A DNA stretch of 64,000 nucleotides. Source: Yuukianura sp. NJ FZ-2021 (taxonomy: Eukaryota). Shown one piece after another: positions 1-64,000 of this stretch. The notes under the pieces are model-generated. The model did not search any database. It saw only the letters and a list, made by a program, of their open reading frames with translations, and had not been told where the DNA came from. Within the stretch, counting starts at the first letter, position 1. The number at the start of each line of letters is the position of its first letter. The position numbers and the translations under genes are program-made. The DNA lies in assembly GCA_046563655.1 (NCBI GenBank), contig CM102288.1, positions 2,666,001-2,730,000 of the forward strand, read 5' to 3'.

Positions 1-2257
1 AGGCAAGGGAAAGAGACATAATAGGATGAAATTTTAATGTTCAACAGATCTCCAAAACCAGTTCCAAGTCCCCAAACCTAACTTTAGACTGTACAAGAGG
101 CCTTGTACAAGTATAACTTGAAGGACTTCGTTTTTACTCCTTTGGCAAAGGGACCCTGGGCCCTTTGTTCTCTTCCTTAAGACCTTCTTTTCCCAAAGTA
201 CAAAATCTATAATTCAGTGCGTGTAGAATAAGGAAGAAGAGGCTCAAAAAGAGGACAACTGGGTCATAAATTATGGTCGAGCAAAGCTTCCAGTTCCAGG
301 TTTTTCCAGCGCTTCAGCGTTCCAGCCAAGAAGCTGAAACTGGAAGTACTGGCAGCATCAGGGCTAGCCTAGGGAGCCTTCTTGTAGGATTTGATGATGA
401 GGCAAGGGCCCTTCGGGAATAGAAGGGGCCTTATTCCTAATTGGGAAAGTTGATGGAGAGTTTTTAGGTTTTGCAAAACCGAGTACAAGTCCGCGAGTTC
501 GTAACTCACAAGCTGAACTGTACAAAAAAACAGTAATGCGAAATGCTAAGGCAAACAAATTGGAGAATGTAAGGCAGGGATCATCCCTTCACATCCGTCA
601 TAAGTCTACAAGTCTACCTTTTCACCATAGCTTTTCACAAACTTAAATTCTACCTTTATACAATCTTGTTCCAAAGTAACCAAAAAAAGAGAAAAATTGC
701 AAGCATCAGTAAGTTTTAGTTGAAGAAAATTTTGTGTAAAAAGAAAGTTTTTCAGAGTTTTAAACTTTCACTTGAGAGATTTCAATCATTATCATTCAAT
801 GATTCAAACCAGCAGAAAAAAAAACATCCTTTTCCGTATCACTTCGCTTTTCAATTCAGAAAAAAGAAAGTTCCAGCCTAGTTAGTAAATTCGACAAAAA
901 AAAAATCAATTCGACAAAAAACAGAAAAAATGTAGAAAAAAAAATCTTTTTAAACTGTTTTTTCTTCTTTTGCAAAACGCTAAACGAAACGCTAAATTTT
1001 TTCTCAAAACGCTTTCCGCAAAAATTTCAAAATTTCATAAAAGTTAAAGTATAAACTATAAAGTTACTGTCGCGTCGTGTATTAATAGAATTATAGAATT
1101 CAGCGAGAACAAATTTTTTATAAAAACACTTTCTCTGTAAAAACTGAACTGGTGTTTGACGACAAGTCTTTTAAAAAAAATTAAAAAACTAATGTGGATT
1201 ATTTCTTGGAAAAAAAAATAGAGTAGAATTTTTGGTTCTGAGAATCAAAAATCTAATTTTTTTTTGAAACAGAAAAAGCCATCATTCCTTGCAGTCCTCT
1301 GGACTTTTTTTAAACTTTATAAAATTGATTTCGTACAGCTCTTTTAAAATCCTCGAAATTGTTGAATTCACTTGTAACGCTCAGCACAGCACTAGCTAAC
1401 TGAAGTTGCGAAAAAACTACTAATTATTCAAATCTATTCCTGCAAATTCAGAGTCACGTTCTCACACGTCCTTTTTCTAGAAAGCAGTTGCTAGAGCGAA
1501 ACTAGGTTTTCCAGCGCTAGCTATCTAGTTAGCGCTGTTTTTTTATCCAACGCTTCTGTTGCTTCCTCTAAAAGCCCAGCACGTAGACAACCCAAAAACC
1601 TTGCAGCATGGCCCACCCATGATACTAACTTACTCCAATTCCCTTTGTATGTAGACTAAAAAACGACCAGTGGAACACTCCCTGGAGATCTCCGTTGCTA
1701 AGCAACTCAGCTTCCAAACACTAATGTCACCCTTAATCTTCACTTCCTCTTTTCAAAAAATCCAAAATCTAAAGTCTCTGTTTTTCTAAGCCACCCACCG
1801 CATGACATGGCTCGAGGCAATTTTCTACTTCCAAAGTCTCACACCTCCTCAGTCCTAAAATCCTAATTATTTTGAATTTCAAAACTTGGCGCTTAGAAAC
1901 ACTTAGGAGTCATTAGGCGGAAGGCTATTAGGGCCAATTAACCTCAAAAACTTTACAGGTGAGTCAGGCGGAAATGAAGTTCAGAAAATTAAACAAAATT
2001 AGACACAAACTTTACGTTTAGTAGCGCCGTAGTGTTTAATCAAGCTAAAAAGCGTTCCACAAAATCAAAATTTCCAAAAACCGAATTTCTGCGGGATAAA
2101 ATTCTATTTCAACTTTTGCAAAATCCATTTGCAGAATCTCCATAAGCCCTTAAGCTGCTCAGTTTGTGTCAAAGTGACGCTTATCTTAAGCTCCCTCCTA
2201 AGAACACCAAGAAGTTCGAAATTTAAAAATTCAAATTCGGGTGACCTTTGACCTTAC

Positions 2258-5200
2258 CATTTTGATCTTGTCTAAATGGAGTTGCCTCTGCAATTTTCTT
2301 TTTCCTTTGCTGAAGTTGGTACTCGGCCATTGACGCACCGGCATCTTCTTCATCTTAAATACAAAATCGGAAGTGAAACTTGTAAAAATCGGAATCTTAC
2401 AAGAAAAACTTCAAAAGTAAAAAAGAAAAACTAAAGTTTTCTGTGAGAACCAAAAGTATTGAAGATATCTAAACCCATCAGGAGAAAGTTTTGGATTTTC
2501 CCCCGGAAAAGCACAAGTTCTCTTGTCAAAACTTTCCCGCAGCAGTCGACAAGCGAAACGAAGCAGGAGAAAGTGTTACGCAGAAACACTTGATTCTCCA
2601 AAGAAAACTCAAAAACTAAACTAAAAAAAATGTAACTTTTTTTTTCTAAAAACGTACCCGAATTCTTGAGATTCCCTTTCCCACCATGAACACAACAGTC
2701 ACCACAAAGAGAACACATTGTAGTGACCATCACAGACGAAGGCAGAGGCAACAGCGGATCCGACCATCCGCTTCTAGTGCTAACACAGCCATCATCAACT
2801 TCATCACTCAATCTAGCCTTAAAAGCCCACTCCACTTAGCCTCTTCAAGTTGAGGACGCGGACATGATCTGTGCAATTAATCCTTGGACCGTGTGCGAAA
2901 ACCTTGCAGAATTTTTTGCAACTTTCAGGATCCTGTCAAACTACTCTCGCCTCCCTAATAACTTAACTCTAACTTACTAAAAACCTAACTTAAAAAACTG
3001 TCAAGCTCAAACTTTGCTACTTTTGAGCTCCAACCTTGCTATTTTTTACTTCAACTTACACCTAAACCTGGACTCTGAGCTGCTCCCTACACGAGCTCTC
3101 CCTCCTACTAACTGAAAAGTGGTTCAACTTCTACTATCCTGCCAGTACAAAGTTAGGTTTTGAGGCAGCACACTTTACCAAGAGAAGAAGAAACTCCAAC
3201 TGCGAATCCTTGCGAATAATCGCATGCGTCAGATAGAATGCCAATAAAGTCTCCTTTCTCTTGCTACGCTTTCTCTTCCCTCAAAAAGCACTTGTTACAG
3301 TTAAGAGAAAATTCCCAAGGAGAAAGTCGCAGGAAGACAAGAAGCAACTCACGGGGAAGTTTAGGCAGAGATGTTTACAGGCAAAACTCAAGCACTATGT
3401 GGTTATGTTAGGTTTTAGTGGTGGTGGGGCAAAGTGGAACTGTTTTTGGTGGACATCGACCCACCAAAAAACTGACAATGACCAATGAGGTTGTCACCCA
3501 ATAAGGAAAGTGACAGGCAGTGGAGAGGGGGAAAGCAGGGGCGGTGTACATTTGGAAATTTGGTTGTTGACTTTTGGTATTCTTCGTTGAAATGCTCTTG
3601 GGAAGAGAAAGTAACGGCGAGAGAAAGTTCTAATTTCCTTGCGTTTCGTTTTCCACGTGCTTCGAAAGACAAATCTAAGCAATTAAGAGGAAACGGGATC
3701 GATTCCACTTTCACTTTATTCAGAGAACCAGAGAGAAAGCAAAGATGCGGAACTAAGGACACTCCAAAAGGAAACAAAATTACGAAAAACCTAAGATTCC
3801 AGTCTGTTTAGCTTCTAATATGAACCAAAACGAGGAATTTGCAATAAAACCAAAAATTAATAAATTCTTGTTAAGGTCAAAGGTCAACCTGCAACAATTC
3901 ACTTTCTCATTTGCCTTAATCCTGAATGTAAACCTGAAAAACACAATTTTCACAGTTTTTCCTGCCACGGAAAATTTAAAGCGGCGTCAAACACAATCAT
4001 GAAATTCAAAAACTTTTGATTTTCTGCTTACTTTGCAAACAAAAAATGTAAACTTCGTTGGATTTTTTCCCCCAAAATTTACATTGTGATTCAGAGTTAG
4101 AGTAAAACAGAATCAAAAGTCAGTTTGTAAAATCAACAAGAGAAAGTTTGGAATGCTCTGCTGCTTTTTGAATTTGATTTGAGCCGAGAGGGTTTATGAA
4201 AATTATGATTTTCCATTCTGCTACTAATTCCCAGATGCCCAATGTCTGAAAATCTTCGTGTAGGAGAGCAGAGATGCAGAAGGGGAATTAGATTTTAGTT
4301 TTCAGTTTCAATTGAGAAAGGTTCCTCATCACTTTCACTTGACTGTTTTCACTTCAGACAGCCCCTAGCCTAACCAAACCTAACTTAATGAACTCTGACA
4401 GTACAGCTGCCAGTAGTGTTGGACTACACAATAGGAATTAATCAAGTCAACATCTCCATTCAAAAGACTTCTGCCCTCTGCTTCCATTTCTGTGACATTT
4501 TCTTAAAAACTTTCAAAAATCTCAACTTCAAAATTTAGGTTATTTTATTTATTTTATTTAGCAAAATTTGGATTTGGCTAACCGCGTATTGAGGAATTGT
4601 CGCCAATTTCTTTTTAAGTAAAATTTTGACGGACTTTTGTTTCCCAGCTTGTTTCATATTTTTAAGACATTTTCATTTTCAAAAAGTTTTGGATTTTGAA
4701 ACTGCCAGAACGGAAAAGGGATAGACTTGGAAGGAAGTGGAGTGCTGTAGGAGAGGAAAGGCAAAAGGAAGTTTTCTAAAGAACTTTTTAGGACAAAACC
4801 GTATCAAAAAGTGACACTATCCACAGGAGTGACAAATTCACCTTAACTTTACGAGAGTTGTCTAAACTTTTTTTTTCTAAAAAACTAGGACAAGTAAGAC
4901 ATCTCCTTAATTGTTTGTCACACCTACAGCCACTTACACTAACCAACGAACCACAATCTACACTTTTCACCTGTCAAATCTCATTCCAAACAAATTCGCG
5001 TCAAATTAAGAGCAACAAATCCCCAATCTCCATCATGTCAATTTTCATTACTTACACAAAATTTAGAAACTTGCAGCCTCCAAAATTGGTTTTCACCTTT
5101 TGTTCCAAAATTTGAAAAATTCAGAAAATTTTAATGTAGAAATTTAAAATTTTAAGCTCCTCCTCCGTAATACACAGCATTTCAAAAAGAACTACAAACC

Positions 5201-8200
5201 TGGGCAGCACTTTACATGTAACATTAAAAATTTTGATACAAAATTCTGAAAATTCCGTTGTTCAAAAAAGAATGAGGTGTTAAAAATTCAGAAACTATAT
5301 CTAGGAAGAACTTCAACGCGTGTACGCAGTTGAGTTTGAAACTTGAGGCCGTGTGTGAACTTTGACCTTAAAATTGAGTTTGGTGTACATATAATAGTTA
5401 CTCCCTGTAAACTTTGTAAATCTCAAGGGAAGTAAGTTAGGAGCCTCAGGGAATGTAAGAAGTTTAGGAGCTTGTACAAGATCCTAGTTTCAAAAAACTA
5501 AAAAAACAGTGCAGGGAGAGATGATCATTAAGACAAAAAGGACGCAGGGAACGAAGATGAAACAAAAAGAAAATTGAATCCAACTTTCTCCACACTCTGC
5601 ACCAGTTTTACCGAAATTTCAAAGGAAAACAGGAGGAATTCTCTTTCTCTCGTACCGAATTTCCTTTTTGCGTAAACGAAAACCCGTTTTTCGAAACGTG
5701 AAAAGGTAACTTAAATTTTCCCAGAAGCTTTGTAAGGAAATCCCAGGAGTCTTACTATTATTTGCGAAAATAGAGAAAGTAAATCCAAAGGTGTTTTTAA
5801 ATTTAGTTATAGCCACATTCAATTATAACTTGATGTTTCTTTATTTCTCCATTTGTTCTGTATTAAAATTTGAACAAATGGAGAAAGCTTTAACTTGGAA
5901 ATTCAATTCCGCCTAAGTCACAGTACAAGAAAAGAGTCATTAATATTTCCTTTCCTTTCAAATCATATGTCTTATTTTATCCAAAATGTTAGCCTAGCCA
6001 GCTTACCTAACAACATAACGTGAACGTACACTAACGACGCAATCCGTGACAGCCTAAAGCAAAAGCAAAAACACCATACAACCTTGAAATTTTGTTAGAC
6101 TAAAAGTCAAAATTAGGAATTAATCGCTGTAGTTCAGTTGGAAGTATTAATTTCAAATTTTACGTGTCTGATTAGTTTGAAATTGTCTTGGATTAGGCTA
6201 GTTGCAGCTACAAAAAAAAACCAACTTGCTCATTCTCAGTACTAGAGAAAGAAAATTTTTTACCTTTTCACTCTAGAAAAAAACTTCTCTCCAGAAAAAA
6301 AAATTCTACTTTCTCTTCATTCTCAGAAAAAGAAAATTGTCAATTGTCGTGTGCGGTTTTTGCGGCTTAACTTTGAGCTGGAATTGATTTTTTCGTACGT
6401 TTTTGTTAAAAAAGAGACAGGAGAAAGCGTGTCTCTGTCTATAGAGGCCTGGAGAAAAGACAATTACTGGGAAAAAACCAAGGATAGACGGAAAAAGACA
6501 TAAACAAATGGAAGACCATTTCTCAACTGGAAGAGGACAACTACATCACACAACAAAAGAAACCATTTCCAAAAGCAACTTCACTAAAACATACACAAAG
6601 AACAATGAAATCCTCCTGGAAAGTGTCAATTACGAATCCGTGCGAAAGCTACTACTAGAGTAGTAACTTCTAAGGGAAAAAAAGACAAAAGAAAAATCTT
6701 TTGTGTCAAAGATCAACCTCATCATCTGCCTCTGTGCGCCTTTTGTAGTACAAATCGAGAAAACAAATCGAATTTTAACAAAATTGGAACAAAATATTTG
6801 TACACAAAATTAAAAAAATTTTTTTTTTGTTAAACACGAGAAACGTCCCAAAAAGTAAGACTGCAAAAACTTTTTCGAACCCAAAGTTTCTGCACAGTTC
6901 ATATACCGTTATTTTTGAAAACGACACCAAAGTTATTCAATTTCAGAAAACATTTATCAAAAAACACCTTCCAATTTTTCAAAAAAAAAATCCCTCCCTC
7001 GTGAATTTTGATATAAATTTTTGAAAACATACCATAACAAAATGCCAGGCTTATGTTTTTGAGCTTCTGAAAGCATTATGAGACCTCATGTCAAGGGAAT
7101 TTGAAAGCCGTTTTTCTCTTCATGAAAAATGTTCCTTTCACTTTTCTTTTTTGAAATTGGAACTTTCTCACCTGGAAAACCCGCTTTTGTTTCGTTTTCC
7201 TGCCACCGTGACCTCTATAACCGTATCTTCTCAGCCCAGTGTTACCCGGTTTTCCGTTTTTACGCTCCAAGGGCTTACACTTAAGTAAGCCAAACAAAAA
7301 AAATAACATGACTTACGAATCATCCCCCGCGGACTTCCATCTCTCTCAAGTTTCTTCTTGAGCGAATGAAGGAGGATCGGTGAGTGTGTTGTTCCAGCAG
7401 TAGTACTTGTTCGTTTTCCAGCCAATGGGGATTTCACGACAGGAATGAAAGTACTGCGTGTGCTGGATGATACTGGCCCAGTTTTTCCATTAAGCCTCGG
7501 TGACCCTGTTGACCTTTCTCTCTGGCGAAGTAATGAAGATCTCCTTAGGGTATAAGAACCACTAGTTGGATTCTGCTTCCTGCTGCTGTAGTGCCCATTA
7601 CTTCCTCGTCCAACGTTACTTACGGATCGAACGAGCGTTGGACTCTTGAGTTCAGTCGTGCCCGTTGTCCTTAGAATTTGTGGACTGAGGCTTCGGGATC
7701 GCTTGAGCTGGTGAAGCGGAGGCGGAACTCTGGAACGAATCTAATGAAATATTTAAATTCACAGTACTTTCACCAACCCACTTTCTCTTATAGCCAAAAA
7801 GTTCCTGGAGGCCTCAAATTCCTCTCTACTATGTACGTAGACTCTCAAATTACAGTCCTAGAAATAACAATTCCTACAGCTACAATTTCTACTTTTCGGA
7901 AACCTTTCTACTTTCTAGTTAAGTTGTTTGGAAATGCGGAAGTGATATGGAGGTTGTCGCATTTTGAAAACCTCAAATACAATTACTATTATTCACGTCT
8001 CCAAAAACTCATTTCAATTTTTAAGCCTCACATAATACCCTGCGGAAGCTCAGTAAATCAAACTATGTGCTTCAAACCAACAACGATTTGGTGAAAATTT
8101 AAAAAGTTTTTGATGAAGAAGAAGAGGTGGATCCCAAAATTCAAACACTTTCTCCCCACGTTTCATTTTTCAAACGATTTCCAATTTCGATGTGGAAAAA

Positions 8201-9555
8201 TCGAAGTGCATAACCTATAAGTCGGAGAATTTAGAAAATTCGATTCCGGGCAACTCTACTTTTGGATTTGTCTTCAAAACACTTTCGCATTTTCCAATCA
8301 AAATTTGAAAATTTGACAATTTCAAATTGAAATGTATAGGTCAAAGGTGAACATCGGGAAAAAAGCCAGAACAATAGGGACCAATGCCGTACAGACGTTT
8401 GAACAAAAAATTGAATTTTTTGAACAAAGACCCAATCAAAAAATTTCAGTTGGCTCCGAAGCTAGTTTTCAATGTTTTCATTTTGCGAAAAGATTAATTT
8501 GGGAAGTTCCTTTTTTTTTAAACTTTTCAAAAATGTTACGTAACTCCTCTAATTTTGAGGTTTAAAGGCGGCTTTACACTAAAGCGAAAGGATTTGCGGC
8601 ACTTTGATGTTGCTCTCAAAGTGGTTTCTGCTGGATTAGAGTTTGACTTTCACTATGCAGTAAGTGGAGGCCTTAAGGGCCTGCGAAGGGAGTGACATTT
8701 GAGGGTCTCCTGTCACCACTCTTATGACCACTTCAGAGACTCAGGATCAAATCTGAATCCTCAGAGACTCATCTTCCAAAAGGAAGGAACCACAGGAATT
8801 CTCCATTATGTTGCCTACACCCTCCTTTGTCCATTTCTATTCAGAAGAGAAAGCAATAAGGGCTCAAAGTGCTCTTCCTGCCTAATCTCCACCTTCAAAA
8901 TCCCTACACGTTCTTCCTAAAGTATCAACAAACAAATAAAACGTCTAACACACCTAACAAACCCAAGACTAAAAAACATAGCCTAACCTTGAACAGAGAG
9001 TTGGGAGTAAGAGTAGACCACAGCAAGGTCACAGGTTACCGTGCAAATACGGAACTGTCGACAGGTATTGAAGAATTTCAGTATACCGAAGAATACAAAA
9101 TATTGAGTGACTTACTTGTTCTGCATTGATGACATAGCTGGACCGATCTTGCTGCTGAACTTGAATTCCCCGAATTTGACGGACGCTGAGCGGTACGCTT
9201 CTGATTTGGGCCAACGTCAAAGACCCTGGCGGAATAGTGACAGTTTCAGGAGAGAAAGTACGTCGACTCCGCCGAAGGACGTTAGGGTGATACGTTTCTC
9301 TTAGGCCGTAGTGACCTCTAGAGCTCAAGCACTTGGCATGTCGCAGTTGACCCGAAGTCTTTGACGGTGTGACGACACTTTCTTCTGGACCAGTGGACTT
9401 AGATCCAACAGAACTACCAGTGGCAGGCCTAGAGTAAAAATTGAATTGTAGACATTTTCAGAACACATGAAGAAAAACAACAAAAACTCGTCAAGAACTG
9501 CCAAAGATGTTACTAACCTCATCACTGATTTGATCCGTTTATAGCAGGCTTTCAT
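2258..9555 (-). CDS. Unidentified protein, long N-terminal isoform, 5' part only (gene continues past the window start). Exons 9555-9518, 9428-9116, 7740-7317, 2353-2258
   Basis: AAAA-ATG at 9555, GT-AG junctions with consistent phases (2,0,1,1) and an uninterrupted frame: MKACYKRIKSVMR/PATGSSVGSK...SYVINAEQ/IRSRVPPPLHQLKRSRSLSPQ...RDGSPRGMI/HEEDAGASMAEYQLQQRKKKIAEATPFRQDQN. S/R/P/T-rich and probably disordered. No domain recognised. Probable 5' UTR exons at ~10290-10171, 10075-9992 and 9854-9556. Confidence 0.6.
2658..2730 (-). CDS. Alternative short Cys-rich first coding exon of the same unidentified gene (MVTTMCSLCGDCCVHGGKGNLKNS)
   Basis: Acceptor tttgacAG at 2934-2933, in-frame stop upstream of the ATG, and a phase-1 donor G|GTACGT at 2658/2657 that matches the phase-1 acceptor of shared exon 2353-2258. 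Confidence 0.55.
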
Positions 9556-11639
9556 TTTTCAGTTGACTCCAGGAATACTTACAAAATTGAGAATTGATGG
9601 CAGCGGCAGCAATGGTGAGAATATACTAACTCATGTGCTACGTCCTCTTGATGTAACAATTTGTGGCCCTGTGGATCCCTCCGAGTTCACTTGTCAACTG
9701 AAGTTGTTGTCTTTGAAGGATCTGCCTTAAAATCAGTTGAAATGCGGGAGAGGACGGTGTAACAATGGAGCTCAACAATGGACTCCCTCATCCAACAATG
9801 GTCGGGACGATCTTCCAAGTATTTACGGTTCCTCCGCCCAACTAAACGCTGCCCCTGTCATGAAAAACATTTCTCATGTAAACAAGTTAGCAGAATTTCT
9901 CACACCAATTCTAAACACTAGTAGGATCACAATTACCCTTTAAATCGATCTTGTTTTTCATCCACAACGTTAACAAACATGGAATACTTACATGGATTGC
10001 CAGTTTACAGGAGCTCCTCATTGCACCTTCCACCCAGTAATTGCTCGGTTCAATTTCAACTTCAATTTCCTCCGACTGCAAAAATTTCAATTGAATAACA
10101 CAAAAAATCCAATCTTGAACACTGTAATTTAAAAGATGATTAGAATTCGAGCATGTAAAGTTATACGTACCTTAAAAAGTAAGCAGAAAGCAAGAGCCAC
10201 ACTGCGTTCAAGGGTCAACACGCAGCCTCTTTAGTTTGCCCTCAAAATTCCACTGTTTACGACCCTACCACTTCCACTTTTCACTTTTTTATACCACATC
10301 ACACTGTTTGAACACAAATTTTTCAAAATTTGAACAAGTTTTCGAAATTTTAAAACACAAAACCAGATTTTGAAACAGAAGGAATGTTCACAAGCTCATT
10401 ATTCCTTTGTGTTTTGTTTACGTTTTCCTTTTTTGAAAGTCTCAAATTCCCGCCTACAGGAAATTCGAAGAAAATTGAAACTTGGGAAACTTGAGACAAA
10501 ATCTGCGTGAGAAATCTTTTTGAAACAATAACGTAAAAAATACAAAAAAAATTGAAAATTCCAAAAAATTTCAAAATTCAATACAAACGAGTATCAATTT
10601 GTGGTTTTTGGTTTCCTAATTTCCAAATCTTAAATATGTTGATTTTGATGTTTCTTCAAAATCATGTGGTTACATTTTACAATTGCATTGTAACCTCGAC
10701 CTCTTTTGTGGTTCTGCCTAACTGCCCAAAATATGGGTGAGGTCAAAGGTCACCCAAAATTTGTACCTTAAATTACAAATTGAAAAAATACAAGAATAGG
10801 AAGGTGGAGCTTCCTGTCAACCTTAATTACAAATTACAAAAATCCTCGTACTAACTCCCTACTTAATTGCCTCTCATTCACAAATTCAACTTCTCTCACA
10901 AAGTCCGAAATTTCATGAACAATGACGGAAATTCATCAAAACCTAAAAAAACACTCCCATTTTAAAAACTTCACCAGAAATCGTGAGAACTCCAAAATTT
11001 GTTGTCCAAATTGTGAATTTGTTTACTATTTTTTTTTAATTTGCAATTTTGCAAAGATTAAAGTCGTTCTCTCATAATTTTTTGCATATGTGATGATTTT
11101 ATAATTAAGTTTCTTATAATTAAACACGGAATTAGTTAAATATATAATTGGAAACATAAGTAAAACATAATCATTTTTCGTGTACGTTTTGGTGTGTTTT
11201 CTAAGTTATAATTTTTGTTGTTGGGCCTACTGGAATACTGTGTCTCCTCGGTTTCCCATTCTCACTTTCCATTAAATCTAATCTAGTTTTTAGTTATGTA
11301 CAAAGTAATGAAGCCAGAAACTTAAAACTTGTGATTTTTCACTCGTCATTCTCACAGTAGTAGTCAATTTGACAAAAAAAAAGAGGTTGTTGCATAGTTA
11401 ATGTCCCTACGTTCTAAATAAAGTTTTCAGCGCTTCATCATCTAGTCCGTCCTAACTAAAACCTAACCTAAGAGTTACGTTCTTTGAATAATAATAATAG
11501 AATAGTCTCTTGTCACTGTTCCGTCACAAACCAGGGGAGTCTCTGCTTGGCGACCGGTCGACGCAGGACTTTGGAGGTGGAGTTGTACAGAGACTAAAGG
11601 CACGACGACGACCGCTGCCGACTGGTCACCCGCTCAAGG

Positions 11640-14600
11640 TTACGTGTTCACATCCCAGATTTCTGCCAGGAAGGCAGGTAATTTCTTATTCTTCAGTTTT
11701 AGGCTAAAGCACATCTCTGAATTGATGTTGCCCAGGGTTCGCAGTTCGGTTAGGACGCCAAGAAGTTTTGCAAAATTTACACCTTCAAAAACAAATCCAC
11801 AATTAGTTGAAATTGCTTAAAGTAAGAATTCAATTAACACGCTTAAACTTATGTCTGACCTGGTCCAACTGGATGAAGGTATTCGACATAGGCTCTCAGC
11901 GCTTCGAGGTAAATCTCTTGAATCTTTTCTACTTTCTTAGGTTCCAAGAGGGCAGGACGTTCTGTGAGACAAATTCAAAATTATTAACAATTTCAAATTA
12001 ATGCTCAAATGTTACCACAAAAATAATTTGTGTCTTTGTAAGTCACAATTTTCTGTAAAAATCCTTACCTGAGAAAATTACTATGGCCGTAAGGAGGGCA
12101 TATTCTGCATTATCTACTTTCATCATACAAAGATGTCGACAAAAGTTAAAGAGAGGATCTGCCGTTTTCGAACAACCTGCCAAATTGTAGTTTTCACGCG
12201 TGTAAGGATAATTATTGGCAAAAACTATTGTGTCTGATTGATAGTCGTAGCGTCGCCCTGTCCGCAGCATCATCACTTCCGACGAACAGGCCTGCAAGCA
12301 CAACCAAAAAAGAATAAAAATCAGTAAAAACCAAACTCAAAAATTCAAGTCGTAATTCAGGAATCTCAAATTTTGTATCTCAAATCTCAAATTTGTATCT
12401 GAAATCTGAAATTTTTCATCTGAAATCTCAAATTTTGTTACAATTTCACAACAAATCAACAAAGAAATTCACAAATCTCAGAGTAAACGCAAAATCTTTA
12501 AAAATTGAGTAAAAAAGTGAAATTTTCCGCCGATTCTTTTCGTTTTGTGGACCTTGAGTAGCGTAATTTGATCCTCCCTTAAGAGCGTATCAAATCCCGG
12601 GAGTCTCTTTGAGAATTCCACTGTCAGTTGTACTGTGAGGATCGTCATTTCCGTAATATGTTTGAACTTCGAGTCTGCTTCTTCTCCCGTATGAATATTT
12701 GAAGAAGACTCCTGTCAAGGACAAGTAATCAATTAATTTCTTAATTAATTTACCTTAAGTAACGTAATCTGATCCTCTCTCTCCAACTTGTCGAAGCCGG
12801 GTAAGCGTTTAGAGAATTCTACAATGAGTTGAACTGTGAGGATGGTCATCTCTGTTATGGTTTGGTAGCGTCCCTCACACGCGTACTCACCGTCCATTGG
12901 AAGACCCTGACATCGGAAGCAATCAGAACAGGAAAAGAACAATTAGGTTTAAAGAGACAGCAGAAATAAGAAATCATATTTTCATGATCAAATTTTTCAC
13001 AATTTTACATTTCCACAAAACTACGATTTGACCCACAACCCACCACAAAAATAGTTTCACCACAGTGAAAATCAAGTTCGAAAAAAAAAAAGTTTTTGCC
13101 AAGAAATTCCACTTTCCTCGTTTCCTCAAAATCTTAGTTTCCTATTTTTCCTCAAAAAATCTTGCAGTTTCCTCCTTTTCCTAAAAAAATAAAAAATCTA
13201 TTTCCTCACAAAATCTCAGTTTCCTGAAGATTTCCTCAAAATCTCAGTTTCCTGAAGATTTCCTCAAAATCTCAGTTTCCTGAAGATTTCCTCAAAATCT
13301 CAGTTTCCTGAAGATTTCCTCAAAATTTCGGTTTCCTATTTTCCTCAGAAATCGGTTTCATCTGTTTCCTAAAAAATCCTCATTTCCTCATTTTGAAAAT
13401 TCAACACTTACAGAGCATTTAGCTCCTTTTTAGTGCACTGGCTCAACATTTAATTGATGTTTACATTAACTTAACATTTGCCAGTAGCACATTTCAGGAG
13501 GAGGGTATAATGGTAAAAATGACTCATGCATAATTTGCAGGTCTTTCGAGCCCAGTTCAAAAACGAAAGGGAATTTGCAACAAACAATAAATGGCCACGG
13601 CGTAGTAGGTTGGTAGGTATAGGTAAAAAAGCTAAGGTAAGCCAACAACTTACTATACAAAAGACTGTTGCGAAAAAATATTCGAGTTCAATCACCCCAC
13701 GCAGGAAAAAAACGCAAAGAAAAACCAGCCTACCACCAAGCCAGGCCCAATTCGTCAACAACAAAATTTCTGGAAATTTTTACTTTTTTATAACACTATG
13801 CTCAAAGGCTTTTTTCATTTGAGTATTTCTCTCCTCCTCTTTAAAGATCTCATCATCATCATCACCATAAAATCCAAAAACTTTTCTACCTGGGCGGGAC
13901 GTAGAATTCTAAACAATTAAACTTAGAAACTCTCAATTCATGAAATTTTTTTTGAAAAACTTACGTTGAGACGCTTGAGATCTTCTTCTGAAGGTTGCTC
14001 AAATTCATCTTGAAAGTACACGAGGCGATTGATGAGCTCTTCCTGTTCAACAGAGAGACTTCTTCCACAAGGACGAGGAATCAGCATTGGACTCGTAGGA
14101 CAAATTTGCTCTTCCTACGACAAAAAAAAATAAGAAAAAAAAGTTACTAAAAAGTTCAAAATTTTTTCTTAAGTTATCATTCTTCCGCATCAGTTGACAT
14201 CTACCAACTCCTCTTTCGTCTAATCTCCAGCGCACATCAAAAAGACGAAAAAGAAGAAACTTTTTTCAAAAAGTTTTTGAAATATAAAAAAAACTGGTTT
14301 AAAAAACTTTCAAAAAAAATTTCCACGAATTCAAGCATTCATGCGGATCTGACGGAAGAAGAACATCGTAACTTTACCGCATGACTAAATTTGCAAAGTA
14401 AAAGGAACAGAAACTCAAAAGTCTCCGTTTTCTTCGCAAAATCTGTCGCCCACACTTCAACTCTCAGAAACACAAAATTTAAAAATCGCAGGACTTTTTG
14501 AATTTGAAACTGTCAGAAATTTTTGAATTTGAAACAGCCGGAAATTTTTGAATTTGAAAATGAATTCAGTACCTTGATGTTATCCAGGAGCGTGATTTCT

Positions 14601-17600
14601 TTGGGCGTAGGTGACTGTGTCGTTGAATTTGGTTTTTCTTTATCCTTCTGTGCTTTTTTCGCTTCTCGCTTCACGGCACACTGGTACTCAGGTACAACGC
14701 CTAAATCCATCCAAATCAAACACAAATCAGCGATTATTCTCCTCCACCTCCAAATTTTTTGCAAACTGAATCAATACACTTTTTAGCACTCCAAAAAAAA
14801 ACTTTAACAAAAGCCTCCTATTATCAAATTTTGAAAAATTGATAATCTAACAAGTTGAGGCAGGACTACAATGCTCCATTGTGTCCGTCTCTCTCCTGTT
14901 TATTTAAGAAAGTTCGTTCGTCTATCTTAGAAGTCTATTTATGCATCTACTCTCCTAGCTAATTTGCAACACAAGAGGGGATTAACCCCTTACTCATCAT
15001 CATCAGCATCATCATCTCTGGAGCCTTAGTTCTAATCGAGATGCTTAAGCAGTATTCCCTCCGTTTGCAAAAAACTTGTCAAGTATATTTTGTTGAAAAA
15101 TATTTTATGCATTCTCACACTCCGGCCTCATTCCAACCGTTAGGCACTTCTTGAGTCGACACTCCTGACACTTTCTCCGCATGTACATATCAATTTCACA
15201 GTTATTTCCATACTTGCACTGGTAGACAGCATTCTTCGTGATGCTTCTTCGGAAGAACCCTGTATGGACAAAACAGAACAGAAAAAACAAGGAAATTATT
15301 TATCAGTTCAGTGCTAATTCATTTCCCAGGCCCTTCAACGCCCACTCCCTCAACTCAAACACGAACAGGAAATTGATATTCCAGAATAACATCAAATGCT
15401 CAACCAAAAAACATACTTTTGTACAGAACTGTACATTTGGACATTCCAAGTGTACAACTCTGTACAAAATCCATTAAAACATCCCATTCCTATTCGCTGA
15501 TTCGATTCACAACAACTTTGATCATTCCCTTTAACTTTCTCTTTCATTAATTTTTCTAAACTCGGCTTTTTCCAGTTATGAGTATGACCTTCGTCTATCG
15601 CATTTTACAAAGTTTTCGAAAAAATCCCGAAAAATTCATAAAATCGCCAAAATTTAACAAAAACACACCCATTTCCAAACAAAATTGCAACTTCCTCTTC
15701 CCTATTTACTTAACCTTGCCGGCGGAGAAAAAAAAACTAAGCGAATCCAGACTTCTAGGCTTCTGGAACGACTGGCAACATCCAGAAGTGGCCTTGGTGC
15801 TAAATTTTTACGCAAATATGAAACGTTGTGTAAATTGCAAAAAAAAATTTCATCACTCTTATTGACGTCCCGGTTCAAAAGTTTACATTAAAATTGGACT
15901 TTACATAAAATTACATGCGCTTGCCCAATGTTTTACAGCGTTCTAAAAAAATCGATTCTTTGATTCCAGCCGCCCGCCCTCAATTTCCAAAATTATCTTC
16001 GTCCTCAATCAATTCATCGTCAAATATTTTGTCAACCCCCATAAACTTTATATAAACAAAACAATTTTAAACAATTTCTTGGAACTTTTACAACAATCAC
16101 AATCACAAAACAAAAACCTAAATCGAACCGCCTCCACGAATAATCATTTCATTTTTCAAAAAACAGAAGGCCGTAATCATAAAATAGCTACCCGTCAATC
16201 CCTCCGCCAATTTCATGAGAAATTCGCACAAACTTTTTCGCTCACGCCACGCAGACGCACAAAGCCTTCTCGGAAATCGAGCGGAGCTCCTCTTTGCTCA
16301 GTTTTTAATTACTTTTTGAATTCTAAACTTCTTAATTAATTCTTGACGTGCTGACCTTTGCAACCTTCACAGGTTAGGGCATTGTAATGGTATCCTGAGG
16401 CTCTGTCTCCACAAACAAGACACAGTTCCTCCTGCTGCCTAGGCACGGGCCCCTTCTTCTTCTTGTCACTACTGTCTGCTCCAAATCCGCCTGTAGGTGA
16501 CAAGTCCTCGCGCCCTACAAATCACATCAAACAAATAAAATATATTAACATTTAAATCCAAAAATAAAACTTACTAACCACAATTGTCAACATTCATCAC
16601 CCAATTCTGACTCAGACTCAAAATTTCATTATCAATTTCCTCAAAATATCTAAAAACAGCCCAATTTTATTTTTCAAATCAACCCAAGTAACAATCGTCA
16701 TCTCAAAAAGTCCCGAAATTCAAACTTTCCAGAAAATTTTAAAATCAACCCAAGCAACAAATTTTAGCATAAATTACAACATTATCTTTCCGAAATCCAG
16801 CGCCCAAGTAACATATTGAGTTGGATTAGTGACACATTACTATATTTCCAGCGCAGAATCCAGACACTGGAAAAAGCAATGCAAGTGATGATCTCATTCT
16901 TTTTAGTCATGATATTATCCCCGTATTCCAGAAACAGTTTTGGAGCTTATCGGTCATTAGATAAAAAGTGGCAGTTAGCAAACTAAAGTGATCCAAGTAC
17001 ACACATGAATCTGTCGACTAATCATGCCAACCTCTATAACGTTAATGCTTCAACCAGAACTCTCGTCAATAGATAGACGAAGTTTACAAAGTAAACAATA
17101 GGTGTAAACGCCCTTCTATTTTTCTCTCTCCTTCTTTGCTTGTTCGTGTCTCTGGAAAATAAATCAAACAAACAAAGAGCTAGTCCGCAATTCTTTACTT
17201 TATCAAAAAAATTCCTTTAAAACTCACAGATTCATCCTCGGTACTTTTTACACGGAGGATGAACATAACATAACAAACCTAACATTCGAAGCACACGTCC
17301 TGTTTCGCTTCAGCAACTTCTCCCGTCTCGGTAATAACCATTTGATGTTACTCGAAACCCATTATGAGTAAAACCGTGACAAAAATCCCACGCTTTTTTC
17401 TGTTTTTCTTTAGCACATAAAATTGCAAACCATGAAAGCCAAAATTAAAATTGAAAAATCCCCACCACAGCTCTCCAGTAATTTGCAAATTTCTGACATG
17501 CCTAGACTCAAAGTTCAAAAAAATCAAAAGCTCCAGCCATCAAAATTCCAAATCAGTCTTTCCATCAGTATCAGAGAGAACAATGACATGAAAACAATAG

Positions 17601-20600
17601 AATTGTTTTGTCGAAAATGCTCCCTGGGAACCAGTATTACCCTATGCACACGCTACGTTGTGACGATGACGAAGTTTGGGCATAGTGGCGTAGTAGACTC
17701 AGATATTGAGCTGTTTCGACTCGGGAGTTGTCGGGGTGAATGCTCTCTTCAGGTGTATTTCAAGGTTAGCGTGTCAGTGTCCTTTCCCTTTCATTTCCAA
17801 CATTACGCCACAAAGATCCCACCACAACCTCATTCAAGCTCTCCTATGATCAAAAACATCAACTGGAATGCTCTTTCCCTATGTTAAAATATCAAATTTT
17901 GTCACAAACACTCGACACATCTCTCTAAACCCCTTCATCTCCAAAACTTCATCTGCCCATGCGTCTTTTCTACAAAGTCAAGAACAAGATCAAAGGGACC
18001 TAACCACCAAGTACAAACTCCTTTTTACAATGTTAACAAAATACTTTCCATCTCATTCTCCCTGCACTTTGTATTCTCCCATCATCTCTACTTGCAAATC
18101 TCTACACCACCACCAAATGACCTTCAACTCGTTTCTCATTGATCCCATCGATCCATCATCCAAACAACTACACAGTTGGTACAGCTTGTAACACTCAACC
18201 CGTGCAACACAAATAAATCTCCCACCTCAAAAAACTGTCAGAAATATCAAAAATTTCCGGTCAAAATCACAAAATTCTGTTAGAAACTCAAAATCAAAAT
18301 CGGAAGAATTTTTTTTTGTCAGAATTTCAGAAAACTTTCGCTAAACGTATCTGCAAATCTCTAAAATCATCGGTCAGTTACTCAGAATCGGAGAATTTTC
18401 TGCCGGTATTTAAAAACATCAAAATTTTCGCTCAGAATTTCAACATCCCAACTTTTCTGTCAGAATTTCAAAACCACGAAAATTTCGACCAGAATCTCAA
18501 AATTAATTTTTCACAACCTGAACCTCTTCGGCAAAAATCTTTCACAACCTCAAACTCTTCGATTCCCAGCACTTACAAACTTGAAACTCTTCAGCTAAAA
18601 ATCTGCGAAAATCACTAAAATTCTTCTACCGACGTTTCATCAAACTCTTAACATTTTTTTTTTCGTAAAAGTCTCAAAATTTCGAAAATAAATACCTGAC
18701 GAGCAACTGTCCGAAAAGGAACTGACGAATGACCCTGAATTTCGGTTATCTCGTCTTTTGGCAATCAGGGCCGTAATGTTGGCTCCAGCCGATCCTGTCA
18801 GGAGATGCGCCGGATACAAACTATTGTTGTTCATTCCAGCAGGTCCAGTCGTCATGTTATTATTATACACATTTTGAAGGTCAAGGTCCCAGAGGTCATG
18901 TTCCAGCTCATCCGTCAGACAGTCACTCCCAGTACTCCCCCGACCTCCAAGGTTTCCTAGGCCCATTTCTCCCAAAAGTAGAACACTTCCGCTCAACATA
19001 TTTGTGTTTCCACGCCGATTATGATTGGTAATTTGTCTTGAATTGTAATTAGAAGAGGATGACACCTCAGACTCATTGCCCATAGCACACGGACATTCAA
19101 TTAACAATTTAGTCTGACACTGTGTCCGACGTCCTCTTATGTCCACTTAAGCCCAAGTGACGCCTGTCTCAAGGGGCCACTTATCACTCTCAACTTTTGT
19201 CCAAAATTTTTGGCACTTTTCTCACAAAATTCTTCTCCTAGCTCTCTTTCCCAAAATCTTTCAAAACTTCCCCAATATTTTCAAAATTCCAGCACAAATG
19301 TTGCTCCAGTACTTCCAGTGATCTAGCACCCTGCAGCGTTTATAAACAAAAGACCAACAGTGTATTGACTATCACTTGCCGGGAGTAAAACCTACTCTGA
19401 TCCACCCTCCCGTGTCTTCATGCCGTCTATATCCAAACTCTCAAGTTTAAGGTCTCCCAGTTAGCCAAACCAACACTTTTCAAAAGACTATAAACCAGCG
19501 CCTATAACTTCACCATTTCCAGACTACAAGCACCAGCTCTCTAAAGTGCTAAAAGCGATGAGCCCCGTATCAAACAACTTTTACTTTCCTATACTTTATG
19601 GTCTAAAAAAACTCAGAGATAGCCTAAAGTGCAGCCCAAAGCAAAAGTCCGGGAAAACTTCCCACTGGCAATGGCAATGGGAGTGCGCAGAGTTTTTTTT
19701 CGTTTTGCCAGGGTTGAACATTCCCTCTTGGGCGTACTATGCTTACATTACTTTTCAACTAGCATGCTAAAACATAACTTTTACACCACTGACATTGACA
19801 AAAACTCCAACAACTGCCAAAAAACTAGCAAATAGCAACCTCCTACGGTACGATAGCCGCCTTCATATCTGGGCTGCTATAATCAACCCACCTCAAAGTT
19901 TCCCAGGACCACGAGAGCACTGTACCGTGGCCGGTGGCACCGCCGCGGTGTGTAGGTGGGCCACAGTCGCCAACCATTTTAGACCAAATCCCTAACCCTA
20001 CCACCATCTAACCTTATGCACCAGTCAAAAACACAAATTGTACATATCAAAGTACAATTCCCACTCCAAATTCGCAATTTGCACATCAATTCTCATGTCA
20101 ATTCAAGATCCCAATCACTTTCACGTGATGGTTGGTCCATTACGCGGACAAAACGAAGTTATAATTCAAAAACGTTGTGAAAACGTTTACGCTGCAAAAA
20201 CGTTTTTCTTTTGAGTCAATAATTTTTTCTGCCCACGATTCTTAAAAAAAAGTGCTTTTGGCTGCCTTGCAATTTCAAAATTTAACCACAATTTCAAAAT
20301 TTAGCCAAATCCTGTCGAAATTTCATCAAACACAATTTTGTTTTGGCAAAACTAATTTTTTCGCAGAATTTTTTGAAAACCAAATCCATAGCTCGAGGAT
20401 CCTACATTGGCAGAAGCCTGAAGCTGCCCTTAATGATACCATCATGCGTATCACTTCCAAAACTCTTTAACTTGTCACACTTCTTATACAATTTTAATCC
20501 CAGCCATCGGGGTTTTTGGAGACTACAAAACGACCATTAAAGGCTTAATGCTGTTTTGTTAGGTTTATATCTCACATAACCTAACAAGCACATCCCAATA

Positions 20601-23600
20601 GCCACCACAAACATATGCCATTACACACTCATTCTGCTACAAAAGTTACGCCAAAAAATCCTGCCCCACCAACTGGTTCCCGTCCATCATGGCCATAAGA
20701 AAATACCTTAGGGGTTAAAAATCTCCTTGTCCAACACTAAATTCCTCTCCCCATCAACATCATCCATCAACTTCTCAAACTAAAAACCAAAAAAGAAATG
20801 GAAAGTATGCAAAAAAAATCGCATTTAGCCAACACGGACAAAAAAAAACACAAAAAATTGCAATTTTTCATACCTCCATTTTCCAAATCCACCCTGCACG
20901 AAACCCCGCCAAAAAAATCATCTACAAACCACAATTTAAAAAGCAAAAGACTCCAAATAAAAATTAGTTCAAAAAAATTCTACTCCCTATGTTCGAATTA
21001 GTGCCAAAATTTTTGTATCTTCTACAAAAAATTTTGTCTTTTGAAACTTCGTGTTCAAATCTACATTCAACGTAACTGCGTACACAATGTTTGTCCTCCC
21101 TTGACACCTTGTAGAATTCAGCCTTGTGCAAAAATCGATTTTTTTTAAAAAGTCACGATGACTACCCTGCCTTTCTAGAAAGTACCTTGTACCTTGTCAT
21201 GCATTTCAGCACAGCACATAAAACCTAACTTTAGTCTACTCAACATAACTTTACCTAACCTTAGAGACACATTACAATACACGGAAGAAGAAAAAGCAAA
21301 AGCACCTCTTGCGTCATTGAGCAATCATAAAATTTAAACATACATTCGAGACGTTCTGTCTCCCTCCCTTCCATTTCCGAAATGAAACATTCATACAACA
21401 AACTTTTCAAAATTCAAAGAACCAACTTTTGTATAGTACTTTCAGTTCCTTTCATTTCACATTCACCTTTTCCATTTTTCAATGAAGACATAATGCACTT
21501 TTTGTTTACTTTGTGACACAAAAGACTCAACTTCCTCACAATACTAAATTAGCATTCACTATTTTACACTTAACGCTACAACATAAACGCCTGAACATGA
21601 CTAAAAAAGGCACCCAGTGCCTAAAAAGGCACCTTTAAAAACGGTTGACGCATACGTAAATTGCATCCGTTGTAACCACAATGTGTAACCATTGAAGTCT
21701 GGACATAACACTTTAAATACTCAGCCTACCAATTACAATATGCAACCACTTGTAACCACATATTTAGTGAATAAAAAATGGCGTCGGTGGTTACAATGGA
21801 TGCAATTTAGCCTTACCCCAACCTTAAAACCTATAAAGTTAAAAGTTACTTTTTCCACTTTGCACAAAATCGTAAAACTTAACATCAGTATAGTCTAACC
21901 TTACAAAAATGTTGTTAAAACCTAACCTAACAAAAGTGCTGCCTATCTTAACATAAGAGACGAAGGAAATTATCCATTCAAGGGCAAACCGTAATAGTCA
22001 CTCTCCAAGTTGTCACAGCAAATATCCTATTTTTAGCATTTTAGTACAAGCACATCATCAGAGAGAATTGCAAAAAGCTTTTTATTTTTCGCAAACCACA
22101 CATGCGTCTCGTCTCTGGAGCTTCACGGACTGATGGAAATGGAAAAAGTTCATTGAATTAGCAACCTAACACAACTTTTTAACACAAACTTGGCATAGAC
22201 AACTTCTAAATGCCAAAAAAAAACTGAACTGAAAAGTTTGCCAAAATATTTTTTTATTAATTGAGACGCGTAGGACATCTAACTTCAGGCGCCATTCTCA
22301 ATTTGCAACAAAGTTATTTCGTTCCTGTAGATGTCTATCACAATAGTGGTGGTGCACCAGTCTACCTTGACTTTTACTTTTCACAAAAAGTCACACGCTG
22401 CTGCTGCAAAATAGTGCACCTTTTGAAAACTTTTTGGACAAACTCACTCTTCCGTGACCTCTGACATTTCCTCTCTCCATCCAAACTCTTCTTGCTCTTT
22501 TCCCTTTCAAAAACCCCACCCATTTGACCTTTAGTATATACCATCACACTAGTCAAAAGTCAAACCTAATACTGCAAAAACAGGCACAGATTTACCCATT
22601 TCGCTTGAAATTTCTGCCGAGAACCGCAGAGTGTGGAGCTAATTAGTCTTTTCAAAAACGAACATGCGAAGGAAGATTGACACCATGATTGTTTTTGCTT
22701 CATTCCATTTTCTGAAAAGTCTGAATTTCAAACACACAGAAAACCAAAGCGACCTGTCAGAATCAAGTCAAATTGAGGTCACTCAGACCCCTTATGGTGA
22801 AATTACGTGTTCGAAAGAGGTCAAAATTCAAAATAAGAGTCCAAGGTCAAAATTTTCAAAATTTCGAAATCCCACAGAAGTGAAAAATGGCCCAAGGCAC
22901 ACGGCAAGGTCAACAGAAGAAAACAAACATAAAAATCATCATCGTTCTTTCTACTTTTTCAAAAACCTCGACTAGTGACATTTTCACAAAAATTGTCACA
23001 CGCATCATCTTATGAATTACCCACTTTCGAAATTTCGAACGTCCAGTTGGGCAGAAAAAAAAACGAAAATTGGAACTTGAGGTGAAACAAAAAACGAAAA
23101 ATTACAACTTGCACGGAAATGACAGGTTTTAAAACTCACAAGAGCGACTACTAAACTTTAACCATTTCCAAAATCTTCAAAATTTTGAAACAGCCTTGCC
23201 GTGCAATTTCAAAACAAACTAAAAACTCCGCCTTCGCCAATTCAAAACTTTTCCTGTCCACCCCCTTCAGTATTCCAAAACTCGCAAACTAATAATTTCA
23301 GGTCTCGACTTCCCGAATTGCCACTTGATTCAAACGTTTTTCAAAATAGTTGCTATTTTATATCAACCCTCTGTTCAAAACAAAGGTTTTTCAAAGAGCT
23401 TGTCTAAAAAGCACAAAGTTAAGTTAAAGTTACAAGGTCCTTCAAGTTTTCCAAACAATTCCATTAGGTAAATGGGGGAGACACGATCGCTTTCCAAAAG
23501 CGTCATCCCACACTCAACTCTTAGAACTCTTAAATTGCTTTGTCGCTGTTTAAATAGCCATAACTAAAAACAGATTAAAGTCTCAAACACACAAACAACC

Positions 23601-24357
23601 TACACGAAACTATCGATTTAGAACTACATCTTGCAGTTCCATCAAAAAACACACGCTGTCTGGCCCTCCCCTGTCCAGAAAAACCTTGACCAATCAATAC
23701 ACATTCATAAATGGACACAACTTAAATTAAAGTGGGTTCGACGCCCACTCTCTCCGCTAAAATTTTCAACTTTTCCATTAACATTTTGCTATTCTAGTAT
23801 TTAGCACTCCAGTAGCAACTTACTTCAATGCTCAACGCAAAATGCAATGAATAGGAAAACGAGCATTTCAAAAAAATTGCCAAAAAAATATTTCCAAAAA
23901 ATCTTCTTCCAAATCGAATTCGACACATCGCGAGTTGCTAAAATTTTGAACTTTCTTGGTTACAACTATTTCCAACCAACATGACCCCCAGAATTGCCCT
24001 ATTTTACACCAAATTTCAACTTTGCATTGACACAATTCCTTTAATTCCAGAATATCTCAAAACCTTACCATTTTTAGGAGAAAATTCTTCATCATCCATT
24101 GAGGCCGTATCCATATCATCTTGTGGAGATGAATTAAAGTAATTTCCGGAACATTGACTACTGAAATCCTCCCACATCTCTCCATTTGTAGAAGATTCGT
24201 GACGGAGTCGCTTGGACGCTGGTGGCATTCCATTGAGACTGGACGCGTCAAGTCCAGAACCATTGGTGAGTTCCGTCTTGATTGTCATCACAGTGCCACC
24301 GCCTCCCTGGAGGTCAAGGGTCCTCGACTGCAGTGGCAGTGGGGCCGTCGCAAACAT
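11640..24357 (-). CDS. EcR: Ecdysone receptor (NR1H1), isoform A, ~495-497 aa. Exons 24357-24069, 16514-16356, 15259-15119, 14700-14573, 14114-13965, [12906-12754 or 12711-12553], 12291-12069, 11961-11860, 11782-11640
   Basis: C4 zinc-finger [115 protein letters not shown]...[21 protein letters not shown]...[10 protein letters not shown]...[18 protein letters not shown]...LTELRTLGN...FLAEIWDV. All junctions are GT-AG and in phase. The first exon has IKTE (SUMO-type motif) and PASKRLR (NLS), typical of the EcR-A A/B domain. Confidence 0.97.
12553..12711 (-). CDS. EcR: EcR LBD alternative exon, downstream copy ([53 protein letters not shown])
   Basis: 159 nt, phase 0-0, acceptor ccttgacAG, donor AAG|GTCCAC, open frame, paralogous to 12754-12906. 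Not in the supplied ORF track. Confidence 0.9.
12754..12906 (-). CDS. EcR: EcR LBD alternative exon, upstream copy ([51 protein letters not shown])
   Basis: 153 nt, phase 0-0, acceptor gatgtcAG, donor AAG|GTAAAT. Encodes the H2-H4 region. Confidence 0.92.
13210..13321. repeat. Intronic minisatellite, 4 identical copies of the 28-mer AAAATCTCAGTTTCCTGAAGATTTCCTC, with degenerate copies over ~13110-13390
   Basis: Read directly from the sequence. Confidence 0.95.
14495..14560. repeat. Short tandem repeat, ~2.6 x 25 nt (TTTTTGAATTTGAAAC.G.C.GAAA)
   Basis: Read directly from the sequence. Confidence 0.8.
18696..19083 (-). CDS. EcR: EcR isoform B1-specific first coding exon (gives ~528-530 aa EcR-B1)
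   Basis: [11 protein letters not shown] (S-rich motif) and [12 protein letters not shown] (DL-rich motif), both characteristic of EcR-B1 AF-1. Phase-1 donor TCAG|GTATT joins common exon 16514 in frame (G-REDLSP). Confidence 0.9.
21657..21812. mobile_element. MITE-like element with ~23-bp terminal inverted repeats (possibly PIF/Harbinger Tourist-type) in an EcR intron
   Basis: TAAATTGCATCCGTTGTAACCAC (21657-21679) and GTGGTTACAATGGATGCAATTTA (21787-21809) pair with one mismatch. The right end continues GCC then TTA. Internal TGTAACC motifs are present. The left TSD is not clean. Confidence 0.6.
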
Positions 24358-27300
24358 GTTCCTGTCGCCTCCGTCGTGAGTTTAGGCCGCTTTTACGTCG
24401 CTTTTCGTCTTCAGTCAGTCAAATTGTTGCTTGGACTTGGTTTTAAAAATTCCCTCCGTCGTCCCCCTACGCCCAGAGTCGCCTTGGTACAGCTCCTAAA
24501 AGTACAAGAACACAAAAGAATTAGTTCAGCAATCAAAACCCAAATCGTGACCAAACTACAACTTCTCAGAGAACTACTTTGCCAATTACACTACTTTGAA
24601 ATGTGCAGATTCGTTCATCTTCTGCGTTTGATTTTAGTTCTTACAGGGCACTTTTTTTCGATTCTTACGATGAATCACGTCTCTGACCTCTACGACACAA
24701 CACAAAAAAGTCCCTGCATTTTAACGACTAACATAAACCTCAACTTTAAATTTCGAATCTAAAGTACTTTCGTTGTTCTGAAACAAGGCAAGGGCAAATT
24801 CGGACACTTTAATCATCGTTTAATGTCCAAACTCTAAAAAATTCGTGACCTTCACCTCCTTCAAGAACCGAGTAAATTGCAGTTTAGACTGCAAAAGCGC
24901 AGTCCTTAGTCACAATTTTATCAGTTTCCTTAATGAAACTCATGCAGTTTTGAGTCATCTCTTATTTAAACTACAACAGAGGAATTTGCACAACACTTAA
25001 AAATCAGAATTTAACTTCACTTTCATTTTACTACTTCTCACATTTCATTCAAACCAATTTAAAATTACATCAAAACCTTCACACTCAAAATCTTTTTATA
25101 AAATAGACAGCAAGATCATAAAACTCAACTTAACTTCCATCACATAAACAAAAACAACCAAAATTTTACGATTTTTCAAAATCCTACGTTTTTTTTTCGT
25201 CAAAATAACATTCTGCCGATAAAATACGCCAAAAAAAACTCCTTCCCAGAAATTTTGAACCGCTGAGAATTTCAAAAAATTTCAGCCGGCGGAGAAAACC
25301 GTTTTTCGTAAAAATTTTTTAAAATTCGTTCGGTTTTTTTTCCGGTCGTGACCCCCGTCTGTCCTTGCAGCTCCTATAAAAAAGCTTTTAGAGCTTACTC
25401 TCACACTGCATCATAAAATCTAAAAGGTCACGACTCTAACAATGCCTCTACTTCTTCCAGCACTGCAAGTATCTAGCAAGTATCCAAGTATACTGCCAGT
25501 ATCTACAAACTAATCAAGTTCTTCTAGTCTCCTAAGTAATTCCTCGTTCCATTATTCCTTCCAGAGTCTCCAGAACTCATTTTTGGAAACTAGGAAAGAC
25601 AATGCTTGACATTTCCTCAATTCCCCAAGCGGCCAGTCCTAAATCATCCAAAAAACTCAAATGCCGACAACTTCTAAGGTTCAATTATCGAAGAACAAGC
25701 CAAGACCAAACACTTTCTTCTGCAATTCTTAAATCCAAGAACCTAAAGCCATAAGATACACTTTTTCCTCTGCAATTTCTTAAATCCAAGGAGCCAAGAG
25801 CTAAGTACAAGTCAGCATGGAGCCAAAGCCACCCTCCGTCCCTCTGTCCTTCAATAAACCAAGGATACGCCTCACCAAACTCAAAAAAAAAATATCATCT
25901 TCATTTCATTCCATGCTCAAATTCGCATTTCGCAAAAAAAGCACAAAAAAAAAATTTGAAAATAAAAGACAGAGAGAGCCTAAAGTTGAATATATTTTTG
26001 CAAGGTTATTCGCGCAGCTCGCAAAACTTTTTTCCCAGGAGCAAACAGAGTGACATGCAAGCACACTAGCCTTTGTCCTGACTCGCTAAAAAATCGAAAT
26101 CGCCAATCCTACACCTTAGTGCAAAAACTTTTTGCAAACAGATTTTTGTCCCCTACTGTGTACATCCACTTGTGTAAAGAACCTCAAAAGACAGTGACGT
26201 AACGAGAATCTTCAGCATCTCAATGCAAAAATCCTGTTGCGATTAAAATTCGCAACAAGATGTGCTGCCTTCTAGCTCTCGTGTGCCACCTTCCTAAATT
26301 CGCCAATTCTGACCATCATGAACCTGAGGGTGGCAAAAAGTAAACAGTAAATAAACCTTTTAAAAACCTACTACATACCTCGTCAAGTCTTTTAAAATTG
26401 CAAGTGCGAAAACGTTGGTCCATCTTATAACAAGAGGATTTGGCTTGGAAAAGAGTTCTAAACTGGTTTTTTTGAATCTTGCCATTCCACTTACCTACTA
26501 AAAACATCTCTTCCTCAAACTTCAACAGAATAACCTCAAAGAAACAATGGATTTCCAACATTAAAAAGTGCAAAACATAAACCAAACGTTAGTTAAAGTC
26601 TACAGACATCTCAAATCTCAATTTTCATCCTTCGTACCTGATCATACCCTGCTTGACCCCGAGTTGACCTCAACTTCAATCAACTCCAAAAACCCAACGT
26701 CAAAATCCAAAATTCAAGTCCACTTCAAATCAAAATTGTAAAATCAAAAACCACAAAAAAATATAATGTAGTATCGGCTTACAATTTTTCAAAATTGCAG
26801 AAACTTGATACAAAATTGGTCACGCTGGTCTTGTCTTCCAATACTTTATAGCTTCCAAAACTAAAAATTGAAATTCAAGTAGCTCCACGGTATTCTGAAG
26901 AGCCAAAACTTCGAGTGATGTCGGACCTTGCTGATTACGAGTCGTAAAGTTACGATTGCGAAATTCCTATTGTGAACTTGTTAAATTTCGTAGTTTTAAA
27001 TTCCAACGACCTCCGATTCGGAATAAATACCGTGCTCAGACAGGAACTAGACCACAACTCGAGTGCTTTTTAGTCACTTCTAGACAAGTAGACCAACAGA
27101 GTAGCTAGTAGCATAGGAGCAATTGATGTCAATGCCATTGGGACTGGGTTTATCTTATTTACAGTAAATTATCCAGCCAGCCTTCCAGCACAAACCGTAA
27201 CCGTACACTCTAAAACTCTCAAACTGGAACCGACTCCAGCTTTCTAAACCAAACAAAACACAAAGTAGGTAGTAACATTATTAACTAATCTCGACACGTT

Positions 27301-27894
27301 AACCGCATCTCCAAAATGTGGCTAATTTGTACCACCATGCAACCAATACTACTTGTGGCCTTCTACAAACAATCGATTGCTCCATCCGGCCATAACAACA
27401 TGGTCGAAAGTATAAATGGAACCAATGACAAAGTCACTTGACCAACCCCCATAACATAAAACTAACAGAGAGACTTAACAAGCCGCATCTCATCAAATTT
27501 CAAACAACTATTCTTGCACAAAGAGATTAAAACTGCATGGATTTTACTTAACGATTACCACTTCCATCTTCACACTTTCAAACTCGCTACGTCCTTAACT
27601 CAAAGCTAAACAGAGGAAACAGGGGGTCGATTTAGCACTTTCAACTTACGTCACAAAATCCATTACCAATTCATAATCCAAAAAATAACCAATTCAAAAT
27701 TTTTACATAAGATAACCAAAAAACCATTTTCAAAAACTTTAACGCGCAAAAATAGAACAAAATCTCGCAAATTTTTGCAAAAAACGTGAAAATTTTTCCA
27801 AATCTCTCTCAAAAATTTACGAAATTAGGAAACAATTTTTACGAAAACTCCACTTTTTACTTCAGAACTTTCTTTTTTTTTTAAATTTACTTAC

Positions 27895-27965
27895 GAAAAC
27901 TGCTTTTCCTCTGCCGTCCGCACTGGACTGAGCGAGGTCAGCGACTGCCTACCGAAGACGACTGA
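27895..27965 (-). promoter_or_regulatory. EcR: Probable EcR-A transcription start and non-coding first exon
   Basis: Arthropod initiator TCAGTC (27965-27960), then ~70 nt of GC-richer sequence ending in a consensus donor C|GTAAGT (27894). The EcR-A coding exon begins with an acceptor (ttttAG, 24497-24496) and so needs an upstream exon. Confidence 0.6.
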
Positions 27966-30900
27966 AATTACAGAAGAAAGTAGAAAAAAAAGCGCGTTGG
28001 CGTGGGGTTTCGAACCTACAACAGCCTTTATTGTGACTCTGACTCTGACCTACCTCTGGAAAAGAACTGACCCACTTTACTCACTCTCTCATTCCCTATA
28101 CTCCGAATCCTATCTTTTCCCCCGAATTCGGAGAGATTCCATTGAGGACTCGTTTTTCGCGGGGCAGACAAGCCACCCCCGACCTTTAGCCACTCTCTCC
28201 ACGCTTCTGAGTCGGCAGACAGCGTAGCCTAGGTAAAAGTCAGAAGGCAGGGCATGGTAGAATCAATATCTGGCACAAGGATAACACTGGATACAACAAA
28301 CTTAACTTGAACAACGTCAACTTGGAGTCTAGTCTATGCTCTAAAATAGGTCAACAGCCTCCTCCCCGAATTCCAAGGTCCTTCTCATCTTCAATCCCAC
28401 GGCTTTTCCTATAAACTCAAATGGCCTTCAAACCACTTCGGAATGAGAACAGACAATAAGTTGAGCTAGGCCAAAAGAAATGTTGGAGCGTGCCTCGGAA
28501 AAAGTTACAAAACGGAGAAAATCAGGATGGAGAAAGTAAAAAAAAAAAGTAAAACGCCCACACACACCATACGTTTCAGTAATGAAGTTTGAGCAATGTT
28601 CTGAGCAGCATAGTGTATGCACAAGGGAAAGCGAAAACATGACACAATCGATTTCTCGCTCACTCAAATGGACGAAGAAACCCTGTTCAAACAAAAGTTA
28701 AGCCGACCGGGAGCCGGGTTAGACACAAAATGAAACGATTCTGGATCAACTGCTGAGTATCCTTAGCGATATCCACTTCACGCCTTACCAAGGTCACGAC
28801 GACAGCGTGACGATGGAAACGGTTAACATAGACGTTGAAACAGTTACATTCCTGCTCTGCACTTTCAGTCCAAAATGTCAAAGTTCAACTTAAGTTTAGC
28901 TTTGTTGGGACTCTCGAGCTATGAATTGTCAGCTAAACGTAGACGATGAAGCCAGTGATGAAAGATTTTGGAGTTTGAGTTAAGTGAGGTCAATATTACC
29001 ATAAACAGGAAATCTAGGAGACACCGGAAAAAATCTGTTATTCAAAATCAAAACTTTGAAGTTACAGAATTCTACTGAAAAAATGTATTCAATTCACCAA
29101 AAAATTTCCAATCCGCAACTCACTAGCTAGCAGCAGATACAGAAGTTTTTTTCAACAGAAGTTGAATATTCTTTTAAGCTTGATAGACATCTGAAAGCAA
29201 TAAAACGACATTTAATTCCCTCGAGAGCATCATGATCATCTCCTCTCTTAATAAGTTGTGAAGAATACGATTTCATTTTTCTCAGTAAACTAATCAAATC
29301 AAATCCATTCCATTGAGATTTAAGTGCTGAGGGGGTCACACGATCTAGAACTAAAACTCTCTCAGATTCTCCTGTTATGTTAGTCTTTCCACGCTCTTGA
29401 CCCCGATGATCTCTTAAATATGAGAAGGATACACAGAAAATGAATGGTAAGTTTAAGTTGACATAGAGTGTGCACGAGTTCATCTTCTATTGATAGTCTT
29501 TTGCTTCTAGTCCAGAAGAAGTCGAACACAAGATAAACACGAAATCAAAATTCGATTAGAAACGAGGAATTGGAGTTGAAGAAGGAAGCGAAGAGAATGC
29601 TGTCGAAATTCAATTGAACATACAAAGATTGTCATCTTCCGATGATACTGGAATGGCAATATGTCTTTAGTGTTTAGGCAAAAACAGTAGATTTCGTAGA
29701 ACTGATTAGAAACAAGAAAAGATCATCGACCTAGCTACATCTGAAGACATCCCACGTCAGAGTCCTCACAAGTTTGATTTAAACGAGACCAAAGAACTTT
29801 AGAATCTGCGCTGTCTGATGAGTCGCCTTTTCATCAATGAAATGACAGATGACAGATGAAGTAATTGGAAACTTGACTTTAAACCTCAACTTTATGTAAC
29901 AAAGAAAACATAATTTAAACTGAGACTTGATTGAAGTAGAGCGAATGAGACATTTGATTTAACGGTTCCTAGCAGGCTGTTAACGAATGAAATGTCGTCA
30001 AAGATCTGAATACTAACGGCGGACTGGTAATAACCTTGACAGAGTCTCACTTTGCAAAACGTAATCTTCCTTGGTAAATTACTTTAGTAAATTGAAGATT
30101 AGCATACCCTAAGGAGTCCTAAGGACGAGAATCCGCCGAAGCATATCATGGGTCAATCTAGCACGGCTTGAACGGAGTTCACACCTAGCCAACAAATTGT
30201 CTGCAGATGACGTTAGTAACTTCCTGTTAAGTTTTAAGTATTGTTGAAGATGGAACGATGAAACTTCCTTCCTACAACGTTTCCTGTAGCTCTGTCCTTT
30301 ACCGAGAAGTCTAAAAACAACAGACGCAAGACACAACAATCAAAACCAAAACAATCAATAAGCTAACCTAAACATCATAAAAAGCATAACCTAAACAGTA
30401 AACAGCAGTTTCGTTTCATTTGAAGAGAAAGTATTGAAACTCCATGCAGCAGAGCCCTTAAAGACCTTGAAGGTCGGTCGACAGAAACTAATTATTTGAA
30501 AAGTTTTTAGAGAATTACGATTAAATTGAGGTCACCTAAATATGAGACTAGGTTGGCTGCTGAAGCCATAAGCATGAGCTTATGAGAAAGTGAAACCATG
30601 AGAAGGAGAGGGAAAGGGACTTACAGTAAGTTACAGGCTATAACCTTAACAATTTCTGTAAGAGTATCAATTGAATGAGGATTACTTACCGTTGTGAGTT
30701 CTGGAGAAAAGAATCCCGGGATGATTGTCCTTTGTGGAAGTTAATTCATTGTGCTGGAAGTTGAGTAATTGTTCTGATTATCCAGTATATCACTTAAGTT
30801 TAGTAAACAGTGTCGGAGCGTTTGTAAAGTGTATGGATGATTGTAAAAAGAGAGAGGAATGAAAATGAAATGTACACAAATGAAGGAGGAGTTCAAATCC

Positions 30901-31134
30901 CTCTTTGGCTATATCTCAAGTGCTGCAGTGCTGTAAACTGTATCCTATGCTCGTCTCTTCCTATGCTTTTTAATGTGTAAAATCGAAAGGGTATTTTGTT
31001 GGATAATCTCTGTACATTTGGATATAACTAGTCCATGGCTATACCTTACAATGTGTTGCAGGGCCGGCACAAAGGTCAAACTATTTGGACGGCCTATTTT
31101 GGATCGATCACAATTTTGTTTGAGTTTGCGCGCG

Positions 31135-31298
31135 GTTTGTGCGCAGTTACGCAGTTTGTGCGCAGTTACGCAGTTTGTGCGCAGTTACGCAGTTTGTGCG
31201 CAGCTACGCAGTTTGTGCGCAGTTGCGCAGTTTGTGCGCAGTTGCGCAGTTTGTGCGCAGTTGCGCAGTTTGTGCGCAGTTACGCAGTTTGTGCGCAG
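31135..31298. repeat. Minisatellite, ~8.6 copies of the 19-mer GTTTGTGCGCAGTT(A/G)CGCA
   Basis: Read directly. It explains the repetitive three-frame ORFs at 30973-31345. Confidence 0.95.
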
Positions 31299-31543
31299 AT
31301 ATTTGTGCGCCCTATATAAATTTTATATATATTAATATTAGTTAATTTCATTTAATTATCTAATTACTTTTGTTTCGCACCAAAAAAAAATTAACCAAAA
31401 AAAACAATCGTAAAAAATAAGCCGATAAACTGAAACATACGTTACCTCCAAAATTAAAACTTTACGGTACCGCGACTTCGAGTGAAAGTGAGAAAGAGGA
31501 GGAGCTCCTGTCCCTTATTTAGAGAATCTACTGTACGTCTTAA

Positions 31544-31826
31544 CAGGGTTCGAAAATTACGGTATTTTTGCCGAAAACTACGTAACTTACGTAATTATCG
31601 TAACTTACGTAATCTACGTAAGATTGTAATTTTCAAAACAAGCCGCCTGCACCCCATTCCCATCCACAAACCATAAACTATTAATATCTAGTATCTAATT
31701 GCGTTAAAAATCAAACCAAGGCCTGATAGAAATCTACTGCGGTAGACAATATTTACTACTATTTTATTTTAAAGACTAAACTAATAACACACTTAACGCA
31801 ATTAACATTACAGCCTTCGAACCCTG
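31544..31826. mobile_element. Non-autonomous hAT-superfamily DNA transposon (MITE), 283 bp
   Basis: Perfect 11-bp TIRs CAGGGTTCGAA (31544-31554) and TTCGAACCCTG (31816-31826), flanked by a perfect 8-bp direct repeat CGTCTTAA (31536-31543, 31827-31834). 8-bp TSDs and CAGGG ends are hAT hallmarks. Subterminal 9-nt ACGTAA-type repeats at ~31578-31622. Confidence 0.9.
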
Positions 31827-32648
31827 CGTCTTAAAAGTCATAGCTCGGCATCCGATCCGCAATCTCCGATCTCACATTTTTGGGAACGGGGAGCGCCGCT
31901 CTCCGCTCTTTTCAAAAAGAGCGGGGAGCGGAAACGTGAGAACGAAGGGAATTTTCCGATCTTTTTCCGCTCCCGTTTTCCGCTCCTAATGTTAATAGTA
32001 CGGAAAACAGAGATCAGGGATTGCCGCTCCCAGAGCGAAGGGTAGTCGAAAAGAAAGGAGAGCAGAGCCAGCGAGAGCGGAGGGTAAGATCAAAAGATCG
32101 GGGAACGGGTGCATGGGAGCTGAGCAGAAGTGCCGAACTTTGTGAAAAGTTAGAGTAGAGGTGAATTTCTACAATTCTGGCACGTCCAAGTGGATTTTCC
32201 AAAATTCAAATACGTCTGAAAGCTACAGTACAGATGAATTTTTCATCATTCAAATACCCCAACGATTACATTTGAACTGAATTCCTCAAAGTATAACACA
32301 TCTTAAATGCACGCTGAATTTTTAAAATTAATCAATCCTATTATCAAATTAACTTATTTCAGTTTCGTCGATTAATCGTGTTTTCACAAATTCCTTAAGC
32401 CAGACTGTTGACGGTCCTGAATCAGTGGGTGTAGGGTCATTTTTGTCGGTTCCCATTGACGTGCAGTGAAGTTGAAAGTGAGTCCAAGGGCATTTGATGA
32501 TGAGTGGGGTGCGCATGTGTGGCGCCTCTCATGGGAAAAACCTGCAGCTCATCCACCTCTTGCTCAAAACTTATACGAGGCGGCGCCGCAGCAGCATTCA
32601 GCATGCTTTGCATTTTTTTCATACCGCGAAAAAGTGCATGCCAAAAAA

Positions 32649-35054
32649 ATGGGCCAGACGAGACGCCGTAGTCCACGCCCTTCTGCCCTCACGAAGAAGT
32701 GGGAAAAGATAGCGTCCTCCTTCAGTTTCTGCTGGCGAGACACAGACCGCGTGCCTCTTCGCACTTTAGCTCCCTTTGACCCCCGTGTTTCATGTACTAA
32801 TTCAACAATTTCACCTTCACCAGTATTCGCTACGTGGGCTCCACGACCTCTGACACGGTAAGAACCAACTGTTACAAACTGTTAATCATCAATTACTCAT
32901 TAATCATCGCTTCAATCCAAGAGTAGTTGAGCTCTTTCGCTGAGTACCGGCATGGGATGGGTGGGAAGTTTGAGCGGGAAGAGTCAAATCCCCACCTTAC
33001 CGCTCTCTTCTCTCTCCACTTACCAAAACAGAGATAAGCGTTTACTTAAGTGTAGTTAACTAAACATCATTTAGTACAAACTAATTAAGTTTATCCTGAT
33101 CTCTGCCTTAGGGACATGGGCTCACTGACAACACCATTGACTGTCACCAATTTACCTGTGACTTCATCCCAGCAAAACAATGATCCCGATGTGGACGTCA
33201 TCAATCTCATTCGAGAGTGGGAACTGGAAGAGACTAACGGAATTTGTAACAATCGTGACGAGGACAAGGTAATGCTCTTTTAAATGTATTGACAACAACG
33301 GAGAAAGTGTCAATAGGTCAAACGCCCCGAGGTCTGGTCAGTCTCAAGAAAATCCGTAATCCTTTTGTTTACTAACATTGGGATTAAGATAGGCAAATTG
33401 AAGGCATGTTTTAGCGGCTTAACGGCGGGCGGTAGTGTTCCAAAACATTAACTCTGCGGTAGGTCCCATCCCAATTTGCGATTATGAATTACCGTTAGAA
33501 CAGTAGTGTTTATTTTTGAAGAAACCGAAAAGGATTAGGCTAATTTCGAACTTTCCCTCTTTTTTCAAGAAATGAGTAGAATATTCCCGAATCCGGGTTT
33601 TTGGATGACGCAACTTTTATCATGTGTGGTTTACTTTTTTTTTGAAAGTTTTTATTGATGTTTCATTAATTCGTATCTTGTTTTGTTCCAGTCTCCGATA
33701 ATTTCTACGCAAACTACTACGACTTCGAACATCTCTCCACCGCTTTCAACTGTCAACAATTCAATTTGTACCGTATCTGTTACTGCAACGAACCCGCCGA
33801 CCCAAAATGGTCACCCGCTTAATCCGCTTCTTGACGCTGAACTCTCAACCCTCTCCAATTTACTGTCTGATGTCTACAATTACGAAAGAAAGCAACAGGA
33901 TCTAGTGTAAGAAATGCAATTTTCAATTAATTTTGCAGATTAATTTGCTGTTCCTGGATTGTCAATTCTGATTTCAATTTCTTTTTCTATAGGCTCCAAC
34001 TAATCGATGCATTAAGTTTGGTCAAACATTCATTAGAAGAGGAACTCATGAATGGAAATAATTTGAGTATTACTCTCCACGGTGTCCATGAGTTGATATC
34101 CACTGCCAGGAGGGCCAAAGGTGACGAGGTTGGAAGAGTCCTAGCGGACCTTCAACTCAAGCGAAAGATCATCGAGGGAGCTCTCATTAAAAATCTGGTA
34201 AACATTATTTATTGAAGAGAATTCGAAGTTTGTGACAGTTTCTGTATAATTTAATTTTTTTGAATTTTCAGGTGAACCCGTTGAGCTGCTTGAGTCGCTT
34301 GCCAAACGATCCTCTCCGGTTGATCCACACTATTACGTCATCCAAGCTGGGATCTCACACAAATACTAAACCGATGCAATTCCAAAACAACCAGCAACGT
34401 CTCCCACGATTCTACTTTGACATGGAAATCAATGGATTGATGTTGGGTCGAGTGGTCATCGAAACTCGACCGGACGTTGCTCCACGCATGTGTGAAAACT
34501 TCAAACAACTTGTGACTGGTGAACGCGGGTTCGGGTTCTTGGGTTGCTCTGTGTTTCAGTGCTGGCGCGGCGAATCCGTGAGTCTGACATTTTCAAAATC
34601 TTTGACAATTTCAAATTCACAAAAATATAACATTTTTTTTTGATTCCACAGGTTATTACTGGTGACTTTGAGCATAACAACGGGCGCGGTGGGCACTCAA
34701 TCTTCGAGACCGGTCTTTTTATGTAAGCAATTTGCAATATTTACCTAAACAATTGTCAGTTTTGAGATTTGAGTAATTCAATTTGCGTTTTTTAGGCCTG
34801 AAGATACACGTCTCCCTTCTACTCGCGGTTCCATTGGGATGCGACGTACCCAGAAGCGTCACGACTCCAAGGGCTTAGTCGGTTCTCAGTTTCGTATTAT
34901 TCTGCAGGACATGCCAGGCTTCACTGGGATCTTCGGAAGAGTCGTGGAGGGAATTGACCTGGTGGACAAAATCAGTGAATGCGGTGATCCCAGTGGAAAC
35001 CCGATGAAGCGTATTATCATCCGAAGATGCGGAGTTGCCGTCGCTTCGGCTTAG
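32649..35054 (+). CDS. ~473 aa protein with a low-complexity N-terminus, a helical middle region and a divergent C-terminal cyclophilin-like domain. Exons 32649-32857, 33112-33268, 33692-33906, 33993-34197, 34272-34577, 34652-34722, 34796-35054
   Basis: PRFYFDMEINGLMLGRVVIETRPDVAPRMCENFKQLVTGERGFGF...TGDFEHNNGRGGHSIF...GSQFRI...IFGRVVEGIDLVDKISECGDPSGNPMKRIIIRRCG matches the cyclophilin fold. All introns are GT-AG and in phase. The first exon is the least certain. Confidence 0.88.
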
Positions 35055-36674
35055 AATTCCATTTAAAAATCGAAAAATATTGTGGCAACCCAAACAAAAA
35101 AAGAGCAAAACATTTTTTTCTGCCCTCCTTATTATAATAATGCCGCAGCCGCCACCACGCCTCCTCCGTTTGTCAAACCAAAAATGAAGAAATTAAACAT
35201 TTCGAGAGTTTCTGTTCGCTTTTTAAAACAAGCTCGAGTTTTTGTTCTTTATTTCAATTTTAAACTTAAACTTTTGTTTAACAAAAATCAAAACTTCCAA
35301 GCTGTCCTACTGTCCGCGTTGGTTCACGCTTCTCAATTCCACGTAAGCTCCTGTTTTGTTTTTCGAAAATGTTTGCATTTGACTTCCTTTTTTTTTCAAA
35401 ATTTTGGGTGTGTGTAACATTTTTTTTTCATTGTAGGTCTTGGCTCGCTTTGCTTAAAGCTTACAGGAAGAAGTGGATTTGTCTACAAGCGTCTTCAGTT
35501 TCTACAGATACGAAAATTGTCTAAATGGAGGATGCGCCCTTGTGAACTGTTATCATCACAAGTCCAGTTCCAGCATCCAAGAGTACAACTTAGCAGCATC
35601 CCTGGTTGGACTTATCACAACGTCAACCGCAAGTGACCCATGTCAACAAAACCAACGGCATCACCAAAATAACGTTACACAAGTCACTCCAACAACTTAA
35701 TCTGCCTCTTACTACCGTAAGGCCGAAGTTTTTCAAGATGGATTTCGCAACAGGGAAACCAGAGGCGTCTCTTAGTACAGCCACTCAACCCTCGCTGACC
35801 TGTTGACCTCCATTGCTTCAGCAGAGGTCAACAAGGTCAGCTCACTCAATTATAATAACAAATCCAACGATCTTTTTCAAATTTTTAATTAGATTTAACT
35901 TAATTTCTATTTTTGTAGTATTTCTTCAGATTACTGCCATTACGAGTGCTGCGATGGAGGATACGAATGATTAGAATAGAGCTGAAATTTTTTTGAAATT
36001 GAAATGAAAAGGAAGTGGAAGAGACGAAAGTGGATGATAAGAGTCTATCATCAAAGTTCATCTCCGAAGAGGACTCTTCTACACTTCACAAATACTGAAA
36101 TTATTCTTACCCCTGAAAATCTTCACTTTAGAAAAAAAAACTGTTTCACAAACATCCCGAAAAACAAACGTTAATTTTTACACCCCCTCCCTCTTTTTGA
36201 AAAATGGATTTGAAATGTTCTGGAACAGAACTTTCCAGGGTTCAAAGATACTCCAGAAAGTTCAAACCCAAGTTTATCAAACATCTTCCTCCCTCATCGC
36301 ATTTACACACTCAAATCTTAAATATACATTTCAACACAGTACAAATCAACAAATCTTTAGTAACACTGTGCCTTGTTTCACTTATTTCGAAATATTTTGA
36401 CGAGAAACTTTTAACAAGAATAAATCTAGGAAGGATAAGAATCAAAATCAAAGTTAAATCAAAAATACTATTTTAAATTCGACAAAAAAAGTTTAGGAAG
36501 AAACTGAGAATTGCGGAGAATCGAGAATCTGATTGAATTTGTACAAAATTAGTATTTGTGGACATTCAACTTGTTTGAATGGCGAAGACGCCGACATTAA
36601 ACCGGACACAAAAATTTCACAACCGGATTGTTTTGTCATGGTGGTCGTGCTGATATGTTTTCTTACAATATCGG

Positions 36675-39600
36675 TTAATCTCCAAATCCATTGACGAAAA
36701 CTAGCAAATCCTGAATTTGCAAAGTTCCTTGTGAACTTTCGTCACTTTTAACAACTTGAAGTTCAAAAGTAACCAAAAAGTAGAAAACGTAGTACTGAAA
36801 AGCATAAAAGAAAATGGCTCCTTCGTAGTTATGTTCCTGAAGACGCATTAGAAGAAATGTGATAAATCTCGGAAGAATCCTGTTTTGTTGTACGATCAGA
36901 AAAGCTTTTCTCCCCTCCTCAAACTTGTATTTTCTCCCTTGTTTAATTAATAATCCACCAGTGTCATCTTCAACATTTCTAATGGTCAGAAACGTATCCA
37001 ACATGAAGTTGAAGTCAAGAGGGGACCAGATTAGCCAGTTTTCTTGTTCTGACGGATCGGATCACCAATGGTCCATGATGTGTCTCTCTCGTCCAATATA
37101 AGTAAGAAACAGTGACAACAATTACTACTACCTCGCTTTAACGATTACACAACAATTGAATTCTGGCTCTTCACATTTGAAAAAGATGAGAAGGATCTTA
37201 CATTTCAGGGACCATTGAGCTCAACTGGCTGCAGGAAGTTTTTCAAACATTAGGAATTCAAGTCTCGAACAACCACGATTTGGTTGTTCACTAGCTCTGT
37301 TCGATGGTAGAAGCTTCTGCAACAGCCTCCTCCGTTGGTGACAAGAGTTCCACGTGGTTTTATGTTTAGAAGACAACCAAGTTTTAGAATGCTCTTTTTC
37401 TGCAAGGAACAAAAAACCGGATTCACTGGTTTTAATTTTTGAAATTAAAGGAATCTTTTCTTTTTTGCATTTTCCTTACCTTTTCAAAAATGCTGCAGAA
37501 TTTATGAACTTTGGTATGTCGAGGTAATAGCATCAGCATCTTCTCTGTTCAGAATGCGAGATGATGATGACCTAAGGGCTCCCTTTTGTCATTTTTAGGA
37601 CTTTGACCCTTCAAGGGCCCCCAAAGTCCAAACTCCTGTGTCCTTAAGTCATTATCTCCAAACAGTTTCCAATTTTCTCAGCTGAATAAGTATTTTGTCA
37701 TAATCTTCTTCCAGACTTTGCTCTTCTGTTGCTGGATGGGAGAGATCCAAAAATGAAAATGGCGATAGAGCCATGACATATTCTATGATCCCAGATTAAC
37801 GATGAACACTCCTTGCCATGTTGTCTAATCTCTTTTGGCCATTTCAAAATTTCCAAAGTTCGACTTATAGGTCAACTGTTCAGGATCTGGTCCAGCAGAA
37901 GCGTCACTTCTCCAACGGCCACCGCGTCTCCAGTCTCCATGTTAGCGTCACATGAACAGAAATCATAAACCTAAATCGAAAAGATAGACGTTATATGAAT
38001 GGAGATTGACTAAGTTAATTAAAATGTTCAAAGCTTCCGATTTGAATGTCGGTTAATTAAGTGAGCTCAATAACAGAGTTTTTGCAAACCAGTTTGTGGT
38101 TGATGCATTTTTCGGATTGTGTGATCCAATTCCATCAGATCTTGCCAATCTTCGTGATAAGTTAGCCTTAACATGGTATGATCTTAGGGTGCGTAACATT
38201 CCTTTGATGCTTGATCAATTACTTGAGTTTCTCATGTCTGCATGTTGTCGTAGAGAACAGCATTTCCATCCAGGATCCTGAAATACTTGCCAAATGAAAT
38301 GAGTCTTCGTGGGAGAAAAGCAAAAAACGTGCTTTCTCGGATCCGAAATAAAAAGATACACAAAAAAAAGTTCAAAAATAGCAACAGAAACATTAGAAAA
38401 CAAAGAACGTTTTAAAAGCAAATAGTAATGCCAATAACCTTTTGATTCTTCCGCGCTCTGTCTAATGTGCTAAATCATTTGTCAAAGCAAACATTTTCCA
38501 ATTTACGGCAAGAATTGCCGATTTTTCAAACTAAAAGTTAATGTTTGTAGTTGCTCTGCTATTGAGTTTTTAGATAAAATTTTAATTTCGAGAAATTAAG
38601 ACTGATCTTGGCATTGAAAGGAAAGAAATTAAAACATGTAACGTTAAGTTTCAAGTTCTGCATCGGTAGCAAGCAGTTCTTATCATTATCGTTAACTTCC
38701 AACCATCCGTAAATCCAAAACTGTATGAAGAGCAATGAGCGTAGTGTACTAAATGTTCAACTGGTTAGTGTAGTAAAGTAACGTTTACAGTTAAAAGTAA
38801 TTACGCAATTTTAGTTCTGCTGCGAAATTCCGCTGACGCTGCATTCCAAATCCTCCCTTCCCTTTGCAATTCTTGCAAATTAATAAATACGAACTGCAAA
38901 AGACGCAAATTGAGAAAGATAAGGAAAGTAAAGTTCAGATTTCAGCAATCAATTTCTCTAGAACCTTCGTCACAGCGCCACCACCATGGCGTCAATGCTG
39001 TTACAGTCATGCAGGACGTACCTTAACTTGCTTTGTCTCCTTTATCCAACGTCACAGCAATCGTTGGTCCAACGGTAAACCGATTTTGCGTCGTTCTTGG
39101 CTACAACAATAAGCGCGGCTATTCCAAGCAAAGTAATCGCGGAGTTTTGGAGAACTAAGGACATCATTACCTGACAGTATTAGAAACGGACTGAAGCCGA
39201 ACGGGGTCTAATGCTGCCCGGTAAGATGGACTTGAGCTCCTTGACCTTGCATCTTGGAACAACTTGGCGCTGGATAGTGAGTAGTGACTAGGTCAAATCC
39301 TCCTCCTGGTATGAACTAAAAGATGACACAGTTAGAGTCCTAGGATACTTGGAGTCCAAAAGTAGTACCTTGGATGCAAGGGTGTCCGTTCCAGTTGAGA
39401 TCTGACACAGGACTGAGAATGCTTGGTGGTCGGCCTGGTGTGGCTGTTCTGTGTGCCTCCTTTCCAATTCATTCCCTCCTCAATGGAAATGCAAATGAAA
39501 TGGTTTCAGTCAACTCTTCTTCTGGACTCTGCCAAACCAACAACAAGTTGCAAAGGCAAGGGAGCCATGTCCATGGCCATGCTGAATCTTGACACAGAGT

Positions 39601-40107
39601 CCAACGACTGTCGGAGAGTCCTCCCAACCGAACTCAATGCCTACGCCAACCAACCTAAATAAACCCACAACTTCAACTCGGCTAATAAATTCGGAGAAGT
39701 TGAGAAATTAACTTTAACAAATTGAACTCACAGTAACTTCAATCCGACTTACTAGCATGATATGTTTCGAAGCAACGCGGGAACGAGCTTAACTGGATAC
39801 TCGTGTCTCTAAAGCAAGCATTTGAGGTCGCACAGGTAAATATTCAAATGTTGTCGCAGTTGAAGTTCGGGCAGCACTGAAAAAATGTAAGTCCATCGGT
39901 TATCAATTCTGCACGTCCATTGCCGCTAGTTGTGAAATTCAATCGTAGAAACGCAAACCCAACCTAAAAGAAAACGAAATGAAACGAAATACTGACAAAC
40001 TACTAACGATTAATTGAGTGAGTACCTCACCTGATGTCCAATCCAGCATCACCGTCACCAACTTCACACGATGTTTTGTCCATGATGAGGAAGAATGATG
40101 AGGGCAT
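36675..40107 (-). pseudogene. Multi-exon minus-strand locus with canonical splice sites but no continuous ORF: decayed gene or spliced lncRNA
   Basis: Exon-like blocks with AG/GT ends at about 40107-40031, 39963-39731, 39654-39368, 39315-39171, 39100-39022, 38278-38000, 37970-37650 and 37100-36675. Protein-like fragments (e.g. MLRLTYHEDWQDLMELDHTIRKMHQPQ, EEQSLEEDYDKILIQLRKLE) are interrupted by stops in every frame tried. Confidence 0.4.
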
Positions 40108-43100
40108 GACATGACAAGATGACAAACGACAAAAAGAGACGAAGGACGTTAAAATAGACCGCATGGGAAAATACGTCGAAAGTAATGCCGAGTTGCGACA
40201 CTAGTCCGCGTGCCTGCGTTGACTTACGTTTCAGTTGCGTCACTCTTGCGATGGTTTACGTTTACTTTTGTAATGGCAATTATCAACGCACGACAGTCAG
40301 AATGGTACAAAAATATGCGTGCGCAGGCCCAACTCCTCCCCTTTTCCCTCCAACAAAGTACGACGCTTTTTTCTATGGCGGGTTATTTGAAAATTTGAAT
40401 TTTTACCGCCACTGAAAATTGAAATTGGAAAAGTAGCTTCTTTTAGCGTCACTTCCTTATAGAGATGACTTTTGTAACCGGTCAATGGCCCACAAATTTA
40501 AAACTTTTGTTCCACCAAAGTTAAAACTATGAAACTTCTTTTTATGTTTTATGAAATTGCTGTTGACCAAAGTTGAAAGTGAACAAAACCCTATTTTGTC
40601 CATAAGAAAAGTACAGAAGGGTTTTCTTTTGAAGAGAAAGGGTTAAGAAGTTACTAATTGTTACCATTTACACTTCCTAAGTAAGTTGAACGCCAGTCAC
40701 TTCAAAGAACCTCCACGCATTGACTTATGACTAATAATTACCACCGTTTCAACCACAACCAATAATCAAAAACAACGTTCCAACAAAATGCAACAACAAT
40801 CCAAGTTAAGAAAAAAGCTGCTCAATGCCCAATCCCTTCCCAAAATGAGTCAAAACAAAAGCTACCAGTGAGTCATGGACCTTCGCTATTTTCTTGTATA
40901 CCGAAAAGCTTTTCTGTCTACTGCGTGTGTTTTCTTTTTAAAATGTTTTAATTAATACTTTGTTAATTTTTTTGATTTTGAGAAAAAGCTAACGAAATTT
41001 TATTGAAAGCGAGAGAAACTATTTGTATCTGAAAGTTAGAGATTTTGGCGTTTTTTTCAGGTGGAAATTTTCCCTGGCGTTGAGTTCACTCTCATTATGA
41101 AAGTGGATGCGTTTGTAAAATAAATACATGAATTTTAATGGACAATCACGCGACACCAAAAAACGATTGATCCATATTTGACAATCATTTTTTGAATGAG
41201 CCAATTTTTATCAAATCATGTTTCAGAAGTTAAGTGGATCAATAAACACCCCAAAACTAACATTTACACTACGATAAACTGCCTAAAGTTAATTCAAACT
41301 CAGAAAGTATGAATTGATTTTGAATTTTACAACTTTAAAACTGCCAAAACCTCTCTTGGGAAAAGTATTGCTTTGAAAATGTTAGTCTTTGTTCGTGTTA
41401 ATTTTAAGTTTGCAATCTAGATGAGTTGATATAGAACATGCAGAGTGGAGGATGATAGGGTTGAATTGATTGGTAAATTGTATCCAATTGCTCAATTCCC
41501 TGCTGCTGCTACTGGATAATGAAAGCATAAGATGTCATTATGGAACCAGATTAGAAGTGTTGGGGATGGAAACACTTGTGGTCCTATTCAGAGACAACAG
41601 AGAGAGGCTTTAGGTTAGGATAACTAACCTAAAATACAGAATAAACAGACATCCAACTACACTTAACTAAATAACTATAAGGTTAAGTAGAGCTAAAACG
41701 CTTATCTCCACTCCAACTTCCAGTCACCAGAATAACCTAACGACAAAAACTTACTTTTACAACACCAACTTTCTACAATTCCAGGCTCATCTTTTATGTC
41801 GTAGCTAATTTAGTAGGAAATGAACAAGTGAAGGGCAGCTCTTTAAGTATTTTCTTAGGAAATGTCATTTTGGTCAAAAGTTAGTCTCTAACCTTAAAAT
41901 TACAAAAATTCATGTTAAATTTTGTCTTTCTTAGAAATTGTTAGAATGTTAAAAAGCAGTAGGCAAAACAAATTTTGAAGTAGGATTTTTGAAAAAGGTC
42001 ATATTGAGGTAGCAAACTTTTTGTTTCTTTAGAATTTTCAGAAACATGACTCAGAAAAGACAGTTTTAGATTTTAAATCTTTTCTCTTCATTTTTTTTTT
42101 CAAAAGAAAGTCGGCTACAGAAAATGAACCGTCCCATGATAACCCTTTGACCTCTGGTTTGCCTTCTGCTTAATATTTTTGGAACCCTTACTTTTAAAAC
42201 AAGAGGCCCTTAAGTCCTCCCGTCGATGACTCAGCAGCCCCCTTTCTTAGGACGAAATGAATACAAATTTTAAAGGATTGAAAATAAAAAAGGATTCCGT
42301 TTTGTTTTATTTAAAAAAAATCCAAAATTTTGTATTTAATTTTGGGAATTCAGAATTACTAATTCTTTACATGCTAAAAAGAAATGGAAAGACGCCACGT
42401 AAAAACAATCGTTTGAAGATTTTGTGGAATCAGAAGATGAACAAAGTTGTTTATATTCCTGGTGTTCATGCTTGATATCCTGAAATACGCAGGTCACAAG
42501 GTCAACTTTTCTAACATACCGTTGTAATCGTTTTCGCTACTTTATTGTACCTGATTCTTAACTGTCTCATTTTGGAGGCATCATCTGAAAAGATGAGTTT
42601 GTGACACGGCAACGACATAAAGTTTCCACAGGCTCTAGAAGATGAAGTTTGAAGTGGAGCAGGGGGTTCTTCTAATCTTAAGTTTATGACTCTCACTTTT
42701 TCAAATTAAGAACTACAAACCATCATCCTGTGTCTATTACAAATGTAGACAGAATTTCAAACTGATAAATACACTACCATCTTGTTTTTCCAAATTAAAG
42801 TGTACCTTCAAGCTCCAAAAAAATAAGTTTGGTTGTCAAAATTTTTGACCTTAACGGAACACAGGTCATGCCTTTCTACTTTGCATCTTAAAAAATCTAG
42901 ACAGCTTAGTTTTTTTCAAATGAATCATAATTTTTAGACTGAACTGTGCACTCTCTAGCTTTTCTGTTCATCTAGAAAGTTTTTAGTGAAAGTAAAAGTT
43001 TGAGTTATCGTCTCACCTTAGGAAAGCGTTCAAGATTTTCAGTTTTTCTGTTTTCTGCGTAATCGATCCAGAGTTGTTGTGCATAGTCCAGTTTTGAATA

Positions 43101-46100
43101 AAGTTTTGGGCGTTAGAGAAAGTGACTTTCTCCGTCCCCCTTAAGCTTATGTTCTGCACTAAGATTTTGGGAAATGATAAGGTGAAAGCACACTTTTAAC
43201 AAAGTCCGAAACTCCTAAGAGTCAAAACAGGGTGAAACGAATGCGTTGCATGCAAATATTTTTATTGAAGGGTCCACTACTGCTTATGGTTTTATGCTCC
43301 TTGTGTCGGTCGTCGAGAGTTCAACCTACGGGAATATTTTATTCTGCAATGAAAACTTTTCAACTTACTGCTCAGTTCCTGCTGCTCCTGAATCCAAAAC
43401 TTGATTCCAAATGTTTCACTTTTTTTTCTGAAATGGAAAAAAAGGTAAGGTTAAATGCCCTAATGCATCTCTCTTAATTTCCACCTCACTTCCAGTCAAA
43501 CCCAGTCTTCTTTAAAAGATTTAAAACCTGCTGCAACCGTATGCTTCAATATTTTTTCCTGGAATTTGGTAATCAATTGCCTTCATTCGTTATCACTTTA
43601 TAATAATTAAAGAAAAAGCTTTCGAAATTTTGAAGAATATTTGAATGTATAATCCTGTTACAACGGTTGCAAAACTTTAGAAAGTTTTCGAAGCCTACAT
43701 GAAGAAAAGCTGTAAATTCTTGTATGGTGTTTAAGTTAGTTTAATGCTGAACTTTTTAAAATATTTAGTTGTAAAAAATTGAGAAAAGTGGGAATAAAAT
43801 TTGAATTTGTGAAATTTTATGAAGCCTGGAATGAAGTTGTAATTAGTATGTCATAGAGGGGAGAATTGCTTCTAACGAAGGCGGGACTTCACCTTCCATC
43901 TGTTCCTCATTTGATACAACAAAAATAATCAACATAAAACCAGGGACGCATCTCTGCCAAATAAGTGAGAAAGATTATTTGCTATGAGCAAATAGTTCAA
44001 CACAATACGACCAACACTAATAAAAAATATAAGATGTAAATCTTCTTGAATAACAATAACCTTTTTTTGAAATCAAATAGTTCAAATCATTTAGAACTCG
44101 GAAGTTTAATGTCTTCAGTGCTTCTCAAGTCAGCTCAAGCAAAAGTCAAAAGTCAAAAATCAGCAAAAGTCAAACTCAGCTAAACTAGAACGGGAAGTTA
44201 GAAACAAAATCTAATAATTACAAGTTGCAATAAAATAAAGTCAATGAATTTATTTCGTTCGGTAATGTGATGCACTTGGTGTTGGTCAACTTGTGGTGAT
44301 CAAGTGTCCTAAGCTCGCCACATCTCTAAAAGCCGCATAGCCTCCTGTGAAGTTTGAAGGAAGGGAGATTCGAATCTACGGAAACTGGCCAGACCACTTT
44401 TATGAAATTTAATTCAGTTTGAAATCCGCCTCAACAAAACCCACCCCTCCATCTTATAATTATTCAAAAACAAAAAGTGAAAATAACTGTACGACTTTTT
44501 CAAAAAGTAATACGCTAGAAAGTTAGAAGGTGTTAGAAAGTTAAATGGCCTTTGAAAAAACAACAATATTTTGGCCAGTTTTAATTGCTCTCATGACTTA
44601 GAAAGCTACGGTTTTACGAAATTTTAGTCTAACCGCGACTGTTTAATTTTACTTAATCATTACATTGCTAATTTTCCTTTTCGTTCATGACTACAACGTC
44701 TCCAATTTCCGACTGTTTTTGTCTAGTAGTTTCAAATTACCGTTCCATTTAGTTTTAACCTAGCAATTTCCAATTTTTATTGTTCAAAACCAAAGAGTAA
44801 TGGCACAGTTTTAGGTTTTTTTCTCAAAACAAGTCATAACGAATACAGAACACCGAAATAATCATAAAGTTTTGGTTAGCGTAACAAGTTCAGCAGAAAA
44901 GCAGTTTGAGCGAACCCAACCGCCGCACGAAAAAATCTCACAATTTTTCTTCCCACAACACGCAAGAGATGGCCTCCTTGAAAAGCTAAATTCTGTGTGG
45001 CGTTGGCGTTTGTATGATTTGAAAATTTAAAATTTCATAGCGACTTATCTTTTTAACATAAATCAGTTCAACATTAATATTTTTATTACATAGTGGACAA
45101 AATTATTATTGAACTGAACTAACAAACTGAAATTTTGAAACAACTTTAATTCCGTCGACTATTTCCAGGATACTAAGCTCACTTTAGCAAGTAACTCCAG
45201 TTTTGTTTACATGCTTGAGGCATAAGCTGTATTTTAACGTTGGATTTTGATTTTCAAATTTTTTTTCTTGCAAAATTATTGTTGTTTGACAGACTTTTAT
45301 AACCCATTTTAATGTGCTGAATGAGTTGACACTAATTCACACTTCAGGAAATGAATCTATGACACCCATCTAGTACTGATATTGGTTCGAAGTCTTCAGA
45401 ATCAATTCCATCTCAATCCTGTTTCACCCAATTTTTTTGTCTCAATCACAAAAAATTCTAAACCCACTTAAACCGACTTACACCCTGAAACTGTGTGAAT
45501 TAAACTCATTTTTTGTCTAATTAATTTCAATCACATCTCCTTTCTTCAACATTTTTTACACTCAAAATTCAGTCACCCAAAAACCACAACTACTTAAAAC
45601 CTATTCATATTCAAATCTTGAATTTCAAGCAACAACAAAGACTTAAAACTCTCTACTTCAACGTCTAAAGTTCAATTCAAAATTTCGGGAAACTGAAATT
45701 AACGTTTCCTTTTTCACAAAAATTGATTAACAGTAAGGAACAAAATCCTAAAAAAAAACCGCAACAGAAATTGAAATTTTCTTTTTAAAAGGTTTAGAAA
45801 ATGAGTGAAAGGAAAACTGAAATTAGAAACTGACCTAGAACAAAAGTCGAGCAGGCAAAAATGAATGGTTAGATTTGCATTTGAATTTTGATGAGACCAG
45901 TGAGCAAATGAGTCACTTCGAAATTTTAAGACAAGTTTTGTGTTTTGCATTTATGAGACCTTGCCAAAGTCTATGTTTTTTTTTCTGGTTGGACACTTTG
46001 CGGAAGTAGAGTACTACTCACAAAACCAAGAGAAGTGTCAATGTGATCCAGTTGCACAGTTTTCGTTGACATGCTCAACTGAAAATCTTGTTTCAAACCA

Positions 46101-48171
46101 GAATTTGCACCAAGTTTTTTGGAATACAAGAAACACAACTTCTGTTAGACTGAGACTGAATAATTAATTACACGGTTCTACATCCTCGATTTCTCTTTTC
46201 CCAAGTACCTTCTAATGTTTCAAAAAAGTGTTTAGTTAAAGTCGGTTTTAAAGGGCAAAACTTGAAAAACTTAATTTAAATTTTCCTCAATTTGTCAATT
46301 TTTTTTTCAAAAATTTGCCAAATAAAAAATAGTAGAAGTTTTTACAGTTATATGCTTCAAGACATAGTTGAATTTTCTGCTTTTGCGAGTTGCGTCACGT
46401 AGAACAATGAGTTTTTCTAAATAAGGCCCAGAAGCTTTTCAAAATTGTTCAAAATTTCGAAATCCTTTGTGTCCATATTGATTCTACTATAACTATATTT
46501 GTAGGTAGCAAAAAGGAGCGAATCTAAAGATTATTATTTGTTTTAATGTTCGTCACAGGGACTTGAGTGGGCTAATAATAGTGATTTGATTTGAGTAATT
46601 CTATTGACAAGGAGGAGTAGTAACGCGAGGGAGCAAAAGCATAAAGTAATCTAACCTAACTACTGGATGGGAACTAGGTCAAGTGACACCCTCTACTCGT
46701 GTCAAGTGTCATGCCCACTTACATTCAATGCAAAAATAGTACATTCACCCACTCCCACATCCAAAATTCGCAATTAGGAATTTGCAAATTGCAATTATCA
46801 AAGTAATCTCATGAATCAGCAAGGTCGTAAATCAACAGTCTCCAAATGAAGTATAAACAAAAGGGGGGCCATTGTGAGTGACTCTTATTTTGGCACATTC
46901 ATAAGCACATCTTTCACTCCTTTCAAGTGTCAACTTTATTTGAGATTGCCAATTTCAAAATTGCAATCTTGCCATATCTTGACCACCGCCCGAAAATAAA
47001 TTTCTGTGCATCATTGCAAAACTACCAAAATAAGTTGATCCGATACGCAGCTTGTGAGAAATTCAGTTTTTCGAAAAAAAATTCAAAATGGAAAAATTTT
47101 TTAAAAGCCTTGCACCACCAATTTTAAAATTCCAACAGCCATTGCAAAATTACACCCAAAAAATAAAGTTGAGGTCAACGTGCGTAAGCGCACGATTTGC
47201 GATTTGCGAATATGAAATGTTACTTTTTAGCAAGATATTTTTACAACTTGAGAAAATCGTGCAAAGTTCACAATTGTTGATTAAAGGGAGTAACTACAGC
47301 GTTTCTGAAGAAAAGACAAATGATGTATAAAGGCTCTCCCCCTCTTGATAGTACAAGAAGCACTTTGCTTTTGCTAATTTTTTTTTTGTAACAATGGCTC
47401 GAGTGAAAAGGGGGAATTTTGCTTGTTCGTGAAATGAAAAAAGTTCATCATTCATTCAGTACTTGTGTTGGAAAATTGCAAAGTATTGGCAGGATGCAAT
47501 TTATTAAAAGTCTCTCACAAAATCATTGTACTTTGGATATTATATATTATTAATTTCCACCTTCGTTTTTTTGCACTACTACTACCAAATCCAGTTCATA
47601 AATTTTGCTGAGCACAAGTAAGAAAATGGTTGGCCTCAACCTTGCAAAAAAAAATTTCGCAACATTGAAATCCTGTATGCTACCAAAGGAATTAACTCAT
47701 CCAAAACCTTCAATTTAAAGAATAACTTTTATTTTTTGGAAAGTATAGGCTTTTGTTGGTCTTGTGGCTAAAAATCACACTTTCACACTTTGCAATTCCA
47801 ATTCGCAAATTGCTGTTAATTTTAAATGTACTTTTAAACACAAAATTAAAACTTTTTAAATTCCTTTGGTTTGTTTTCCATGGCCTGAGAAAAATTTGTT
47901 TTGTTTGCCGTCTTCAAAGCACAAAAGAGTTTCAAATCATGTTTGATATCAATTTTTTGTGAACTTTTCTAAGCTTGGAACTTTTTTTTGAGTTGAAATT
48001 TTGGATTGTATTTTTTTTGGAGTTACAAATTATACAATAGACGCCAGGAGAGTCCACGCCCAGTTTGAGGTTGAATTGAGCATTGGAATTCTGCCTCTGC
48101 CCTGGGCAAGATCATCACAGAGATCCAAAGTGGGCTTGAATCTCATTTCATCCACCGGCCAACGGTTGAGG

Positions 48172-48350
48172 TAAGGCTAAAGTTACTTGGTGTAACCCCG
48201 GGAGCAAATTTTTACCATTTGTAACTTTCTTAGTCCCGTGTATAACCCCTTGAGCTCTACAAATCTGAGGCTGTAACCCTATTTTCAGCATCCCGGCGAT
48301 GGTGGTTACATGGTTGCAAAAGTGTAACTGTGCATTGGTGGTTACAATTT
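48172..48350. mobile_element. Degenerate relative of the 21.7-kb MITE-like element
   Basis: Starts TAA-GGCTAAA, identical to the reverse complement of the right end of 21657-21815, and carries the same TGTAACC / GGTGGTTACA motifs. Confidence 0.4.
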
Positions 48351-51224
48351 TTGTATGTCAGTCTTACTCCAACCGTATAAACAATTCACATCTCCCAGCA
48401 CAGCATCCGTACGATCATCCAAAAACTTTCATCCCCCAAAAATCCTTAGCGTGAGCCACCACATCAGAGAAGTGGGGGTAGTAGTGAGAGTCAAGCCTTC
48501 CAATCACCATCGCCTGTCACTTCTTCTGCGTCAAGCTACAAACGTTTAGTTATTCGAAGGTGAGCGGGTTTTGAAACTTCAAGCTTTTCCTTGTTTAAAA
48601 AAGTTGAAAATGTAGTTTAAAAAAATATTCCCAGTCAAGCGAAGATGCATCCAGGAAGATAAAACTGGACGCGATTCCATTTCGGATAAAAAACATACTT
48701 GCTCAATCTAGTTTGCGTTAGTTAGCATCATAGCGCATATCTGTGTTCAGTTCAAATTGAATGCAAAGATTTTCAAAAAGCAAAAGTTAACATTTTTTGG
48801 TTTTCACTTTGGAAATTTATTGGTGACTTTCAACAGTTCGTGTTTTGTGTTTGTGTCAACTGCTTCCGGATTTCATGCCCCAAATCTTTCGATTCTACAA
48901 AAAAATCGACGGCAAAGTTTCAAGTCATCTCTCTCGTGCAAAAAATTGAATTTTGCAAGGTCGCTTCCCAAATACTCCAATTCAACCCATTTTTGTGACA
49001 TTTTTTATCGAAAGTCAAAGTTTCGAAAATCCACGTCCAAAAATTATTGGCACACGTTTTATACTTCAAAATTTTGAAACAAGACACTAAAAAACTAAAT
49101 CTCAACGGAGTAACTCATGTGGTCCATTCCGCTCTGATTATCACAAGCACTAAAAAATCTTCTCTCTCTCCCTTCATCCCCGTGTAGGAAAAATTGAATT
49201 TAAAAATTCTCAACCCTGTACCAGTTTTACGTGTAAAGTGCTTCAGAAAAAAAAACTATTTCCAAGTGTTATTAAATTCTACTTTCAAGGTAACATGCTC
49301 ATTACTCAATCAGTTCAACTGACCCGTCAGAAAGTGAACATAGTGTGATGATGGGCGAAGAGGTCAGAGGTCACAGGCCATTTACTCACTAACTCATCAA
49401 TCAAAGCCAAGAATCCAAGGATTTCATCTACACGAAACCCAACAATTGTTCAATGCTCAACTTAACATTCCCTCAAGCGCCTATACGTCTGACAGCACCA
49501 TCATCATTGTTTGTTCCTCAAGAAAATCTTTTGTGGTTCGAAAAATCTCCTTTTGAAAAAATCTCTTTGTTGATTTTTGGATGCTGCTAAGAATTCTGGA
49601 CCATCTGCCTTGCCTTTGAAATTGTTGTGGAGATTACAATCTTTTGAATACTTATATATACGTGTATACGTGTATATTACGTGTTACGTGTATAATACGT
49701 GTTACGTGTTACATTTCAAGGGTAGAAGGGTACGTGTTGGACTTGGGAGTAGCATTATTAACAACCTTCACAAGGAAACACATTTTGGTTTCGGTTAGCC
49801 TCAGGGCTTTCCAAAATTTGAGGTAAGAATACAGCTATACGCAAGCTGAAAGTTTAATTACCAATAAAATTTACTGTACACACACAATTGATCTTTGGAT
49901 GAAGAAAAAAACAGAACCTGAAAGCCAAAAAAGTTGAAAACTTTCTTTCGAAGTCAAAATTTCCTTTTCATCTCAAAATTTCATGACAGTTGATTTGTAA
50001 AGTTGTACTTTACGACTTTTTTTGAATCATATTGATGTAACTAGAAAATGGTGTAACATAGTACTAGACATAGACATAACAATACATTGAAAATAATGAG
50101 ATCTGTAACAATGCTGGCTCATTTTATAACATGGCGAACATAATGAGCTGCTGTTCGGAAATACTTTGTAAAGTCAGCAACGGTTTATTATTAACAAGCT
50201 TTTACAAATGCTGCTATATGCACCGCTACTAAATTTAGCAATCAAGTTGCTATTACATTCACAGTGTCCAATTTTGTCAAATTTTGAGCAATTGAAGCCT
50301 AGAGCAAAAAATTGAAATTCCTTTGGTCTTTTTTCAATTCTGACAATCGATTCACAGTGGAGCTTCAGGGCTCGTTTCAAAACTTTTGTCAATAAAATTT
50401 GCTAACCAACCTCCCCGGAGTTTTGTTTGATTAGAAATTGTGTTGAAACTTAACAATAGTAGCAAACCAGCACGTATTTCTGAGTGAGTTAATGAAGCAA
50501 GCTTAGCAAATTGGAAAAAATGAAGTGAACAATTTACTAACTACTTAATAACTTATTATCAGTTACAATTTGCAACTCATGACGTTCAGTTTTTCTTTTT
50601 GGGTAAAAGTTGGTTAATGGGGGTTGAAAAAGATGAAAAGAGGGAGGGGGTGAGTTTTGTAAGTTTGAAAGAAAATTGAAATGGTGTTTTTTTTTTCTGT
50701 GTAAAAAGATAAATTTTTAGAAATTAATTTTGCTTGTAGGGTTTATGTTTCTGAAGGGCCATTAAGGGAGAAAGAGACTTAAGGCTCCTGCGTTTGAGCA
50801 CGCAGGATTTTTGATTGTTTGTAAGTTGAAATTACTTTTGAAACTTAATTGGAAGTGGGCACTGCAGGGGCACTTTGCAAAAAGAAACAATGACTTTTAG
50901 AATAATCACTTTGCATTGTTCCCTTGAGTCAATTGTCTTCCGACTTTACTCGTAACTTGTAGTCACTGACTTGCTTAAGTGTGAGAACTTAAATGATAAA
51001 TGATCAACACCTCAAAACCTACAAGAGAAACTTTTTAAAATGCTCATGATTTTAATTACTTTAAGAATTTTATGTGAATCTAATAATAATAAGTTGTGTC
51101 CAATGATAAAAATCGATGTAATAAGTTTTATGAAACCAAGAATTATCTAACTTTTGTTTACTTTTCTTTTAGGAAATCGAGATGAGTGTGTAAATATTCC
51201 GGCGTGAAGAGGTCAAAGGTCACA

Positions 51225-54200
51225 ATGGCCCCACCTTATGTAACGATCAGTTGGGTGGGTCTGACTGCATTGACGCCCCTGTCGGCCCTCATCATAGCAT
51301 GGACCCTCGTGTCAATACATCGCAAACGGACCAAATCAATTCTGCTGCTGGCCATCGTCTATGCGCAGTTGCTGTTCCAATTTGGACACTTTGCCTACTC
51401 GACCTTGACCTTGCTCAAGATGGAGGTCAACTATGCTACCCATTTTATATACGTATTCAACACTCTGCTCGTGTTCAAAAGTCTATCAGTCCTCTCCCTA
51501 CACTTGGAGCAGTTTTACAAAGTCAAGTAAGAGTCAAAAGTTTTGCAAAAATTTGAAAAAAAGTGACACAATTTACAAACTTTGAGTTTCAGAAAAGTTG
51601 GCTATAAAATGGGAAGAGATGAAATGGACAAAAATTCTGAGCGAAAACAATATACATTTTTAGACAAATTAGAAAGTGATCTCATTTTTTGAAAAACTGA
51701 TAGAATCCTTGATACTACGCTATTTGTTTTATTCCAAAATACGAAAAATGATGAACTGCATGTTCAATCGAGCAATGGAGGACAGACCTCGCTGGAATTC
51801 AAATTTTCAAAGTTCTCGTTGTAAAAAATTTGGAAAGTTTCTCCCAGTTTCGACGCGATATAAAATTTTAACTAATTCATCCTATTCATTTTGTAAGTTC
51901 TCCTCATATTTGAAATTGTTAATTTTTCATGTGGCGTCAAACTTATTCTTAATTTATTCCCGTCAATTTGATCACTTGAATTTTAATTAAATTTTGAAAA
52001 TGGCAGCTTTCTTCTGGGAAGTTAGCACATTTTCAACTCAAACTTCAAAACAACTTTTTAAATTCATAGCGTCGAGTCCAGAATTTAGCAAGAGGCAAAA
52101 ACAGTTTACTTTTTTAGCGTGTTTACTGAATCAAAAAGACACCTTATTCAAAAAAATAACTTTCAAAATGAACAAATCAATTAGCAGGTACAGAAAATTA
52201 GACATATCCAACATGGTATTTTTTAAACAAATGAAAAGTTTCGTCGATTTGACTCCAAGTTAAAAAATTTATAAAACGTTTTGTGAATTTTGAAGCTGAA
52301 AAAGTAGGTCGTTTTTGCTCTGCGGTGTTATTACTAATCCGAAATACTACTTCAACTCTGAAAAAATAACCTTCAAAATTTTCGATATCATAATTATAAT
52401 ACTAAATTAAGTTCGACAAAATTAAAATTTTGATTTTGTTTGCAGATCCCCTTCCAACTACCTTCTGAACATAAATTCAAGTTTACTCAAGTACCATTTG
52501 CTGGTAGTTTTCCTTCTGAGTCTGATGGGATCCTATTTGTTGGGTGGGGCCGAACTGGTCCCACCATTGACCCCGTCCCACCGCTTCGTCCTTGCCGCCT
52601 ACGTCACCTTCCACACGGTCACAATTGTGCTTAGCCTCTTTTTCCTTGGACTCAAAGGCCTCCTCAGAACACAAACCCTAGATGTCAATGTCATCATTGG
52701 CACAAATTCAACCAGTTCATCTGCAAATCTCTTCGGAATTGGCAATGCAAGTGGAAGCAGTGGACGACGACAGGGGATTGCAGCCTCTGGAGTCGGAGCC
52801 ATCAATTTGCTCATCAACTCTTCATTATTAGTAAGATTTTGGAAACAAAAATCAAAATTTTGACATTAAATTTTCAAATTCAATTTCAGATGTGTACATT
52901 TTGGAAGTTTTGGCTTCCGCCAACATGGCCGCTGATCAACGTCATTCTGTGGGCTCAAGTAGCAGAGTCTCTGCTCACTCCAGCCTTATATTGGTCAGTT
53001 CAAGGTCACCGGAAAAGACAAGGGTCAAGTGAAGGCCAAAGTTCCGGAGCACGACGCCTTCCGAAACAGATCCGAAACCATGCCGAACCGTCGTACCGCC
53101 AATCCCTTACCAGTGGCAGTCTGTGCTTCAACAATGGAGAGTTCCAGTACTTTGCTGGAGGAAAGCATTCAAGCAACAGCCGAGGTTTAGGTAAAGCTGA
53201 CCAAAAGTTATTCGCTAAATCAATGTCAAATTTCTACAAAAAAAATGCAATTTTATCAAAATTCTTTTGCAATTTTCCAAAAACGGGTTCTAATTTCGGA
53301 TGTTTCTTACTGCAAGTTCAAACGTTCGAAATGGCCATAAAGACATGGTTGAATCGCCATGAATCACCTTCTGCTTCATTAACTCCTTATGTCTTTTTTT
53401 CATTGTAGAAGGTGTTTTCAACAATGGGTTGTCATCAGAGTACAACACATACGACTCCTCCTTTCATCAGGTACTTAAAACACTCCATATTTCACACCTC
53501 AAAACACGCCAAAAGAAAAGTATTTCCTTAAAAAGTACGCGTCTTAGGCTAAAGACCTTCAAAATTTACTCGTCTGGCTTCAGCAAAACGTTCAGGAGAC
53601 AAAAACGCCCAACCTGTTTCAAAAATTTATCCAAATCAAACTCGCAATTTTAACGAAAATCTTAAAAGCATTTCCAAATTTTGATGAAAAAGTGGACTAA
53701 CCTCAACTGTTTTGTTGTATTCCATGAGAGTGGCCAGCATCATTAAGATTTCCAAGTAACTCGACTGAATTTCGGTAAAAATGCACACAGAATGACCGGT
53801 GACCAGAATTTTTGCCTCAAGGGGAGATCTGTAAAATGTTTGATAATTGAAAAAAGAATTAAAGCGAAGGACGTTGATACATGGACAAGAGATATGGTTA
53901 AAGTAATTAAAAATTGAAGTGGGAGTCCATACAAGGATTTCCTGCTCCGAGGAATGTTAGGGGCGTGGGGGCATCTTCTGAAGATGAGCTACGGTTCAGC
54001 ATAAGTTGAAGAGGACAAAGGTGATTCTTTAGCTTTGTAAACGGTATTATCCGCCTGAATGATTTCTTCGTGTCTTCTTTTTCGTAAACCATACGTAGCT
54101 TAAAGTAGAAGATTCTTCGGCTAATCTGATGAGCTTCACTCAAGTTAATCATGACTTCATCTCTGGTTTAGAGGTCCATAACAAATGATTGTTGTTGCAA

Positions 54201-54912
54201 ATTGAAAATCTCTCCATCACCCTTGAAAGATCCGTCTTCATGAACTCATAACACACCTCTTTCATAATTGGAATTGAACAGTCGAGGTCGCAATTATGTT
54301 GTAAAGTGTTCTGTAAAGTCATAAGAAGGAAAGACGTCAATTTTTGCATTTTTTTTTTCAAAAAATTAAAATTTTGATTTGTACCTGCAGGCTCAGAGCT
54401 ATACGGACTCCCTTCGATGTGCCAGCGTCACTACAGTTGCGAATGACGATTTTGAATTTTTACCAAGAGGTCACTTCCAGGCCCATCCAACACCAGCTCC
54501 TGTTCCATTCCACTACGAAACTGTAACTATCAACAAAAATAGCAAACCAAGTCCAACGAATTCTCAGACCAAGGTCAAAGATGGGTCAAATGAGAAGCGC
54601 AAAGTTGGCAGTACGCGGATCAAGGGTGACAAGGTCACGGCGTCTCTGTCTATGAATGACCTTGACAGAATTGAGTCTCGCGAATCGTCTCCATCGTCGA
54701 CTTCCACAGCTGAGTCTGGGGTTAATGACTCAGATCATGGGAAATACAAGTACAAGAAAAATGGAGGACGAATTAAGAAGCGATTTACAAACAAAGGTCT
54801 CACAAGACGCGTTCTCAGTTTGGAATCGCTGCATTCAACAGTAAATGAGTCTACTTTAGCGTATTTAGATACGGGCGAAAGGGTTATTGTATTTACTACA
54901 GATTTTATCTAA
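51225..54912 (+). CDS. Orphan seven-transmembrane receptor, GPR153/GPR162-like, ~523 aa. Exons 51225-51526, 52446-52830, 52890-53190, 53409-53470, 54391-54912
   Basis: Seven hydrophobic segments after an almost absent N-terminus, then a long S/K-rich tail ending VFTTDFI. TM1 LSALIIAWTLVSI, TM3 VFNTLLVFKSLSVLSLHLEQFY and TM7 ILWAQVAESLLTPALYW resemble GPR153/162 by eye (not searched). Junctions are in phase. Confidence 0.8.
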
Positions 54913-55146
54913 GGGTTTAACTCAATTATTGTTAAGAGAAACTGTTAAGGGAGCTAAGATGTAATGTAATTTAAAGTTAACTGTAATTGACAATAAAGAA
55001 TGCAGACATGAAATGCAAAACCATTCAGTATTGAGTCTGGAATGTCTAACAATTGCTTCCGGTATCAAAAATAGTGAATTTCGGATTAAAAATGGAAAAA
55101 CAAACCGATTCATACATTATGACGGTTGTTCTTATTCAGGAATGGC

Positions 55147-55833
55147 TTACGTGAGGTTGGAACAAGTATAAAAGTAGTAGTGAAAAAAATCGCCAAAAGT
55201 TAAGACCTGAATGGAAGACCAGTATTTAGAATATTGTTGCTTTCGAAAGTAGGGTTCTGCAAAAGTAATGGAAATGAAACGACCAGTATCCGGCTTCAGA
55301 ACTCGAGCGATTGATCTTAGCGTGTTGTCTACATCCTCCTGCGCTTGGGGACTTAAAGTCCACACTGATTTCTCCCCAGTGAAGAGAACATCCAGAGTTC
55401 CTTTCTCAATGACAATGTCAAATTGACCTGGAGGGAAGTCCAAGTTCCGCATGTCCATCTCAACGTATTCCATAAGCGCCCCATGCTGCTTTTTCATCTT
55501 GTCAATAACAACTGCAGAATAGTCTATGTTCGTAATATGACTGAATCCGTCATTGTAAAGATCCAAGGAAAGGTTGCTGTTGCCACATCCTAAGCAATGT
55601 CAAATGAAAAGATGTCACTCAAGGGAGGAATTCAACATTCGATATAATTAGTTATCAATTTATTTTTGCTTACCGATTACGAGAATGCGAGAGTTCTTGG
55701 AAGGTACTGCTGAGTCGAACAAAGTTTTGAAAGCGCTGTAGTCCTTGCACCATTCGTAAGATTCTTCATCCTTATACCTCTGGTCCCAGTATTCCACATC
55801 CTTGTAGTTCTCATTCTTGTCCGGTAAACTCAT
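55147..55833 (-). CDS. EEF1AKMT4: EEF1A lysine methyltransferase 4-like (ECE2 N-terminal methyltransferase family), 200 aa. Exons 55833-55674, 55589-55147
   Basis: MSLPDKNENYKDVEYWDQRY...YEW, motif I ILVIGCGNSNLS, ITNIDYSAVVI, MDMRNLDFPPGQFDIVIEKGTLD, RVLKPDTGRFISITFAEPYFRK, FGDFFHYYFY. Confidence 0.93.
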
Positions 55834-55899
55834 TAATTATAATTTAAACTGAACTTAAAACTATGAATTAAAATTAAATAAGAAAACAAAAACTAATTC

Positions 55900-55955
55900 A
55901 TGAGAAGAATCACATCCACAACAGCTGTGAGAAGAATCACATCCACAACAGCTGT
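55900..55955. repeat. Tandem duplication of the 27-mer TGAGAAGAATCACATCCACAACAGCTG just upstream of the methyltransferase ATG
   Basis: Two adjacent identical copies read directly. Confidence 0.9.
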
Positions 55956-56619
55956 AGAAATTTCAACAATCAAATCACATGATGAAGAGAACTCGAAAAA
56001 GCCAAAACGCGGGAAGAATTTCACGATAGTTGCACAAAAAGTTAAGCTTTACTTTCAGACAGAGATGCCCACCGCGCACTATACTAGTCGAACAAAAAGA
56101 TTTTGTTTGTTGGTAATGTAGATGTTTATTCTGTCATCATTGTTGTGTTAGTATAATAAGGAACCATATTGGCAAAAAATGTAGTACTTAACTTTGCTTA
56201 ATATTTTAATAAATAGTTGGCGATAAGTGAGGTTGAAGTAGATGTTTGTAACTTTTTGTCGTACTATTGAAAAACGCCCGAACGGAATGGCAATTGCAAT
56301 TGCTGACAGTTACAAATTGACAAAAAAACGTTGCAAAACCTGGTTTGGGAAAATGCAAAATGGAAAATTAGAAGGATTTTCCCAACTGGCATGGCATTTG
56401 TACTATAGTATACTTCTAGTAAGTGTCCAATTTCGCAAGTTTTTGAAATAAAGTGGCTTAAATTCGCACACCTCCCGAATTCGCAAGCCAGTTACCATTT
56501 TAATTTAAGTTTTGATCTTTTCGGGCCACTTCACTTGCGCTTCATCGGCTACCGTGGCTGGAGCTGAGGATTGAGAGCCTAGGGAGTGACAGCGATCACT
56601 ACAGTACAGTACAGTACAG

Positions 56620-56692
56620 TTCATTCGTAACGCGTGACTCACTTGCATTCCGAAATCGTGCAACGGAGGGACCAACCTCTCGGTGGCGTGTG
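56620..56692 (+). promoter_or_regulatory. Probable initiator and first non-coding exon of the ceramide synthase gene
   Basis: Inr-like TCATTC at 56620 after (ACAGT)4, donor G|GTGAGT at ~56693, and further acceptors at 56795 and 57005 before the ATG at 57096. Divergent from the methyltransferase gene. Confidence 0.5.
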
Positions 56693-57095
56693 GTGAGTAA
56701 TTAGGATAGATAAAGATAACGGTCTATCATGTCTATGTATTACGCATAAAGTCATTAAGCTCATCATCATTTCATCGGTTCTTTCTGTTTCTCCAGCTGA
56801 CGTTCACATTGGGGGGCTCATTCGGTGACATTGACAAACTGGTAAAGATTCCTTAATTGTTAAAGTGTTCGCCTGGTTCAGAGGCCTTGAACTGATTCCG
56901 GTTTAACCTTAATGTTCTCCAATATTCAGCCTTCAGAGTCCTTGCTTCTCCTTCTGAGTTCTGATTTTATTCGAGGCTAATTCTGAATTGTATTTACTTA
57001 TTTAGGCGTATCCGCGTATCATCTAACTTTTCCGGGTATTCTCTGATTCATACTAAAAGTGACTGCTGCTTGTCTTAAAAGTTCGCTAAAATACA

Positions 57096-58671
57096 ATGGC
57101 ATTCTTCGTGGATACCTGGCAATCGTTGCATCAGTGGTTTTGGAATTCGGATGTGTGGCTTCCTCCAGGCTTCGACTGGGAGGATATGAAGAAGAATGAA
57201 AAAGTCAAATATGCCGAATTTGGGGATTTAATTTACCCGATTCCTGTCGCACTTGGTCTCATCCTTATTAGATTTATAGTGGAAAGGTAAGTTGGACAGA
57301 CACTTTAAACCCATTATTTCAGTTTATTAATTCTGCTTTCTTTTTCCAGAGCAATTCTTTATCCATTTGGTGTCCATTTGGGGATCAAGAATAGGCCCAA
57401 ACCAAGGGTTAAACCGAATCCTATTTTAGAAGCAGCATATCGGAAGAACCGGAAAGCCATCTTTAGCCACAAGCATTTAGAAGTATTGGCTAAAAAGACG
57501 GAATTGGAAGTTCGCCAAGTTGAACGATGGATGAGACGCAGACTCAACCGAGACAAACCAACCGTTCTTACAAAATTCTCCGAATCTGGGTAAGTGGTTT
57601 ACGGAAAACGAATATAACTTTATAAGATAACTTTGAGGACGAGATGAGATGACGAGAAACAGACAGACATCACGACACCAAATGTTTTATGCAAAATATT
57701 TTTCAGGTGGAAATTTTTGTTCTACGCCGGTAACCTCTTATTCGGCTTGTTCATCCTTTGGGACAAATCATGGTTTTGGGATATCAACTACTGCTGGTAC
57801 GATTTCCCACATCACGTAAGTTTTACTAGACCTCAAGGACTTATTATACCTCTCGAAACAGAATCTTACTAACTTTTCTTCAATTTCCAGAGTGTGACCC
57901 CAGACATTTGGTGGTACTACATGTTGGGATCTGGCTTCTACTGGTCACTCATGTTTTCTCAGTTTGTTGATCGTCAGCGAAAGGATTTTTGGCAAATGTT
58001 TGTTCATCACTGTACCACTATCGCTCTTCTTGGATTCAGCTGGACTTGCAACTTTACTCGTGTTGGAACTTTAGTGTTGATTCTACACGACTCTGCAGAT
58101 GCCTTCCTAGAGGTTACAGTTTGACCTTTATATCAGTTCCATTTTAGTGCAACATAGACGCTTTTGTTTGCAACCATCACAATTTTTAATTTCACCTTCA
58201 CCTTCCAGGTAGCGAAGATGTCAAAGTACGCAAACCTTGACCGAGTTTGCGACATTCTCTTTGGCCTTTTCACAATCGTTTGGATCGTCACACGACTGGG
58301 AATCTTTCCAGCTTACATCTTGAACAGGTTTGTTTCTGAATGTTACAAAAAACTCACCGTGTCCCGTGTACTGTTTTGCAAAATACAAAATAAAACAAAA
58401 ATTTTTTAGCACATTGATCGAGGCCCCGAAGATTGTTCCAATGTTCTCTGCCTACTACATCTTTAACGCAATGCTGTCCATTCTTCTTGTGCTACATGGC
58501 TTCTGGACGTACTTCATCTGTAAGGTAGCTTTCAAGGCACTTTCCACTGGAAAACTCGAGAATGACCAGCGAAGTTCTTCCGAAGCAGTCACAATGTCTG
58601 AATGGGACAGCAAGGAAGACGTCATGGAGGACCCCATTGCCTCTCCTAAGATCAAAAACAAATCACACTAA
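57096..58671 (+). CDS. schlank: Ceramide synthase with homeodomain-like region (schlank / CerS5-6 type), 380 aa. Exons 57096-57286, 57350-57589, 57707-57815, 57891-58112, 58209-58327, 58410-58671
   Basis: [14 protein letters not shown], Hox-like [27 protein letters not shown], Lag1p motif [22 protein letters not shown]...[23 protein letters not shown]-terminal DQRSSSE. Confidence 0.97.
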
Positions 58672-59480
58672 GAAAAGTCTTCACCGTACACATTCTCGAT
58701 TTCCAGCGCAGTTCAATTCAGCGAGCTTCGTATCGAACACATTTCGCCGTTCCTCATCCATCTACTTTTTTATTGTTTGCCTTTTACCATGCGAGCCCAG
58801 CCGAACCTATAGAGAAACGCGTAGAAGTTAGAAATCGATTTGTAAACACCAATTTTAGAGATTATGCTAGTTTTAGAAGACTTGAGTTGAGTAATAGACT
58901 TTAGACTAGCCTACAGTTGGAAATTAATCAGTGGATTCCAAATATGCTTCGATTCAATTTTACCTGTTACTATTCCATTTATGATCATATTTGATATTTG
59001 ATACAATCATATTCATATATTCCTTAGAAAGTCCTCCATCAGAAATACTTAATTACCAGGAGGATGGAATTGATGCTTCCTTGTCATATTGTCGATGTCA
59101 GAGTCTTTATGAGGATTACTTTAAATACTTAATGAAATTCTACTTGAGGTAACCTCTTGCCATTGTATTCTTACATCCCACCTCTCAAATAAAATGCTTT
59201 TTAAAATCACTGTTTTTGCAAATCTGCAATGGAGATGGTACTGGGTACACTGATGTGCGCGTAACCGTAAGTCAACCAATGCTTAAGTAATCATTTTCAA
59301 CTGTTGTTAAAAGATACCTGAATGGGATTCACCAATCGTCAATCTTAGTTTTCAATCAGAAATTTTCAAATTTTAGAAAATTTTGAGAATAAACAAACGA
59401 ATTACAAAAAACTATAGTATAGTAATAAACTTATTGTTAATTAGTAACTATGCGGTTTCGGAACGCTTTCCCACTAGCCT

Positions 59481-59876
59481 ATGGGTTCGATACATGATAC
59501 AGATACTACAGATGATGATGAGAGTAGGCGCATGTCTTTCATACGAGAAAAAAAAAGTAAGGAGAGGAATTTTGCAATTTTACCGTTGGGATTTCACTTT
59601 AATAATTTTTTATCCTTGACTTGTTTCGTTTCCTCCTCACTTTCCTACTTTTTCTTCTTTTTTCACATTTACCTTTACCGTCGCCTTCGCAATATCGCAA
59701 TTAACTTAACTAACTACGGTGGTCGACTAATAGAAGTCGTAGCTAAGAAGCAAAATCAAAACGATCCTGACAGGAAGACAGGATCATCCTATCACCGACC
59801 ATCGACCATAAATTCCTTGGAGCAAAGTGTTTTGCCGAAATACTGCCGGGATCTCTTCTCTGGAATCTGGATGTAG
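59481..59876 (+). CDS. Candidate small orphan protein, 72 aa if spliced (59481-59556 + 59734-59876) or 131 aa if unspliced
   Basis: MGSIHDTDTTDDDESRRMSFIREKK with donor A|GTAAGG joins in phase to KVVAKKQNQNDPDRK...DLFSGIWM*. There is an acceptor at 59477 and an upstream donor GTAAGT at 59267. No homology recognised. Confidence 0.35.
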   Translation: MGSIHDTDTTDDDESRRMSFIREKKSKERNFAILPLGFHFNNFLSLTCFVSSSLSYFFFFFHIYLYRRLRNIAINLTNYGGRLIEVVAKKQNQNDPDRKTGSSYHRPSTINSLEQSVLPKYCRDLFSGIWM

Positions 59877-60217
59877 AGATGTAATGGAAAGCTGAACGGG
59901 TACTGAACGGTTCTAGATTATTAGATTAAAATCAATCGGCAATAACAACTAACTTATCCGTATCTCTCCTTCACGCCTGGATTATCTACATTAAGTTACA
60001 AGGCCGCAAGTGTTCCAGTATCAAAATCAAACCATACATAGCAAGCAGCTGATTCACTGAGGGAATTGCGTAAGCATCTACTACTAAGTTCATTTGTTAC
60101 AATACAAACAATACGACACAACTGCTGTTGAATAGATTTAACTGTGCTGCGACGTTATAATCGTCCCTGCTGACAGAGGCTGAAACTTAAGTGCTTTTGT
60201 ATTTGTAGGTTGTTAGC

Positions 60218-63200
60218 ATGCGACGAGCTGCGGCACCCAAGGCTGGTGGCAAGGGCGGAAAGAACAAGCCGTATGCTCGACCCGAAGCATTTACGCCTGG
60301 AGAAATCTTGACTGACACTTGTAACAAGAAATGGAAGTTGGGTAAACCAATTGGATCTGGAGGATTTGGTGACATCTATTTAGGTAAGCAAAATGCTAAG
60401 CGACATTGCGAAATCCACTTACGAGTAGTTGGTTGATTTACGACAATTCGAATTCATGCGACCAATAATTCCTGCTTTCAGCTTCTGACGACGTCAACAA
60501 GGCAGTCAGTGACAAGACAGGTCAATATGTCGTCAAAATTGAGCCTCACGCGAATGGCCCACTCTTCGTGGAGATCGCCTTCTATCTTCGTGCTGCGAAG
60601 CCTGAAATGAGTAAGTATTAATTTTAATACTTTTCATTACTATTCTTCCAGACTAACTTAACGTAGTGAATGTCTTTCAATTTGCAGTACAGGAATGGAA
60701 GAAGCAACACAAGTTGGATGCACTCGGCATGCCTTCCTACATTAGCTCTGGCGCTCATGAGTACAAGTCTCAAAAGTATCGCTTTCTCGTTCTTCAACGT
60801 TTTGGCCAAGATCTCCATAAAATCATTTCTGCCAAACCTGGCAAGCGACTCACTCTTCGCTCAATCCAGGCTGTATCGCTTCAGATTGTAAGTCTTTCTA
60901 GATAAATTCACGACTTACATATTTCCTTTACCTTTTGATTTGACACCCAGATTGACACGCTGGAATACATCCATTCTCGGGATTTCGTCCACGGCGACAT
61001 CAAGGCTTCTAATCTGCTGATGGGATTAGGTGACAAGAAACCGCAGCTCTACCTCCTCGACTACGGCCTCGCTGGAAAATTTGTTGATCCTCAAGGTCAG
61101 CAGCACATCAAGTATGGTCCGGATGCTCGTAAAGCTCACAACGGCACCCTCGAATATACCTCACGGTAATACTTGTTCCTGGAATAAAGATTACTTGCAT
61201 TGCAAGTTTTTGAATGTGTCTCAAATACTTACAGTGACGCCCATATCGGAGCCCTTTCTCGTCGTGGAGACATGGAAATCCTTGGGTACAACATGCTCGA
61301 GTGGTTGTGTGGAAACTTGCCATGGCCGAATACCGATACTCCGGATCTTGTTGCCAAGCAAAAGAACCATTTCATGAGCAACATTCAGCTGAAGAAACTG
61401 TACCCCGGGGACATTCCAGGCCTCGACCTTGTTGAGAAATACCTAAAGTACGTCGCAGGATTAGCTTTCGACGAGAAACCAAACTATAACCACTGCCGCG
61501 AACTTCTTCGTCGCGGACTTCCGTCAAAACTCACCACTCTTTACATCGACGATGCCATCGGAGCTACGCCCAAGAAGAAGGCTTCGTCTCGTAAAAGATC
61601 TTCCGCTGCTTCTGCTGCAGCTTCGACTGACGACAGTTTCGATACTGAAGAACTAACACCACCAAAGAAAATTAAACTGCCAGACGATGGGACGAATCAG
61701 AAACGGTAAGGAAAATCATAATAAGCAAGTACGTACCTTCGACCTCCCGCAATTTTGGTGTCCTCGTGGTGCTATTCGACGCTTGAAACACGAATCTCCG
61801 CTGAAATACACAAAACGATATCCATTAACACTTTTTTCATGCCAAACAATTTTACATGAAATAATCTAAATTTTAAATTAAAACAGAACGAGTAAAGGAT
61901 AAACTTTCGCTGAAAATTCAAAAGTTTTCGTTCTTTTTCTTGCTAGTTTTCACTTCCTGTGTGTTTAGCATTAGGGAAAAGAGACGAAAGCACCACAGGA
62001 ACCCAAATGAGGTTCTTCGGAAGTTGATGAGGCATGAGCAGAGAAAGTGAAGAAATCTACTGGAAATTCCTTCACTTCCTTCCTACTCTTCTTCTATTCC
62101 CTGATGACTATTTTCTAAGCATGATTTGCATGTTTCGCCAGCTATTTCAATTTCACTTATGTCTTTTTTTCAGAACTACTCGTACGACAAAACGTGTTCA
62201 GAAGAACTTCAATTGGACCAGAGTTCTTTCCTCCAATCCAGAGAAAATTATTCATTTGGCATCACAAACAAATGGAACTGGAGCAGCAGTCGTTCAAACT
62301 CCTGATGCAGGAAAAGTTAAAAAATCTCTTACTCCAATTCCTGGAAATCTCACGCCTGCGATGCTCCAAATTCTATCGAAAAGGAAAGAAAATACTCCAT
62401 TATCAACGGCTTCCCGTGGAGTAGCTCGGGCGGAAATTGTCGAGGTAAAATTTTGATTTAATATCAATTTACCGGGGGATTTTGAATTCGTTTTGCCCGA
62501 TAAATTTCCCAGGGGTCAAGATTCAGCCGGACTCCTTTAATAGCCCGCGCGTGTTAATTTTGATTAGAATGAAAGCGAAGTGTTGCCAAATCCGGAGTTT
62601 TCGTAACACTTCGTTTCGACTCGCTCGGAATTACTGGGTGAATCTTGGTCGTGAAATGGCGTCATTTGATTGCAAATTACGAAATTTCACATTTGCTTGA
62701 GCCTCATTTTCCATGATGACAATGAGCTGTTAACGAGAAACTGCGTTATTTGATCCTCGAATTTCAAAGAAGCCTTGTGTAAGTAAAGATTGAAAAGTCT
62801 TTAATCACAAAGTTTCACAACATGACCCATTTCCGTGCTATTCTTTATGGGAAATGGGAAACTTTGATGAGTTTTAATTTTTTTTTTGTCATTTCCAACA
62901 AGTTAATAAGTATTTGCTTACATTTGGGTACTACTAGCGCACTTTCTCTCAGCGTTTAGAGTTACAAATCTGGAATCTAGAATGAGAGAAAGTTTTGAAG
63001 ATAAAGTCTTTCTCTGGTCTCTTGACTGTTATTTCTCGTCTCCTGAAAAACCTAAATCCTTAAAAGCCGAACTCTAAAAGTTGCCGTCTGTTTTTTTACG
63101 AAGTAGTAGAAATTGACTTTGAAATTTGTTTACATTACTCCAGGGGACAACGAAACTGACGCCGGCCATGAAAGAGATCTTACTGAAGACAAAGAAGCAG

Positions 63201-63806
63201 AAGCTGCGGAAATCAATGGGAGAGGATCTTGGAGGCCTGATGATAGCAAAGAAGATCAAGCAGAAGGCTGTCGCTGCTGCCGCGGGTGAGTCAGCCACCC
63301 TTCACTTTCTTTAGTCTCATCAACATCCGACACTCACTAGTCTCCCTGGCGCTTAATAAATATTGCACCCTCAGTATTTACTTCCTTGCTTACCCCCGTC
63401 TTCCTTTGTCTTGAGGAACCACCAGCACCACATCAACCGCTGCGGCGGCACCTTTTTCAATCCTGGAAGGAAGATCCTGCTGCTAGACAGCTTTGAGCTT
63501 TGATATAGAACCACTTCCGCACGTCTCTCAGCGTTTCCTCAATCTATAAATATTTACACTAAAAGGAATCATTTTATTATTGTGACCTGAATTCCCTTTC
63601 TCACATGAATCTTTAATTTTTGGATTGGATTTCCAGGTCGAGCACCGCCGGCTGTAACGTCTTTACCTTCGACGACTTCAAATGCTGCTGCTTCCACCAC
63701 CATCTTCACCACTAGTAACCAAGTTCCATCGGCCAAAATCAAACTTCCAGCAAAAGTTGTCGGCGGCACGTCACGATCCGGTCGTCCACTACGACGAAAT
63801 CCTTAG
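60218..63806 (+). CDS. ball: VRK-family Ser/Thr kinase (ballchen/NHK-1, VRK1), ~587 aa. Exons 60218-60383, 60482-60610, 60688-60887, 60951-61165, 61235-61705, 62174-62444, 63144-63285, 63637-63806
   Basis: [106 protein letters not shown]. The basic C-terminal exons are less certain than the kinase domain. Confidence 0.95.
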
Positions 63807-64000
63807 GTCAAAAAACGGAACTTGCCGAAGTTAAAGTTTTCTTTGTAATCAATGCCACACTGTCTACCATAATTTAAAAAAAAAGTATTGTTTTCACCTT
63901 AATCTTTTTAGAGTTCTGCATTAGCTCTGCATCTTCTTCTTGTGGTTAATTGAGACTGAATGAGATTAAGACATTGTTCAAGACAATGCTGTGGTGAAGG

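Follow-up and report, generated by a model that had tools for sequence, protein, structure and literature searches.

Our analysis indicates, with a probability of roughly 60%, that the ecdysone receptor (EcR) gene of a springtail-like hexapod possesses a mutually exclusive pair of exons for the ligand-binding domain (LBD), with exon a as the default form and exon b as a minor or conditional form, and that this pair is the counterpart of the LBD swap of decapods. Both exons are open, recur in the same order in other springtail-like loci and are under purifying selection. The intron between them is very short. These results, together with those on the splice donors, the spliced sequences of relatives and the affinities of the two exons, are given below.

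Results

Identification of the EcR gene

The EcR gene was found complete on the minus strand of the window, i.e. the whole 64-kb stretch of DNA that was analysed, and in our gene model all eight internal exons have AG/GT sites (Table 1). The named database matches in our protein searches were EcR throughout. A match to the zf-C4 profile (PF00105) was found in the window exon 15257-15120 (E = 1.7e-16), and matches to the LBD profile PF00104 were found in exons a, b and 12291-12070. Exon a scored above the curated cut-off of PF00104; exon b and 12291-12070 scored just below it, as expected because they are fragments. A close relative, P0123, agrees at 420 of 487 residues with the window product that combines the A-type start with exon a. 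Searched against solved structures, P0123 matched the EcR LBDs 1Z5X (1.6e-119) and 2NXX (2.7e-107), with the LXR entries ranking behind (best 1.1e-87). The window gene is EcR (NR1H1), closest to EcR rather than to other NR1H receptors.

Each combination of an A or B1 start with exon a or b gave an open coding sequence, of 495, 497, 528 or 530 aa. The coding sequence that contains both a and b is also open in the gene model. An earlier note on this DNA, made from the sequence alone, had proposed at least four receptors from the two N-terminal ends and the two exons. The gene model is in line with this, as either exon alone would give an intact receptor coding sequence with an A or a B1 N-terminus. 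The junctions that the note had proposed, which use the donor at 13965 upstream and the acceptor at 12291 downstream, fit the full gene model as well.

Table 1. Positions in the window of the coding exons of the EcR gene and of the elements next to exons a and b.
Feature	Position	Strand	Basis or remark
A-type alternative first coding exon	24069..24357	-	55% identity to P0123 N-terminus
B1-type alternative first coding exon, with DLWDLDL motif	18696..19083	-	Gene model
Common DNA-binding domain and hinge exons	16514-16356, 15259-15119, 14700-14573 (span 14573..16514)	-	Gene model, PF00105
Upstream constitutive exon, 150 nt, phase 0-0; hinge end and LBD helix 1, ends ...EEDLKRLN	13965..14114	-	Gene model
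Conserved stretch upstream of exon a, about 65 nt, with CTAAT branch-point-like motif and pyrimidine tract	12907..12971	-	Alignable with L001
Exon a, 153 nt, 51 aa, phase 0-0	12754..12906	-	AG/GT sites, open frame, PF00104
a-b intron, 42 nt	12712..12753	-	In-frame stop inside
Exon b, 159 nt, 53 aa, phase 0-0, donor GTCCAC	12553..12711	-	AG/GT sites, PF00104
Downstream constitutive LBD exon, 223 nt	12069..12291	-	Gene model, PF00104
Last two LBD exons; stop codon 11642-11640	11961-11860 and 11782-11640 (span 11640..11961)	-	Gene model

A tandem pair of LBD exons

The two phase 0-0 exons are where they had been placed, at 12906-12754 and 12711-12553; both have an AG acceptor and a GT donor, and their lengths are multiples of three. 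Of the 213 positions of PF00104, exon a covers 14-50 and exon b covers 12-50, so that both encode the same part of the LBD profile. In terms of helix names, we take this segment to be the loop after H1, then H3, up to the start of H4. Only two copies of the exon are present in the 64-kb window.

Exons a and b share 32 of the residues encoded by their last 39 codons. The tandem duplication that had been suggested before is supported. Of the codons in this block, 12 are the same in both exons, 20 show synonymous differences only and 7 specify another residue, and the two exons differ at 37 of 117 nucleotides. Among the differences between a and b are the four residues directly ahead of ITEM, the I/T in QL(I/T)VEF, K/T and E/L following GFD, and the N-terminal loops of 12-14 residues, which are unrelated. 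The earlier observation that third positions differ while the amino acids are kept was thus reproduced by the count (20/39 codons synonymous-only, 7/39 replaced). The exons are adjacent and homologous, similar in length and of the same phase, and each alone keeps the reading frame, which is the anatomy expected of a mutually exclusive pair. Exon a is 100% identical over 98% of its own length to P0123, a protein derived from a spliced transcript. Exon b is 87% identical over 98% of its own length to the EcR of Daphnia magna.

Conservation of both exons in springtail-like loci

The metagenome scan returned 42 loci, and the a-then-b order was also found in five of them (L001, L004, L013, L019 and L021). 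Unspliced b-type ORFs were found elsewhere, namely P0008, P0009 (Allacma fusca), P0010, P0022, P0216-P0220 and P0272. In the window and the five loci with the pair, every b exon has an open frame, AG/GT flanks and a length that is a multiple of three. Between loci, over the last 39 codons, pS was 0.39-1.01 and pN 0-0.10 for exon a, and pS was 0.52-1.07 and pN about 0-0.18 for exon b. Synonymous sites are near saturation and replacements are few, and both a and b are under purifying selection. The earlier note had supposed selection on both exons, and the high pS against low pN among the loci agrees with it.

The b exons of L019 and L021 are more divergent than the rest: L019 b has TKLT where the others have TILT, and L021 b is on a long branch. 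In another springtail-like locus, L024, exon a is followed by a 72-nt intron and then directly by the next exon, without b. This indicates that at least one lineage can do without b.

When the window was aligned with its closest relative, L001, the alignable parts were about 65 nt 5′ of exon a, both exons and the short intron between them, and the surrounding introns could not be aligned. In the rest of the 1058-nt intron 5′ of exon a, nothing was alignable with L001 except one 17-mer. The a-b intron contains a 10-nt core, AATTAATTGA, that is conserved with L001. The search for conserved docking- or selector-like elements covered this alignment.

Introns, splice donors and spliced sequences

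The a-b intron is 42 nt long in the window and 51, 35, 47, 63 and 36 nt long in L001, L004, L013, L019 and L021, respectively. The window gene has eight other introns, of 77-2181 nt, the a-b intron being the shortest of all. The same was found wherever several introns were measurable, with a-b introns of 42, 51, 63 and 36 nt versus at least 77, 94, 80 and 109 nt for the others. In the Allacma-like contig from which P0010 comes, the homologous intron is longer, at about 108 nt. No figure for the minimum intron length of springtails was found in the literature, and 42 nt is not certainly under the splicing limit of this organism.

At the donor +3 position, A was found in all seven a donors, and C or T in all six b donors. 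The b donor is non-consensus and, as judged from these bases, consistently weak, yet it is conserved.

Seven spliced springtail-like transcripts or contigs were identified (P0123/L031, P0124, P0084, P0059, P0078, P0094 and L025). All seven join a directly to the next exon; none contains b (0/7) and none contains both (0/7). Neither the protein searches nor the metagenome scan yielded a spliced exon-b sequence from springtail-like sources, the b exons found there being unspliced only. Of 61 short ORFs, 24 were inspected, and no b-to-next-exon junction was found among these 24. A look-up of sequencing runs for positions 11800-14200 listed none of RNA, which has no bearing on expression. For a 111-nt RNA segment that includes the a donor and the b acceptor, the folding z score versus shuffles was -0.22, i.e. 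no extra stability, and no sign of a stable RNA structure between the two sites was seen in that fold. Because both exons are divisible by three, double inclusion would escape nonsense-mediated decay.

Relationship to exons of other arthropods

Exon b groups with the second exon of decapods and the sole exon of Daphnia, and exon a resembles the sole exon of insects and the first exon of decapods. In the exon tree, which has 47 columns, in which 4 of the 44 inner branches are well supported and whose groups were named after the sequences were seen, a clade of springtail b (five of six), decapod exon 2, branchiopods and ostracods received support of 81/86. On the same 47 columns, a tree constrained to keep all springtail exons of both types together as one clade was rejected (delta lnL 21.4, p-AU 0.01). 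A single clade of the b-type set was not rejected (p 0.52; 47 columns), and neither was one of decapod exons 1 and 2 (p-AU 0.106; 47 columns).

The loop before H3, which is otherwise variable, bears type-specific motifs across lineages. For the a type, DGEDTSDMRFRH of decapod exon 1 resembles DGEDASDLRFRH of a dragonfly and EGEDASEVRFRH of springtail a. For the b type, DDSDAKFKH of decapod exon 2 resembles SDSEAKFKH of a cladoceran and HDSEAKFKH of springtail b. In springtails and decapods alike the a-like exon comes first and the b-like exon second, and a barnacle gene model also has two tandem copies.

Discussion

The feature described here is not of a new kind; it is the arrangement of decapods in another lineage. 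In Eriocheir, the 150-bp exon 7 is replaced in Es-EcR-4 by an LBD segment of equal length (PMC5636884). Table 1 of that paper gives EcR LBD variants for 10 of 11 crustaceans, and lists variation in the A/B region only for 20 of 20 insects (PMC5636884). The Eriocheir swap is described there in terms of exon skipping and intron retention rather than of a duplicated pair of exons, and its Table S2 gives 2289 bp for the whole intron after exon 7 (PMC5636884). For Callinectes, a ligand-pocket difference between CasEcR1 and CasEcR2 has been put forward as a hypothesis (PMC4388526). The earlier note had mentioned LBD-region EcR variants in both springtails and crustaceans. The crustacean part is confirmed by the tabulated variants (PMC5636884), but no such report on springtails was found in our literature search. 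A review of crustacean endocrinology was likewise silent on LBD isoforms.

The decapod swap (Es-EcR-4 versus Es-EcR-1 to -3; CasEcR1 versus CasEcR2) lies at the same position of the gene, between the ...EEDLKK(I/L) exon and the LBD exon that follows downstream. Its phase is the same, and its size is 150 bp in Eriocheir against 153/159 nt here. An RFRH-type exon is first and an AKFKH...GFDTLL-type exon is second in both cases. NCBI isoforms with one exon or the other are present in Portunus (X11 versus X12), Procambarus (X15 versus X19) and Panulirus (X13 versus X8). However, the host here is a springtail-like hexapod, and the exons are 42 nt apart, whereas a 2289-bp intron follows exon 7 in Eriocheir. 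Use of both forms has been shown at the RNA level in decapods, while the a-b pair is known here from sequence. The presence of the pair in a hexapod may be new; apparently, it has not been reported for any six-legged arthropod.

Three other systems bear comparison. The EcR-A and EcR-B1 forms of insects come from the same gene, and the window also has A-type and B1-type first coding exons, but the insect forms share one LBD whereas the a/b pair changes the LBD itself. Exons 2 and 3 of alpha-tropomyosin are a mutually exclusive pair enforced by an intron that is too short. Our pair is similar in that the alternative exons are adjacent and the distance from donor to branch point is probably too small (a-b intron of 35-63 nt in six loci), but differs in that an Allacma-like relative of the window gene has an a-b intron of about 108 nt. 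Exon 6 of Dscam1 is an arthropod cluster of mutually exclusive exons selected by competing RNA pairing. Like our pair, it is made up of alternative exons of an arthropod gene that were duplicated in tandem; no sign of stable structure was seen here at the a donor and b acceptor (z = -0.22).

We propose that the donor of the upstream exon (13965) would be joined to the acceptor of either a (12906) or b (12711), as one choice, and that whichever exon is chosen would be joined to the acceptor at 12291. Exon a would be the default form, because its donor is consensus-like and it is the only form in spliced springtail-like transcripts. Exon b, with its conserved but weak donor, would be the minor or conditional form. 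The joining of a to b is probably blocked sterically, since the 42-nt intron (35-63 nt in relatives) would not offer enough space from the a donor to the branch point of b. Such a block would not be a universal mechanism, because the a-b intron of the Allacma-like contig is about 108 nt. We infer the use of b in RNA and the mutual exclusion of the two exons from conservation, the very short a-b intron, the weak b donor and the decapod precedent. The two receptors may also differ in function, such as in the ligand or cofactor preference that the earlier note had suggested.

It might be argued that exon b is the silent remnant left by an old duplication, never present in springtail mRNA, and that a alone matters. 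The absence of b from the seven spliced springtail-like sequences and from the L024 locus altogether, and its non-consensus donor, would agree with this. But a relic would not stay open, divisible by three and AG/GT-flanked in six loci, or keep pN at 0-0.18 while pS reaches 0.5-1.0, and b is as conserved as a against L001 although the neighbouring introns are unalignable. We consider a silent b quite improbable. Inclusion of both exons, by which the receptor would have its helix 3 segment twice, appears very improbable: a and b fall on the same LBD profile positions, each of the seven spliced sequences from springtail-like sources has one copy, most NCBI isoforms and the cloned cDNAs of crabs contain just one of the two exons, and the 42-nt intron is far below any other in the window gene. 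What speaks for it is the open a+b coding sequence of the window and the public gene models for Petrolisthes, Homarus, Procambarus X4, Amphibalanus and Allacma, annotations which wrongly put both exons into one protein. An assembly or haplotype artefact, for which we found nothing in favour, is excluded by the 37/117 nucleotide differences between a and b and by the recurrence of the pair in five independent springtail-like contigs; the earlier note had come to the same view.

With the mutually exclusive pair as the preferred reading, its origin can be considered. The pair would probably be older than the split between springtails and decapods, insects having kept the a type only and branchiopods the b type only. 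In its full form, with the H3 exon pair as an ancestral pancrustacean module of which decapods, barnacles and springtails kept both exons, this is a tentative view to which we give somewhat less than even odds. Springtails and decapods could also have duplicated the exon independently, the likeness of b to Daphnia and to decapod exon 2 then being due to retained ancestral residues and easy K/R exchanges. GFDTLL occurs in chelicerates as well, whose exons share a 15-residue stretch of the b type together with the RF.H of the a type; the test does not reject decapod exons 1 and 2 as one clade (p-AU 0.106), and with 47 columns only, most branches are without resolution. On the other hand, springtail a and b as a single clade are rejected (p-AU 0.01), the loop before H3 has type-specific motifs across lineages, and the order of a-like then b-like is common to springtails and decapods, with two tandem copies in the barnacle model. 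We regard independent duplication as unlikely.

EcR, the master switch of moulting, is at the same time the receptor on which diacylhydrazine insecticides act and a reference in ecotoxicology; both springtails and Daphnia are in standard use as test animals. Receptor-based sensitivity predictions that start from the single annotated isoform would be incomplete if springtails make two LBDs. If the pair is ancestral, the helix 3 pocket segments of insect and Daphnia EcR would descend from paralogous exons, and comparisons of the EcR pocket across arthropods would mix paralogous helix 3 segments, as insects and Daphnia would have kept different copies. A trait that has been called crustacean-specific would then be an old pancrustacean trait lost in insects, and springtails would be hexapods that are still able to make two hormone-binding domains from one gene.

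Structure of the EcR gene

Our analysis showed a complete ecdysone receptor (EcR) gene on the minus strand, between ~24.4 kb and 11.6 kb of the window. We placed the exon limits from six-frame ORFs and from tblastn matches of related EcR proteins, and inspected each boundary. AG and GT sites were present at all eight internal exons, and the reading frame was open in all four combinations of the A or B1 start with exon a or b (495, 497, 528 and 530 residues). Pfam zf-C4 was matched by the DNA-binding exon. Exons a and b matched positions 14–50 and 12–50, respectively, of the 213-position nuclear-receptor ligand-binding domain (LBD) profile. This indicates that they are two versions of one segment, not successive parts. 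The a–b intron, 42 nt with an in-frame stop, is much shorter than all the others in the gene, which are 2181, 1096, 418, 458, 1058, 261, 107 and 77 nt.

Coding features identified in the window
Feature	Position	Strand	Remark
EcR, A-type first coding exon	24357-24069	minus	
EcR, B1-type first coding exon	19083-18696	minus	
EcR, DNA-binding domain and hinge exons	16514-16356, 15259-15119, 14700-14573	minus	
EcR, hinge end and LBD helix 1 exon	14114-13965	minus	
EcR, exon a	12906-12754	minus	
EcR, exon b	12711-12553	minus	
EcR, rest of LBD exons	12291-12069, 11961-11860, 11782-11640	minus	
Cyclophilin-like coding piece	34236-34643	plus	by eye only
Methyltransferase-like coding piece	55147-55599	minus	by eye only
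Kinase C-terminal-like coding piece	61188-61709	plus	by eye only

GC skew of the plus strand was −0.16 to −0.34 per 2-kb bin over the gene body (12000-28000) and ~0 elsewhere; the EcR sense strand is thus G-rich relative to C. Short imperfect tandem repeats, with units like TTTGAGATTTCAGAT and TTTCAAATTCAAAAA, were seen in the introns at 12340-12480 and 14480-14560.

Closest in sequence were P0123, a protein derived from a transcript, and EcR from the springtail Orchesella dallaii. The product with the A start and exon a shared 420 of the 487 residues of P0123, and identity over the large LBD exon was 82% to Orchesella, 72% to Daphnia magna, 67% to Tribolium and 58% to Portunus. From these comparisons we infer a springtail-like source.

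Comparison of exons a and b

The coordinates, translations, splice sites and phases that the earlier note gave for both exons were all correct on re-checking, and its claim of third-position divergence holds: the last 39 codons comprise 12 identical, 20 synonymous only and 7 with replacements, so that 32 of 39 residues are identical. The N-terminal 12–14 residues are unrelated, as had also been claimed. The conserved block has few differences: RYQT (a) versus KFKH (b) just before ITEM, I versus T in QL(I/T)VEF, and K/T and E/L after GFD. The exchanged segment presumably comprises helix 3, the stretch leading into it and the beginning of helix 4, a region that in nuclear receptors lines the ligand pocket and helps form the coactivator groove. 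For the blue crab, it has been suggested that the pockets of the two LBD forms are not equally hydrophilic, and that the receptors might therefore favour 20-hydroxyecdysone or ponasterone A to different degrees (PMC4388526). By analogy, the same idea may apply equally to the pair in the window.

Conservation in related loci

The exon-b scan of metagenome contigs returned 42 loci, five of which showed the tandem a-then-b order, with a–b introns of 51, 35, 47, 63 and 36 nt (L001, L004, L013, L019 and L021). Short ORFs supplied further unspliced b-type exons: P0008, P0009 (Allacma fusca, a springtail), P0010, P0022, P0216-P0220 and P0272. In all six loci compared, exon b was open, had a length divisible by three and was flanked by AG and GT. 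Purifying selection on both exons, as the earlier note had suggested, is supported by a pN of 0–0.18 (b) and 0–0.10 (a) against a pS of 0.52–1.07 and 0.39–1.01. Between the window and its closest relative, L001, only a single block could be aligned (window 12971-12548). It takes in ~65 nt ahead of exon a, both exons and the short intron between them; the remaining flanking introns had diverged past alignment. Alignable exons amid unalignable introns, with low pN relative to pS, are the pattern of two coding exons both kept by selection. An assembly artefact was ruled out by the same tandem pair on five other contigs, and a silent relic is very unlikely given the open b exons with splice sites in six of six loci and their low pN. 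The springtail-like EcR gene thus contains a real, conserved alternative LBD exon pair.

In the springtail-like L024 (251-697), a 72-nt intron leads from exon a to the next LBD exon and there is no b, indicating that b was lost at least once. In another locus, L040 (152-1159), an additional intron apparently interrupts exon a directly behind GFDK, leaving one piece as a micro-exon of 33 nt. This piece occurs again, with no GT donor, immediately upstream of the b exon; the b exon itself lies downstream of the a match, at a distance of ~765 nt.

Exon use and a proposed splicing mechanism

Exon a was joined directly to the next exon in all seven spliced springtail-like sequences examined (P0123/L031, P0124, P0084, P0059, P0078, Orchesella P0094 and L025), and neither exon b nor a and b together was found in any of them. 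With none of the seven carrying b, we infer rather than observe its use and the mutual exclusion of the two exons. No intron interrupts L013 (995-2252) between the DNA-binding domain and the end of exon a, which indicates that it is RNA-derived; exon b is nevertheless present with the introns on either side of it (47 nt before, 122 nt after). It would be a partly processed transcript with the alternative region spliced last, which fits late or regulated removal of that region but does not show the use of b.

Exon a looks like the default exon. Position +3 of the a donor was A in 7/7 sequences (window GTAAAT), and that of the b donor was a pyrimidine in 6/6 (window GTCCAC), departing from the usual consensus GTRAGT. 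A conserved weak b donor would fit an exon that needs help for inclusion. The short a–b intron probably prevents joint inclusion: the branch point for the b acceptor has to fall inside it, and the conserved core AATTAATTGA is a candidate, which would put the branch point some 20–30 nt away from the donor of a. What is known of alpha-tropomyosin splicing and of the smallest fly introns suggests that this distance is too short. The case for such a block is weakened by an a–b intron of ~108 nt in an Allacma-like contig, and also because our literature search yielded no minimum size at which springtail introns still function. The argument for exclusion is further weakened because double inclusion keeps the frame and would not be policed by nonsense-mediated decay. 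No stable RNA structure was found across the region by folding (z −0.22).

Counterparts in crustaceans and origin of the exon types

In Es-EcR-4 of Eriocheir sinensis, the 150-bp exon 7 within the LBD is absent and an intron-derived segment of equal length is present instead; LBD variants of EcR are listed for 10 of 11 crustaceans, while in 20 of 20 insects the variants lie in the A/B domain only (PMC5636884). Among database proteins, Portunus, Procambarus and Panulirus each have isoforms with one exon or the other, and both exons stand in tandem in read-through models of Petrolisthes, Homarus and Procambarus X4. Two tandem copies are also found in the model of the barnacle Amphibalanus. The automatic models P0003, P0006, P0007, P0009 and P0011 (Petrolisthes, Homarus, Procambarus X4, Allacma fusca and Amphibalanus) include both exons in one protein; such models, with the helix 3 segment duplicated, are probably annotation errors. 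The window pair is the same kind of feature as the decapod pair, in the same place and order. An alternative LBD exon pair is already known from decapods, and the springtail-like EcR is another case.

We aligned 52 exon sequences, and the groups were named after the sequences had been seen. Type-specific motifs extend into the otherwise variable loop: EGEDASEVRFRH in springtail a, DGEDASDLRFRH, for example, in insects and DGEDTSDMRFRH in decapod exon 1 for the a type; HDSEAKFKH in springtail b, SDSEAKFKH in cladocerans, DDSDAKFKH in decapod exon 2 and YESKFKH in an ostracod for the b type. From KFKH onward, exon b of the window is identical to Daphnia magna EcR (39/39 residues). The data for the tree were thin, with 47 columns and 4 of 44 inner branches well supported. 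In it, springtail b (5/6), decapod exon 2, branchiopods and ostracods formed a clade with support of 81/86. Forcing all springtail exons into one clade was 21.4 log-likelihood units worse and was rejected (p-AU 0.01). The b-type set as one clade was acceptable (p 0.52), and a single clade of both decapod exons was not rejected (p 0.106). Chelicerates also have GFDTLL, and some of the signal may therefore come from shared ancestral residues. In the cladoceran contig P0019, the helix-1 exon is followed by ~25 intron codons and a b-type exon, with no a-type exon between. We give about even odds (some 40–60%) to an old pair, with both copies retained in decapods, barnacles and springtails, only a in insects and only b in branchiopods. 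P0048 and P0051 represent a divergent second cladoceran EcR-like LBD (...GFDSLL), which fits the EcR gene duplication mentioned for daphnids (PMC13449613).

The full-text literature searched leaves out most subscription journals, among them those in which the original isoform work on crabs, lobsters and shrimps was published, so that absence is weak. In it we found no description of mutually exclusive LBD exons in crustacean EcR, of tandem exon duplication in the receptor or of EcR isoforms in Collembola; the matches on springtails concerned EcR gene copy number only, or named springtails in a toxicity reference only. The interest of the finding is likely that alternative LBD exons are not specific to crustaceans, and the EcRs of insects and Daphnia may be paralogous at the level of this exon.
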